DNA of 39,124 nt from an uncultured bacterium (GTDB lineage: Bacteria; RBG-13-66-14; B26-G2; WVWN01): the NCBI GenBank assembly GCA_964631855.1, contig CAZWAM010000005.1:17858-56981 (forward strand), in the 5' to 3' direction. Under the pieces are notes generated by a model, which had not been told where the DNA came from, searched no databases, and saw only the letters and a program-made list of their open reading frames with translations. Positions 1 through 39,124 of the stretch are shown here, one piece after another. Numbering within the stretch: the first letter of the stretch is position 1; each line of letters begins with the position of its first letter. Made by a program: the position numbers and the translations under genes.

Positions 1-33
1 CAGTCAAGCCGGCCGGCCGGGAGCGGCCAACGA

Positions 34-62
34 TTGATTTCAAAGATAGTATGTGATATTAT
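34..62 (+). promoter_or_regulatory. sigma70-type promoter for selD (near-leaderless transcript)
   Basis: TTGATT(34-39), 17 bp, TATTAT(57-62) with extended TG at 54-55; ATG at 72 lies about 3 nt past the expected start site; no SD. Confidence 0.65.
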
Positions 63-71
63 AAAATAAAT

Positions 72-1115
72 ATGTCGAAGGAATTGGAAGAACGCGTGCG
101 TCTTACGCAGTGCACGGCCGCGGCGGGTTGAGCGGCCAAATTCCCGGCCGAGGCGTTGGCCGAGATAATGGCTAAATTCCCGCTCCCGGACCACCCGTCG
201 CTGCTCGCGGCGACGCGGAACGCCGAGGACGCGGCGGTGTATAAAATAAACGACGAGCAAGCGTTGGTCGCGACGATTGATTTCTTCACGCCCATCGTCG
301 ACGACGCGTACGACTACGGCCGGATAGCTGCGATAAACGCGCTCTCGGACATTTACGCTATGGGCGGTCAACCGTTCCTGGCCTTAAACGTCGTGGCTTT
401 CCCGCGGGGTGAGCTGCCGGACGAGACGCTTATGCGCATCCTCGAGGGCGGCTTTGCGACGTGCGAACAGGAAGGGGTTTTATTGGCGGGGGGACACACG
501 GTCAAATCGCCGGACATACTTTACGGCCTGGCCGCGCTGGGTTTCGTTTCCCCCGACCGCGTCATAAAGAATAACGGGGCGGTGCCGGGCGACGCGCTGG
601 TCTTGACCAAGGCGCTCGGGACCGGCGTCGTCCAGACGGCGGTGAAGAAGGGGCAGTGCCCGCCCGAGGCAGAGGAGGCGGCGAAAGCGAGTATGTTGCA
701 GAGCAATAAGGCCGCGGCGGCGGCGATGGTCGCGGCGGGCGCGGTCTGTGCGACCGACGTTACGGGCTTCGGCTTTTTCGGGCACGCGTTGGAGATGGCC
801 AAAGCCTCGGGCGTCGGCGTCAGGGTTTTTGCCTCGCGCGTCCCGCAGCTGCCCCAGGCCCTCGCGTTCGCGGAGAAGTACGTACCCGGGGGTTTGACTA
901 AGAACTTGAAATTCGCCGAGCCGCATATTAAGGTGGCGGAGGGCGTACCCTCCGCGATGGTGAATCTGCTCGCGGACCCGCAGACGTCGGGCGGTTTGCT
1001 TGTCGCGCTGCCGCCCGCGCGCGCGGCGGCCTACGCCGCGGAAGTAGGCGGCCCGGCCGCGGTGGTCGCGGAGGTATTCGCGTCGCCGTCGCCCGTGATA
1101 GAAGTATCGAGTTGA
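72..1115 (+). CDS. selD: selenide,water dikinase SelD, selenocysteine-containing (TGA at 129-131)
   Basis: ATG72 reads MSKELEERVRLTQCTAAAG-U-AAKF in frame with ORF 156..1115; motifs EDAAV, DFFTPIVDD, NALSDIYAMGG, GGHT, TDVTGFG, DPQTSGGLL. Confidence 0.95.
145..162 (+). promoter_or_regulatory. candidate bacterial SECIS hairpin
   Basis: Stem CGGCCGA/TTGGCCG with loop GGCG starting about 20 nt after the UGA. Confidence 0.65.
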
Positions 1116-1154
1116 AACGACTGAGAAGCGATGAGTTTCGCGCGGAGGTATAAA

Positions 1155-1736
1155 ATGAGGTACATAACGGCGGCAGTCTCCTTGTTCGTGGTTTCGACGC
1201 TCTTGGGAGCTTGCCAAAAAGGCCCCAAAGAGGAGGAAAGAACCCCGCCCCCTAAAATAGTAAAACGCATTCCCGTAGACGCCAACCCTTTGCGGAAGAC
1301 GTACGAAGCGGAGGAACTTGGGCCCGAGGTTACGCGCGGGGAGTTGACTTCGGACCCCGCCGCCTCGAATCAAATGGCTTTGTTCGTGAAGCCGGGTGAC
1401 GCCAAACTCGGCGATTGCGTGGCTTGGGGCCCCTACGAGGAGATCTCGCCGGGGTCATATATCGCGCGTTGGCGTTTGAGGGCGGCCGATTTGCCGCAGA
1501 ACGGGAAGGCCGTATTTTGGCTCGACATTGCCGGCACGCCGAAAGCCAATCGCGATAATTATAAGACGCTTATGGGGAAGTCTTTGTGCGCCAAAGATTT
1601 CCCGAAACCGGAAAAGTACTACGTCTTCAAAATATTTTTCGACGTCGACGAGGCCTTTATCTTCGAACTCCGCACGCAATACCTCCAGGAGTCGAAACTC
1701 TGGGTTGACTGGACGAGCCTCGAGCTCGCACAATAG
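1155..1736 (+). CDS. lipoprotein with putative carbohydrate-binding beta-sandwich domain
   Basis: GGAGGT SD before ATG1155; lipobox LGAC; WGPY..PGSY.ARWRLR motif. Confidence 0.7.
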   Translation: MRYITAAVSLFVVSTLLGACQKGPKEEERTPPPKIVKRIPVDANPLRKTYEAEELGPEVTRGELTSDPAASNQMALFVKPGDAKLGDCVAWGPYEEISPGSYIARWRLRAADLPQNGKAVFWLDIAGTPKANRDNYKTLMGKSLCAKDFPKPEKYYVFKIFFDVDEAFIFELRTQYLQESKLWVDWTSLELAQ

Positions 1737-1752
1737 CTTGACGGCGGGCGTT

Positions 1753-1786
1753 AAAAACGAGCGGGCCCGTGGGCCTGCTCCGTTTT
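1753..1786. terminator. bidirectional intrinsic terminator
   Basis: AAAAACG-AGCGGGCCC-GT-GGGCCTGCT-C-CGTTTT between convergent genes. Confidence 0.7.
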
Positions 1787-1937
1787 ACGTTTTACCGTCC
1801 GCGGCGAGGTCTTCGAGCTTTAAGGTCCGGTTGACCCGTACGAAGACGACGCGGCCCGCTTCGAATTTTAGTTCCACCGTCCCGTAAAACTTTTCCTGTG
1901 CCAGGCGGCCGAGGTAAAGTACTAATTCTTTGAGCAT
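1785..1937 (-). CDS. 50-aa small protein, DUF2292/YezD-like
   Basis: MLKELVLYLGRLAQEKFYGTVELKFEAGRVVFVRVNRTLKLEDLAADGKT*; upstream GGAAAGGGGG and its own promoter; below ORF-track cutoff. Confidence 0.75.
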   Translation of the reverse strand: MLKELVLYLGRLAQEKFYGTVELKFEAGRVVFVRVNRTLKLEDLAADGKT

Positions 1938-1962
1938 GACCGGAAGGCCGACCCCCTTTCCT

Positions 1963-2004
1963 ATATGCTATATTAGTTATAGCATATTGCTAACGAGAAG
2001 TCAA
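1963..2004 (-). promoter_or_regulatory. promoter with overlapping perfect palindromic operator
   Basis: TTGACT(2004-1999), 17 bp, TGcTATAAC; ATATGCTATA-N5-TATAGCATAT at 1963-1987. Confidence 0.65.
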
Positions 2005-2022
2005 CCCCCTTTTCCGCGCCGC

Positions 2023-2051
2023 TTGACAAGGGCCTTGGCGGGTGTTACGAT
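2023..2051 (+). promoter_or_regulatory. sigma70 promoter (divergent partner)
   Basis: TTGACA(2023-2028), 17 bp, TACGAT(2046-2051) with extended TG. Confidence 0.75.
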
Positions 2052-2066
2052 TAAAAGTCATACTAG

Positions 2067-2738
2067 ATGACTATTCGGACGAGGGCCGAAGCCGATTTAC
2101 GCAGCCTCCGCGGCGAATACGATAGAATCGCGGCCGAGCTCGCCGCCGGGCGCCGCATCGAAGCCGCGGTGATGTCCGCGTACTTGGAAACCGCGGCGCG
2201 GGCCCACGACGAGATGGGCGACGAGAACCGGTACGCGTTGCGCTACGGCCTAGGGCACTTGGAGCATTTGCTGACGCGGGGGGGACAATTCGGCGCGGCG
2301 GACGCCTTTTATCGTACGCGCCTCGAGCTTACGCGCCGCGACTACAAATTTCGTTTTCGGGACTACCGCGACGTATCGGCGCTCTTGAAAGCCTGGACGT
2401 TCCGCTTGTGGCGTTTCTCGAGCCTATACGGAACCAGCGCGTTGCGCCTGGCGTGGGTCACGTTCAACGTAGCGTTGTGGTTCGCGCTCCTGTATTTCGT
2501 ATTGGACGTCCTCGCGGTACGGTACTTGGGCCAACGGGCGTTCGCGACGTACGCGATGGTCTCGTACTTGAGCTACTTCTTCGTCGGCTTCGAGGGTTTG
2601 TTTCCCGGGACGGCTGTTTTTTTGGCGAACAATTTCTGGGCGCAACTCGCGCTCGCCCTCGAAAACGGAATCGGCGCAGTTTTGATTTTATCGCTTGTGA
2701 GCTTGGTGGCGCGACGGGTTTGGCGCGGCCTGGGCTAA
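2067..2738 (+). CDS. membrane protein with degenerate 2-TM ion-channel-like C-terminal domain
   Basis: YGTS..R, TM, pore-like segment, then E..IG TM layout; lacks TxGYG. Confidence 0.6.
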   Translation: MTIRTRAEADLRSLRGEYDRIAAELAAGRRIEAAVMSAYLETAARAHDEMGDENRYALRYGLGHLEHLLTRGGQFGAADAFYRTRLELTRRDYKFRFRDYRDVSALLKAWTFRLWRFSSLYGTSALRLAWVTFNVALWFALLYFVLDVLAVRYLGQRAFATYAMVSYLSYFFVGFEGLFPGTAVFLANNFWAQLALALENGIGAVLILSLVSLVARRVWRGLG

Positions 2739-2773
2739 GGGCCGGAGCGGCTCGGGCGCCTCGGAGGACCGAA

Positions 2774-3691
2774 ATGAAGAGAGTTATTCCGTTATTGGTT
2801 GCGACGTCGGTGGGTGCTTGCGCGGCTGGAGCCGCGGAACCGGGCTCTTCCGGCGCGGCGTTTCTGAAGATAGGGGTCGGCGCCCGCGCGGTCGGGATGG
2901 GCGAGGCCCAAGCCGCGCTCGCCGCGGGGCCGGAGGCGCTCTACTGGAACCCCGCGGGCCTCGCGGCCGACGACCGCCGCGCGGTATCTTTCACCCACAG
3001 CGAGTGGCTCGAGGACATCCGCTACGAATACTTGGGCTTGTCTTATCCGCTTTTCGGGTTGGGCACGGTAGGCTTCTCCGCGGGCCGCGTGAGTATGGGT
3101 AAGCTCGAAGGCCGCGACGAGCAGGGCAATCCCACGGGCGATTTCAGCGCGAGCGATATGGCGCTCTCGCTCGGCTACGCCAGGCGGCTATGGGAATTCG
3201 TCTCGTTGGGCGCCGGCGCCGAGTATATCTCCTCCAAGATCGAGAACGAGAGCGCGTCGGCCTTCGCCGGGTCCTTCGGCGCGGCGGCGGAGCTGCCTTT
3301 GCCCGGCTTGTCCGCCGGCGTCTCCGCCTCCAACCTCGGCGGCGAGATGAAGTTCATCGAGGAGGGCGACCCGTTGCCGTTCGTAGCGCGCGGCGGCCTG
3401 GCGTACCTGTTGCCCTTCGGCGGTGAGACGAACGACGTTACCGTCGCGGCGGACGCGGTGAAGTTCCGCGACCGCGACGTCGCCGTCAACGGCGGCCTGG
3501 AATATTGGTTTATGAAAACGGTCGCCGCGCGGGCCGGCTACAAGGCGAACTACGACGAGGACGGCCTTACGGGCGGCCTCGGCTTCAGGTATTCGCCCAC
3601 CGCGGCGCTGGGGCTCTTGGCGGACTACGCTTACGCCGACATGGGCGCCTTCGGCGCCACGCACCGCATTTCCGTCGGGATGCGGTTTTGA
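2774..3691 (+). CDS. PorV/PorQ-family (UPF0164) outer-membrane beta-barrel
   Basis: GGAGG SD, signal peptide, FLKIGVGARAVGMGEA, YWNPAGL, C-terminal THRISVGMRF. Confidence 0.85.
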   Translation: MKRVIPLLVATSVGACAAGAAEPGSSGAAFLKIGVGARAVGMGEAQAALAAGPEALYWNPAGLAADDRRAVSFTHSEWLEDIRYEYLGLSYPLFGLGTVGFSAGRVSMGKLEGRDEQGNPTGDFSASDMALSLGYARRLWEFVSLGAGAEYISSKIENESASAFAGSFGAAAELPLPGLSAGVSASNLGGEMKFIEEGDPLPFVARGGLAYLLPFGGETNDVTVAADAVKFRDRDVAVNGGLEYWFMKTVAARAGYKANYDEDGLTGGLGFRYSPTAALGLLADYAYADMGAFGATHRISVGMRF

Positions 3692-3730
3692 TGCCTATAT
3701 TATTAAAATTAATTAATTTGTGTATAAATG

Positions 3731-3753
3731 GACCGCCCCGCCGGGGCGGTTTT
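3731..3753 (+). terminator. intrinsic terminator
   Basis: GACCGCCCC-GCC-GGGGCGGT-TTT. Confidence 0.55.
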
Positions 3754-3846
3754 GCTTGCCGTGCGCGGGGCCGCTATGTTATATTTTCCCGGGCAGAAAG
3801 GTATACGATGCCCGTCCGCAACGGAACCGACGCGCGGGAGGGATAG

Positions 3847-4467
3847 ATGGATATGAATTTTTTCGGGAAATACGGTTTTGTCGTCGGCGCGTTACTCTAC
3901 GCGGCCGCGGTGGCGTGGGCCGTAGGCGAGCTTAGTATTACCAGCCCGCCGGACGGCGGCGAGTTCAAACCGGGCCAGGTCGTCCGCATCGAATGGCGTA
4001 ATTTCACGACCAACCCGGTCGACATCTGGCTGAAGTGGGACGGCCGCCGCAAGAAGATCGGCGAATACGGCACCGAGACGGACGGCGTGATAATGTGGCG
4101 CGTCCCGGAGGACGAGGTGGGCGAATACCGCGTCGTCGTCGAGGAGGTGGGCGGCCTGGGCTCCAGTTCGTCGGTGGCTTTGGCCGTCATCGGTGAGGCG
4201 CCGGTATTGCCGGAAGTCTACGCTACGCCCAACCCGTTCGACCTGTCCGTCGGTTTGCCCCGGTTGACTCTCGTCGGCGCGCCCGAGGGCTCGAGCGCCG
4301 TCATCTACGATATGGAGGGCCGCGAGGTAGTCAAGCTTTCCGGTTTTCTCCTTCAGTGGCGCGGCCGCAACGAGCGCGGCGACATGGTCGCCGGCGGCAC
4401 GTACATGTTCGTCGTCGAATTTCCTTCGGGCGAGAAACATACGGGCAAGATCGCGGTCGTGAAGTGA
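3847..4467 (+). CDS. secreted Ig-like protein with C-terminal FlgD-Ig/T9SS-type sorting domain
   Basis: Signal peptide; ITSPPDGGEF..G..IEW Ig start; YATPNPF, IYDMEGREV, WRGRNERG..VAGGTY, GKIAVVK. Confidence 0.8.
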   Translation: MDMNFFGKYGFVVGALLYAAAVAWAVGELSITSPPDGGEFKPGQVVRIEWRNFTTNPVDIWLKWDGRRKKIGEYGTETDGVIMWRVPEDEVGEYRVVVEEVGGLGSSSSVALAVIGEAPVLPEVYATPNPFDLSVGLPRLTLVGAPEGSSAVIYDMEGREVVKLSGFLLQWRGRNERGDMVAGGTYMFVVEFPSGEKHTGKIAVVK

Positions 4468-5543
4468 GGAAGGCGCCCGTTCCGCTCGCAGCGCTGTTGC
4501 TGGTTTCGATCACCTCGCCCGCTTGCGCCGCCCGCGTCCGCTCCGCATCGGTTGACGCCTACGAGGTTTTTACCGAGCTTACGGTCGGGTTGGACAAGCC
4601 GACGACGTTCACCTGCGAGGCCGGCGCCCAGCCGCGTACGCTGGTGCTTTCGGTCGCGGCGGAAGCGCCGGGCGACATTTCCGCAATACCGGCGGGCCGC
4701 ATCGAAAGTATACGCGTAGCCCGGGCCAAGGGCGCGGCCACGTTCATACTCAACACCACCGCGGACGTGGGGACGTTCCGCGCGTACCTCCAGCGGGAGC
4801 CCGCCGCGGTGGTATTGGACGTGTACCGGCGCCTCGAGCTTACGTTGCCGCGTCCCGAGCCGCGGTTTAAGCGCGTTTTGGGCAATCGGAAAATCTTGCT
4901 CGTGGACGACGACGACGGCCCGGGCAACGGCAACAAATACAGCGTCGACGTAGACGCGAAATACCGCGCGGCGCTCGAGCGTATGCGCGTTCCCTACGAC
5001 GTTTACGTGGTGCGCGCCGGACGCAACGGCCCGCCGGCGACGAAGTTGTCCGAGTACCCCTTCGTTATATGGTTTAACGGCTTAGACGCCCGGCCGGTGG
5101 TTGTTTCCGCCGCGGACGAGCGCGCGGCGACCTCTTACTTGGAAGGGGGCGGGCGGCTGTGGTTGGTCTCGCAGAACTACTTGTCGGACGCGTCGCGCGC
5201 TAAGACCGCGTTCTGCCGGGAGGTTTTGGGGATAACGTCGTACGAGGCCGATACGCAGGTGGCCGAGGTTGCGGTCGGGCCGGCGGCGTCTTATTTGCCG
5301 CGTTCCGCGTACGGTTTATCGGACGAGTTGGCCATAATAGGAAACTGGGGTGACGGCTTTGACGCCCCGGCCGACGCGGATATCTTTTTCGCCGGCCCCG
5401 ACGACGGCCTATGTTACGCCATGGCGCGGCGGGTCGGCCCGGGACGTGTGGCCTTCTTTTCGTTTGCTCTCGAGAACGTCGGCTACGTCGGCCGCATCTC
5501 CGATATAATGGAGGCGGCGTTGAACCAATTGGCGGGCGAATAG
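4464..5543 (+). CDS. secreted protein: AMIN-like N-domain plus LLVDDD alpha/beta domain
   Basis: GTGA overlap with upstream stop; signal peptide; PAAVVLDVY; ILLVDDD, YLEGGGRLWLVSQ. Confidence 0.65.
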   Translation: MRKAPVPLAALLLVSITSPACAARVRSASVDAYEVFTELTVGLDKPTTFTCEAGAQPRTLVLSVAAEAPGDISAIPAGRIESIRVARAKGAATFILNTTADVGTFRAYLQREPAAVVLDVYRRLELTLPRPEPRFKRVLGNRKILLVDDDDGPGNGNKYSVDVDAKYRAALERMRVPYDVYVVRAGRNGPPATKLSEYPFVIWFNGLDARPVVVSAADERAATSYLEGGGRLWLVSQNYLSDASRAKTAFCREVLGITSYEADTQVAEVAVGPAASYLPRSAYGLSDELAIIGNWGDGFDAPADADIFFAGPDDGLCYAMARRVGPGRVAFFSFALENVGYVGRISDIMEAALNQLAGE

Positions 5544-5560
5544 GAGCGGCTTTGAGGGCG

Positions 5561-5585
5561 GCCCGCCGGCACGGCGGGTTTTATT
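5561..5585 (+). terminator. intrinsic terminator
   Basis: GCCCGCCG-GCA-CGGCGGGT-TTTATT. Confidence 0.6.
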
Positions 5586-5611
5586 AAAACGAGGCCGCCG
5601 TTTGATCGCGA

Positions 5612-6103
5612 ATGAGGGTTTTGGGTATTGACCCCGGTTTGACCGGTTCCGGTTTCGGCTGCGTGGAGAATCGCGGCAAGGTCTATTATAAATTATACGC
5701 GGATACCGCGGCGCCGCCCGCGGGGTCGCCTCTTCCTGAACGTCTCGCCGCCATACGGAATTTCACGCTTGAGGTCCTCGAGGCCCTCAAACCGGAATCG
5801 GTAGCGGTGGAGATGCTCTTCTCTCACGTGGGGCATCCTAAGACGGCGCTCCAGATGGCCCAGGCGCGAGGGGTCATACTCGAGGCCTGCGCCGCGGCGG
5901 ACGCTTCGGTCGTCGAGTATGCCCCGCGGCGCGTCAAGCAGGCGGTGGTGGGGGCGGGCGGCGCCTCGAAGGACCAGGTCGCGCGGATGGTTGCGAGGCA
6001 CCTGAATTTGAAAGAGGCGCCCGCGAACCAGCACGAGGCGGACGCGTTGGCCCTCGCCCTCTGCGCGCATTTCGTGTCCGCGCGCCAAAACGATAAGCGG
6101 TGA
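5612..6103 (+). CDS. ruvC: Holliday junction resolvase RuvC
   Basis: MRVLGIDPGL, AVE, QARGVI, EYAPRRVKQAVVG.G.ASKDQV, ADALALA. Confidence 0.95.
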   Translation: MRVLGIDPGLTGSGFGCVENRGKVYYKLYADTAAPPAGSPLPERLAAIRNFTLEVLEALKPESVAVEMLFSHVGHPKTALQMAQARGVILEACAAADASVVEYAPRRVKQAVVGAGGASKDQVARMVARHLNLKEAPANQHEADALALALCAHFVSARQNDKR

Positions 6104-6723
6104 TATCCCACCTAAAAGGCGTCCTATTGAAGAAGAAGCGCGACGGCGTGGTCGTGGAGGCGGGCGGCGTCGGCTACGACGTTTTGTTGCCGGGCGCGGT
6201 CGCGGCGCAACTCGAAGAACTCGGCGCGGGCGACGAAATTTCGCTCGTCATCTCGTACCATCTCATCGCGACGCCCTCTCGAATTACGCCCCTTTTGGTC
6301 GGCTTCACTAACGATGTCGAGCGCGAATTCTTCGAGCACTTCATCTCGGTCTCGGGCATCGGCCCCAAGGCCGCGGCGCGCGCGCTCACGCTCCCCTTCG
6401 CCCGCGTCGCCCAGGCCATAATCGAGGGGGACGTCGGCGCGCTCACGCTCCTGCCCGGCGTGGGGCGCAAACGCGCCGAGGAGATAGTACACCAGCTCAA
6501 AGATAAAGTCGCCGCGGCGGCGTTGTGCCGGACGCGAGCGGAGGCCGCGCCGCCGAGCGCCGCGGAGGCGCTTTTGGAGGCGGAGGCGGTACTCGAGCAA
6601 CTCGGCTACAGCCGTCCGGAGATAAAGGCTATTATGGATAACCTCGGCGACGGCGCGCGGGAGTGCTCCACGGCGGAGGAAGTGCTCTCGCTCGTTTACG
6701 CGCGCCAGAAACGAGGGTCATGA
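6100..6723 (+). CDS. ruvA: Holliday junction branch migration protein RuvA
   Basis: MISHLKG, GGVGY, VSGIGPK, PGVGRKRA, LGYS; sits between ruvC and ruvB. Confidence 0.95.
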   Translation: MISHLKGVLLKKKRDGVVVEAGGVGYDVLLPGAVAAQLEELGAGDEISLVISYHLIATPSRITPLLVGFTNDVEREFFEHFISVSGIGPKAAARALTLPFARVAQAIIEGDVGALTLLPGVGRKRAEEIVHQLKDKVAAAALCRTRAEAAPPSAAEALLEAEAVLEQLGYSRPEIKAIMDNLGDGARECSTAEEVLSLVYARQKRGS

Positions 6724-7787
6724 CGGACGTTTCGCGCAGCGAGCTCATTTCGCGCGAGGAGAAGCCGGAGGACGCGACTTTTACCGCGCCGTTGCGGCCC
6801 CGCCGCTTCGACGAGTTCGTGGGCCAGCAGGCGGTATTGGACAATTTGAAGATCGCCGTGAAGGCGGCGACCGAACGCGGCGAGCCGCTGGACCACCTTC
6901 TCCTCTACAGCCCCCCCGGCCTCGGCAAGACGACGCTCGCGCACGTCGTCGCCAACGAGCTCGCCGTGAGTATTAACGCTACGTCGGGCCCGGCCCTCGA
7001 ACGCCCCGGCGACCTCATGGGTTTGTTAACCAACCTCGGCGAGGGCGATATCCTCTTCGTAGACGAGATCCATCGCCTCCCGCGCGTCGTGGAGGAGTTT
7101 TTGTACCCCGCGCTCGAGGAGTTCAGAATCGCCATTATCCTGGACAAGGGCCCCGAAGCGCGGACGTTCGAGTTTAACCTGAACCGTTTTACGCTCATCG
7201 GCGCGACGACGCGCGTGGGGTTGCTCACGGCGCCGCTCCGCGACCGCTTCGGCCTCTTCCATCACCTCGAGTTCTACCCACCCGCGGACCTCGAGCGCAT
7301 CCTCCTTCGCTCGGCGAAGATCCTGACCGTGCCGTTGACGAGCGGCGGCGCGAAGGCCGTGGCGCGCCGGGCGCGCGGCACGCCCCGCGTGGCCAACCGC
7401 CTCCTGCGGCGCGTACGCGACTACGCCCAGGTAAAGGGCCGCGACGAGGTGGACGAGGAGGCCGCGGCCGAAGCGCTCAAGTTACTGGGTATCGACGAGG
7501 AGGGGCTCGACGCGCTCGACCGAAGGGTCCTCGTCGTTATAATAGATACCTACGACGGCGGCCCCGTCGGCCTTAAGGCGCTCGCGGCTACGCTCAACGA
7601 GGAGGAGGACACGCTCGCCGACGTCGTCGAGCCGTTCCTGTTGAAGATCGGCTTTCTGGGGCGGACGCAGCGCGGCCGCGTCGCGACGCGCCGGGCCTAC
7701 GAGCACCTGGGGAAGAAGGCGCCTCGCGACCTTTCCGAGATCGAACCCCTACCCTTCGAGGAGGACGGCGGCTGCAACGCCCTTTGA
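6720..7787 (+). CDS. ruvB: Holliday junction DNA helicase RuvB
   Basis: ATGA overlap; LRP..FDEFVGQ, PPGLGKTT, DEIHR, GATTR, RGTPRVANRLLRRVRD. Confidence 0.97.
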   Translation: MTDVSRSELISREEKPEDATFTAPLRPRRFDEFVGQQAVLDNLKIAVKAATERGEPLDHLLLYSPPGLGKTTLAHVVANELAVSINATSGPALERPGDLMGLLTNLGEGDILFVDEIHRLPRVVEEFLYPALEEFRIAIILDKGPEARTFEFNLNRFTLIGATTRVGLLTAPLRDRFGLFHHLEFYPPADLERILLRSAKILTVPLTSGGAKAVARRARGTPRVANRLLRRVRDYAQVKGRDEVDEEAAAEALKLLGIDEEGLDALDRRVLVVIIDTYDGGPVGLKALAATLNEEEDTLADVVEPFLLKIGFLGRTQRGRVATRRAYEHLGKKAPRDLSEIEPLPFEEDGGCNAL

Positions 7788-7790
7788 GAT

Positions 7791-8372
7791 ATGGGTAACA
7801 TATTCGATATCCCCCTCGCCGAGGCCCGCGACGAAATGAAAGCCCTTATTCGCGAGGTAGCGTACGCCGAGGGCGAATTCACGCTGGCCTCGGGTAAGAA
7901 GAGCAAATATTACGTAGACGGCCGGCGGGTAACGATCCACCCGCGCGGCGCGGTCCTGACCGGGGTGCTCTTTTTCGGGGCGATACGCGACCTCATAGAG
8001 AAGGACGGCCCGCTGGGCATTACCGGGATGACGCTCGGCGCGGACCCGATAATCACGGCGACGGCGATGGTCGCCGCGGCGAAGGGGTACGAGCTATACC
8101 CGTTCTACTGCCGCAAGGAACCGAAAGGCCACGGCGCCGGCCGCCAGCTCGAGGGTTTCTTCGACGCCGTGAAGCGGTGCGTGGTCGTGGAGGATACGGC
8201 GACGACGGGCGCCTCGGCGCTCAAGGCCGCGGCCGCGGCCCGGGCCGCCGGTATTGAGCCGGTGGCCGTCGTGCTACTGGTGGACCGCGACGAGGGTGCG
8301 CGGGAAGCTATAGAGGCAGCGGGGCTGGAGTTTAGGGCGGTGTTCTCGGTGCGAGATTTAAAAAAGGAGTAA
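7791..8372 (+). CDS. pyrE: orotate phosphoribosyltransferase
   Basis: GEFTLASGKKSKYYVD, RKEPKGHG, VVEDTATTGAS. Confidence 0.93.
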   Translation: MGNIFDIPLAEARDEMKALIREVAYAEGEFTLASGKKSKYYVDGRRVTIHPRGAVLTGVLFFGAIRDLIEKDGPLGITGMTLGADPIITATAMVAAAKGYELYPFYCRKEPKGHGAGRQLEGFFDAVKRCVVVEDTATTGASALKAAAAARAAGIEPVAVVLLVDRDEGAREAIEAAGLEFRAVFSVRDLKKE

Positions 8373-8411
8373 CGGCGTATTTGTCGGCCCGGTCGCGCCG
8401 ATACTATTAAT

Positions 8412-9017
8412 ATGAAGAAGTCTACAAAGAAATCTCCCAAGAAACTGCGCCTCCTCGACAAGATCTTGTGCCTCGAGGGGGAGTGGTCCGCGGACATCCG
8501 TAGCGAGGAATCGGTTAAGCCGTTGCTGCAGACGCTACACTGGCGAGGCGAGATCAAGTACATATACCGGCGGTGCGGGACGAAGTCGGAGTTCGCCTAC
8601 TACCTGCGCCAGAAGAAATATTATCGCGACTGCCAAATCGTATACCTCTCCTTCCACGGCGCCCGCGGTAAGCTCAAGATATCCCCTGAAGAGGTAATAA
8701 CGTTGGCCGAGATAGCTGACCTCGCCCAGGGCGCGTTTAAGAACAAGCTCGTCTATTTCGGGAGCTGTAAGACGTTGAAGGCCGTCGACGAGCAGCTCAC
8801 GGAGTTTTTGAAAAGAACGGGGGCCGCGGCGGTGGCCGGTTATACCAAGGACGTGGGGTGGGTGGAGTCGAGCGCCTTCGAGCTCTTGTTCCTCTATTGG
8901 GCGGCGTACTACAAAAAGCCGGCGTACCTTCTGCGAAGGTTGGCCTCCCGTTACGCGCGCTTGCAGAAACTGATGGGTTTTAAGTATTACACGAGGCGCG
9001 GGCCGAGGGTGGCTTAG
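8412..9017 (+). CDS. DUF6642-like protein (caspase/CHAT-like fold)
   Basis: CLEGEW, YLSFHG, VYFGSCKT, GYTKDVGWVES. Confidence 0.7.
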   Translation: MKKSTKKSPKKLRLLDKILCLEGEWSADIRSEESVKPLLQTLHWRGEIKYIYRRCGTKSEFAYYLRQKKYYRDCQIVYLSFHGARGKLKISPEEVITLAEIADLAQGAFKNKLVYFGSCKTLKAVDEQLTEFLKRTGAAAVAGYTKDVGWVESSAFELLFLYWAAYYKKPAYLLRRLASRYARLQKLMGFKYYTRRGPRVA

Positions 9018-9024
9018 CGTGCGG

Positions 9025-9048
9025 AGCGCCCCGCCGGGCGCTTTTTTT
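9025..9048 (+). terminator. intrinsic terminator
   Basis: AGCGCCC-CGCC-GGGCGCT-TTTTTT. Confidence 0.85.
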
Positions 9049-9148
9049 ATTTAAACACGTATATCGCTTGCTCGTCGCCGGCGGCGAGCGGCGTGCCCGC
9101 GAAATCGCCGTAGCCGGCTTCGACCGTCAATCCCGCGGCCGCGGCCAG
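9047..9148 (-). pseudogene. 3' remnant of a class I SAM methyltransferase-like gene
   Basis: LAAAAGLTVEAGYGDFAGTPLAAGDEQAIYVFK*; no canonical start upstream of this segment before the VOC stop. Confidence 0.5.
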
Positions 9149-9241
9149 GCATATTCCTCCGACGCCGACAATAAAAAATATCCGGTCTTTTTGCCCGTCG
9201 GCTTTATTTGCGGCTAATTTTAATGGTAGCGCTTCGGGCCG

Positions 9242-9604
9242 TTAACCCTTCTTCGCCGACTCCCACAGCGCGGCGACGCCGCCCGCCGAGTCCTGGAATA
9301 CGGCGTACCAGCCCATGTCGCCGACGGCGGTTTTACCCTTAACCACTTTGCCGCCTGCGGCCTCGACTTCCTTGGCCTTGTCGTCGACCGAGGCGACGAG
9401 GATATACACCAGACAACAACCCTCCTCACAAGTGCACGGCTCTTTGACGAGGTTGAAGCCGCCGCTCGGTTCCGCCTCCGCCACCCAGGTCGCGTAATTC
9501 ATTTCCGGCATCAGCTCCACCTTCCATCCGAAGAGTGTCTCGTAGAACTCCTTGGATTTGGCGAAGTCGGTCGTCGGGATTTCGACGTGGCATATCTCGT
9601 GCAT
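9242..9604 (-). CDS. VOC/glyoxalase family protein (copy 1)
   Basis: CHVEIP..D..KSKEFY..LFGW, VYILVASVD, AAGGKV, GWYAVFQD; AAAGGAG SD. Confidence 0.92.
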   Translation of the reverse strand: MHEICHVEIPTTDFAKSKEFYETLFGWKVELMPEMNYATWVAEAEPSGGFNLVKEPCTCEEGCCLVYILVASVDDKAKEVEAAGGKVVKGKTAVGDMGWYAVFQDSAGGVAALWESAKKG

Positions 9605-9641
9605 AACAACTCCTTTCCCGAACGGTTGAGGTTAAATCGGT

Positions 9642-10520
9642 TTACTTAATGAATTTACCTTTTACCCACTCGAGCTGGCCGATGCCGAACCGGAAGTCGT
9701 CTCTCTTCTCGGCGTATTTTTCGGCGCCTTCGCGGAAAGCGGCGACGGCTTCCTCGTAACGGCCTTGCCCCGTCTCGGCGCCTTGGACCCATTCCGCTAA
9801 GCCGACGTAACCGGCGCCCAATATGACGACGAAGTCGCCCTCGGCCGACACGGCGGCGTCCTTTCCTTCCGCCTTAGCGTATTCTCGGGCATAATCGTAA
9901 GATTTCCGGAAATTTTCAAGCGCGTCGGCCGTCTCCCCGAGAGAGAGCAGGTGCATCCCTTTGGCCCAATAAGCGATCGAGAACGGGAGCGGCCCTTTTT
10001 TCAGCTCTTCGCGCCAACGGAGGCAATCCTCGGCGGCTTTGAGGCCCGCCTCGAAATGGCGGCGCTCCCGGGGTAGCGTGTCGCCCGGCCAGCACTCGGC
10101 CAGGTCCGCGGACAAATTATAGGAGAGAACGTTGGCGAAATCTAAGAGCTTAGCCGAATCCTCCGGGTCGGACGCCGCCTCGGCCTGCCGAATGCCCTCC
10201 GCGATACCCGCGTTCACTATATCGATGTAGCCGTCGAAGCTCTTGCCCTCCCACTCCCGGCCGTAGAAAGCCCGCTGGGCGAACGAATAGAGCTTACGCC
10301 TTTCCTCGTCGTTGAAGCCGCCCACGAAGTCGGCCACGGCGGCCGCGCCGCCGGTCTCCATCCTCGTCCGCATCTCGTCCCAGCGGTTTTCCGGGAACTC
10401 CTCTTTCGCGTTCATTTCGCTCCTTTCGGAATCGGTGTTTTCGGCGGCCGGTTCGTCGCCGTACGCGCCAACGAAGAACGCGCCCGCGAGAGCGGTTAAC
10501 CCAAGCGTAAATAACTTCAT
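9642..10520 (-). CDS. exported helical (TPR-like) hypothetical protein
   Basis: MKLFTLGLTALAGAFFVGAYG signal-like start downstream of a promoter; helical repeats; alternative start at 10415. Confidence 0.7.
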   Translation of the reverse strand: MKLFTLGLTALAGAFFVGAYGDEPAAENTDSERSEMNAKEEFPENRWDEMRTRMETGGAAAVADFVGGFNDEERRKLYSFAQRAFYGREWEGKSFDGYIDIVNAGIAEGIRQAEAASDPEDSAKLLDFANVLSYNLSADLAECWPGDTLPRERRHFEAGLKAAEDCLRWREELKKGPLPFSIAYWAKGMHLLSLGETADALENFRKSYDYAREYAKAEGKDAAVSAEGDFVVILGAGYVGLAEWVQGAETGQGRYEEAVAAFREGAEKYAEKRDDFRFGIGQLEWVKGKFIK

Positions 10521-10584
10521 TATCTCTACCTCGATCTCCGCGGTCAATATTCGGCCGTCAGTTCGGCTGGTCCTTTCGACGATA

Positions 10585-10613
10585 ACGTTAACGATGTATC
10601 GGAGGGGTGTCAA
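10585..10613 (-). promoter_or_regulatory. sigma70 promoter
   Basis: TTGACA, 17 bp, TAACGT; -10 lies within the palindrome TAACGTTA. Confidence 0.65.
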
Positions 10614-10652
10614 GGGACATTGGGGGACACGATGCGGAATGGCGATAACGGC

Positions 10653-10681
10653 TTGACGTAATCGCCGCCATAGCATATATT
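10653..10681 (+). promoter_or_regulatory. sigma70 promoter (divergent)
   Basis: TTGACG, 17 bp, TATATT; GTG10688 coincides with the expected start site. Confidence 0.65.
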
Positions 10682-10687
10682 TGCGGC

Positions 10688-10891
10688 GTGCGTAGGACCG
10701 ACACGGTTCGACTTGATACCCACTTCGTCGCGCGGAGCGTCGAGGTGCTGGGCGTCAAGCAGTGATGGCTCGCGCGGATGATCGGCGTTGACCGGAAGAC
10801 GGTCGGTCGGTGGTTGAGCGGAAAGGGTAAACGGATTGGCCGCCGCGGCCGCCGCAACCGACACCATTCCCCCCGCAACGCCGCGGCCTAA
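10688..10891 (+). pseudogene. XRE-type helix-turn-helix regulator, interrupted by TGA (10763-10765) and apparently truncated
   Basis: MRRTDTVRLDTHFVARSVEVLGVKQ*WLARMIGVDRKTVGRWLSGKGKRI... Confidence 0.7.
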
Positions 10892-10936
10892 GCGGCGCGC
10901 CTTGAAGTATTTCGTAACTATTAGCGGATTTACGTT

Positions 10937-11299
10937 TTAGTCCTTCTTCGCCGACTCCCACAGCGCCGCGACGCCGGCCGCCGAGTCCTGGAATACGGCG
11001 TACCAGCCTATATCGCCTACGGCCGTTTTCGCCTTGGTTACTTTTCCCCCGGCGGCCTCGACTTCCTTGACCTTGTCGTCGACGGAGGCGACGAGGATAT
11101 ACACCAGACAACAACCCTCCTCACAAGTGCACGGCTCTTTGACGAGGTTGAAGCCGCCGCTCGGTTCCGCCTCCGCCACCCAGGTCGCGTAATTCATTTC
11201 CGGCATCAGCTCCACCTTCCATCCGAAGAGTGTCTCGTAGAACTCCTTGGACTTGGCCAAGTCGGTCGTCGGGATCTCTACGTGGCAAATCTCGTGCAT
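10937..11299 (-). CDS. VOC/glyoxalase family protein (copy 2)
   Basis: 113/120 aa identical to 9242..9604. Confidence 0.92.
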   Translation of the reverse strand: MHEICHVEIPTTDLAKSKEFYETLFGWKVELMPEMNYATWVAEAEPSGGFNLVKEPCTCEEGCCLVYILVASVDDKVKEVEAAGGKVTKAKTAVGDIGWYAVFQDSAAGVAALWESAKKD

Positions 11300-11354
11300 A
11301 ACGACTCCTTTCCCAATATGGTTACGATAAGAAAGTCCGCTTAATAAATTAGAC

Positions 11355-13073
11355 TTAAGGTCCTGTTTCGCCGGCGAGTCCTTCCGCCGCGCTTGTCCCC
11401 CTTACGGGGTAAAGTTCCTTTTTTCGCAGGGCAACGGTGAAAGAGCCGCGGCGTTCAATGTCGTACATGTTTTCGAGGACCGTAATCGCCTTCCGGTATT
11501 CCAGGGCGCCTCGGTAGGGGTCGTGTATATAATAGGAATCGCGGAGGACGACCGCGCCCGTGTGCCGGTCGCGAACCGAGGAGCGGAACTCCTCGGCGTC
11601 CGTAAGGACGTCCTCGACCGCGACGTGCGGGTGGACGTACCCGTCGGCGAAGGCGACGTCGACGGGGACGACCAAATTCATATTTTCGGGAATAGTTTCT
11701 AACGCGGCCGCCGCGGCGGCCAAGCCGCGTTCGCCGTAGTTGTAGCGGTGCTCGTAGTCGGCGCGGGCCTGCCAGACGTCGAGGGCCGGCCCGGCGACGA
11801 CGGCCAGTATGACGAAAGACATCGCCCTCCCGCCCCGCCGCGTCATAACGATAAAGGCGATTACGGGCAGGACTACGAACGCGCCGGTAAGCGCCAGCGC
11901 TTTGTTGATTTCGCCGTAGGGCGCGAGCAGGACTTCCTTCGCCTCGCGCGCGACGTACGGCCAATAGAGGGGGTCCCGCACGGCGAGGAGGTAGTAGACG
12001 AAGGCGAGGCCGCCCAAAAAGATGAGGGTAAGCTTGGACTCTTTTGCCAGCGCCGGGCCGAAAGCGGAGCCCAAAGCCAGCGCGACGAGCGGCACCAGCG
12101 GCGCGTGGTATTTGACGAAGCCGTAGCCGTCGCCGCCGATAAACAGGTAGAAGAGCAAGATGACCGACGCGGCCGACGCGGCGTACGCCACGCCGGCGTC
12201 GACGCCCTTGAACCGTCGTGAGCTTTTTTGAATGAAGACGATGGCGAAGGTGAGGAGGAAAGGCAACCCGAGCCAAAGGACGAGCTTGAAGGCCCGCTTC
12301 AGGATAACGCCCGCGAACGCGCCGCCCGGCGCCGCGGCGCGCGAGAACGAGTGCTCGAGCGGCTCGAGCATAGGGAGGTTTTTAATTGCGCAATACGGGA
12401 CGAAATAGGCGGCGAACAGGGCCGCGCCGAGGGCGAGCGCGGCCAAAACGTAGGCCGCCCGGCCCGGGCGTCCCGCTACGAGATAGTAGATGACGAGTGC
12501 GGCTACGAGAAGCGGCGGCGTCGTGAGCTTCGCCATCAGCGCCACGCCGAACAACAGGCCGAGCCCGACCCAACCGCCCCGCCCGAGCTCAAAGCCGCGG
12601 CGGAGGAGGTACCACACGAAGGCCATAGTAACCAGCGGCAAGAGCGCCGTGTCTATCTCTACGAGCAGCGCCGACTGGATCGCAAGGGGGTGAAGGCCGT
12701 AGAGCACGACGGCGAGAAAAGGGCCCCACCGTTCGCCCGTTACTTTACGCGTTGCGAACCACAGTATTACGCCCGCGGCGTAGAAGGCCACGACGCCCAC
12801 GAGGCGCGCCGCCCAGGGTGCCTTGCCGGCTAGGCCGACGGGGACCGCGACCAATGAGTGATAGAGCAGCGGGTGGCTGAGGACCGCGTTCCACAACGAG
12901 CCGGAATAGCCCATGGGCCGGGCCGTACGGGAGAGCGAGAAAGCGACGTCCGCGAGTTGCGTCTCGTCGGCGACGAGGGGCTGGCCTATTTGAAGTAGGA
13001 GGAGGGCGCCGGCGCCGAGGGCGACCGCGGCGAGGAGGGTTGCGTAAAGCGCGGGATGGATTTTACCTTTCAG
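11355..13073 (-). CDS. GT-C (ArnT/PMT-like) membrane glycosyltransferase; start uncertain and non-canonical
   Basis: Frame is open 5' of Met12914 through TM1 and the ADE motif; HPLLYH, K-x-x-x-P, many TMs; CTG13073 follows AGAAGG. Confidence 0.75.
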   Translation of the reverse strand: MKGKIHPALYATLLAAVALGAGALLLLQIGQPLVADETQLADVAFSLSRTARPMGYSGSLWNAVLSHPLLYHSLVAVPVGLAGKAPWAARLVGVVAFYAAGVILWFATRKVTGERWGPFLAVVLYGLHPLAIQSALLVEIDTALLPLVTMAFVWYLLRRGFELGRGGWVGLGLLFGVALMAKLTTPPLLVAALVIYYLVAGRPGRAAYVLAALALGAALFAAYFVPYCAIKNLPMLEPLEHSFSRAAAPGGAFAGVILKRAFKLVLWLGLPFLLTFAIVFIQKSSRRFKGVDAGVAYAASAASVILLFYLFIGGDGYGFVKYHAPLVPLVALALGSAFGPALAKESKLTLIFLGGLAFVYYLLAVRDPLYWPYVAREAKEVLLAPYGEINKALALTGAFVVLPVIAFIVMTRRGGRAMSFVILAVVAGPALDVWQARADYEHRYNYGERGLAAAAAALETIPENMNLVVPVDVAFADGYVHPHVAVEDVLTDAEEFRSSVRDRHTGAVVLRDSYYIHDPYRGALEYRKAITVLENMYDIERRGSFTVALRKKELYPVRGTSAAEGLAGETGP

Positions 13074-13159
13074 CGCGGCGGACCTTCTTTTGAGGGATTC
13101 GCGTCGGCGGGGCGAGCGTTTCGCCTTTGTGCGCCGACGAATAGCGTCCGTTGGCCCGA

Positions 13160-13188
13160 TTTATAACACATCGGCGCCGGGTCTGCAA
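13160..13188 (-). promoter_or_regulatory. sigma70 promoter
   Basis: TTGCAG, 17 bp, TATAAA with extended TG. Confidence 0.55.
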
Positions 13189-13332
13189 TAAAAGACCGGC
13201 CAGGACGCCGGAAGCAGGGCCCGGCTCGAGGGAACGCTTCCCGCGCCCGGGCGGGGGCGGTAAATGTGTTTGCGCTCGCTTTCGTTTGTGTTATATTTTC
13301 ACGAGAAGAGGGATACGAGGAGGAACGAAGAT

Positions 13333-13887
13333 ATGGTTTGTAGAGTCTCGGCTGTTATTTTGTTGATGACGACGTTGGCCGCCTCGCCCGCGTTCGCCTG
13401 GCGTAAGTATACGGGCGAGTACAACCCGTCCACCGGCTGGCCCGGCGTCCGCGTTGCCGACGACGAGGGTCACGTAATCACGGTTATATCGTTCGTAACC
13501 CCCAACGTGACCTTCAGCGTCCCGTACATTACGCTCGAGGAGACGATGGACGAAAACGATATCGCGACGTGGAACGAGTTCGACAAGAAGCGGGACCCGG
13601 TCGTCGCGAAGCGGGTCAACGGCGCCGCCCAGGCCCTCAAAGTCTCCAAGTTAAAAATTTACGACTATCTCACGGAGGAAGCCTGGGAGAAGTGCGGCGG
13701 CCACTCCGCGTTCGTCAACCACCAGGTCCGTATTCTGTTGGGATACCTCAAAGGTCAGAAATATAAGAGGGTCGAAATTAAGGATTACGAGGTGGACCCG
13801 GCGATGATGGGCGTGGTTTTCGAGGTCGACCCCATAAAGGACATTACGGAAATGGGGCCGGTATGCTGGGGTTACTGGTATCCTTAA
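13333..13887 (+). CDS. secreted hypothetical protein
   Basis: GAGGAGG SD; signal peptide ending PAFA; coding-like GC3. Confidence 0.75.
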   Translation: MVCRVSAVILLMTTLAASPAFAWRKYTGEYNPSTGWPGVRVADDEGHVITVISFVTPNVTFSVPYITLEETMDENDIATWNEFDKKRDPVVAKRVNGAAQALKVSKLKIYDYLTEEAWEKCGGHSAFVNHQVRILLGYLKGQKYKRVEIKDYEVDPAMMGVVFEVDPIKDITEMGPVCWGYWYP

Positions 13888-13930
13888 TCTTGGTTTTAAT
13901 ATAGAGGGCCTTAGCGGCTGAAACTTTTCG

Positions 13931-15937
13931 GTGAAAGAATGGCGAAATAATTACGGCCGGTTCATCGGGTCCGTCGCGGGCGCGAGTTGTTTGGGCGGCA
14001 TCCTGGCCGGCGCGGGCGAGTACGTATTTGGCGCGGCGCTGGCGCGCGGCGCCTTTTGGGGTACGCCGAGGCAGTTTTTCCAATTGTCGTTTGGGGCGGA
14101 GGTTTTATGGGTGGCCGCGGTCAGTGTGCTCGTGTCTACGTTGGGGTGCTCGTTGTATTATTTTCGGGCGGCGAGGAAGGGGCGCGTGAGTCTCGTTTCG
14201 CCGGCGATATTCGTAATTTTAGTGGCGGCCTTCGGCGCCGCGACTTTTTATTCTTTGGCGACGGTCGACGTCTGGTGGTTTTACGGTAAGCCGAGAGTTG
14301 CGGTGGTAGCGGTATTCTTGTTCACGATTGCGGCGTGGTTTTGCGCGGTTTGGGGGACTTATTATATTATAAATAAAATCGTATCCCGTTCCGCCGCGGC
14401 GAAGCGTCTTTCGGTCGTCGTTTTAAGATTATTAACGCTGGCCTTATTGGCCCCGTTCGTCGTGGCCGACGTATGGGCGCTTTGGCATGCGCGCGGGGCG
14501 CCGCCGCCGCGGCCGGATATATACCTCGTCGTAATGGACGCGTTCCGCGCGGACCGGCTTAGTTGTTACGGCGCGGAACGGCGGCTGGCGCCAAACTTGG
14601 AGGAGTTCGCCGCGGATGCCGCCGTTTTCCGGGAGGCCTTCACCGTTTCGACGTGGACGAAGCCGGCCATAGTTTCGATTTTCACGGCCACTTACCCCGG
14701 CACCCACGGCGTTAACGCCCGGTATTTGGGGCTCCCGGCCGGTACGCGTACGCTGGCGGAGGTTTTGCGCGAAGGGGGTTATACGACCGTATGCGTTTCC
14801 GCAAACCCGAACGTGACCCGGCCCGCGCGGACGGCGGACGGCTTTGACGTCGTGGACAGCACCGGCGACGGGCCGATACTCGCCGCCGCGGGGCCCCCCG
14901 TATCGTGCGCCCGTCTTTTTAGAGTTTTCCCTTGGATGCGGCCGCATTTGGGGCCGCTTTGGAAATCGACGCAGGACGGCGTCGAGATGAACAGGAGGGT
15001 GAGGTTTTGGCGGCGGTTGGCAGGCGACCGGCCTAAGTTCTTTTTTATCCATTATATGGAACCTCATACGCCCAACCCTCCGCGCGCCGAGTACCTGGAC
15101 GAACTAAAACCGTTTTTGGATAAAGTCGACGAGAGCCGCGTCTGCGGAATCGAGTTGGGCAAATATTTCTTCGCCGACGTTGCGAGCGACCCCACCTTCG
15201 TCCCCGACTACGACGACGACGAGATCGCTTTGGCGCGGGCGTTGTACGACGCCGACATTCGCCTGATGGACGTCGTAATAGGGGACCTGCTCGAGGAAGT
15301 CGCTCCCGCCCCGGGGGGAGGACCCGAGCCGGTGATGGTCATTACCGCCGACCACGGCGAGGAGTTCTTGGAGCACGGGCGCTGGCTTCACGGCGCCGGC
15401 CTTCATTACGAGGTGGCGCGTATTCCGTTGCTGGTTCGCGTACCCGGTTGCCGCGCCGCGGCGCTCGAGGGCCCGGTAAATTTAATCGACGTTCCGGCGA
15501 CGTTGGTCTCGTTGGCGGGCGGCGAGGTCCCGCGCGATTGGGAGGGGTTGGATTTAACGTCGTACGTGAAGACGGGTTCGGCCTTGCCGCGTCGCGAGTT
15601 GCTTTTGGAGGGTATCCTCGAAATACTCACGCCCCCCTTCGAGGAGGGCGAAAACGCCGGGATCGAATTAAATGCCTTGGTCGCAGGAGGCTATTATTAC
15701 CTTAGGGATGAGAACGGCGAGGCGGAGTACTTGTACGACCGCGGCCGCGACCCCCGACAAGAGAACAACTTGGCGTCGGACGATAATCCTGACGATGCCG
15801 AGGAGGTGCTATCGCGCTGCCGGGACGCGTTGGCCCGCTGGAAACGGCGCGTTAGGAAAAGGGCTTTCGCGCGGGAAGAAGTCCGCCTGACGCCCGAGCT
15901 CGAGAGGCAGCTAAAGGCGTTGGGTTATATAATGTGA
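13931..15937 (+). CDS. membrane-anchored sulfatase-like hydrolase/transferase (paralog 1)
   Basis: About 5 N-terminal TMs; VMDAFRAD, TWTKPA..S.FT..YP.THG, HYMEPH, TADHGEE, HG, LKALGY. Confidence 0.88.
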   Translation: MKEWRNNYGRFIGSVAGASCLGGILAGAGEYVFGAALARGAFWGTPRQFFQLSFGAEVLWVAAVSVLVSTLGCSLYYFRAARKGRVSLVSPAIFVILVAAFGAATFYSLATVDVWWFYGKPRVAVVAVFLFTIAAWFCAVWGTYYIINKIVSRSAAAKRLSVVVLRLLTLALLAPFVVADVWALWHARGAPPPRPDIYLVVMDAFRADRLSCYGAERRLAPNLEEFAADAAVFREAFTVSTWTKPAIVSIFTATYPGTHGVNARYLGLPAGTRTLAEVLREGGYTTVCVSANPNVTRPARTADGFDVVDSTGDGPILAAAGPPVSCARLFRVFPWMRPHLGPLWKSTQDGVEMNRRVRFWRRLAGDRPKFFFIHYMEPHTPNPPRAEYLDELKPFLDKVDESRVCGIELGKYFFADVASDPTFVPDYDDDEIALARALYDADIRLMDVVIGDLLEEVAPAPGGGPEPVMVITADHGEEFLEHGRWLHGAGLHYEVARIPLLVRVPGCRAAALEGPVNLIDVPATLVSLAGGEVPRDWEGLDLTSYVKTGSALPRRELLLEGILEILTPPFEEGENAGIELNALVAGGYYYLRDENGEAEYLYDRGRDPRQENNLASDDNPDDAEEVLSRCRDALARWKRRVRKRAFAREEVRLTPELERQLKALGYIM

Positions 15938-15962
15938 GGGCCGGCGGGCGCGTAAACGCGGT

Positions 15963-17963
15963 ATGGCCTCGGCTAAGTTGAAAGATTACGGTCGCTTTAT
16001 GGGGCAGCTCGCCGGCGCGAGTATTGCCGCGGGCGTCCTCGCCGCCGCGGGCGAGCACATCCTCGGCGCGGCGTTGGGCCGGGGGCGGTTTTGGGGCGTA
16101 CCGCGGCATTTCTACCAGCTGTCGTTGGGCGTCGAGGCTCTGTGGTTGGCGGTTTTAGCCGTGGCCTTGTTCGGCGTCGCCGGCACCGCGTATTATTGGG
16201 GGATGAGGCGGAAAAGGCCGGTTCGGTTGGCGTCGCCGTCCCTCTTCGTCGTTACCGCCGCGGCCTGCGGCGTCGCGGCCTCCTATTTTTTGGCCACGGT
16301 CGACATCGTGGCCCTATACGCAAAGCCGAGGCTGGCCGCCGTCGCCGTTTGGGCGATATTCCTCGCTACGGTGGCGGCGTGGGTGGCGTTGGCCGTCGTC
16401 GCTTACAGGTTGATAAGTAGAATCCGGCCGCGCGCGGGCGTGCCGTCGGCGTTGAGCGTCGCGGTTCTGCGCGCGTTCACGTTGGCGTTGCTCCTTCCTT
16501 TCGTGGGGGCTGCGGTTTGGGGCGCGTGGCGCGCGCGGGCGCCGCGGCCCCGTAAACCGGATATTTATTTCGTCGTGATGGACGCCTTCCGCGCGGACCG
16601 GCTCGAGCCGTACGGCGCGGCGCGGCGCCTCGCCCCGGCCTTAGAGAATTTTGCGAAAGAAGGGGCGGTTTTTCGCGAAGCCTTCTCGGACTCGTCGTGG
16701 ACGAAGCCCTCCGTCGCCTCGGCCTTTACCTCTACTTCGCCCTCCACTCACGGCGTCAACGGCCTTTTTTCGGCCATACCCGGCGAGGCGGTTACGCTGG
16801 CCGAATACCTGCGCGGATACGGGTATCGGACGCTGGGCGTCTCGGCGAATCTTGAAGTCAGCCGCCAGGCGGGGATGGCCGCCGGCTTCGACATACTGGA
16901 CGGCACCACCCTCGGGCCCGTTCTCGACGCCGCCGGGCCCCCCACGTCCGCGGCGCGCTTCCTCGTGCGGTTTCCGACGGGGTCGTTGTGGCGCTCGAGC
17001 CGCGAAGGCTTATGCGTGAACAGAAGGCTCGCGTTCTGGATGCGGCTCGCGGGCGGGCCGCCCCGGTTCCTTTACATCCATTATATGGAACCCCATACGC
17101 CCAACCTTCCGCGCGCGGAGTACCTGGGCGAACTAAAACCTTTTTTGGATAAAGTCGACGAAAGGCGCGCCCGCGAAATCGAGCTCGGCAAGTACTTTTT
17201 CGCCGAGGTCGCGACGGACCCCGCCTTCGTCCCGGACTACAGCGACGACGAGCTGGGTCTGGCGCGAGCGCTGTACGACGCGGATATCCGCCGGATGGAC
17301 GTCGTGATAGCCGACCTGCTCGAGAACGTTATCCCCGCCTCGCGCCCGGACGCCGAGCCGATAATAATTATTACGGCCGACCACGGCGAGGAGTTTTTGG
17401 AACACGGCCGATGGCTCCACGGCGCAGGGTTTCACCGGGAGGTGGCGGAGATTCCTTTGATAATTAAGTTGCCCGGTTGCGCCCCGGCCGTGCTCGAGGG
17501 CCCGGTGAGTTTGGTCGACCTCGCGCCGACCGTCGCTTCGGCCGTCGGCCTTGCCGTCCCCGACGGGTGGGAGGGTTTGGACTTGACGGCCTACGCGGGG
17601 CGTGGGCAAAAGGTCCCTCGAAGGAACCTTCTTCTGGAGGGGATACAAGAATTGTCCGTCGAGGTCTCGGACCCGTCGCACCGCACCATCGAAATAAACG
17701 TATTGGTGGGTGGCGGCTGTTATTACGTCAAAGACGAGAACGCCGGGGGCGAGTACCTGTACGACCGGCGGCTGGACCCCTGGCAGGTGAACAACCTCGC
17801 CCGGGCCGGTGGGTCTCCGGGACTCGAGGCGGTCCTGGCGGAGCGGCGCGGCGAGCTCGGCCGTATGAAACGCGACGCCCGCGCGCGCGCCTTCGCCCCC
17901 GCCCGTGCTTACATCCCGCCGAGTTTGAAGAAGTCGTTGCGGGCCTTGGGTTATATTAACTGA
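15963..17963 (+). CDS. membrane-anchored sulfatase-like hydrolase/transferase (paralog 2)
   Basis: Same architecture; SWTKPSVASAFT, HYMEPH, TADHGEE, LRALGY. Confidence 0.88.
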   Translation: MASAKLKDYGRFMGQLAGASIAAGVLAAAGEHILGAALGRGRFWGVPRHFYQLSLGVEALWLAVLAVALFGVAGTAYYWGMRRKRPVRLASPSLFVVTAAACGVAASYFLATVDIVALYAKPRLAAVAVWAIFLATVAAWVALAVVAYRLISRIRPRAGVPSALSVAVLRAFTLALLLPFVGAAVWGAWRARAPRPRKPDIYFVVMDAFRADRLEPYGAARRLAPALENFAKEGAVFREAFSDSSWTKPSVASAFTSTSPSTHGVNGLFSAIPGEAVTLAEYLRGYGYRTLGVSANLEVSRQAGMAAGFDILDGTTLGPVLDAAGPPTSAARFLVRFPTGSLWRSSREGLCVNRRLAFWMRLAGGPPRFLYIHYMEPHTPNLPRAEYLGELKPFLDKVDERRAREIELGKYFFAEVATDPAFVPDYSDDELGLARALYDADIRRMDVVIADLLENVIPASRPDAEPIIIITADHGEEFLEHGRWLHGAGFHREVAEIPLIIKLPGCAPAVLEGPVSLVDLAPTVASAVGLAVPDGWEGLDLTAYAGRGQKVPRRNLLLEGIQELSVEVSDPSHRTIEINVLVGGGCYYVKDENAGGEYLYDRRLDPWQVNNLARAGGSPGLEAVLAERRGELGRMKRDARARAFAPARAYIPPSLKKSLRALGYIN

Positions 17964-18018
17964 ACGAGGGGAGTCAGGCGTTGCCGTGAGCGCGGCCCGT
18001 CTTCCGCGTCGCCGAGCC

Positions 18019-18046
18019 TTGACTTTTTTTATTTTTGGGTTATAAT
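18019..18046 (+). promoter_or_regulatory. valS promoter
   Basis: TTGACT, 16 bp, TATAAT. Confidence 0.75.
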
Positions 18047-18078
18047 AACGACGAAGCTGGTTTCAAAGTTTCGACGTT

Positions 18079-18141
18079 ATGATTGAAACGGCGAGCGTAG
18101 TCGTAGTAGTTGTAGACGGGGCGTCGGCCCGGCCTCGTTGA
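18079..18141 (+). CDS. valS attenuator leader peptide (20 aa, six tandem Val)
   Basis: ATG ATT GAA ACG GCG AGC GTA GTC GTA GTA GTT GTA GAC ... CGT TGA = MIETASVVVVVVDGASARPR*. Confidence 0.85.
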   Translation: MIETASVVVVVVDGASARPR

Positions 18142-18187
18142 GGTATACGCGTAGCGTTCAACCAGGCCGGCCTCAGCCGGCTTTTTT
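18129..18187 (+). promoter_or_regulatory. attenuator: mutually exclusive antiterminator and terminator
   Basis: 18129-18141 CCGGCCTcGTTGA pairs with 18158-18170 TCAACcAGGCCGG; terminator AGGCCGGC-CTCA-GCCGGCTT-TTTT at 18164-18187. Confidence 0.85.
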
Positions 18188-18265
18188 GTTGACCGCTAAG
18201 TCAACTGCGTCGGCGCCGGGAGTTTAACCAGGGCGGCCGTGAAGGCCGCGAACGAGGTGATGTTC

Positions 18266-20908
18266 GTGCCCAAGGAACTCGCCCCCCGTTACGACGCGAG
18301 CGAGCTCGAGGGGCGGTGGTACCGCGAGTGGGAGGCGGCGGGTATCTTCACCCCTCCGCCCGAGCCCAAGTCGCCGCGCGGGACCTTCGTCGTCGTCATC
18401 CCGCCGCCCAACGTTACGGGCTCCCTCCACATGGGCCACGCGCTCAACAACACCATCCAGGACATCTACGTCCGACAGCGGCGGATGGCGGGTTTCGATA
18501 CGCTCTGGCTGCCGGGGACGGACCACGCGTCGATCGCGACGCATACGGTCATCGAACGCGAACTCGCGGAACAGGGGCTGAGCCGCCGCGACCTCGGCCG
18601 CGAGGAGTTCCTACGGCGCGCCTGGGCCTGGAGGGAACAATACGGCGGGACCATCGTTCACCAATTGAAGAGGCTCGGCTGCAGCTGTGATTGGACGCGG
18701 CTCCGCTTCACGATGGACGCGATGCTCTCGCGCGCGGTGGTGGAGGCGTTCGTTCGCTACTGGGAAGACGGCCTGCTCTATCGCGGCCGCGGGATGGTCA
18801 ACTGGTGTCCCCGTTGCCGCACCGCCGTATCCGACCTCGAGGTGCGCCACGAGGAGACCGACGGGACCCTTTGGTATATTCGGTATCCGGGCGCGGGGGG
18901 CGGCGAGGGCGTCGTCGTTGCGACCACGCGGCCCGAGACGATGCTCGGCGACACCGCGGTGGCGGTTAACCCGAAGGACGAGCGTTATAAAAAACTGATT
19001 GGCGCTTCGGTCACGTTGCCGCTCGTGGGGCGCGAGATCCCCGTCATCGCCGACGACGCGGTCGACCCCTCGTTCGGGACCGGCGCCGTTAAGATTACCC
19101 CCGGCCACGACGCCGACGACTACGACGTGGCGCAACGCCACGGCCTACCTGCCGTCGTCGCGATCGACGAGGACGCCCGTATGACCGACGAGGTGCCGCC
19201 GAAATATCGCGGCCTGACGCGCGAGGAATGCCGGCAAGCCGTTCTCAAGGACCTCCAGCTCGAGGGACTGCTCGAGACGACGAGACCCTACAAGGTACCG
19301 TTGGCGATATGCGACCGCTGCAAGACCGTGGTCGAGCCGTACCTTTCGCTGCAGTGGTTCGTAAAGCAGGCCGAGCTCGCGCGGCCGGCGCGCGACGCCG
19401 TGGCCCGCGGCGACGTCGAGTTCGTCCCGGAACGTTGGGTCAAGGTCTATTACGATTGGATGGACAACGTCCACGATTGGTGCGTCTCCCGCCAGCTCTG
19501 GTGGGGACACCGCATCCCGGCTTGGTATTGCGGCGAGTGTGAAGAGGTCGTAGTCGCGCGCGAGGCGCCGACGCGTTGCCGCTGCGGCTCGGCGACGCTG
19601 CGTCAGGACGAGGACGTCCTCGACACTTGGTTCAGCTCGGCGCTCTGGCCTTTCTCGACTATGGGGTGGCCGGACGACACGGCCGACATGAAGCATTACT
19701 ATCCTACGGACCTGCTGTGCACCGCCGCGGACATTATCTTCCTGTGGGTGGCGCGGATGATCTTCTCCGCCCTGTATTTCACCGGGCGGGTCCCTTTCCG
19801 CACCGTTTATTTCCACCCCATGATCCAGACGGTCGAGGGCAAGCGCATGTCGAAATCGTTAGGTACGGGCGTGGACCCGCTCTACCTCATCGACCGCAAC
19901 GGCGCCGACGCCGCCCGCTTCACGTTGACCGCCCTCTGCACCCAGTCGCAATCCTTCCGCCTGTGGGAGGAGCGGTTCGAGCTCGGCCGCAACCTCACGA
20001 ATAAGATCTGGAACGCGGCCCGGTTTCTATTGCCCCATATAGAGCGGTCGGGGGAGGGCGAGCTTCCGACGCGGGAGGATTTGGAATTGGTCGACCGTTG
20101 GGTCCTGTCCAAGCTGGAGCGCGCCCGCGCCGAAGCGCAGCAAGAGTTCGACGAGCTGAGGTTCAACGACTACGCGCACACCCTCTACCAATTTTTCTGG
20201 GGCGAATATTGCGACTGGTACCTGGAGGCCATAAAGCCCCGTCTTTACGACAAAGCGCCGGGGGGCGACGCCGCGGCGCGCGTAGCCCGCCACGTGTTCG
20301 ACGTCTTGCTCCGCCTCTTCCACCCGATAATGCCCTTCGTGACCGACGAGCTATATCGTATGTTTGCGCCCGGCCGTGGGTTCTGCGCCCAGGCCCCCTG
20401 GCCGGCCGGAGAAGCGGCCTGGGTGGACGACGCCTCGGTGGCCCGCGTCGAGCGATTGTTCGATATTATCCGCGCCGTACGCAACATCCGCGCCGAGATG
20501 AACGTCCCGCTCGCGAGCACGGTAGACGTTATGCTCGCCTCGGAGGAGGCGGGCGCGGTCTCCCGCGCGGCCGAGGAGTTAACGCCCTTTTTCGGCCTGG
20601 CGCGAATATCGAGCGCGTCGCCGCTGGCCGCGAAAAAGCGGCCGGCCCACGCCGCGGCCGCGGTCGTCGGCGATATGACCGCCTTCGTCCCGCTCGAGGG
20701 CGTGATCGATTTCGACGTCGAGATGAAGCGGCTCAGCCGCGCCAAGGAGAAATTGGAGGGCGACATCGCGACCCTCGGCCGCAAGTTGAGCGACGAGAAC
20801 TTCGTCAAGAAGGCGCCGGCGGACATCGTCGCCGCGGACGCGGAGCGCCTCGAGTCGCTCAAAGCGACGTTGGCTCGCCTCGAGGAGAACCTGAAGGCGC
20901 TTCAGTAA
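18266..20908 (+). CDS. valS: valine--tRNA ligase
   Basis: PPPNVTGSLHMGH, ATTRPET, DWCVSRQLWWGHRIP, DTWFSS, RMSKS, C-terminal coiled coil; GAGGTG SD favours GTG18266 (alternatives 18239, 18260). Confidence 0.97.
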   Translation: MPKELAPRYDASELEGRWYREWEAAGIFTPPPEPKSPRGTFVVVIPPPNVTGSLHMGHALNNTIQDIYVRQRRMAGFDTLWLPGTDHASIATHTVIERELAEQGLSRRDLGREEFLRRAWAWREQYGGTIVHQLKRLGCSCDWTRLRFTMDAMLSRAVVEAFVRYWEDGLLYRGRGMVNWCPRCRTAVSDLEVRHEETDGTLWYIRYPGAGGGEGVVVATTRPETMLGDTAVAVNPKDERYKKLIGASVTLPLVGREIPVIADDAVDPSFGTGAVKITPGHDADDYDVAQRHGLPAVVAIDEDARMTDEVPPKYRGLTREECRQAVLKDLQLEGLLETTRPYKVPLAICDRCKTVVEPYLSLQWFVKQAELARPARDAVARGDVEFVPERWVKVYYDWMDNVHDWCVSRQLWWGHRIPAWYCGECEEVVVAREAPTRCRCGSATLRQDEDVLDTWFSSALWPFSTMGWPDDTADMKHYYPTDLLCTAADIIFLWVARMIFSALYFTGRVPFRTVYFHPMIQTVEGKRMSKSLGTGVDPLYLIDRNGADAARFTLTALCTQSQSFRLWEERFELGRNLTNKIWNAARFLLPHIERSGEGELPTREDLELVDRWVLSKLERARAEAQQEFDELRFNDYAHTLYQFFWGEYCDWYLEAIKPRLYDKAPGGDAAARVARHVFDVLLRLFHPIMPFVTDELYRMFAPGRGFCAQAPWPAGEAAWVDDASVARVERLFDIIRAVRNIRAEMNVPLASTVDVMLASEEAGAVSRAAEELTPFFGLARISSASPLAAKKRPAHAAAAVVGDMTAFVPLEGVIDFDVEMKRLSRAKEKLEGDIATLGRKLSDENFVKKAPADIVAADAERLESLKATLARLEENLKALQ

Positions 20909-20925
20909 TCACGTTTCCTTTCTGC

Positions 20926-20954
20926 TTGACGCGTTCGCCCGTCCCTTTTATAAT
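20926..20954 (+). promoter_or_regulatory. sigma70 promoter
   Basis: TTGACG, 17 bp, TATAAT. Confidence 0.75.
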
Positions 20955-20980
20955 GGCGACGGCGGAACGTATTAAACCGT

Positions 20981-21412
20981 ATGGACGGAGACGACGAACT
21001 TCGCCGAGGTCGCGGTTGTCTCTTTGTTGCGATCGCCGTGGCGGGTGTGGTCGCGGCCTCGGTCGTGGTGACCCTCCTCTGGGTCAACCGGGCCGCGAAC
21101 GACCCGGCGAGTCGCGGGTATCGGTTGTTGCAAGTTGTCCGCGGCGAGAAGCCCGCGGAGGAGTGGGTTACGGAAGTAATTGTAGGCCGCCTCGCCAAGA
21201 AAGCCGACCTCCCGCCCGACGAGGTAGCCGCGCTGGAGCGCGAGCTGGGGCCGATCTCGAGAGACTTGCCCCGGCTATCGGAGGGCGAGAAGCACAAGCT
21301 CGCCACGCTCGTACGTACGTCGATCGCGGACGGCCGACTGACGGACGAAGAAATTGCGGCTATCCGCGAGTACAGCTATCGGTCCGCGCGCGATGGCAAC
21401 GCCAAACCTTAG
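20981..21412 (+). CDS. single-TM hypothetical protein
   Basis: RRGRGC plus hydrophobic TM and a helical soluble domain. Confidence 0.7.
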   Translation: MDGDDELRRGRGCLFVAIAVAGVVAASVVVTLLWVNRAANDPASRGYRLLQVVRGEKPAEEWVTEVIVGRLAKKADLPPDEVAALERELGPISRDLPRLSEGEKHKLATLVRTSIADGRLTDEEIAAIREYSYRSARDGNAKP

Positions 21413-22205
21413 GTTACCGATCGTAGCGGGGCAATTCTATCCCGCCGCCGACGCGTCGCTTAGGCGCGAATTGGCGACGTACGTCGTCGCCGCGGAAAGA
21501 GAGCGATATTTGGGGGGCCTGTGCCCGCACGCCGGGTATATGTATTCCGGGCCGACGGCCGGCGAGTTGTTCGCCCGCCTCGAGGTCCCGGGCGTCGTCG
21601 TACTCTTGGGACCGAAACACCACCCGGCGGGCGCCGAGTTTGCGGTTTGGCCCCGCGGCGCCTGGCGAACGCCGTTGGGCGACGCGCGAGTCAACGACGA
21701 GGTCGCCGCGGCGTTGTTAAAAAAATGCGCACCGTTGGAGGCCGACGAGCAGGCCCATCGCCCCGAACACTCCCTCGAGGTGATCGTCCCCTTTATACAA
21801 TTCGTTAATCCCGAGGCGGCAATCGTCCCCGTCGCGCTGGGGCCGATGCCGTTGGCGGCCGTTCGCGAGACGGGCGAGGGCGTAGCGGCCGCGCTCGAGC
21901 CCTACCGGGATGGCGTAGTCGTCGTGGTCTCGAGCGACATGACCCATTACGAGGCCGCGGCCTCGGCCGAGCGCAAGGACGCCTTGGCCATAGAACGCCT
22001 GAAGGCGCTTGACGCCGAGGGGCTGCTGGAAGTCGTCGGTGCGCACGACATATCGATGTGCGGCGTTTGGCCCGCGGCCGTGGCGCTGACGGCGTTCCGT
22101 GCCATGGGCGCTACGGCGGGTAAGCTCATCCGTTACGCTAATTCGGGCGAAGCCTCCGGCGACTACGACCACGTCGTCGGTTACGCGGCCCTGTCTTTCG
22201 CCTGA
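21393..22205 (+). CDS. amrB: AmmeMemoRadiSam system protein B (MEMO1 family)
   Basis: VAGQFYP, PHAGYMYSG, GPKH, EHSLEV, SSDMTHY, MCG, VVGYA. Confidence 0.92.
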   Translation: MATPNLRLPIVAGQFYPAADASLRRELATYVVAAERERYLGGLCPHAGYMYSGPTAGELFARLEVPGVVVLLGPKHHPAGAEFAVWPRGAWRTPLGDARVNDEVAAALLKKCAPLEADEQAHRPEHSLEVIVPFIQFVNPEAAIVPVALGPMPLAAVRETGEGVAAALEPYRDGVVVVVSSDMTHYEAAASAERKDALAIERLKALDAEGLLEVVGAHDISMCGVWPAAVALTAFRAMGATAGKLIRYANSGEASGDYDHVVGYAALSFA

Positions 22206-22216
22206 GAGGTCGAATT

Positions 22217-22624
22217 ATGTCAGCTTGGAGAGTGGAGAAGATAGCGCTGCCGATAATCGTCGCGGCGTCGATCCTCATTTTGGTTCTCGGAGCACTCAAA
22301 GAGACCGAGGAGCAAAACTTCGAGAAGCGCCTCGCGAAATGGCGCGAGGTGCTCCCCGCCGATGTCCGCGCCCAGTTCGACGCGGGCGAGGACGCCGCTT
22401 GCGCTAAAATGATTAAAGAACGGCTCGAGGGCGACGCCGCCTTCAAGAAACGTTACGAGGCCTTGCAGGACGAGGAATTGACGCCGGTCTTCTCGCCCGA
22501 AGACATGGTGGATTATTATCGGGTGCACTTCGTCGGCCGCCTGGCCGAGATACGCGAAGAAAAACAGAAGAGCTTCTGGTATCGCCTCTTTCACGGCTCG
22601 GAGAAGAGCGGGCCCGCCAATTGA
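22217..22624 (+). CDS. single-TM hypothetical protein
   Basis: GAGAGG SD, N-terminal TM, coding-like GC3. Confidence 0.7.
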   Translation: MSAWRVEKIALPIIVAASILILVLGALKETEEQNFEKRLAKWREVLPADVRAQFDAGEDAACAKMIKERLEGDAAFKKRYEALQDEELTPVFSPEDMVDYYRVHFVGRLAEIREEKQKSFWYRLFHGSEKSGPAN

Positions 22625-22713
22625 GTAAGGTATCCGGGCGCGTTTATTTTAGTTTTCCGGCACGGTAGTGATTATGCCGTGCCTTTAACGCAGCCGCAGT
22701 CGAATGGGTTGTC

Positions 22714-23865
22714 GTGGTTGCCCGGCCCAAAATTCTGATGGTCCACAATTATTCTTCGTGGGGCGGCAACCTCGCGACGGTGTTGACGCTCTGCCGTGGT
22801 TTGCCGTCGCGCGGTTTTGCGGTCGCGCTCGCGGCGCCGCGCAGCGAGGCGTACGTGGCGCGATTCGAAAGGGCGGGTGTCCCTACGTTCGACGTAGAGA
22901 TTAAAAGCAAGTACCAACTGGCGGCCTGCCGCCGTTACGCCGGCCTCGTGAAGAAGGAGGGGTTCGATATCGCGCATACCCATACGCGGCGGGCCGATTT
23001 CGTCGCGGGGCTGGGGGGCCGGTTGGGGGGCGCCGTGACCGTGTCCACTCAGCACGGCCAAATCAACCTCGAGCGGCAGACGCTGAAGGAGAAGCGCGAC
23101 CTTTCGGCGCTGTTTTACTGTTTCTGCCTGAGGAGTTTTTTCGACAAGCACGTCGCGGTCTCGGCCGAGATCGCGGGCGAGCTACGGACGAGGTGTCGCG
23201 TACGCGCGGCCAAGGTTACCCATATACCGAACGGCCTCGAGGCGGCACCCTTCGTCGCCGCCCCGGGCGACCGCCTGTCTTTCCGCTACGAGGTCGGCGC
23301 GCGGCGTTGGGCCGTGGTCGCTACGGTGGTGGCCTCGCTCGACGCTAAAGGGCACGGCGACGTCTTGAGGGCGGCGGCTGAGGTCATATCCGGCGGCGTC
23401 GACCAGCACGTCGTCATCGTCGGCGAGGGGCACTGGGGCGGGCCCATAATCAGTAAAGCGGCCGCGGAGCTGGGCATTGCTGAGCGGGTCCACCTCCTTG
23501 GCTTCCGGGATGACATCCCGAGGATACTGGCGGGTTCGGATATATTCGTATTGCCGACGCCCTCGGAAGGTTTATCTATCGCCATTATGGAGGCTATGGC
23601 CGCGGCCTTGCCCGTCGTCGCGACGGCCGTGGGCGGTAACCCGGAGTTGGTCGAGCCGGGAAGAACGGGTTACCTAGTGCCGGCGGGCGACGCCAGCGCT
23701 CTGGCCGAGGCCATGCGGAAACTCGCGAAGGACCCGGCGAGACGCCGGGCCATGGGGCGCGCGGGGCGGTCGCGCGTTACGCTCGAGTTTACGGTCGATA
23801 AAATGGTGGACCGCTACGCCCAGTTGTACGAAGAGCTCTTGCAGACGAAAGGGGCGAAGGCGTGA
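22714..23865 (+). CDS. glycosyltransferase family 4
   Basis: GFRDDI, EGLSIAIME (EX7E), PVVATAVGGNPE. Confidence 0.92.
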   Translation: MVARPKILMVHNYSSWGGNLATVLTLCRGLPSRGFAVALAAPRSEAYVARFERAGVPTFDVEIKSKYQLAACRRYAGLVKKEGFDIAHTHTRRADFVAGLGGRLGGAVTVSTQHGQINLERQTLKEKRDLSALFYCFCLRSFFDKHVAVSAEIAGELRTRCRVRAAKVTHIPNGLEAAPFVAAPGDRLSFRYEVGARRWAVVATVVASLDAKGHGDVLRAAAEVISGGVDQHVVIVGEGHWGGPIISKAAAELGIAERVHLLGFRDDIPRILAGSDIFVLPTPSEGLSIAIMEAMAAALPVVATAVGGNPELVEPGRTGYLVPAGDASALAEAMRKLAKDPARRRAMGRAGRSRVTLEFTVDKMVDRYAQLYEELLQTKGAKA

Positions 23866-24869
23866 CCGGAGGCCCGGAGGCCAAGGTGGCCGTCGTCGGC
23901 GTAGGCCCCTGGGGTTTTAATCATCTTGGGAAACTCGCCGCGCTCCTGGGGCCCGAGCGCGTAGGCTTCTACGAGCCGGACGCGGAAAGGGCCCGCGCGG
24001 CCAAGGAGCGTTATCCAAAAGCCACCGCGTTGGGTACCTGGGAGGAATTCCTCGAGAGCGATTACGGGGCCGCGGTACTAGCCGCGCCCGCCGCGCGCCA
24101 CGCCGAGCTGGCGCTCCAGGCCTTGGGCGCGGGCAAGGATTTATTGGTGGAGAAGCCGCTCGCGCTTGGGCCCGCGGAAGCCGCGACCGTCGTGCGCTTG
24201 GCCAAAGAAAAAGAGGCCGTTCTTATGGTCGGCCACATTTTGCTCTTCGACCCGGCGTTCGAGGCGTTGAAGGAAGTGGTGGCCGCGGGCGAGCTGGGCG
24301 AGGTGAAATATATAACCGCGGCGCGGGCTAAGCTGGGCACGGTCCGCCTCGAGGAAGACGTTATGTTCAGCCTGGCGGCGCACGACGTGGCGTTGGCGAC
24401 GTGGCTTTTGGAAGGCGGACCGTCGTCGGCTTCGGCGGTGACGGTGGACGCTCGCGGTACCGGCGTCGCGGACGCGGCTTTCTTGAACCTCTCCTTCCAG
24501 GGGGGCGTCACGGCCCACGTGTGGGCGTCGTGGTTGTACCCGCTCGAGACGCGGCGGTTCGTCGCGGTGGGCGACGAGGCGATGGCCGCGGTAATTCAAG
24601 AGGAAAAGGGGCGGGGCGGCCTTACGGTTTACCGGAAGGGTGCGCGGCCGGGCGAAGCTGGCGCCGAGGTCTACGACGACGGCTCGAGGGTCGTTCAGGT
24701 CCCGGACGTCGACTTGTTGGAAGCGGAGCTCGAGCACTTCCTGGCTTGCCTCGAGACGAGGGCGACGCCGCGCGCCGACGGCCGGCAAGGGCTCGCCGTG
24801 GTTAAGGCTTTGGCCGCGGCACAGAAGTCCGCCCGGGCCTCGGGCGCGCCGGTCCGAATTGAAGGCTAG
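23862..24869 (+). CDS. Gfo/Idh/MocA oxidoreductase (WbpB/WlbA-like)
   Basis: VVGVGPWG, EKPLA, VGH, AHD; gene context. Confidence 0.85.
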   Translation: MTGGPEAKVAVVGVGPWGFNHLGKLAALLGPERVGFYEPDAERARAAKERYPKATALGTWEEFLESDYGAAVLAAPAARHAELALQALGAGKDLLVEKPLALGPAEAATVVRLAKEKEAVLMVGHILLFDPAFEALKEVVAAGELGEVKYITAARAKLGTVRLEEDVMFSLAAHDVALATWLLEGGPSSASAVTVDARGTGVADAAFLNLSFQGGVTAHVWASWLYPLETRRFVAVGDEAMAAVIQEEKGRGGLTVYRKGARPGEAGAEVYDDGSRVVQVPDVDLLEAELEHFLACLETRATPRADGRQGLAVVKALAAAQKSARASGAPVRIEG

Positions 24870-24896
24870 CGCCGGCGGCGCCGGCCTAATTTAAAT

Positions 24897-25490
24897 ATGG
24901 AAATAAAAGGCGATTATTTCATACACCCCACGGCCGTCGTCGACGAGGGCGCCTCGGTAGGCGCGGGCACGAAGATATGGCACTTCTGCCACGTGATGGC
25001 CTCCGCGGCGATAGGGGAGCGCTGCGTCCTGGGCCAGAACGTCTTCGTAGGCGCGAACGTCACGATAGGCGACAACGTCCACATCCAGAACAACGTCAGC
25101 GTTTACGAGGGCGTGACGTTGGAGGACGACGTCTTCTGCGGGCCCTCGATGGTCTTCACGAACGTGCGCGACCCGCGGTCGGCGTTTCCGCGGGGCTCGA
25201 GCGCCGAGTACGAGAAAACGCTCGTGCGGCAGGGCGCGTCCCTCGGCGCCAACTGCACGATATTGTGCGGCGTGACCGTGGGCGAGCAGGCCTTCGTCGC
25301 CTCAGGCGCGGTCGTAACGCGGGACGTGCCGGCGTACGCGCTCGTGGGCGGCATACCGGCGCGCCTCTTGGGGTACGTATGCGCGTGCGGCGAACGGCTC
25401 GGCATGCTGGTGCCGGGGGACCGTAGGCGGTGCGGCCGCTGCGGCCGGGAGTACGCGTACGACCCCCGTGGCTTACAGGCCGCACCTTAA
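24897..25490 (+). CDS. wbpD: hexapeptide N-acetyltransferase (WbpD/WlbB-like)
   Basis: IHPTAVVD, IWHFCH, QNNVSVY, GPSMVFTN..PRS; C-terminal CxCG...CxxC. Confidence 0.88.
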   Translation: MEIKGDYFIHPTAVVDEGASVGAGTKIWHFCHVMASAAIGERCVLGQNVFVGANVTIGDNVHIQNNVSVYEGVTLEDDVFCGPSMVFTNVRDPRSAFPRGSSAEYEKTLVRQGASLGANCTILCGVTVGEQAFVASGAVVTRDVPAYALVGGIPARLLGYVCACGERLGMLVPGDRRRCGRCGREYAYDPRGLQAAP

Positions 25491-25502
25491 GGGTTTAATC
25501 CC

Positions 25503-26612
25503 ATGGCCGATATCAGGATCCCCCTCAAGGACCTAGCGGCGCAGTACCGGGCGCTGGAGGCCGAGCTCGAGCCCGCGGTCCGGGAGTTCCTCGCCTCGGG
25601 GCAGTACATACTCGGGCCGCCGGTGGAAAAGTTCGAGCGCGAGGCGGCCGACTACCTCGGCGTCGAGCATTGCGTGGGCGTCGGCTCCGGGACCGACGCG
25701 CTGCTCATCGCGCTCCGGGCGTTGGGCGTCGGCGAGGGCGACGAGGTCGTAACCACGCCGTTCACGTTCGTGGCGAGCGCGGACGTTATCGTCCGCCTGC
25801 GCGCGCGGCCGGTATTCGTTGACGTCGACCGTGAAACCCTAAATATATCGCCGGGGGCGGTAGCCGAGGCAGTTACGGAGCGAACGAAGGTGGTAATGCC
25901 GGTGCACCTCTACGGTTTGCCCGCGGATATCGCGGCCCTAGCCGCGGCCGCGCCGGGAGTTCCGATTTTGGAGGATGCGGCGCAGGCGATCGGCGGCGAG
26001 GTCGCGGGCCGCAAGGTGGGGTGCCTCGGCGCCGCGGCCGCTTTCTCGTTTTTCCCCACGAAGAACCTCGGCGCTTTCGGCGACGGCGGCCTGGTCGCGA
26101 CGGGCGACGCCGGCGTCGCGGCGCGCGCGCGGCGCTTACGCGTCCACGGCGCCGTGACGAAGAATTACCCGGAGGAGATAGGTTACAAAAGCCGCCTCGA
26201 CGGCCTGCAGGCTACGGTCCTTTCGATAAAGCTTAAACACCTCGACCGATGGGTGGCGCGGACGCGCGAGCTCGTTGGGCGGTACCGCGAGCGGCTGGCC
26301 GCGGTGGACGGCGTAGCGTTATTGGCCGAGCCGGCCAACCGTAGGCCCGCGTATCACCAATTCACGGTCCGGGCGACGCGGCGCGAGGAGCTGCGGCCCT
26401 TCCTGGGCGAACGCGGCATCGCCTCGGCGATATATTACCCGACCGCCGTTCACTTGACGCCGGCCTTCGGATATCTGGGCTACGGCGCGGGCGCGTTCCC
26501 GGAGGCTGAGGAGGCGGCGGGCGAAGTCGTATCGCTGCCCCTCTGGCCCGAGATGGCCGACGAGCAAGTGGAAGAGGTCTGCGCCACGGTGGCTGAATTC
26601 TATGGGCGGTAA
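25503..26612 (+). CDS. DegT/DnrJ/EryC1/StrS aminotransferase (WbpE/WlbC-like)
   Basis: SGTDAL, PVHLYG, EDAAQA, SFFPTKNLGAFGDGG, SRLD. Confidence 0.92.
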   Translation: MADIRIPLKDLAAQYRALEAELEPAVREFLASGQYILGPPVEKFEREAADYLGVEHCVGVGSGTDALLIALRALGVGEGDEVVTTPFTFVASADVIVRLRARPVFVDVDRETLNISPGAVAEAVTERTKVVMPVHLYGLPADIAALAAAAPGVPILEDAAQAIGGEVAGRKVGCLGAAAAFSFFPTKNLGAFGDGGLVATGDAGVAARARRLRVHGAVTKNYPEEIGYKSRLDGLQATVLSIKLKHLDRWVARTRELVGRYRERLAAVDGVALLAEPANRRPAYHQFTVRATRREELRPFLGERGIASAIYYPTAVHLTPAFGYLGYGAGAFPEAEEAAGEVVSLPLWPEMADEQVEEVCATVAEFYGR

Positions 26613-27693
26613 GGGCAGCGTAATGCTCGTAGTGGGCGCGCGGCCGCAGTTCGTGAAGGCCGCGCCGCTTCTTGCCCGGCCGCCGGAGGGGGCGGCGTGG
26701 CTGCTCGTTCATACCGGCCAGCACTACGACTACGAGATGTCGGCGGCCTTCTTCGCGGAGCTCGCCATACCGGAGCCGGCGTACAACCTCGACGTGGGGC
26801 CGCTCGCCCCCGCGGCGCAGCTGGCGGCGATGACGGGGCGGCTCGCGGACGTGATCGAGAAAGAGAGGCCGGCCGCGGCGGTGGTCGTGGGTGACACGAC
26901 TTCCACGTTGGCGGGGGCGTTGGGCGCCTCGCTATCGGCCGTGCCGTTGGCCCACGTCGAGGCGGGCATGCGCTCGTACGACTGGGCCATGCCCGAGGAG
27001 CGGAACCGCGTTTTGACGGACCGGTTGGCCGGGCTGCGGCTGTGTCCCCACGCGGCCGCGGCGGCGAACCTCGCAAAGGAAGGAATAACCGACGGCGTGA
27101 AAGTCGTGGGCGACGTGACGTACGAAGTCGCCGCGGCGGCCTACCCCGAACTCGACGCCGCGAAATATATTACGCCGTTGGGGCTCGAGGCGCGGGGTTA
27201 CGCGTACGTGACGTGCCACCGTCAGGAAAACGTCGACGTCCCGGAACGGCTCGCCGCGGTGGCGGAGGCGCTGGCCGGTTTGAATTTTCCGGTTTATTTC
27301 CCGGCGCACCCGCGGACCGCGAAGGCACTCAAGGCCGCGGGCCTTTGGAGCCCCCTCGAGGCCGCGCGGTACGTGCGCCTCGCCGAGCCGACGACGTACT
27401 TCACCAGCCTCGCTCTCGTCCGTTATGCCGCGGTCGTCATAACGGACTCGGGCGGCGTCCAGCGCGAGGCGTATCTATACGACGTACCGACGCTGACGTT
27501 GCGCGAGCGGACCGAGTGGCCGGAGACGGTGGCGGCGGCCGTCAACCGTCTGGTGGATGTTGAGCCTAAGGCCATAAGCGCGGGCGTAAAGGAGGCGTCC
27601 AGCGCGGCGAGGGCGCGCCGGCCTCGCCTCGAGCTCGTCGGCGAGCCGGCGCCGAGTATGGGCATCGCCGAGGCTCTTAGGCTTTTTATTTAA
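26602..27693 (+). CDS. wecB: non-hydrolysing UDP-GlcNAc 2-epimerase family (WecB/WbpI-like)
   Basis: VGARPQFVKAA, HTGQHYD, GDTTST, HVEAGMRS, MPEERNR, TDSGGVQRE. Confidence 0.9.
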   Translation: MGGKGSVMLVVGARPQFVKAAPLLARPPEGAAWLLVHTGQHYDYEMSAAFFAELAIPEPAYNLDVGPLAPAAQLAAMTGRLADVIEKERPAAAVVVGDTTSTLAGALGASLSAVPLAHVEAGMRSYDWAMPEERNRVLTDRLAGLRLCPHAAAAANLAKEGITDGVKVVGDVTYEVAAAAYPELDAAKYITPLGLEARGYAYVTCHRQENVDVPERLAAVAEALAGLNFPVYFPAHPRTAKALKAAGLWSPLEAARYVRLAEPTTYFTSLALVRYAAVVITDSGGVQREAYLYDVPTLTLRERTEWPETVAAAVNRLVDVEPKAISAGVKEASSAARARRPRLELVGEPAPSMGIAEALRLFI

Positions 27694-27715
27694 GGATTAG
27701 TTCCGGCGAGAGTCC

Positions 27716-27744
27716 TTGACGCCCCCCCTCGGTTATGGTATCAT
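27716..27744 (+). promoter_or_regulatory. tRNA promoter
   Basis: TTGACG, 17 bp, TATCAT with extended TG. Confidence 0.75.
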
Positions 27745-27749
27745 CCAGA

Positions 27750-27823
<74 letters not shown>

Positions 27824-27828
27824 ATATG

Positions 27829-27855
27829 AAAACGGCCCTTTTCGGGCCGTTTTTT
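27829..27855. terminator. intrinsic terminator
   Basis: AAAACGGCCC-TTTTC-GGGCCGTTTTTT. Confidence 0.85.
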
Positions 27856-27890
27856 ATTTATATTTAAGGGAATACTTACCGCCGGTAAGT

Positions 27891-27919
27891 TTGACAACGT
27901 GCGTTTCGTCGGCTATACT
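27891..27919 (+). promoter_or_regulatory. sigma70 promoter
   Basis: TTGACA, 17 bp, TATACT. Confidence 0.8.
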
Positions 27920-27941
27920 GTTACTAAGAAAGGGGGTGCAT

Positions 27942-28874
27942 ATGATGGCAAGGTTTTATAAAGTAGTTTTGATATTGGCGCTCGCGGCCCCGGCGGCGTT
28001 CGGCGGTTGGTCGGTCGTGGAGACAACGGGCGAGCATCTAAGCGACGTACAGATGATTTCGGCCAGCGACGGGTGGGCCGTCGGCGTAGACGGCCAAATT
28101 TTACGCTACAACGGCTCGTCGTGGCGGGCGGTGTCGTCGCCCACGACGCGCGATCTCAACGCCATAAAGATGCTCTCGGCGACGAGCGGTTGGGCGGTGG
28201 GCCACAAGGGGACGATAATACGCTACAACGGCACGCGTTGGACGCTCGTAGGAAGCCCGACCGATAAGCACTTATATTCGGTGGATTTCGCGGACCCGGC
28301 CAACGGCTGGGCCGGCGGCCGCAACGGCGTATTGCTCCGCTACAGCGCCGGTTACTGGCGCGCCGCGGCCAGCCCGACGGCCAGGCATATCAAAGGTATC
28401 GACATGTTGGCGGGTAATTTGGGTTGGCTCGTGGGGGACGCGGGCGTAATTCACCGTTACAACGGCGCGAGCTGGCTGAGCCAGGCGTCCGGTACGAACC
28501 GCGACTTGAAGGACGTCGCTATGTACAACGCGAGCCTGGGCTACGCTGTCGGGACGTACGAGACGGTATGCAGGTACAACGGTACGCGTTGGACAAGGAT
28601 CCACCAGGGCCCGGTGATAACGGGCTTGAACGCCGTGTATGTTGTGAACGCGAGTAACATATGGGCCGTGGGGGGCCAAGGGCTCGCGCTCCGCTACAAC
28701 GGGTACGCGTGGTCGTATAGCGACACCACCGTCACGGTAACGCTCAACGGCGTCCATTTCGTTAACGCGCTGGACGGCTGGGCCGTCGGCAACGGCGGTT
28801 ACATCTTGCGTTATACGAGCGAGACGGCCGTTTCGCCGGCGTCGCTCGGGCGGGTCAAGGCGCTGTTCAAATAA
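27942..28874 (+). CDS. secreted YCF48-like 7-repeat beta-propeller with C-terminal PASLGRVKALFK tag
   Basis: AAGGGGGT SD; signal peptide AFG; about 40-aa repeats L..V....GWAVG..G.ILRYNG..W. Confidence 0.85.
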   Translation: MMARFYKVVLILALAAPAAFGGWSVVETTGEHLSDVQMISASDGWAVGVDGQILRYNGSSWRAVSSPTTRDLNAIKMLSATSGWAVGHKGTIIRYNGTRWTLVGSPTDKHLYSVDFADPANGWAGGRNGVLLRYSAGYWRAAASPTARHIKGIDMLAGNLGWLVGDAGVIHRYNGASWLSQASGTNRDLKDVAMYNASLGYAVGTYETVCRYNGTRWTRIHQGPVITGLNAVYVVNASNIWAVGGQGLALRYNGYAWSYSDTTVTVTLNGVHFVNALDGWAVGNGGYILRYTSETAVSPASLGRVKALFK

Positions 28875-28894
28875 GAAGTTCGTGTCATATGCCG

Positions 28895-28922
28895 AAGAGC
28901 CGGCCTGCGAGGGCCGGTTTTT
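28895..28922 (+). terminator. intrinsic terminator
   Basis: AAGAGCCGGCCT-GCGA-GGGCCGGTTTTT. Confidence 0.75.
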
Positions 28923-29022
28923 AATTAAGGCCGGGGGCGGTTTTATTCGCGGCCGGTTGCTTTGGCCGTTGCAATTCGCGCGAAGGTGTCTTTTAATGGT
29001 GGGCGCAAGGCGCGACGGCGTA

Positions 29023-30570
29023 ATGTTAAAGGGATTCGGCTACCGGCTCGAGAGACTGTCGCCCGCGAGGCTGAGCCTGGCGCTCGCCGGCGTTTTCGCC
29101 GCTTCCCACGTCGTTTATTATTTATTGGGGATTCGTTTCGACGGCACGCCCCTTTTGTGGTATTGGCAGTATTTGGACCCGGAGCTTTTAAGGAATAAGT
29201 TGTGGGAGAGCGTTTTCTATCTGCACAGTCAGCCGCCTTTGTTTAATTTATTTCTGGGCATAGTCTTGAAAGTTTCGCGCGGCGACGGGCGGACGATTTT
29301 TCAAGGGGTCCACCTCGCCGCGGGCTTGACGTTGTACCTATCGCTCTTTTGGTTGCAGCTTCGCCTCGGCGTTTCGCGCGGCGTTGCCGTTGGGTTGAGC
29401 ACGCTATTCCTGCTAAGCCCCTCATTTATTTTATACGAACACTTTTTGTTTTACACGTTCCTCCTTGCAGCCTTGATTACGCTATCGGCTTTGCTGTTCT
29501 ACGAGGTATTGGTACGGCGGCGGACGTGGGCCGTCGCGGCGTTTTTCCTCTCCATATTTTTAATTTGCGGCATACGCCACGTATTTCATATCGCGTATTA
29601 CCTGCTCGCCGCCGCGTTCCTGGCCGCGGCCTGCGCCGGCGCGCGGAGGAAGGTCCTGTTGGCCGCCGCGGTGCCTTTTTTGGTACTTTTTTCTTTTTAC
29701 GCCAAAAACTTTGTGTTATTCGGCCAATTCTCGGCGAGCTCCTGGACCGGTATGAACTTCTGGCAAATGACCGGCACGAACTTGACGCTGCGCGAGAGAG
29801 AGCTTTTGCTCGCCGAGGGCAGGCCGTCGGAGGCGGCCTTGGTGCCACCTTTTTCGGCCGTACGTGATTATCCGGCCGGCTGCGCGGACGTGTCGCGCTT
29901 CCCGGACGTCGAGGCGCTGACGCAGGCCTATAAGTCGACCGGCCCCCATAACTACAACCACCTCGCGTACGTGGCCGTCTCGCGCGAATATTTAAACGAC
30001 TCGTTGTACGTAATGAAGCGTTTTCCCGAGGCTTACTTCAGGGGCCTTTTGAGGTCTTGGTTTATATATTTTAAATCGAGCAGCGATCACGTGAGCGGCG
30101 TCCGGTTCTTGGACGAAACCGGGAATCTGCGCCGCATTTCATTTTTGAACGACGTCTACGATTATGCGTTTTTTGGGCGGGTTTTTATTCGGCCCCTCTC
30201 GCGGGGTATCAGCTCGATTTTTTTATTTAAGGGGGAGGAGAAGGTTTACTTGTTCCTGTGGCTCGGCCTGCCGGTGTTGCTCTTCTACGGCTTCGGCTTG
30301 GCTTTGCGAAGGGGCGGGCCGGGCGCGCGCGGCCTCGAGCGCGACCAACGCCTTACGGTCCTGTATATTTGCCTCAACATCTTGTACGTGGCGCTCGTCT
30401 CAAATATGTTCTCGTGGGCGGAGAACAACCGCATGAGGTTTCCGACGGACCCGTTGTACGTCGCGCTGCTGGGCCTTTTTATTCAGCGAGTTTTGTTGGG
30501 GCGGCGCCGCCTTAGCGGCCGCTTTCGCTCCTCGAGCGACGGCCCTTCCACTTCAGCCGCAGGCCGTTGA
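29023..30570 (+). CDS. multi-pass membrane protein, GT-C-like
   Basis: WQYLD..LL, HSQPPLFN, about 10 TMs, large loop, ENNRMRF; start 29023 or 28996. Confidence 0.7.
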   Translation: MLKGFGYRLERLSPARLSLALAGVFAASHVVYYLLGIRFDGTPLLWYWQYLDPELLRNKLWESVFYLHSQPPLFNLFLGIVLKVSRGDGRTIFQGVHLAAGLTLYLSLFWLQLRLGVSRGVAVGLSTLFLLSPSFILYEHFLFYTFLLAALITLSALLFYEVLVRRRTWAVAAFFLSIFLICGIRHVFHIAYYLLAAAFLAAACAGARRKVLLAAAVPFLVLFSFYAKNFVLFGQFSASSWTGMNFWQMTGTNLTLRERELLLAEGRPSEAALVPPFSAVRDYPAGCADVSRFPDVEALTQAYKSTGPHNYNHLAYVAVSREYLNDSLYVMKRFPEAYFRGLLRSWFIYFKSSSDHVSGVRFLDETGNLRRISFLNDVYDYAFFGRVFIRPLSRGISSIFLFKGEEKVYLFLWLGLPVLLFYGFGLALRRGGPGARGLERDQRLTVLYICLNILYVALVSNMFSWAENNRMRFPTDPLYVALLGLFIQRVLLGRRRLSGRFRSSSDGPSTSAAGR

Positions 30571-31591
30571 CGCAGAGCAATATGAAGGCCGCGGCGGTTA
30601 TGGTCCCGAAGTAGTCGAAGCCCTCTTCCGCGGCCGGCGTCCCGCCCGCGGCCCGGGCCGTAAGGCCGAGGGCGTCGTAGAGCGCGTTGAGGCCTAAGCC
30701 GCCGGCGACGGCCAGAATAATTATCGTCGCGAGGTATATCGCGACCGAGCGCCGCCCGAGGTATTTGCTGAGGACCGTGAGGCTGGCCGCGTTGGTCGCC
30801 GGGCCGGCGAGGAGGAAAGCGAGCGCCGCGCCGGGCGAAAGGCCCTTGGCGACGACGACCGCGGCGATGGGCGTGGCCGCGGTGGCGCATACGTAGATCG
30901 GCGCCCCCAGTATTACCAGCGCCACTATCTGTAGCGTGGGCGAGGAGAGCCGTTCGGCGACGAACGCGGGAGGGACCAGCGCGGCGAGCACCCCGGCCAG
31001 CAGGAAGCCCACGAGCAGGTACGCGGCCATATCCTCGAACATCTCGCCGAAGGCGTAGCGGAGGCCGGCGTAGACCCGGGCCGGCAGGCCCCGCGGCGCC
31101 ATTTCCGCCTCGTTTTCCTCTTCCGCGTCGTCGCACTCGCGCGCGTACGTTTCCGGCACCGGCGCGGGCGGCGCGGAGGGCCGCCCAAAGAGGAGCTCGG
31201 CCGCGCCCGCGGCGAACGCGGTTGCGAAGGCCGCTATAGGCCGCGCTATCGTCATCGGCAGGTCCATGAGCGCGTACGTGGCCGCGATTGAGTCGGCGCC
31301 CGATTCCGGCGTGGAGATTACGAACGAGGAGACGGCGCCTTTGCTCGCGCCCTCGCGCCTTAGCGCCGCGGCCATCGGGATTACGCCGCAAGAGCACAAC
31401 GGCAGCGGGACGCCGATCGCCGCCGCCCAGAAAACGGAACCGAGCTTCCGTCGGCCCAATAATTTGACGACCGCGCCCGTGGGGATGAAAGCCCGCACGA
31501 GGCCGGCGAGGAAAAAGCCCGCCAACATATACGGCGCGGCCTCACGCAGAAGCTCCCACGTCGCGACGATCATTTTTAGTATTATGGCCAC
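30512..31591 (-). CDS. DUF318/ArsP-family permease (SO_0444-like metal efflux)
   Basis: PLPLCSCGVIP, ISTPESGADS, YVCATAATP, AGPATN; GAGGG SD before GTG31591. Confidence 0.88.
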   Translation of the reverse strand: MAIILKMIVATWELLREAAPYMLAGFFLAGLVRAFIPTGAVVKLLGRRKLGSVFWAAAIGVPLPLCSCGVIPMAAALRREGASKGAVSSFVISTPESGADSIAATYALMDLPMTIARPIAAFATAFAAGAAELLFGRPSAPPAPVPETYARECDDAEEENEAEMAPRGLPARVYAGLRYAFGEMFEDMAAYLLVGFLLAGVLAALVPPAFVAERLSSPTLQIVALVILGAPIYVCATAATPIAAVVVAKGLSPGAALAFLLAGPATNAASLTVLSKYLGRRSVAIYLATIIILAVAGGLGLNALYDALGLTARAAGGTPAAEEGFDYFGTITAAAFILLCVNGLRLKWKGRRSRSESGR

Positions 31592-31739
31592 GCTCGCCCT
31601 CGCCCGAAAAAATACCATAATAGTCATAAATGTAAAGTTAATAATCTCTCGACGGCTTACGCGTGAATTGTTTGTGGGGCGGGATTTTCTTTGCCGCGCG
31701 GAAGAAAAAAATATATGCGTGTCAGGTATCTTCGTGCGT

Positions 31740-33704
31740 TTACGGCCCGGGTGACAATTCCCGTACCGCTTCGAAAGTGAAGTCGTCGCTGTTAATCGAT
31801 ACCGCGTCGAAATATAAAGGGGAAGCGGCCCGAACGTCGAATTGTAGCAAGAAGGGGTTTTTACTCGCGAAGCGAAGGCGGTAAGGCCGGTAATCTTCGG
31901 AGGCTACTACCTCTTTGGCCCTCCGGTGGACAATAAAGGAGGAGGGGTCTTTTGCGGAAATGACGCGGGCTGCGATCGTGGCGTGGCAGGACGCGTTGGG
32001 GTCTGCGCGCCGGAGAAGGAATACGAGTCCGTATTCGCCGGGCGGGTAGATATATCCGCGCGAAGGCGGATGGTGTAAGTGGTTTTTGACTAAGTTGGCG
32101 CGGCCGTCGTGCGCGCGGGGGTCGGCTACGAACCTTTTGCCCCCCGGCGCCCAGCACTGCCACTCCTCGACGGTCCCGTACCAGGCGCGAAACAAATCCT
32201 CGTAGTTACGGTTACCTTCGCCCTTCTCAAAGTAAGCGTAGTCGCCGTTGATGTCGACGGGCGCGAGGCCCCACGTTTCGGCCTTCCTTATTAAATCGGC
32301 CAGTTCCGTAGGCGGGTGGAACCGGCGCCCGACCAATAGCGCCTCCGGCTCCGCCGGTATGTCGCCGTACTCGATGGGATAATATATATAAATAAAGGGC
32401 CGTTGCGCGAGGTGGGCTACGAAGACGTCGTCTGCGCATACAGGAATATTGCGAGGTACGCGCGTTAACGCGCCGGCGAGCGCTTTTTCGTGGGCGGTTG
32501 GGAAGGCGGCCGAGACGGTGGGTCGGTAGTAGCGACCGGCGAAGGCGATAATAAAGAGGACTTGCAAGGCGACGGCCAACACGCTCCCGGCGTTAATCAA
32601 GAAGCGCCGCGTTTGACTCGGGTCGGCCCGCACGAGGCGCCTGAGGCCCAGCGCCGCGGCGCCGTAAACAAACGGCAATATCGAGAGGGGATATTGCCAT
32701 CCGATTTGGAAGACGGTGTGCGTACTTGTTAACGCGGGAACGGCAAGCGGCGTCGCCGTCGTTACCAAAGCCGCACCGCCGGCGGGCAGAAAGGCGACGA
32801 CGGGGAGGACGAGCGCCCCGATATAACCGCCTTTGGCCGCTAGTACTTGGGGAGATAGCAGCGCGCCCTCGCCGCGCGAGGCGAGGTCTTTAAAGTAACC
32901 CGAAATGTGTAACGGCGTACCGGGAGGCGCGTACGTCAACCTGGGATAGAGGAAACAGCAAACGCCGCCGAAGTATGCCGCCAATAAGGCCGCGGCGATT
33001 AAACCGGCACGGCGCCGGCCCGCGGCGAAGCCGCCGTATAATGCGAGGGGGACGGCGTGAAGCGCTAAGTCGTCCTGCGCGACCGCTAAGAGCGCCGTGC
33101 AGGCTAAGCCGGCACGAAATTTCTTGTGGCTAAAGAAGTAAAACGCCGCGAGGACCAGGGGGACGGCCAGGGAGCGGGGGTGAAAATCGTAGAAGTTGGC
33201 GCCGTGGAGCGGCGGCGATAAAGCGAAGCTGGCCGCGAGGGCTGCGGCGGGCCAACGCGGCCCGGCTTGGGGTTTGGCGATAATATAGATAAGGGGAATG
33301 CCGCCGGCGATGAAAAGCGTTTGGAGGGGTAAGAGGTACGCCGGGTCGCGGAATATATAAGTGAAGGGGGCGAACGCGGCGAGGAGCGGCGCGCAATGGT
33401 TTATAAATGTCTCGTTCGGGAGCGCGGATTGCCTGAAGAAATAACCCCGGCCGAACTGGTAGATGGCGTTGGCGTAATAGCCGAGGTCGAGGCCGTGAGT
33501 CGCCATGCCGTAATGGCGCGCCAGCGTCAAGGCGGAAAAGACTACGAAGTACGTTAAGGTTAAGGCCCAGACGACGGCTTCGGGCGCGGGTGCTTTTAGG
33601 CGCAGTCTGTTGCGGAACGCGGCTAAGGCCGCATAAATCGCGGCGACGGCGGACGCGAGGACCGAGAGAACCAAGGCTTCTTGTATCGCGACGTTTATAG
33701 GCAC
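31740..33704 (-). CDS. DUF2079-like GT-C membrane protein with C-terminal beta-sandwich domain
   Basis: DLGYYANAIY, NHCAPLL, NFYDFHP, WQYPLSI; GGGAGG SD. Confidence 0.8.
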   Translation of the reverse strand: MPINVAIQEALVLSVLASAVAAIYAALAAFRNRLRLKAPAPEAVVWALTLTYFVVFSALTLARHYGMATHGLDLGYYANAIYQFGRGYFFRQSALPNETFINHCAPLLAAFAPFTYIFRDPAYLLPLQTLFIAGGIPLIYIIAKPQAGPRWPAAALAASFALSPPLHGANFYDFHPRSLAVPLVLAAFYFFSHKKFRAGLACTALLAVAQDDLALHAVPLALYGGFAAGRRRAGLIAAALLAAYFGGVCCFLYPRLTYAPPGTPLHISGYFKDLASRGEGALLSPQVLAAKGGYIGALVLPVVAFLPAGGAALVTTATPLAVPALTSTHTVFQIGWQYPLSILPFVYGAAALGLRRLVRADPSQTRRFLINAGSVLAVALQVLFIIAFAGRYYRPTVSAAFPTAHEKALAGALTRVPRNIPVCADDVFVAHLAQRPFIYIYYPIEYGDIPAEPEALLVGRRFHPPTELADLIRKAETWGLAPVDINGDYAYFEKGEGNRNYEDLFRAWYGTVEEWQCWAPGGKRFVADPRAHDGRANLVKNHLHHPPSRGYIYPPGEYGLVFLLRRADPNASCHATIAARVISAKDPSSFIVHRRAKEVVASEDYRPYRLRFASKNPFLLQFDVRAASPLYFDAVSINSDDFTFEAVRELSPGP

Positions 33705-33725
33705 GGGGCCTCCCTCGACCTCGGT

Positions 33726-33836
33726 ATTCTATAATCGCCCGGTCGGCTTCGCAATACTATAAATCTTGTAAGTCCGGATTTTGGCTTTGGGTATGTATCG
33801 CGAGTTCTTGACGGCGAGGCCGGCGCGTGTTAGATT
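33726..33836. promoter_or_regulatory. divergent sigma70 promoter pair
   Basis: Minus: TTGCGA(33754-33749), 17 bp, TAGAAT; plus: TTGACG(33808-33813), 17 bp, TAGATT with extended TG. Confidence 0.6.
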
Positions 33837-33875
33837 TTGGGCGTCCGCTCAGGGCTAAAACCTTGGGAGGTAGTA

Positions 33876-34781
33876 ATGACCGAGCGATTCGTCAAAGCCG
33901 CAGCGGTAATAGTCCTAACGGTTGCGTGTGGCGGCGGCGGGCCCGGGCCGGAAGAAGGACCTGCGCCTTGGCGGCCCGTCCATAGCCCCACGACGAAGGA
34001 TATAAATGCCCTCTGGGTGATAGCCGAGGATGACATCTGGGCCTGCGGCGCCAGCGGCAACATATTGCAATACGACGGCTACGAGTGGCGCCTCGACATC
34101 ACGGCGCCCGCGCCCGACTTTTTCGACGTTCAATTCGTTTCGCCGGCGCAAGGATGGGTTTGCGGCAAGGACGGTTGGGTCGGCCGCCGCGACGGCGGCG
34201 AATGGAGCCGCGTGCCCGGGAATGTGCGTACAAACGACCTCCACGCGTTGCACGCCCACGGCGCGATGGAGGCTTGGTTCTGCGGCAGCCGCGGCGTTGT
34301 CCTCCACTACCTGAACGGCGAGTGGAAGGACGAGTCGCCGGGTATCGATGAAGACCTCCACGGCATCTGGGTAGTCGACCAGGACCGGGGCTGGCTCGCG
34401 GGCGATAACGGCCGCATACTCAGAAGGTCGAACGGCACATGGGTCCCGGTTACGGGCCCGGTCGAGGCACATTATCGCTGCGCGTTCTTCGTAGCCGACG
34501 ACGAGGGCTGGTTCGGCGCTACGGACGGCTACGTCGTTCACCTCAAGGGGGGCGGCTTTTCCAAGACCCGTCTCCCGAGCCCGGAGACCGTTACGGGCCT
34601 TTACTTCAAAAGCGACGGCCGCGGCTACGCCGTGACCCGGGCCGGGAATGTATATACCTATTCGCTCAAGGGCGGCTGGCAATCGTGGGGCGGTCACAAC
34701 ATGCCGCTTTTCGACGTCTCGTTCGCGGGCGAAGACGAGGGCTGGGCCGTCGGCGCGAAAGGTACTATTCTCAGGCACTGA
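33876..34781 (+). CDS. YCF48-like beta-propeller lipoprotein
   Basis: GGGAGGT SD; lipobox TVAC; same repeat type as 27942..28874. Confidence 0.82.
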   Translation: MTERFVKAAAVIVLTVACGGGGPGPEEGPAPWRPVHSPTTKDINALWVIAEDDIWACGASGNILQYDGYEWRLDITAPAPDFFDVQFVSPAQGWVCGKDGWVGRRDGGEWSRVPGNVRTNDLHALHAHGAMEAWFCGSRGVVLHYLNGEWKDESPGIDEDLHGIWVVDQDRGWLAGDNGRILRRSNGTWVPVTGPVEAHYRCAFFVADDEGWFGATDGYVVHLKGGGFSKTRLPSPETVTGLYFKSDGRGYAVTRAGNVYTYSLKGGWQSWGGHNMPLFDVSFAGEDEGWAVGAKGTILRH

Positions 34782-34842
34782 CGGCTATCGGTAGATACGT
34801 TCGAGCACGTCGGCTGAGCCGGGACGGTCTAAGGTTTAGGCG

Positions 34843-36207
34843 ATGGTCTCCTTAACGCGCGGACCTGTGCGAGAAATCCTTTTTGTCGCAGCGTTCTTGG
34901 TAGCGACGTCCCTGGTGTGGGCGTCGTTTATAATTGTTATCGGCGGGTATCCGCTCCCGAGCGACCAGGCCGAGTACAGCCTTGCGGGCCAGAGGCTGGC
35001 CGCCGGCTTCGGCCTGACGGACCGGCGCGGCATGCCGTACGTACACACCCATCCGCCTTTTTACCCGATTTTTTTAGGCGCGGTTTACGCGTTGGGAGGG
35101 GGCGAGGCGGCGGTGCGGTGGGTACAGCTGGCGTTGGCGCTCCTCACCTTGATTTTAGTTTCCGTGACGGCGCGGCGCGTTTTCGGCGCCGGCGTCGCCC
35201 GGGCGACGCTGCTCGCGGGCGGCGCTTATCTCCCCACGGCCTTTTACGTCACGCTATTGCTATCCGAGGTGCTTTTCACGTTCTTTCTCGTATTGGGGGT
35301 TTACCTTTTACTCGCGGGATCGGAACGCGATCGCCGGGGGGGGTGGCTTAACCTGGTCGCCGGCGTCACGTTCGGCGTCGCGGGGTTGACGCGCGGCGTC
35401 GCGTTAGTGGCCGCTTTTGCAATTGCCGTCTTAATCTTGGCGAGAGGGGGGATTCCTGGGCGGCGGCGGTGGGTCCTGGCCGCGGCCTTCGCGGTAGGCG
35501 TCGCGACGGCGGTATTGCCGTGGGGCGCCTACGTTTACGGCAAGACGGGCCGCGTGGTGCTGGTGGATACGAAGAGCGCCCGGATCTTGCACCGCGGCAA
35601 CAACCCCGGCACGCCGTTACACCACGCCTGGGATATCGTTGACGGGACCGCCGAATACGTCGTCCCGCCGGAGGTCGTCGGCGCGGGTAACGTTTACGAT
35701 CGGTCTCGGGTCCTGGCTGCGGCGGCACTCGACTACATGGCCGCCCATCCCCTCCAAACCTTTCTCCGGTTCGGGTCGAAGTTCGCCGACATGTGGGAGG
35801 TGGAGCGGCTTTTCGTAGGCTGTTGGCGCCAGGGCTTACTCCCGAACGCGTCGGCGCCTTGGGTATATATCTTTATTGTGGCCGAGGTAGCGGCCTCGGT
35901 CGCGGCGCTCATGGTTTTTTGGGCCTCGGTGATATTAATGCCCAAGAGCCTCTGGCGGCGGCTCACGCTTGCCGTAGTGTTGTGTACGTCGTTCGCGTAC
36001 GCCATAACGATCGCGCACCCGCGGTACAACTACCCGCTGATGGTCCTCGGCGCGCCCGCCTTGGGGTACTTCTTCGCCGAGGTGGTCCCCCGTTTTAGGT
36101 TGGGTGCGTATTCCCGCCGGCGGCTAGCGCTCGCGGCCGGCGCCGTCGCGGTACTCTTGTTGATATGGGCGAGGATGGTTTGGCTGTACGTCACGCGCGG
36201 CAGCTAG
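34843..36207 (+). CDS. GT-C/ArnT (GT39-like) glycosyltransferase
   Basis: SDQAEY, HPPFYP.FL, LLSE, GNNP, HPRY. Confidence 0.82.
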   Translation: MVSLTRGPVREILFVAAFLVATSLVWASFIIVIGGYPLPSDQAEYSLAGQRLAAGFGLTDRRGMPYVHTHPPFYPIFLGAVYALGGGEAAVRWVQLALALLTLILVSVTARRVFGAGVARATLLAGGAYLPTAFYVTLLLSEVLFTFFLVLGVYLLLAGSERDRRGGWLNLVAGVTFGVAGLTRGVALVAAFAIAVLILARGGIPGRRRWVLAAAFAVGVATAVLPWGAYVYGKTGRVVLVDTKSARILHRGNNPGTPLHHAWDIVDGTAEYVVPPEVVGAGNVYDRSRVLAAAALDYMAAHPLQTFLRFGSKFADMWEVERLFVGCWRQGLLPNASAPWVYIFIVAEVAASVAALMVFWASVILMPKSLWRRLTLAVVLCTSFAYAITIAHPRYNYPLMVLGAPALGYFFAEVVPRFRLGAYSRRRLALAAGAVAVLLLIWARMVWLYVTRGS

Positions 36208-36251
36208 CCGTTTTGCGCGTTACTATGGATTGGGTTTAGTTTACAGGGTGG

Positions 36252-37601
36252 TTGCGAAATTTGGCGAGTACGGCGAAGTTTTTTTTGTTACTCGGCTTAG
36301 CCCTCGTCGTTCAGTTGGCCTTTGTCTTGGCCGTGGGCGACGGGCCGCTAAACGCCGACGAGACGGAGTACGTGAACGGGGCCAAGCGCCTCGCCGGTGG
36401 CCTGGGTCTTACGGCGCCGGACGGCCAGCTCTACGTCCACCGCCATCCGCCGGGATATGTAGCCTTCGTGGCGGCGATATTTTACGCGGGGGGCGGCGTA
36501 TTGGCGGTTCGGTTAGTGCAGGCCGTGGTCGCGGTCCTGACGCTGGCGGTGGCGTACGGAACGGCCCGGGAGGAATTCGGCTCGAGGACGGCGACAACCG
36601 CCTTGCTGGCCGGCGCGCTGTACCTGCCCGCCGCTTACTATTCTACCAAGGTATTAACGGAAGCGCCTTTCACGTTCGCGCTCGTCTTGGGTATATACCT
36701 GTTGGCGCGCGGGACGCGGGGCGCGCCGCGTTACCGGTGGCTCGCGTTCGCCGGCGTAACCTTCGGCGCCGCGGCCCTTGTGCGGTCGGTGGCGTTTCCG
36801 GCGGCGCTGGCGCTCACGGCGTACGTGGCGCTGGGGCGGGACGGCTCGAGGCGCGCGCGGCTGGCGGGGGCGGCGACCTTCGCCTGCGGCCTGCTCGTCG
36901 CGTTGGCGCCGTGGTCGGGGTATGTCTTCTCGCGGACCGGCCACGTAGTCGCGACGGACACGAACGGCTCGGCGGTGTTATATATTGGGAATAACCCCCG
37001 GGCGCCGTACCACCATACGTGGAAGGCGCTGGGTGACCCGGCGTGTTGCGCGCCGCTGCTCGAAGTGGCGGCCGCGGGCGAGGACGGCTTCCGCGTCGCG
37101 GCCGAGTACCGGCGGTTGGCTCTCGATTACATCTTTAAGCACCCGGCGCAGACGGCGCTCCGGTCCGCGGGCCGTTTTCTCGATATGCTCGAGCCGGAGC
37201 GCCTGTTCGCGGCGTCGTACGCCGCCGGCTTGATCCCGGGCTTACCGCGCGGCGCGGCCTGGCCGGTGGTCGCGCTCGAGCCGGCCGCGGACGCCGCGGC
37301 GCTCGTATTGTGCGCGTTGGGCTTGATGCTTATGCCGGCGGGGCGGCTGCGCGGCATCCTCGGTGTGTTGTTCGTCGTCGTCTTCGTCGTCCACGGCGCG
37401 ACGATAGCGTACCCCCGGTACCACGTGCCGCTGGTGTTGGCGGCGCTGGCGGCGGTGGGCTACGCGCTGACGGCGGCCTTGCCGGCGCTGCGAGCGCGAC
37501 GCTTGTCGAGGCGCCAATGGGCCGCCGTAATCGTCGTCGCCGCGGCCTTCCTTGCCTCCTGGACGCGGATGCTTTTGTTATACGTTATCCAGGGGGGCTA
37601 A
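36252..37601 (+). CDS. GT-C/ArnT (GT39-like) glycosyltransferase, tandem paralog
   Basis: ADETEY, HPPGY, LTE, GNNP, YPRY. Confidence 0.82.
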   Translation: MRNLASTAKFFLLLGLALVVQLAFVLAVGDGPLNADETEYVNGAKRLAGGLGLTAPDGQLYVHRHPPGYVAFVAAIFYAGGGVLAVRLVQAVVAVLTLAVAYGTAREEFGSRTATTALLAGALYLPAAYYSTKVLTEAPFTFALVLGIYLLARGTRGAPRYRWLAFAGVTFGAAALVRSVAFPAALALTAYVALGRDGSRRARLAGAATFACGLLVALAPWSGYVFSRTGHVVATDTNGSAVLYIGNNPRAPYHHTWKALGDPACCAPLLEVAAAGEDGFRVAAEYRRLALDYIFKHPAQTALRSAGRFLDMLEPERLFAASYAAGLIPGLPRGAAWPVVALEPAADAAALVLCALGLMLMPAGRLRGILGVLFVVVFVVHGATIAYPRYHVPLVLAALAAVGYALTAALPALRARRLSRRQWAAVIVVAAAFLASWTRMLLLYVIQGG

Positions 37602-37641
37602 TATAAATTTTAATGGGATTAAGAGTCCGGCTGCACGGAAA

Positions 37642-37714
37642 GTAAGGGCCGGTCTTCAGACCGGCCCGCGGCTGCACAAAGACCTACCGGGCCGACCTGA
37701 AGGTCGGCCCCTAC
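37642..37714. repeat. inverted pair of GTAG-type REP-like palindromes (REPIN-like)
   Basis: GTAAGGGCCGGTC-TTCA-GACCGGCCC and, on the minus strand, GTAGGGGCCGACC-TTCA-GGTCGGCCC. Confidence 0.65.
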
Positions 37715-37720
37715 GTAAAC

Positions 37721-37749
37721 AAAACCCGGCATGGCGGCCGGGTTTCTTC
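37721..37749. terminator. bidirectional terminator
   Basis: AAAACCCGGC-ATGGCG-GCCGGGTTTCTT. Confidence 0.65.
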
Positions 37750-37768
37750 TTCGGAGAACTCGGGCGGT

Positions 37769-37939
37769 TCATTCGCCCTCGGCGGGGGTCGGCTCGAGCG
37801 CGTCTTCGGGGACCCAGCCGCGGAGGCCGTCCGCGTTCAATACCTCTATGAAGCCGGGCTTAGAGCCGGCGACGCTCGTCGGTGCGTAGGCGAGGCCCGT
37901 CGAGGCGATAAAGCGGTCGATGCGGCGAGGCGGCGCGTA
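37769..37939 (-). pseudogene. 3' gene remnant, SH3b-like
   Basis: ...KPGFIEVLNADGLRGWVPEDALEPTPAEGE*; no upstream start. Confidence 0.45.
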
Positions 37940-38734
37940 TTATCGGAACAACGCTTTAACCCGGCCCACGGAGGCCGGCGTTACGGCCGGGTATAAGACG
38001 GGGCAGTGTATAATGAGTATGTGGGGGTCCGTAATGGTCCTGGAGTCAACCCAGAGGTATTCGCCGTAGTAGTCGCTGACGTACGGTACGTGCACGGCGG
38101 TGATCGGCGGGAACGACGTTATCAACGAGCCGCGGGTGTCGTAGGCGTAGTAATAAGGGTGTTGGCCGCTTCTCGGGATCCAAATAAACGCGTTGCCGTA
38201 GTCCCACGTGACGTCGGACCACGGAGTAGTTTCGGGTTTGAAGGAGTCGATAAAGCTACCCGTTGGCGTGTAACGCAAAACGTGGTTGCCGTAGATGCCT
38301 ATGACGACGCCCATCAGTATCGTTTTGATACCGCCCGGTTCGGCGCGCGTAGTTTCGAAATCGAAGTCCAAGCAGTATTGAGTAATTATAGGCATCGACG
38401 AATAAATACTGCCCGTCGCCTCGTCGCAGCGGTGGAGCCACACGGGCGCTAAGCCTTGGTTGTGCATCCACAAGTACTGGCCTCTCTCGAAAGCTAAGCC
38501 GCGGATGGTGCCGCTGACGGCCGGTTTGTACGAGCTGACGATCTTCCCCGTCCAACGCTCGAGGCGGTAAAGGTAGAACGGGCCCGTGGAGTAGGCGTAT
38601 AAATAACGGTCGCCCACGGCTAAGGCGTAAACGTTTCCAGGGGGCGTTCGGTACGAGGCGACTATCTCCCCCAAATAACCGCACGCCCCGCCGGCGGCTG
38701 CTAACAGGATACCCAACGCTATCGCTTTTTTCAT
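37940..38734 (-). CDS. secreted repeat (probable beta-propeller) protein with C-terminal PASVGRVKALFR tag
   Basis: AGGAGG SD; signal peptide; five G-[S/E/K]-I-V/Y-x-S-[F/Y]-like repeats. Confidence 0.82.
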   Translation of the reverse strand: MKKAIALGILLAAAGGACGYLGEIVASYRTPPGNVYALAVGDRYLYAYSTGPFYLYRLERWTGKIVSSYKPAVSGTIRGLAFERGQYLWMHNQGLAPVWLHRCDEATGSIYSSMPIITQYCLDFDFETTRAEPGGIKTILMGVVIGIYGNHVLRYTPTGSFIDSFKPETTPWSDVTWDYGNAFIWIPRSGQHPYYYAYDTRGSLITSFPPITAVHVPYVSDYYGEYLWVDSRTITDPHILIIHCPVLYPAVTPASVGRVKALFR

Positions 38735-38944
38735 CTCGGTCCCTCCTAGAAGTATTTTCGACCACGAAGAATATAATATCATTTTTTAGAATTATTGGCA
38801 AGTTTTGCGCGGCGTTTCCGTTGCAGTTCGGCTTAGGCTTTATCCCTCCCCCGTTACGACGTTGGCGGGGGTGAAGGCGAGGGCCGCGGGGGCGGTCATT
38901 GCCCAAGCAATAAAAAACTTAGTTAATTCGACCGTCCTTTCGCA

Positions 38945-39124
38945 TCAGACCTTCTTCGAGAATTCGCACGTGTTCTTACGCTTCTTCGAAAACTCGAACA
39001 AGCCGCCGGCGGTTACACGCGACATAGTTTCCTCCTCCTCCAAATGGTGGTCGCTGAAGGACAACGTTCCTCCCGGCTTCATTACGCGACGAAGCTCTCG
39101 CAGTACGGCCTCCGGGTCCCCGAG
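38945..39124 (-). CDS. class I SAM-dependent methyltransferase, 3' part (truncated by window edge)
   Basis: LGDPEAVLRELRRVMKPGGTLSFSDHH...KKV*. Confidence 0.8.
   Translation of the reverse strand, partial: LGDPEAVLRELRRVMKPGGTLSFSDHHLEEEETMSRVTAGGLFEFSKKRKNTCEFSKKV

What the first reader, a model, noticed from the sequence alone, without database searches (positions are those of the whole stretch)
18019..18268. Ribosome-mediated Val attenuator controlling valS
All parts are visible: promoter; leader MIETASVVVVVVDGASARPR* (four of six Val codons are GTA); an antiterminator whose 5' arm overlaps the leader stop; and a competing U-tailed terminator before valS. Stalling at Val codons leaves the antiterminator free, whereas reaching the stop melts it. 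valS control is classically by T-box in Firmicutes. Leader-peptide attenuation is established for biosynthetic operons and pheST, and I do not know it as described for valS in such a lineage.
Basis: partly seen in the sequence, partly recalled or inferred. Interest (0 to 1): 0.85.

Follow-up and report, generated by a model that had tools for sequence, protein, structure and literature searches.

The report
Valine-sensing leader-peptide attenuator before valS
A short upstream reading frame with six valine codons in a row, followed by two competing RNA hairpins, most likely lets this uncultured bacterium make more valyl-tRNA synthetase when charged valine tRNA runs low; this is a classical control mechanism on a gene and in a lineage where I found no earlier description.

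Summary
Window 18019-18268 holds a near-consensus promoter, a 20-codon uORF with six consecutive Val codons (four GTA), an antiterminator whose 5' arm includes the uORF stop codon, a U-tailed terminator, and then valS.

It is not chance. The same layout precedes valS in 13 of 13 genomes of the order; the named relatives are 'Candidatus Coatesbacteria' MAGs. The stop codon is the 9th codon after the last Val of the run in 14 of 14 leaders. Antiterminator and terminator pairings are kept through compensatory changes, and one terminator column covaries with both of its alternative partners.

The same genome has an Ile-run leader before ileS and a Leu-rich leader before leuS. A genome-wide scan found only two uORF-plus-terminator candidates with at least 5 of 6 identical residues once Arg, Ala, Gly, Ser and Pro runs were set aside. 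Both lie before the cognate synthetase gene.

No T-box was found in 15 of 15 genomes of the class.

The mechanism is classical ribosome-mediated attenuation. Nothing is shown experimentally.

Leader-peptide attenuators are already in print for pheST, trpS, leuS and cysS, and a leader CDS for ileS. My searches found none for valS. This is a new member of a known kind, of moderate interest.

The parts
18019..18046 (+). Sigma-70-type promoter: -35 TTGACT (18019-18024), 16-nt T-rich spacer, -10 TATAAT (18041-18046). The transcription start is inferred near 18053.
   Evidence: 11 of 12 matches. Both hexamers are conserved in the alignment of relatives (TTGAC invariant). The start site itself is inferred, not shown.
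18053..18072 (+). Predicted small 5' hairpin at the start of the leader transcript. Its role is unknown.
   Evidence: MFE fold and the masked folds. I saw by eye that relatives can form a hairpin at the same place (output). This was not tested for covariation.
18079..18141 (+). Leader uORF of 20 codons plus TGA. No clear Shine-Dalgarno sequence lies upstream in this genome.
   Evidence: The frame, start and in-frame stop (TGA, TAA or TAG) are kept in 14 of 14 leaders.
18097..18114 (+). Run of six regulatory Val codons (GTA GTC GTA GTA GTT GTA).
   Evidence: Each of the 14 leaders has 5 to 11 Val codons. GTA makes up 60 of 96 leader Val codons, against 17% of Val codons in ORFs of 500 codons or more in the genome.
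18115..18139 (+). Candidate 1:2 (anti-antiterminator or pause) hairpin: 18115-18122 pairs with 18132-18139. It starts directly after the Val run.
   Evidence: RNAalifold consensus. Isolated fold -12.2 kcal/mol. 84.5% of cells are paired, against 31-60% when slid; 2 pairs have changes on both sides. Support is moderate.
18126..18172 (+). Antiterminator: 5' arm 18126-18141 (last codons of the uORF plus TGA) pairs with 3' arm 18158-18172. An inner hairpin sits in the loop.
   Evidence: Folds of the transcript before the terminator 3' arm is made. The outer helix is 82.6% paired in 14 leaders, with 5 pairs changed on both sides; slid controls give 28-54%.
18164..18190 (+). Intrinsic terminator: stem 18164-18171 with 18176-18183, loop CTCA, T-run 18182-18187, then GTT.
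   Evidence: 93.8% of cells are paired in 14 leaders, with one G-C to A-U compensatory pair. Hairpin energy is -13.5 to -14.0 kcal/mol.
18254..20908 (+). valS: conserved GAGGTG ribosome-binding site (18254-18259), probable GTG start at 18266 (the longest ORF starts at 18239), stop at 20906-20908.
   Evidence: Pfam. Conservation of the GAGGTG-N6-GTG block in relatives. ORF list.

Best explanation
This is a ribosome-mediated (leader-peptide) transcription attenuator that couples valS transcription to the supply of charged tRNA-Val.

Transcription starts at the promoter at 18019-18046, and a ribosome translates the 20-codon leader.

- Val-tRNA plentiful: the ribosome runs to the TGA at 18139-18141. 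There it covers 18126-18141, the 5' arm of the antiterminator. The terminator (18164-18183 plus the U-tract) then folds, and most transcripts end near 18187, before valS.
- Val-tRNA scarce: the ribosome stalls on the six Val codons (18097-18114). Its footprint covers segment 1 (18115-18122) but leaves 18126-18141 free. That segment pairs with 18158-18172 and sequesters the terminator's 5' arm, so RNA polymerase reads through into valS.

Shown by sequence and comparison: all the parts, their conservation, the fixed spacing, and the mutually exclusive pairings with compensatory changes.

Inferred: translation of the uORF, stalling, the kinetic choice between hairpins, and the Val dependence.

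The same design, with Ile and Leu codons, precedes ileS and leuS. The lineage therefore appears to regulate its three branched-chain synthetase genes this way and has no T-boxes.
For: (1) All parts are present at the stated coordinates.

(2) Conservation. A Val-run uORF plus terminator lies upstream of valS in 13 of 13 genomes of the order: 11 within 180 nt and 2 about 1.2 kb upstream with one ORF in between. It also occurs in 3 of 4 close metagenome loci; the fourth has too little flank.

(3) Signs of translation. Val is kept while its codons vary. The in-frame stop varies (TGA, TAA, TAG) but is always the 9th codon after the last Val of the run, in 14 of 14 leaders.

(4) The peptide tail differs between families while the RNA pairing is kept. 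This points to constraint on RNA structure rather than on the peptide.

(5) Covariation:
- Antiterminator outer helix: 82.6% paired, 5 pairs changed on both sides, 0 of 500 shuffles reach the observed score, slid controls 28-54%.
- Terminator: 93.8% paired.
- Alignment column 110 changes G to A together with its antiterminator partner (column 71, C to U) and its terminator partner (column 127, C to U).

(6) Masked folding. The free-energy cost of freeing the terminator's 5' arm averages 12.3 kcal/mol with a ribosome on the middle Val codon and 5.5 with a ribosome on the stop. It is higher on the Val codon in 14 of 14 leaders.

(7) Cognate sister elements:
- An Ile-run leader plus terminator precedes ileS in 12 of 12 genomes of the order where the ileS 5' end was found.
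- A Leu-rich leader plus terminator precedes leuS in 10 of 11 with upstream DNA.

(8) Genome-wide scan: once Arg, Ala, Gly, Ser, Pro and masked-base runs were dropped, only the Val and Ile leaders have at least 5 of 6 identical residues plus a terminator.

(9) GTA is 60 of 96 leader Val codons, against 17% genome-wide.

(10) No T-box or other Rfam family fits here, and no T-box was found in 15 of 15 class genomes.
Against: - No expression, Term-seq or reporter data exist. No RNA run holding this stretch was listed.
- The uORF has no recognisable Shine-Dalgarno sequence in the window, although valS has a strong one.
- At equilibrium the terminator is usually the more stable option. The cost of freeing its 5' arm exceeds the terminator's own stability in only 4 of 14 leaders with a ribosome on the middle Val codon, and in 0 of 14 on the last Val codon. 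Read-through must therefore rest on kinetics, with the antiterminator forming first. This is accepted for classical attenuators (my recall of the trp leader) but is not shown here.
- With no ribosome at all, the antiterminator is predicted to form ('none' state). The untranslated default may then be read-through unless the weaker 1:2 hairpin holds.
- The 14 leaders come from three genera and are related, so shuffle counts overstate significance. The tested antiterminator structure was derived from one of the sequences.
- The overall fold energy of the leader is not unusual (z = -1.88).
Confidence: 0.85

Rival explanations
1. The uORF is a small stand-alone gene for a short hydrophobic peptide with its own terminator. 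valS would be expressed independently, by read-through or from another start, with no sensing of valine.
For: The uORF has its own strong promoter and a terminator directly after it. Relatives in family f2 and the ileS leader carry a second promoter-like site between the terminator and the gene (seen by eye).
Against: - The peptide is conserved only in the Val run. Its tail changes between families while the RNA pairing is kept.
- A run of 5-7 Val is too short for a membrane helix.
- Matching Ile and Leu versions sit before ileS and leuS, which a stand-alone peptide gene does not explain.
- The antiterminator covaries.
Confidence: 0.04
2. The alternative hairpins form a real attenuator, but the signal is not ribosome stalling at Val codons. 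It could be a protein, an uncharged tRNA binding the RNA directly as in a T-box, a small-molecule riboswitch, or Rho with general translation coupling.
For: - The two-hairpin switch alone would be compatible with any trans-acting effector.
- The uORF lacks a clear Shine-Dalgarno sequence.
- The equilibrium energetics do not by themselves give a clean switch.
Against: - No Rfam family matches, including T-box. The best E-value is 2.6, far below gathering, and there is no T-box in the class.
- The leader has no conserved structured domain upstream of the switch that could bind a ligand or tRNA.
- The only feature that changes between the valS, ileS and leuS leaders in step with the gene is the identity of the codon run.
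- The spacing from run to stop is fixed at 8 intervening codons.
Confidence: 0.07
3. The uORF encodes an arrest peptide. Its conserved C-terminal residues (Ala-Arg-Pro-x before the stop in family f1) would stall the ribosome at or near termination in response to some signal, as TnaC does.
For: A conserved tail of Gly-Ala-x-Ala-Arg-Pro-x before the stop occurs in the 10 family-f1 leaders. TnaC also has a proline next to its stop codon (recalled, not tested).
Against: - The tail is different in family f2 (Gly-Pro-Pro-Val... ), while the base pairing it encodes is preserved by compensatory changes.
- A ribosome arrested at the stop would cover the antiterminator arm and favour termination. That gives no obvious link to valS need.
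Confidence: 0.03

Closest known systems
Classical leader-peptide attenuators of amino-acid operons and of pheST in Enterobacteria (trpL, hisL, ilvL, ivbL, pheST leader)
   Same: - A promoter, then a short ORF with tandem codons cognate to the regulated function.
- An intrinsic terminator and a mutually exclusive antiterminator.
- The ribosome's position selects which hairpin forms.
- A candidate 1:2 hairpin directly after the regulatory codons.
- As with pheST, the regulated gene is the synthetase itself.
   Different: - There is no sequence similarity and no Rfam leader family matches.
- The target is valS.
- The antiterminator 5' arm includes the stop codon.
- The 1:2 hairpin is weak compared with the antiterminator (about -12 against about -26 kcal/mol in the window), so the untranslated default may be read-through.
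- The host is an uncultured candidate phylum.
[quoted passage not shown]
   Same: A cognate-codon uORF followed by a terminator upstream of an aminoacyl-tRNA synthetase gene, interpreted as ribosome-mediated attenuation.
   Different: - The genes, lineages and sequences differ.
- None of these papers mentions valS in the passages I read; the term count for 'valS' was 0 in all three.
- Here three synthetase genes of one amino-acid family (Val, Ile, Leu) carry such leaders in the same genome.
T-box riboswitch (Rfam RF00230), the usual control of valS in Firmicutes
   Same: The regulatory logic is the same: low charged tRNA leads to antitermination and more synthetase. The read-out is the same too, a competition between terminator and antiterminator.
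   Different: There is no specifier loop or T-box motif and no Rfam match here. No T-box was found in 15 of 15 genomes of the class. The sensor is a translating ribosome rather than direct tRNA binding.

Membership tests
Ribosome-mediated (leader-peptide) transcription attenuator | Short ORF in the 5' leader with tandem codons for the amino acid related to the downstream gene | tested here: met
   Six consecutive Val codons lie in a 20-codon uORF before valS. The feature is conserved in 14 of 14 leaders. Cognate Ile and Leu versions precede ileS and leuS.
Ribosome-mediated (leader-peptide) transcription attenuator | Intrinsic terminator between the uORF and the regulated gene | tested here: met
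   An 8-pair G+C-rich stem plus T6 lies at 18164-18190. 93.8% of cells are paired across 14 leaders. This is a sequence-level test only; termination itself was not measured.
Ribosome-mediated (leader-peptide) transcription attenuator | Antiterminator mutually exclusive with the terminator, placed so that a ribosome at the end of the uORF blocks it and a ribosome on the regulatory codons does not | tested here: met
   18126-18141 pairs with 18158-18172. The pairing covaries. Masked folding gives a cost of 12.3 against 5.5 kcal/mol, with the same direction in 14 of 14 leaders. The stop is the 9th codon after the run in 14 of 14.
Ribosome-mediated (leader-peptide) transcription attenuator | 1:2 pause or anti-antiterminator hairpin that includes or abuts the regulatory codons | tested here: inconclusive
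   A candidate lies at 18115-18122 with 18132-18139. It is 84.5% paired, with 2 pairs changed on both sides. It is weaker than the antiterminator. Pausing cannot be tested.
Ribosome-mediated (leader-peptide) transcription attenuator | The uORF is translated (ribosome-binding site and start codon) | tested here: inconclusive
   A start codon is present in 14 of 14 leaders (13 ATG, 1 GTG), and the frame and stop are conserved. No clear Shine-Dalgarno sequence is present in the window. No ribosome profiling data exist.
Ribosome-mediated (leader-peptide) transcription attenuator | Read-through rises when the cognate charged tRNA is limiting | not testable with these tools
   The organism is uncultured, and no RNA run holding the stretch was listed.
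T-box riboswitch (RF00230) | Match to the T-box covariance model (specifier loop, T-box sequence) | tested here: not met
   No T-box match at E up to 10 in 17500-18700. None in 15 of 15 class genomes. In the control genomes the model rang in 5 of 14, over its cut-off in 2.
Rfam amino-acid leader families (Leu, His, Thr, Trp, Phe leaders and others in Rfam 15) | Covariance-model match | tested here: not met
   Only three chance-level matches to unrelated families, with E of 2.6 or worse. At gathering thresholds the whole window gives only a tRNA.

The most novel reading that the evidence does not exclude
Leader-peptide attenuation of valS has not been described before. In this T-box-free candidate phylum, three cognate attenuators (Val, Ile, Leu) form a small regulon over the branched-chain aminoacyl-tRNA synthetase genes.

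Their design lets the terminating ribosome itself act as the main anti-antiterminator, because the antiterminator arm contains the stop codon.

Unrelated Val-rich leaders with terminators also occur before valS in a Fusobacteriales MAG and in an unnamed low-GC family. This would mean the solution arose several times independently wherever T-boxes are absent.
Probability: 0.5. Interest if true: 0.55.

Novelty: new member of a known kind. Interest (0 to 1): 0.42.

Why it matters
It extends leader-peptide attenuation to valS, and to a coordinated Val/Ile/Leu synthetase set, in an uncultured candidate phylum. It shows how a lineage without T-boxes achieves the same feedback from tRNA charging to synthetase supply.

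The strictly fixed geometry (8 codons between the run and the stop) and the column that covaries with both alternative partners make this a clean natural example for modelling attenuators. They also give a compact, portable part for valine or Val-tRNA-responsive reporters.

It adds no new mechanism. Its value is in annotation and in the evolution of regulation.

Tried and rejected
Searches and folds that led nowhere or were superseded:

- Rfam scan of 17500-18700 at E up to 10 gave only chance-level hits to unrelated snoRNA and sRNA families. The whole window at gathering thresholds gave only tRNA-Met.
- Rfam on 15 valS loci of other lineages gave only a 5S rRNA.
- The T-box model gave no match in 15 of 15 class genomes.
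- Equilibrium folding of the full leader with ribosome masks gave mixed answers, and the script crashed on the 7th sequence. I replaced it.
- The replacement measure, the probability that the terminator's 5' arm is paired upstream, discriminated poorly. The means were 0.65 with a ribosome at the stop and 0.94 at the middle Val. The palindromic G+C-rich arm finds other partners.
- I therefore used the free-energy cost of freeing the arm.

Expression data:
- No RNA holder was listed for the stretch.

Side questions:
- I looked for a leader before the branched-chain biosynthesis genes. ilvC (G000:C26) and ilvD (G000:C70) are present. I saw no leader in the upstream DNA I read. The ORF run upstream of ilvC begins 118 nt from a contig end, and its first ORFs were not identified.
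- Pfam found no family for the 366-aa ORF between the leader and valS in G009, nor for the 143-aa ORF after valS.
- No cognate leader was seen by eye before the metS-, thrS-, serS-, proS-, hisS-, tyrS-, trpS- (two copies) and pheS-like genes of the genome. Which amino acid each of these serves was guessed from Pfam family and length, not tested. The other synthetase genes were not examined.

Rejected readings:
- A type I toxin or membrane-peptide reading was rejected because the Val run is too short.

Literature:
- Searches for valS or valyl-tRNA synthetase with 'leader peptide' or 'attenuation' found nothing relevant. Searches on synthetase leaders in general are.
- Lopatovskaya et al. 2010 (Mol Biol 44:128) surveys attenuation of aminoacyl-tRNA synthesis operons, judging by its title, and may already list valS. 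It is not held and I did not see it.
- Supplements of the papers I read were not opened.
Full report
WHAT IS THERE

Reading window 17700-18500 with the ORF list and the consensus scan confirms every element of the finding:
- Promoter: TTGACT (18019-18024), a 16-nt T-rich spacer and TATAAT (18041-18046), 11 of 12 matches. The 4.5-kb scan found two such sites, against 0.5 expected from shuffles.
- uORF: 18079-18141, 20 codons, reading MIETASVVVVVVDGASARPR and ending in TGA.
- Val codons: 18097-18114, read GTA GTC GTA GTA GTT GTA.
- Terminator: 18164-18171 pairs with 18176-18183 (8 pairs, loop of 4), followed by T6 (18182-18187).
- Downstream gene: valS by Pfam (tRNA-synt_1 9.7e-126, Anticodon_1, Val_tRNA-synt_C).

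The longest valS ORF starts at 18239. Relatives conserve a GAGGTG block and a GTG six bases later, which in the window is 18254-18259 and 18266-18268. The real start is therefore probably 18266.

No Rfam family fits the leader. The best E-value was 2.6, against unrelated families. The fold energy of the whole leader is not unusual (z = -1.88).

LINEAGE

The closest named valS loci are MAGs titled 'Candidatus Coatesbacteria'; one is labelled Zixiibacteriota. The window lies in a 2.49-Mb assembly of 173 contigs with 62% G+C. The class holds only 15 species genomes in the library, and all were examined.

CONSERVATION

Among the 30 valS loci fetched from relatives, 11 of the 13 genomes of the order have a uORF with a Val run within 180 nt of valS. 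The other two, G009 and G008, have the same leader about 1.2 kb upstream. In G009 its peptide is identical to the window's. An ORF of 366 aa with no Pfam family lies between that leader and valS. The leader is therefore present in 13 of 13.

Three of four close metagenome loci also have it. The fourth is a near-copy of G009 with only 1200 nt of flank, which is too short to reach the leader.

The two other genomes of the class, and the loci examined from the second family of the phylum, show no such uORF within 450-600 nt.

Of 153 distinct valS loci outside the order, only 2 have a uORF with at least 4 Val in 6 followed by a terminator. That filter is strict: it also misses two true leaders of the order.

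SIGNS THAT THE uORF IS READ

I compared 14 distinct leaders (alignment A2).
- The start codon is ATG in 13 and GTG in 1.
- The Val run is kept while its codons vary.
- The stop codon varies (TGA, TAA, TAG) but is always the 9th codon after the last Val of the run, in 14 of 14.
- GTA makes up 60 of 96 Val codons in the leaders, against 17% of Val codons in ORFs of at least 500 codons in the genome.

The leaders are related, so these counts are not independent events.

The peptide tail differs between the two families. The bases that encode it keep their pairing, which points to RNA structure as the constraint.

ALTERNATIVE STRUCTURES

I folded each leader up to the point where the terminator's 3' arm is not yet made. 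In every case the last codons of the uORF pair with the terminator's 5' arm. In the window this antiterminator is 18126-18141 (including the TGA) with 18158-18172.

On alignment A2:
- Antiterminator outer helix: 82.6% paired, 5 pairs changed on both sides. None of 500 shuffles reaches its covariation score, and sliding the partner by 1-3 columns gives 28-54% paired.
- Terminator: 93.8% paired.
- Column 110 of the terminator's 5' arm changes from G to A in two leaders together with both of its partners: column 71 in the antiterminator and column 127 in the terminator. This is the pattern expected of two mutually exclusive helices.

RNAalifold also proposes a hairpin directly after the Val run. 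In the window it is 18115-18122 with 18132-18139. It is 84.5% paired with modest covariation. Its energy is about -12 kcal/mol, against about -26 for the antiterminator region and -14 for the terminator. This would be the 1:2 element of a classical attenuator, and I rate its support as moderate.

A MECHANICAL TEST IN SILICO

I masked 30 nt around the A-site codon and computed the free-energy cost of freeing the terminator's 5' arm.
- Ribosome on the middle Val codon: 12.3 kcal/mol on average.
- Ribosome on the stop codon: 5.5 kcal/mol on average.
- The cost is higher on the Val codon in 14 of 14 leaders.

The cost exceeds the terminator's own stability in only 4 of 14 leaders on the middle Val codon, and in none on the last Val codon. 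The switch must therefore be kinetic, with the antiterminator forming before the terminator's 3' arm emerges. I recall the same being true for the trp leader.

Two earlier measures were less informative.

SISTER ELEMENTS

I scanned the genome for uORFs with at least 4 of 6 identical residues followed by a terminator, and dropped runs of Arg, Ala, Gly, Ser, Pro and masked bases. Only two candidates remained with at least 5 of 6 identical residues: the Val leader, and a 25-codon uORF with five consecutive Ile codons. The Ile uORF lies before a partial gene at a contig end whose product is the N-terminus of IleRS.

Reading the upstream DNA of the other class I and several class II synthetase genes showed a 16-codon uORF with four Leu in five codons, plus a terminator, before leuS. 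I saw nothing comparable before the other nine genes examined.
- The Ile leader is present in 12 of 12 genomes of the order in which the ileS 5' end was found.
- The Leu leader is present in 10 of 11 leuS loci with upstream DNA. It is absent in G011.

No T-box was found in any of the 15 class genomes.

WHAT IS KNOWN

Leader-peptide attenuation is a textbook mechanism for biosynthetic operons and pheST. From the passages I read:
- PMC1262725 predicts classical attenuators for trpS and leuS in Streptomyces.
- PMC4117421 reports leader CDSs before trpS and ileS in Caulobacter, found by ribosome profiling.
- PMC8632094 describes a Cys-codon uORF motif before cysS and calls the mechanism unsurprising.

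'valS' occurs in none of these three. My searches for valS or valyl-tRNA synthetase with 'leader peptide' or 'attenuation' found nothing relevant. Lopatovskaya et al. 2010, a survey whose title covers aminoacyl-tRNA operons, is not held and may already include valS.

VERDICT

It is a classical ribosome-mediated attenuator applied to valS, and to ileS and leuS, in a T-box-free candidate phylum. That makes it a new member of a known kind.

No experiment supports it yet.

Unrelated Val-rich leaders with terminators also occur before valS elsewhere, which hints at repeated independent origin. They are in a Fusobacteriales MAG and in 3 of 4 genomes of an unnamed low-G+C family; in one of those three the Val enrichment was judged by eye and did not pass the script's filter.

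Noticed in passing
G000:C97:357-672, minus strand (locus L192/L194): ileS of the same genome is preceded by a promoter, a 25-codon uORF with five consecutive Ile codons, a G+C-rich terminator with a T-run, and then a second promoter-like site (TTGACT, 17 nt, TAAAAT; seen by eye) before the ileS start. The Ile leader is conserved in 12 of 12 genomes of the order where the ileS 5' end was found.
   Followed up: partly
G000:C3:25860-26058 (locus L193/L208): leuS is preceded by a promoter-like site, a 16-codon uORF with four Leu in five codons (CTA and CTC codons) and a terminator. It is conserved in 10 of 11 leuS loci of the order with upstream DNA and is absent in G011.
   Followed up: partly
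L002:204-1432 and L008 (G009, G008): In two genomes of the genus, a 366-aa ORF with no Pfam family sits between the Val leader and valS. The attenuator there would control a two-gene unit.
   Followed up: partly
L056; L058; L065 (Fusobacteriales MAGs): Val-rich short uORFs lie upstream of valS in 3 of 6 Fusobacteriales-labelled loci. L056 also has a terminator, and its 5' arm can pair with the bases just after the uORF stop (for the terminator; the pairing was seen by eye).
   Followed up: partly
L029/L221, L222, L224 (unnamed low-G+C family of G040): Three of four genomes have a short uORF plus a strong terminator upstream of valS. Two pass the script's filter of at least 3 Val in 6. The third (L224) is only modestly Val-enriched and was read by eye. 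The sequences are unrelated to the Coatesbacteria leader.
   Followed up: partly
L011, L012, L115 (family f2), between terminator and valS: A second promoter-like site (TTGATATAAT, seen by eye) lies downstream of the attenuator terminator. It may be a basal promoter that bypasses attenuation.
   Followed up: no
window 18239-18268: The longest valS ORF starts at GTG 18239. The conserved GAGGTG and the GTG at 18266 suggest that the true start is 18266.
   Followed up: partly
G000 genome (ARAGORN run): ARAGORN calls a tRNA-Ile with anticodon TAT, and ATA is about 33% of Ile codons in long ORFs. tRNA-Val GAC and CAC were found, but no tRNA-Val TAC, although GTA is the main leader codon. The assembly is 92% complete, so absence is not shown.
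   Followed up: no
window 13931-17963: Two tandem paralogous genes of the sulfatase family (668 and 666 aa; Pfam PF00884) lie directly upstream of the leader. No terminator-like site was found between the second one and the leader promoter.
   Followed up: no
window 20926-20954 and 20981-21412: A second near-consensus promoter (TTGACG, 17 nt, TATAAT; 11 of 12) sits right after the valS stop. It precedes a 143-aa ORF with no Pfam family, and no terminator follows valS.
   Followed up: partly
L009 (G001) valS: The valS match in this genome contains one in-frame TAG. This may be a sequencing error or a real break.
   Followed up: no

What the first reader, a model, noticed from the sequence alone, without database searches (positions are those of the whole stretch)
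28827..28874. Shared 15-aa C-terminal tag on dissimilar secreted proteins: candidate new sorting signal
27942..28874 ends AVSPASLGRVKALFK and 37940..38734 ends AVTPASVGRVKALFR (12/15 identical). Their bodies have different repeat types and both carry cleavable-type signal peptides. The tag is a short basic amphipathic helix with no TM, unlike LPXTG, PEP-CTERM or the ~70-aa T9SS domain. It may be recognised by a PorV-like or other export/anchoring machine, and loosely recalls WGxIK-type tails of related candidate phyla.
Basis: partly seen in the sequence, partly recalled or inferred. Interest (0 to 1): 0.85.

Follow-up and report, generated by a model that had tools for sequence, protein, structure and literature searches.

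The report
Short C-terminal sorting-type tail, genome-wide
About a hundred otherwise unrelated exported proteins of this uncultured marine-sediment bacterium end in the same 15-residue tail, which looks like an undescribed address or anchor label for the cell envelope and also occurs, in a slightly different spelling, in several other bacterial phyla.

Summary
Both window proteins end as stated (12 of 15 identical); the second gene is on the minus strand. In the 2.49 Mb genome the core motif G[RK][VIL]K[ASG][LIVM][FYW] occurs 106 times in six-frame translation. None is internal, and 103 are followed by exactly one residue and a stop. A reversed-order control gives 1. The carriers fall into 19 unrelated body families. 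Every carrier that can be judged has a signal-peptide-like N-terminus. AlphaFold2 leaves the tail as a low-confidence appendage outside both propellers.

Paralogues and homologues of the same bodies carry a lipobox or a canonical T9SS C-terminal domain instead. No Pfam or NCBIfam model and no paper found by motif string covers the tail. It is a lineage spelling (L/V/F for W) of a wider [ST]-W-G-x-[IV]-K-x-[LM]-[YF]-x-COOH tail. That tail occurs across the whole phylum (Coatesbacteria by NCBI label), in Krumholzibacteriia-labelled MAGs and in at least 7 further families. All of these hold a T9SS SprA.

Best reading: an envelope sorting or anchoring signal read at the free C-terminus by an unidentified receptor. 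The mechanism is inferred, not shown. The amphipathic-helix idea is not supported.

The parts
27942..28874 (+). Gene of tail-bearing protein P0001 (310 aa): signal peptide, 7-bladed Ycf48/BNR-like beta-propeller, C-terminal tail, stop
   Evidence: sequence; PF14870 1.2e-14; AF2 pLDDT 92.7, last strand at residues 287-293
27942..28004 (+). Approximate signal peptide of P0001 (residues 1-21, MMARFYKVVLILALAAPAAFG); the cleavage site was not predicted with a dedicated tool
   Evidence: hydrophobic-window heuristic 2.81; helix 2-14, first strand starts at residue 21
28827..28871 (+). The 15-residue tail AVSPASLGRVKALFK of P0001 (stop at 28872-28874)
   Evidence: logo; residues 296-310 have pLDDT <50, with a weak helix at 302-309
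37940..38734 (-). Gene of tail-bearing protein P0002 (264 aa from the Met at 38734; an upstream ATG at 38782 gives 280 aa): signal peptide, 5-bladed beta-propeller with no Pfam family, tail, stop
   Evidence: no Pfam; family alignment; AF2 pLDDT 87; best TM to glutaminyl-cyclase-type propellers 3mbr and 2iwa
37943..37987 (-). The 15-residue tail AVTPASVGRVKALFR of P0002 (stop at 37940-37942)
   Evidence: in the 32-sequence family alignment the only invariant columns are the tail's G and K; residues 250-264 have pLDDT <50 and are coil
2849..3691 (+). Context only, no link shown: the genome's best-scoring PorV/PorQ-family outer-membrane barrel gene
   Evidence: NF033709, 214 bits, cut-off 90, at G000:C5:20706-21545, i.e. 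window 2849-3688

Best explanation
The tail is a C-terminal envelope sorting or anchoring signal. Shown: carriers have N-terminal signal-peptide-like sequences of the non-lipoprotein kind, so they should cross the inner membrane by Sec. The last ~15 residues, [AG]-V-x-P-[AT]-S-[LVFI]-G-[RK]-[VI]-K-A-[LIV]-[FY]-x-COOH, hang unstructured off the folded body, 2-7 residues after its last strand. Inferred: a dedicated envelope protein binds the tail and reads it in register with the free carboxylate. The protein is then tethered at the outer membrane (periplasmic face or surface). In related proteins the same job is done by a lipid anchor or a T9SS C-terminal domain. The receptor is unknown. A T9SS-associated component such as one of the six PorV/PorQ-family barrels is the leading but untested candidate.
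For: Position:
- 106 of 106 motif occurrences are C-terminal, and 103 have exactly one residue after the aromatic. The reversed-motif control gives 1.

Modularity:
- 87 full-length carriers fall into 19 BLAST-unrelated body clusters.
- Pfam families among the carriers scanned (P0001; 10 representatives, 3 of them with no hit): Ycf48/BNR, NHL, PD40, cupredoxin, Omp28, Big_5, MAM and Vgb_lyase-like.
- In the P0002 family (20-72% identical bodies) the only invariant columns are the tail's G and K.

Selection at protein level:
- Third codon positions in the tail are highly variable (entropy 0.9-2.0), while positions 1-2 of the G and K codons are invariant.
- V(-14), P(-12) and S(-10) were not part of the selecting regex, yet are found in 81, 83 and 92 of 96 tails.

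Export:
- 74 of 106 carriers pass a signal-peptide heuristic, and 12 more pass after reading one in-frame TGA.
- 18 are fragments, contig-cut or N-gapped.
- The 2 left over are one cut at a contig start with its h-region visible and one just under the threshold.

Not part of the fold:
- The tails have pLDDT <50 beyond the last strand in both AF2 models.

Choice of anchor:
- G000 NHL family: 20 carry the tail without a lipobox, and at least 6 tail-less members have a lipobox (4 by regex, 2 by eye).
- G000 BNR family: 2 carry the tail, 8 a T9SS CTD and several a lipobox.
- Homologues of P0001 elsewhere carry PF18962 CTDs, TM-plus-basic anchors or DUF11 at the same end.

Breadth:
- The relaxed tail pattern hits 24 of 25 genomes of the phylum with 0 control hits.
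- It also hits 2 Krumholzibacteriia-labelled MAGs (31 and 18 hits).
- 11 of 376 genomes outside the phylum have 4 or more hits.
- All 11 (7 families) have SprA, against 123 of 376 overall.
Against: - No receptor, cleavage or localisation is shown, so everything past Sec export is inference.
- No conserved non-tagged neighbour gene recurs beside the 79 tagged genes examined in G000.
- The tail has no profile similarity to the genome's T9SS CTDs (hhalign probability 0.3%).
- The T9SS co-occurrence may only reflect shared ancestry of the tail-bearing lineages, and about 110 SprA-positive genomes in the sample lack the tail.
- The PorV-like barrel next to PorU has equally good matches in tail-positive and tail-negative genomes.
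- Some cargo (cupredoxin, thioredoxin-like UxxC proteins) is of a periplasmic type. This fits tethering inside the periplasm better than surface display.
- The signal-peptide calls rest on a crude hydrophobicity heuristic that also flags 39% of all crude genes.
Confidence: 0.6

Rival explanations
1. The tail is a true T9SS secretion signal, a minimal stand-in for the ~75-residue CTD. It would take the protein through SprA to the cell surface, where a PorV/PorQ-type barrel holds it.
For: - Every genome with 4 or more tail hits has SprA: 11 of 11 outside the phylum, against 123 of 376 overall, and 25 of 25 in the phylum.
- G000 has SprA, a PorU-like gene followed by a PorV-like barrel, and 6 PorV/PorQ-family barrels over cut-off.
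- Bodies homologous to P0001 carry CTDs elsewhere and in G000 paralogues.
- In one family (locus L164) a single-copy tailed protein lies between a PorD-like and a PorQ-like gene.
Against: - There is no profile similarity to the CTD. A 15-residue coil cannot form the Ig-like fold that defines CTDs (the fold is recalled knowledge).
- G000 keeps 33 canonical CTDs side by side with the tails, on much larger proteins (median 652 vs 264 aa).
- The PorD/PorQ neighbourhood is absent in two other families.
- The co-occurrence is confounded by phylogeny.
Confidence: 0.15
2. The tail is a machine-independent peripheral membrane anchor. It would be a short basic peptide lying in a membrane interface, like the C-terminal anchors of PBP5 or MinD (recalled analogues).
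For: - Net charge of the last 10 residues is +2.67, with L/V, V/I, L and F/Y hydrophobics.
- The tail swaps with lipid anchors in paralogues.
- Some cargo is of a periplasmic type.
- AF2 draws a weak helix at residues 302-309 of P0001.
Against: - The helical hydrophobic moment is no higher than in shuffles (0.38 vs 0.38; 49% of shuffles reach it).
- A lipid binder does not need invariant G and K, conserved P and S, and a fixed one-residue distance to the C-terminus across 19 families and several phyla.
- The hydrophobic part is only ~9 residues.
Confidence: 0.12
3. The tail is a removable C-terminal propeptide or degron read by a tail-specific (C-terminal processing) protease. It would control maturation or turnover rather than location.
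For: - The strict register to the free C-terminus is what C-terminus-reading proteases and PDZ-type domains use (recalled).
- The conserved small residues P-[AT]-S upstream could be a cleavage site.
Against: - The last residue is variable and often charged (R 49, K 21, Y 10, E 5 of 96), unlike the hydrophobic ends preferred by PDZ/Tsp-type readers (recalled).
- This reading does not explain the swap with lipoboxes and CTDs.
- No protease gene was tied to the carriers.
Confidence: 0.08
4. There is no sorting role. The tail would be a conserved structural or oligomerisation motif, or a hitch-hiking module spread by duplication.
For: Most carriers belong to four expanded paralogue families of 28, 17, 13 and 10 members, so many copies are not independent.
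Against: - 12 singleton bodies and 19 clusters in all share the tail.
- It is the most conserved stretch while bodies drift to 20-36% identity.
- Synonymous sites are scrambled.
- It is outside the fold.
- It is exclusive to signal-peptide proteins.
- It recurs in other phyla on other bodies, such as cohesin-like and FN3-like ones.
Confidence: 0.05

Closest known systems
T9SS C-terminal domain (type A, TIGR04183 / PF18962)
   Same: It sits at the C-terminus of Sec-exported proteins of many unrelated families. It occurs in the same genomes and only in SprA-bearing genomes of the sample. It is interchangeable with the tail on homologous bodies. Both end in hydrophobic residues plus a basic residue.
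   Different: The CTD is a folded domain of ~75 residues; the tail is 15 residues without predicted structure. hhalign finds no similarity. CTD cargo here is large and tail cargo small.
Tripartite sortase-type signals (LPXTG/sortase, PEP-CTERM/exosortase, GlyGly-CTERM/rhombosortase)
   Same: A short conserved C-terminal motif on many unrelated signal-peptide proteins of one genome, with lineage-specific spellings.
   Different: There is no transmembrane helix and no basic cluster after one; only 8 residues follow the P-x-S motif. No sortase (PF04203) or exosortase (PF09721) was found in the 92%-complete genome.
Outer-membrane-protein beta-signal (C-terminal ...x-F)
   Same: It is read at the extreme C-terminus and has an aromatic near the end. 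The beta-type hydrophobic moment is somewhat raised (0.59 vs 0.38 in shuffles).
   Different: The genome's barrels end in a terminal F, whereas the tail's aromatic is always at -2. The carriers are soluble propellers and sandwiches, not barrels.
C-terminal amphipathic membrane anchors (PBP5/6, MinD membrane-targeting sequence; recalled)
   Same: Very short, basic and at the extreme C-terminus; they replace a lipid or TM anchor.
   Different: Those anchors conserve amphipathicity, not sequence. Here the sequence is near-invariant and the helical moment is not above chance.

Membership tests
T9SS type A CTD (TIGR04183) | Match to the ~72-position CTD profile / Ig-like beta-sandwich domain at the C-terminus | tested here: not met
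   NCBIfam and Pfam scans of P0001 and P0002 give no CTD hit. hhalign of 95 tails against 30 CTDs gives probability 0.3%. The tail is 15 residues of low-confidence coil or weak helix.
T9SS type A CTD (TIGR04183) | Occurs in genomes with the T9SS translocon SprA and a PorU/PorV pair | tested here: met
   SprA (262 bits with neighbours), a PorU-like gene (241.7 bits, below cut-off) followed by a PorV-like barrel, and 33 CTDs are present in G000.
Sortase / exosortase / rhombosortase tripartite signals | Motif followed by a hydrophobic transmembrane segment and a basic cluster | tested here: not met
   Only L-G-[RK]-[VI]-K-A-L-[FY]-x follows P-x-S; there is no run of hydrophobic residues (logo).
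Sortase / exosortase / rhombosortase tripartite signals | Cognate sorting enzyme encoded in the genome | tested here: not met
   PF04203 and PF09721 give 0 matches in G000 (91.8% complete). Rhombosortase was not searched.
OMP beta-signal | Terminal aromatic (F) as the last residue of a beta-barrel protein | tested here: not met
   The aromatic is at -2 in 103 of 106 occurrences. Bodies are propellers. The genome's barrels end in ...F.
Amphipathic-helix membrane anchor | Helical hydrophobic moment clearly above that of composition-matched shuffles | tested here: not met
   muH(100 deg) is 0.38 vs 0.38 +- 0.19; 49% of shuffles reach it.
Generic C-terminal protein-sorting signal (operational definition, after the comparative-genomics practice recalled from Haft's work) | Strictly C-terminal, on many unrelated families, restricted to signal-peptide proteins, lineage-restricted, and swapping with other anchors | tested here: met
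Generic C-terminal protein-sorting signal | Demonstrated effect on localisation, or an identified sorting machine | not testable with these tools
   The organism is uncultured; no recurrent neighbour was found.

The most novel reading that the evidence does not exclude
The [ST]-[WLFV]-G-x-[IV]-K-x-[LM]-[YF]-x-COOH tail defines a previously unrecognised protein-sorting pathway of T9SS-bearing (FCB-type) bacteria. A 15-residue, domain-less and TM-less label would be read at the free C-terminus by a dedicated outer-membrane receptor, possibly a specialised PorV/PorQ-family barrel. It would tether up to ~5% of the proteome to the envelope as a third option beside lipoprotein anchoring and CTD-dependent attachment.
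Probability: 0.35. Interest if true: 0.9.

Novelty: new variant of a known kind. Interest (0 to 1): 0.72.

Why it matters
If the tail is a sorting or anchoring signal, it labels about 100 genes (roughly 5% of crude gene calls) in this genome. It also labels tens of genes in members of several poorly known phyla, nearly all of them annotated 'hypothetical'. A simple C-terminal rule would assign those proteins to the envelope at once.

Such a rule would also give a handle for finding the receptor, through peptide pull-down or phylogenetic profiling. It would add a very small, portable tag to the short list of bacterial surface- or envelope-display signals.

It bears on an open question in T9SS biology as well: what the many PorV/PorQ-family barrels of non-Bacteroidota genomes are for.

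Tried and rejected
- **Literature.** Motif-string searches and topic searches gave only unrelated papers. I saw search listings only and read no paper. Supplements are closed and might hold such motifs.
- **ESM Atlas.** A search with the last 25 residues of P0001 gave no usable hit.
- **Tail-only NCBIfam scan.** Nothing was found. HMMER filters may miss very short models.
- **Complex prediction.** The PorV-like barrel next to PorU (alignment A3) with P0002 (alignment A1) returned 'no answer', score 0.00. This counts neither for nor against binding.
- **Neighbourhood analysis.** Among 232 neighbours of 79 tagged genes in G000, no recurrent non-tagged partner family appeared. The recurring neighbours were tail-less NHL lipoproteins, CTD proteins and tail variants that my regex missed.
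- **Counts of PorV-like barrels.** They do not track tail number across 5 genomes.
- **Profiling the PorU-adjacent barrel.** Across 18 tail-positive and 20 tail-negative SprA-positive genomes it did not discriminate. I did not repeat this for the other five barrels.
- **T9SS gene neighbours.** The PorD/PorQ neighbourhood of the single-copy tailed protein holds in one family only.
- **Sequencing runs.** The DNA sits in marine-sediment metagenomes.
- **Truncated T9SS CTD.** Rejected.
- **Global TGA recoding.** Rejected, because 14 tails are followed by a TGA stop.

Full report
**Observation**

Window 27942-28874 (+) encodes a 310-aa protein (P0001) ending AVSPASLGRVKALFK. The plus strand of those coordinates is not coding. 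12 of 15 tail residues are identical.

P0001 is a Ycf48/BNR-like propeller (PF14870, 1.2e-14). P0002 has no Pfam or NCBIfam family.

**Scale in the genome**

The window is G000:C5:17858-56981 of a 2.49 Mb, 173-contig, 91.8%-complete genome.

- A first scan found 92 ORFs of at least 60 aa ending in the motif.
- Over all six frames the core G[RK][VIL]K[ASG][LIVM][FYW] occurs 106 times. 103 occurrences have exactly one further residue and then a stop, 2 are cut by contig ends, 1 has three further residues, and none is internal.
- The same motif in reversed order occurs once in 4,970,688 residues.
- The stops after tails are TAA 52, TAG 38 and TGA 14.

The logo over 96 tails is [AG]-V-x-P-[AT]-S-[LVFI]-G-[RK]-[VI]-K-A-[LIV]-[FY]-x. 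V(-14) is found in 81, P(-12) in 83 and S(-10) in 92 of the 96, and these positions were not part of the selecting regex. G, K and the aromatic were part of it, so their invariance is partly by construction. In the independent 32-sequence alignment of the P0002 family, which includes database homologues, G and K are the only invariant columns. Third codon positions in the tail are highly variable, so conservation acts on the peptide.

**Carriers**

The 87 carriers of at least 100 aa without N-gaps form 19 clusters once the last 16 residues are removed (BLASTP E<1e-5). The cluster sizes are 28, 17, 13, 10, 3, 2 and 2, plus 12 singletons.

- One representative of each of 10 clusters was scanned against Pfam. 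The hits were NHL, PD40, cupredoxin, Omp28, Big_5, InhA-like MAM and Vgb_lyase-like. Three had no family.
- By a crude gene call, 103 of 2089 genes end in a relaxed tail. Their median length is 264 aa, against 652 aa for 30 CTD-like ends.

**Signal peptides**

A hydrophobic-window heuristic flags 74 of 106 carriers. Of the other 32:

- 12 acquire such an N-terminus when one in-frame TGA is read through. One of these, T083, is doubtful.
- 8 are stop-to-stop fragments under 100 aa.
- 7 are cut by contig ends.
- 3 have N-gaps.
- 2 remain. One starts at a contig edge with its h-region visible, and one scores 1.79 against a threshold of 1.9.

I found no carrier that looks cytoplasmic. The heuristic is permissive, since it also flags 39% of all crude genes, and no dedicated predictor was available.

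**Structure**

- AlphaFold2 on the P0002 family alignment gives mean pLDDT 87 and pTM 0.83, all-beta, with the last strand at residues 238-243. Residues 250-264, the tail, are below pLDDT 50 and coil.
- Foldseek places the body among beta-propellers. The best TM-scores are to glutaminyl-cyclase-type five-bladed propellers (3mbr, TMq 0.65 and TMt 0.72).
- P0001 with 39 homologues gives pLDDT 92.7, seven blades, and the last strand at 287-293. Residues 296-310 are almost all below pLDDT 50, with a weak helix at 302-309.

The tail is therefore not an element of either fold.

The helical hydrophobic moment of the last 10 residues is 0.38, the same as in shuffles. The beta-type moment is 0.59 against 0.38, reached by 16% of shuffles. 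Net charge is +2.67. The 'amphipathic helix' description is not supported.

**Swapping with other anchors**

Counts are for the crude gene calls of G000, after two rounds of BLASTP.

- NHL family: 20 members have the tail and no lipobox. Of 13 without a tail, 4 match a lipobox regex and 2 more show L-A-G-I-S-C or F-A-L-S-C by eye. The rest are fragments or spurious hits.
- BNR family: 2 members have the tail, 8 a T9SS CTD-like end and 9 neither. By eye, about 6 of those 9 show a Cys directly after the h-region.
- Of the 120 best database homologues of P0001 (314 with E<=0.001), 7 carry the tail and 2 a near-variant. Others carry PF18962 CTDs (P0051, P0077), a CTD-like end (P0113), TM-plus-basic ends, DUF11 or other modules.

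This 'choice of anchor' pattern is the main argument that the tail is a localisation module.

**Relation to known systems**

- G000 has a canonical T9SS: 33 TIGR04183 CTDs ending ...AAKRMVVVR, SprA, and a PorU-like gene followed by a PorV-like barrel. It also has six PorV/PorQ-family barrels over cut-off, the best of them inside the window at 2849-3688.
- hhalign of tails against CTDs gives 0.3% probability.
- No sortase or exosortase was found.
- The genome's barrels end in a terminal F, unlike the tail.
- No Pfam or NCBIfam model touches the tail in 2 + 2 + 6 proteins scanned.

**Distribution**

- A strict DNA pattern for the tail hits 10 of 10 other genomes of the family (41-101 per genome, 72 in G000), 2 of 2 in a second family (3 and 9) and 1 of 2 further genomes of the class (8 hits). 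It hits 0 of 10 in the phylum's other class and 0 of 16 elsewhere. The reversed control gives 0.
- A relaxed pattern ([ST]-x-G-x-[IV]-K-[ASGT]-x-[FY]-x-stop) hits 24 of 25 genomes of the phylum: 66-164 per genome in the family, 29-36, 21 and 13 in the class's other three families, and 0-7 in the other class. The control gives 0. In that other class the spelling is [ST]-[WF]-G-x-[IV]-K-[AG]-L-Y.
- By identical hit counts and sizes, the Coatesbacteria record and two 'Zixiibacteriota' records appear to be same-genus genomes. This is an inference. The two Krumholzibacteriia MAGs have 31 and 18 hits with control 0.
- In a 401-genome survey, 11 of the 376 genomes outside the phylum have 4 or more hits (4-41 each; 7 families). 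No genome has more than 3 control hits.
- Fetched examples end ...ESETWGRVKALYR...ESSWGSIKALYR and ...PSTWGQIKSIFK, on cohesin-like and unknown bodies.
- A single-copy ~130-aa FN3-like protein ending TWG[SG]IKAMFR recurs in several families. One relative is labelled KSB1.

**T9SS co-occurrence**

SprA (E<=1e-10) is present in 25 of 25 genomes of the phylum and in 123 of 376 others. All 11 tail-rich outsiders have it. This is suggestive but confounded by relatedness, and most SprA-positive genomes have no tail. In locus L164 the single-copy tailed gene lies between PorD-like and PorQ-like genes. In L165 and L166 it does not.

**Verdict**

The tail is a genuine, strongly selected, strictly C-terminal module of exported proteins. 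It is most economically read as an envelope sorting or anchoring signal read by an unknown receptor. It is a lineage variant of a multi-phylum tail for which I found no model or paper. The mechanism beyond Sec export is inferred.

Noticed in passing
L180 (G000:C1:34299-34913), L182 (G000:C2:71797-72324), L181, L197; elsewhere G000:C66: Twelve tail-bearing ORFs are preceded by a signal peptide and one in-frame TGA. Four show a U-x-x-C thioredoxin-like context: the Omp28-like family and a Big_5 protein. Six show a conserved C-U (one S-U) context in the 'YMRIT' family. The genome has tRNA-SeC and selB over cut-off. They look like exported selenoproteins. SECIS elements were not examined.
   Followed up: partly
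window 2849-3691 (+): The genome's best PorV/PorQ-family outer-membrane barrel (NF033709, 214 bits) lies in the window. G000 has six such barrels over cut-off and four weaker ones.
   Followed up: partly
L164:3595-4134 (+) with neighbours L164:2533-3522 (+) and L164:4664-5659 (-): A single-copy ~130-aa FN3-like exported protein ending TWGSIKAMFR recurs in several families. In this locus it lies between a PorD-like and a PorQ-like gene. In L165 and L166 the neighbours are unrelated.
   Followed up: partly
proteins P0021-P0034, P0046, P0057, P0106 (homologues of P0001): Many Ycf48-like homologues from other lineages end in a different short tail of the form Y-[LV]-P-[LIV]-[VI]-[LF]-[KR]-x(0-2). 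This may be another undescribed C-terminal signal.
   Followed up: no
G000 genes g1396, g1408, g1541, g1944, g1945, g0780: NHL-repeat paralogues that lack the tail carry lipoprotein-type signal peptides instead, often next to tailed paralogues.
   Followed up: partly
window 13931-17963, 25503-27693, 31740-37601: The window is rich in envelope-glycan genes: two tandem sulfatase-family (PF00884) membrane enzymes, a DegT aminotransferase, UDP-GlcNAc 2-epimerase, DUF2079 and two PMT_2 glycosyltransferases. It also has valS and tRNA-Met at 27750-27823, just upstream of P0001. The 562-aa ORF at 28882-30570 has no Pfam or NCBIfam hit.
   Followed up: no
L005, L006, L023 (genomes G044, G043, G045): Public records that appear (by identical hit counts and sizes) to be same-genus genomes of G000 carry different phylum labels, Candidatus Coatesbacteria and Candidatus Zixiibacteriota.
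   Followed up: no
G000 genes g1811, g0620, g0987, g1031: There are tail variants outside my regex (for example ...SLGLIKAIYR...SLGCIRALYR...SLGKVKALLR...SLGRVKTLFR), so 106 is a lower bound.
   Followed up: no
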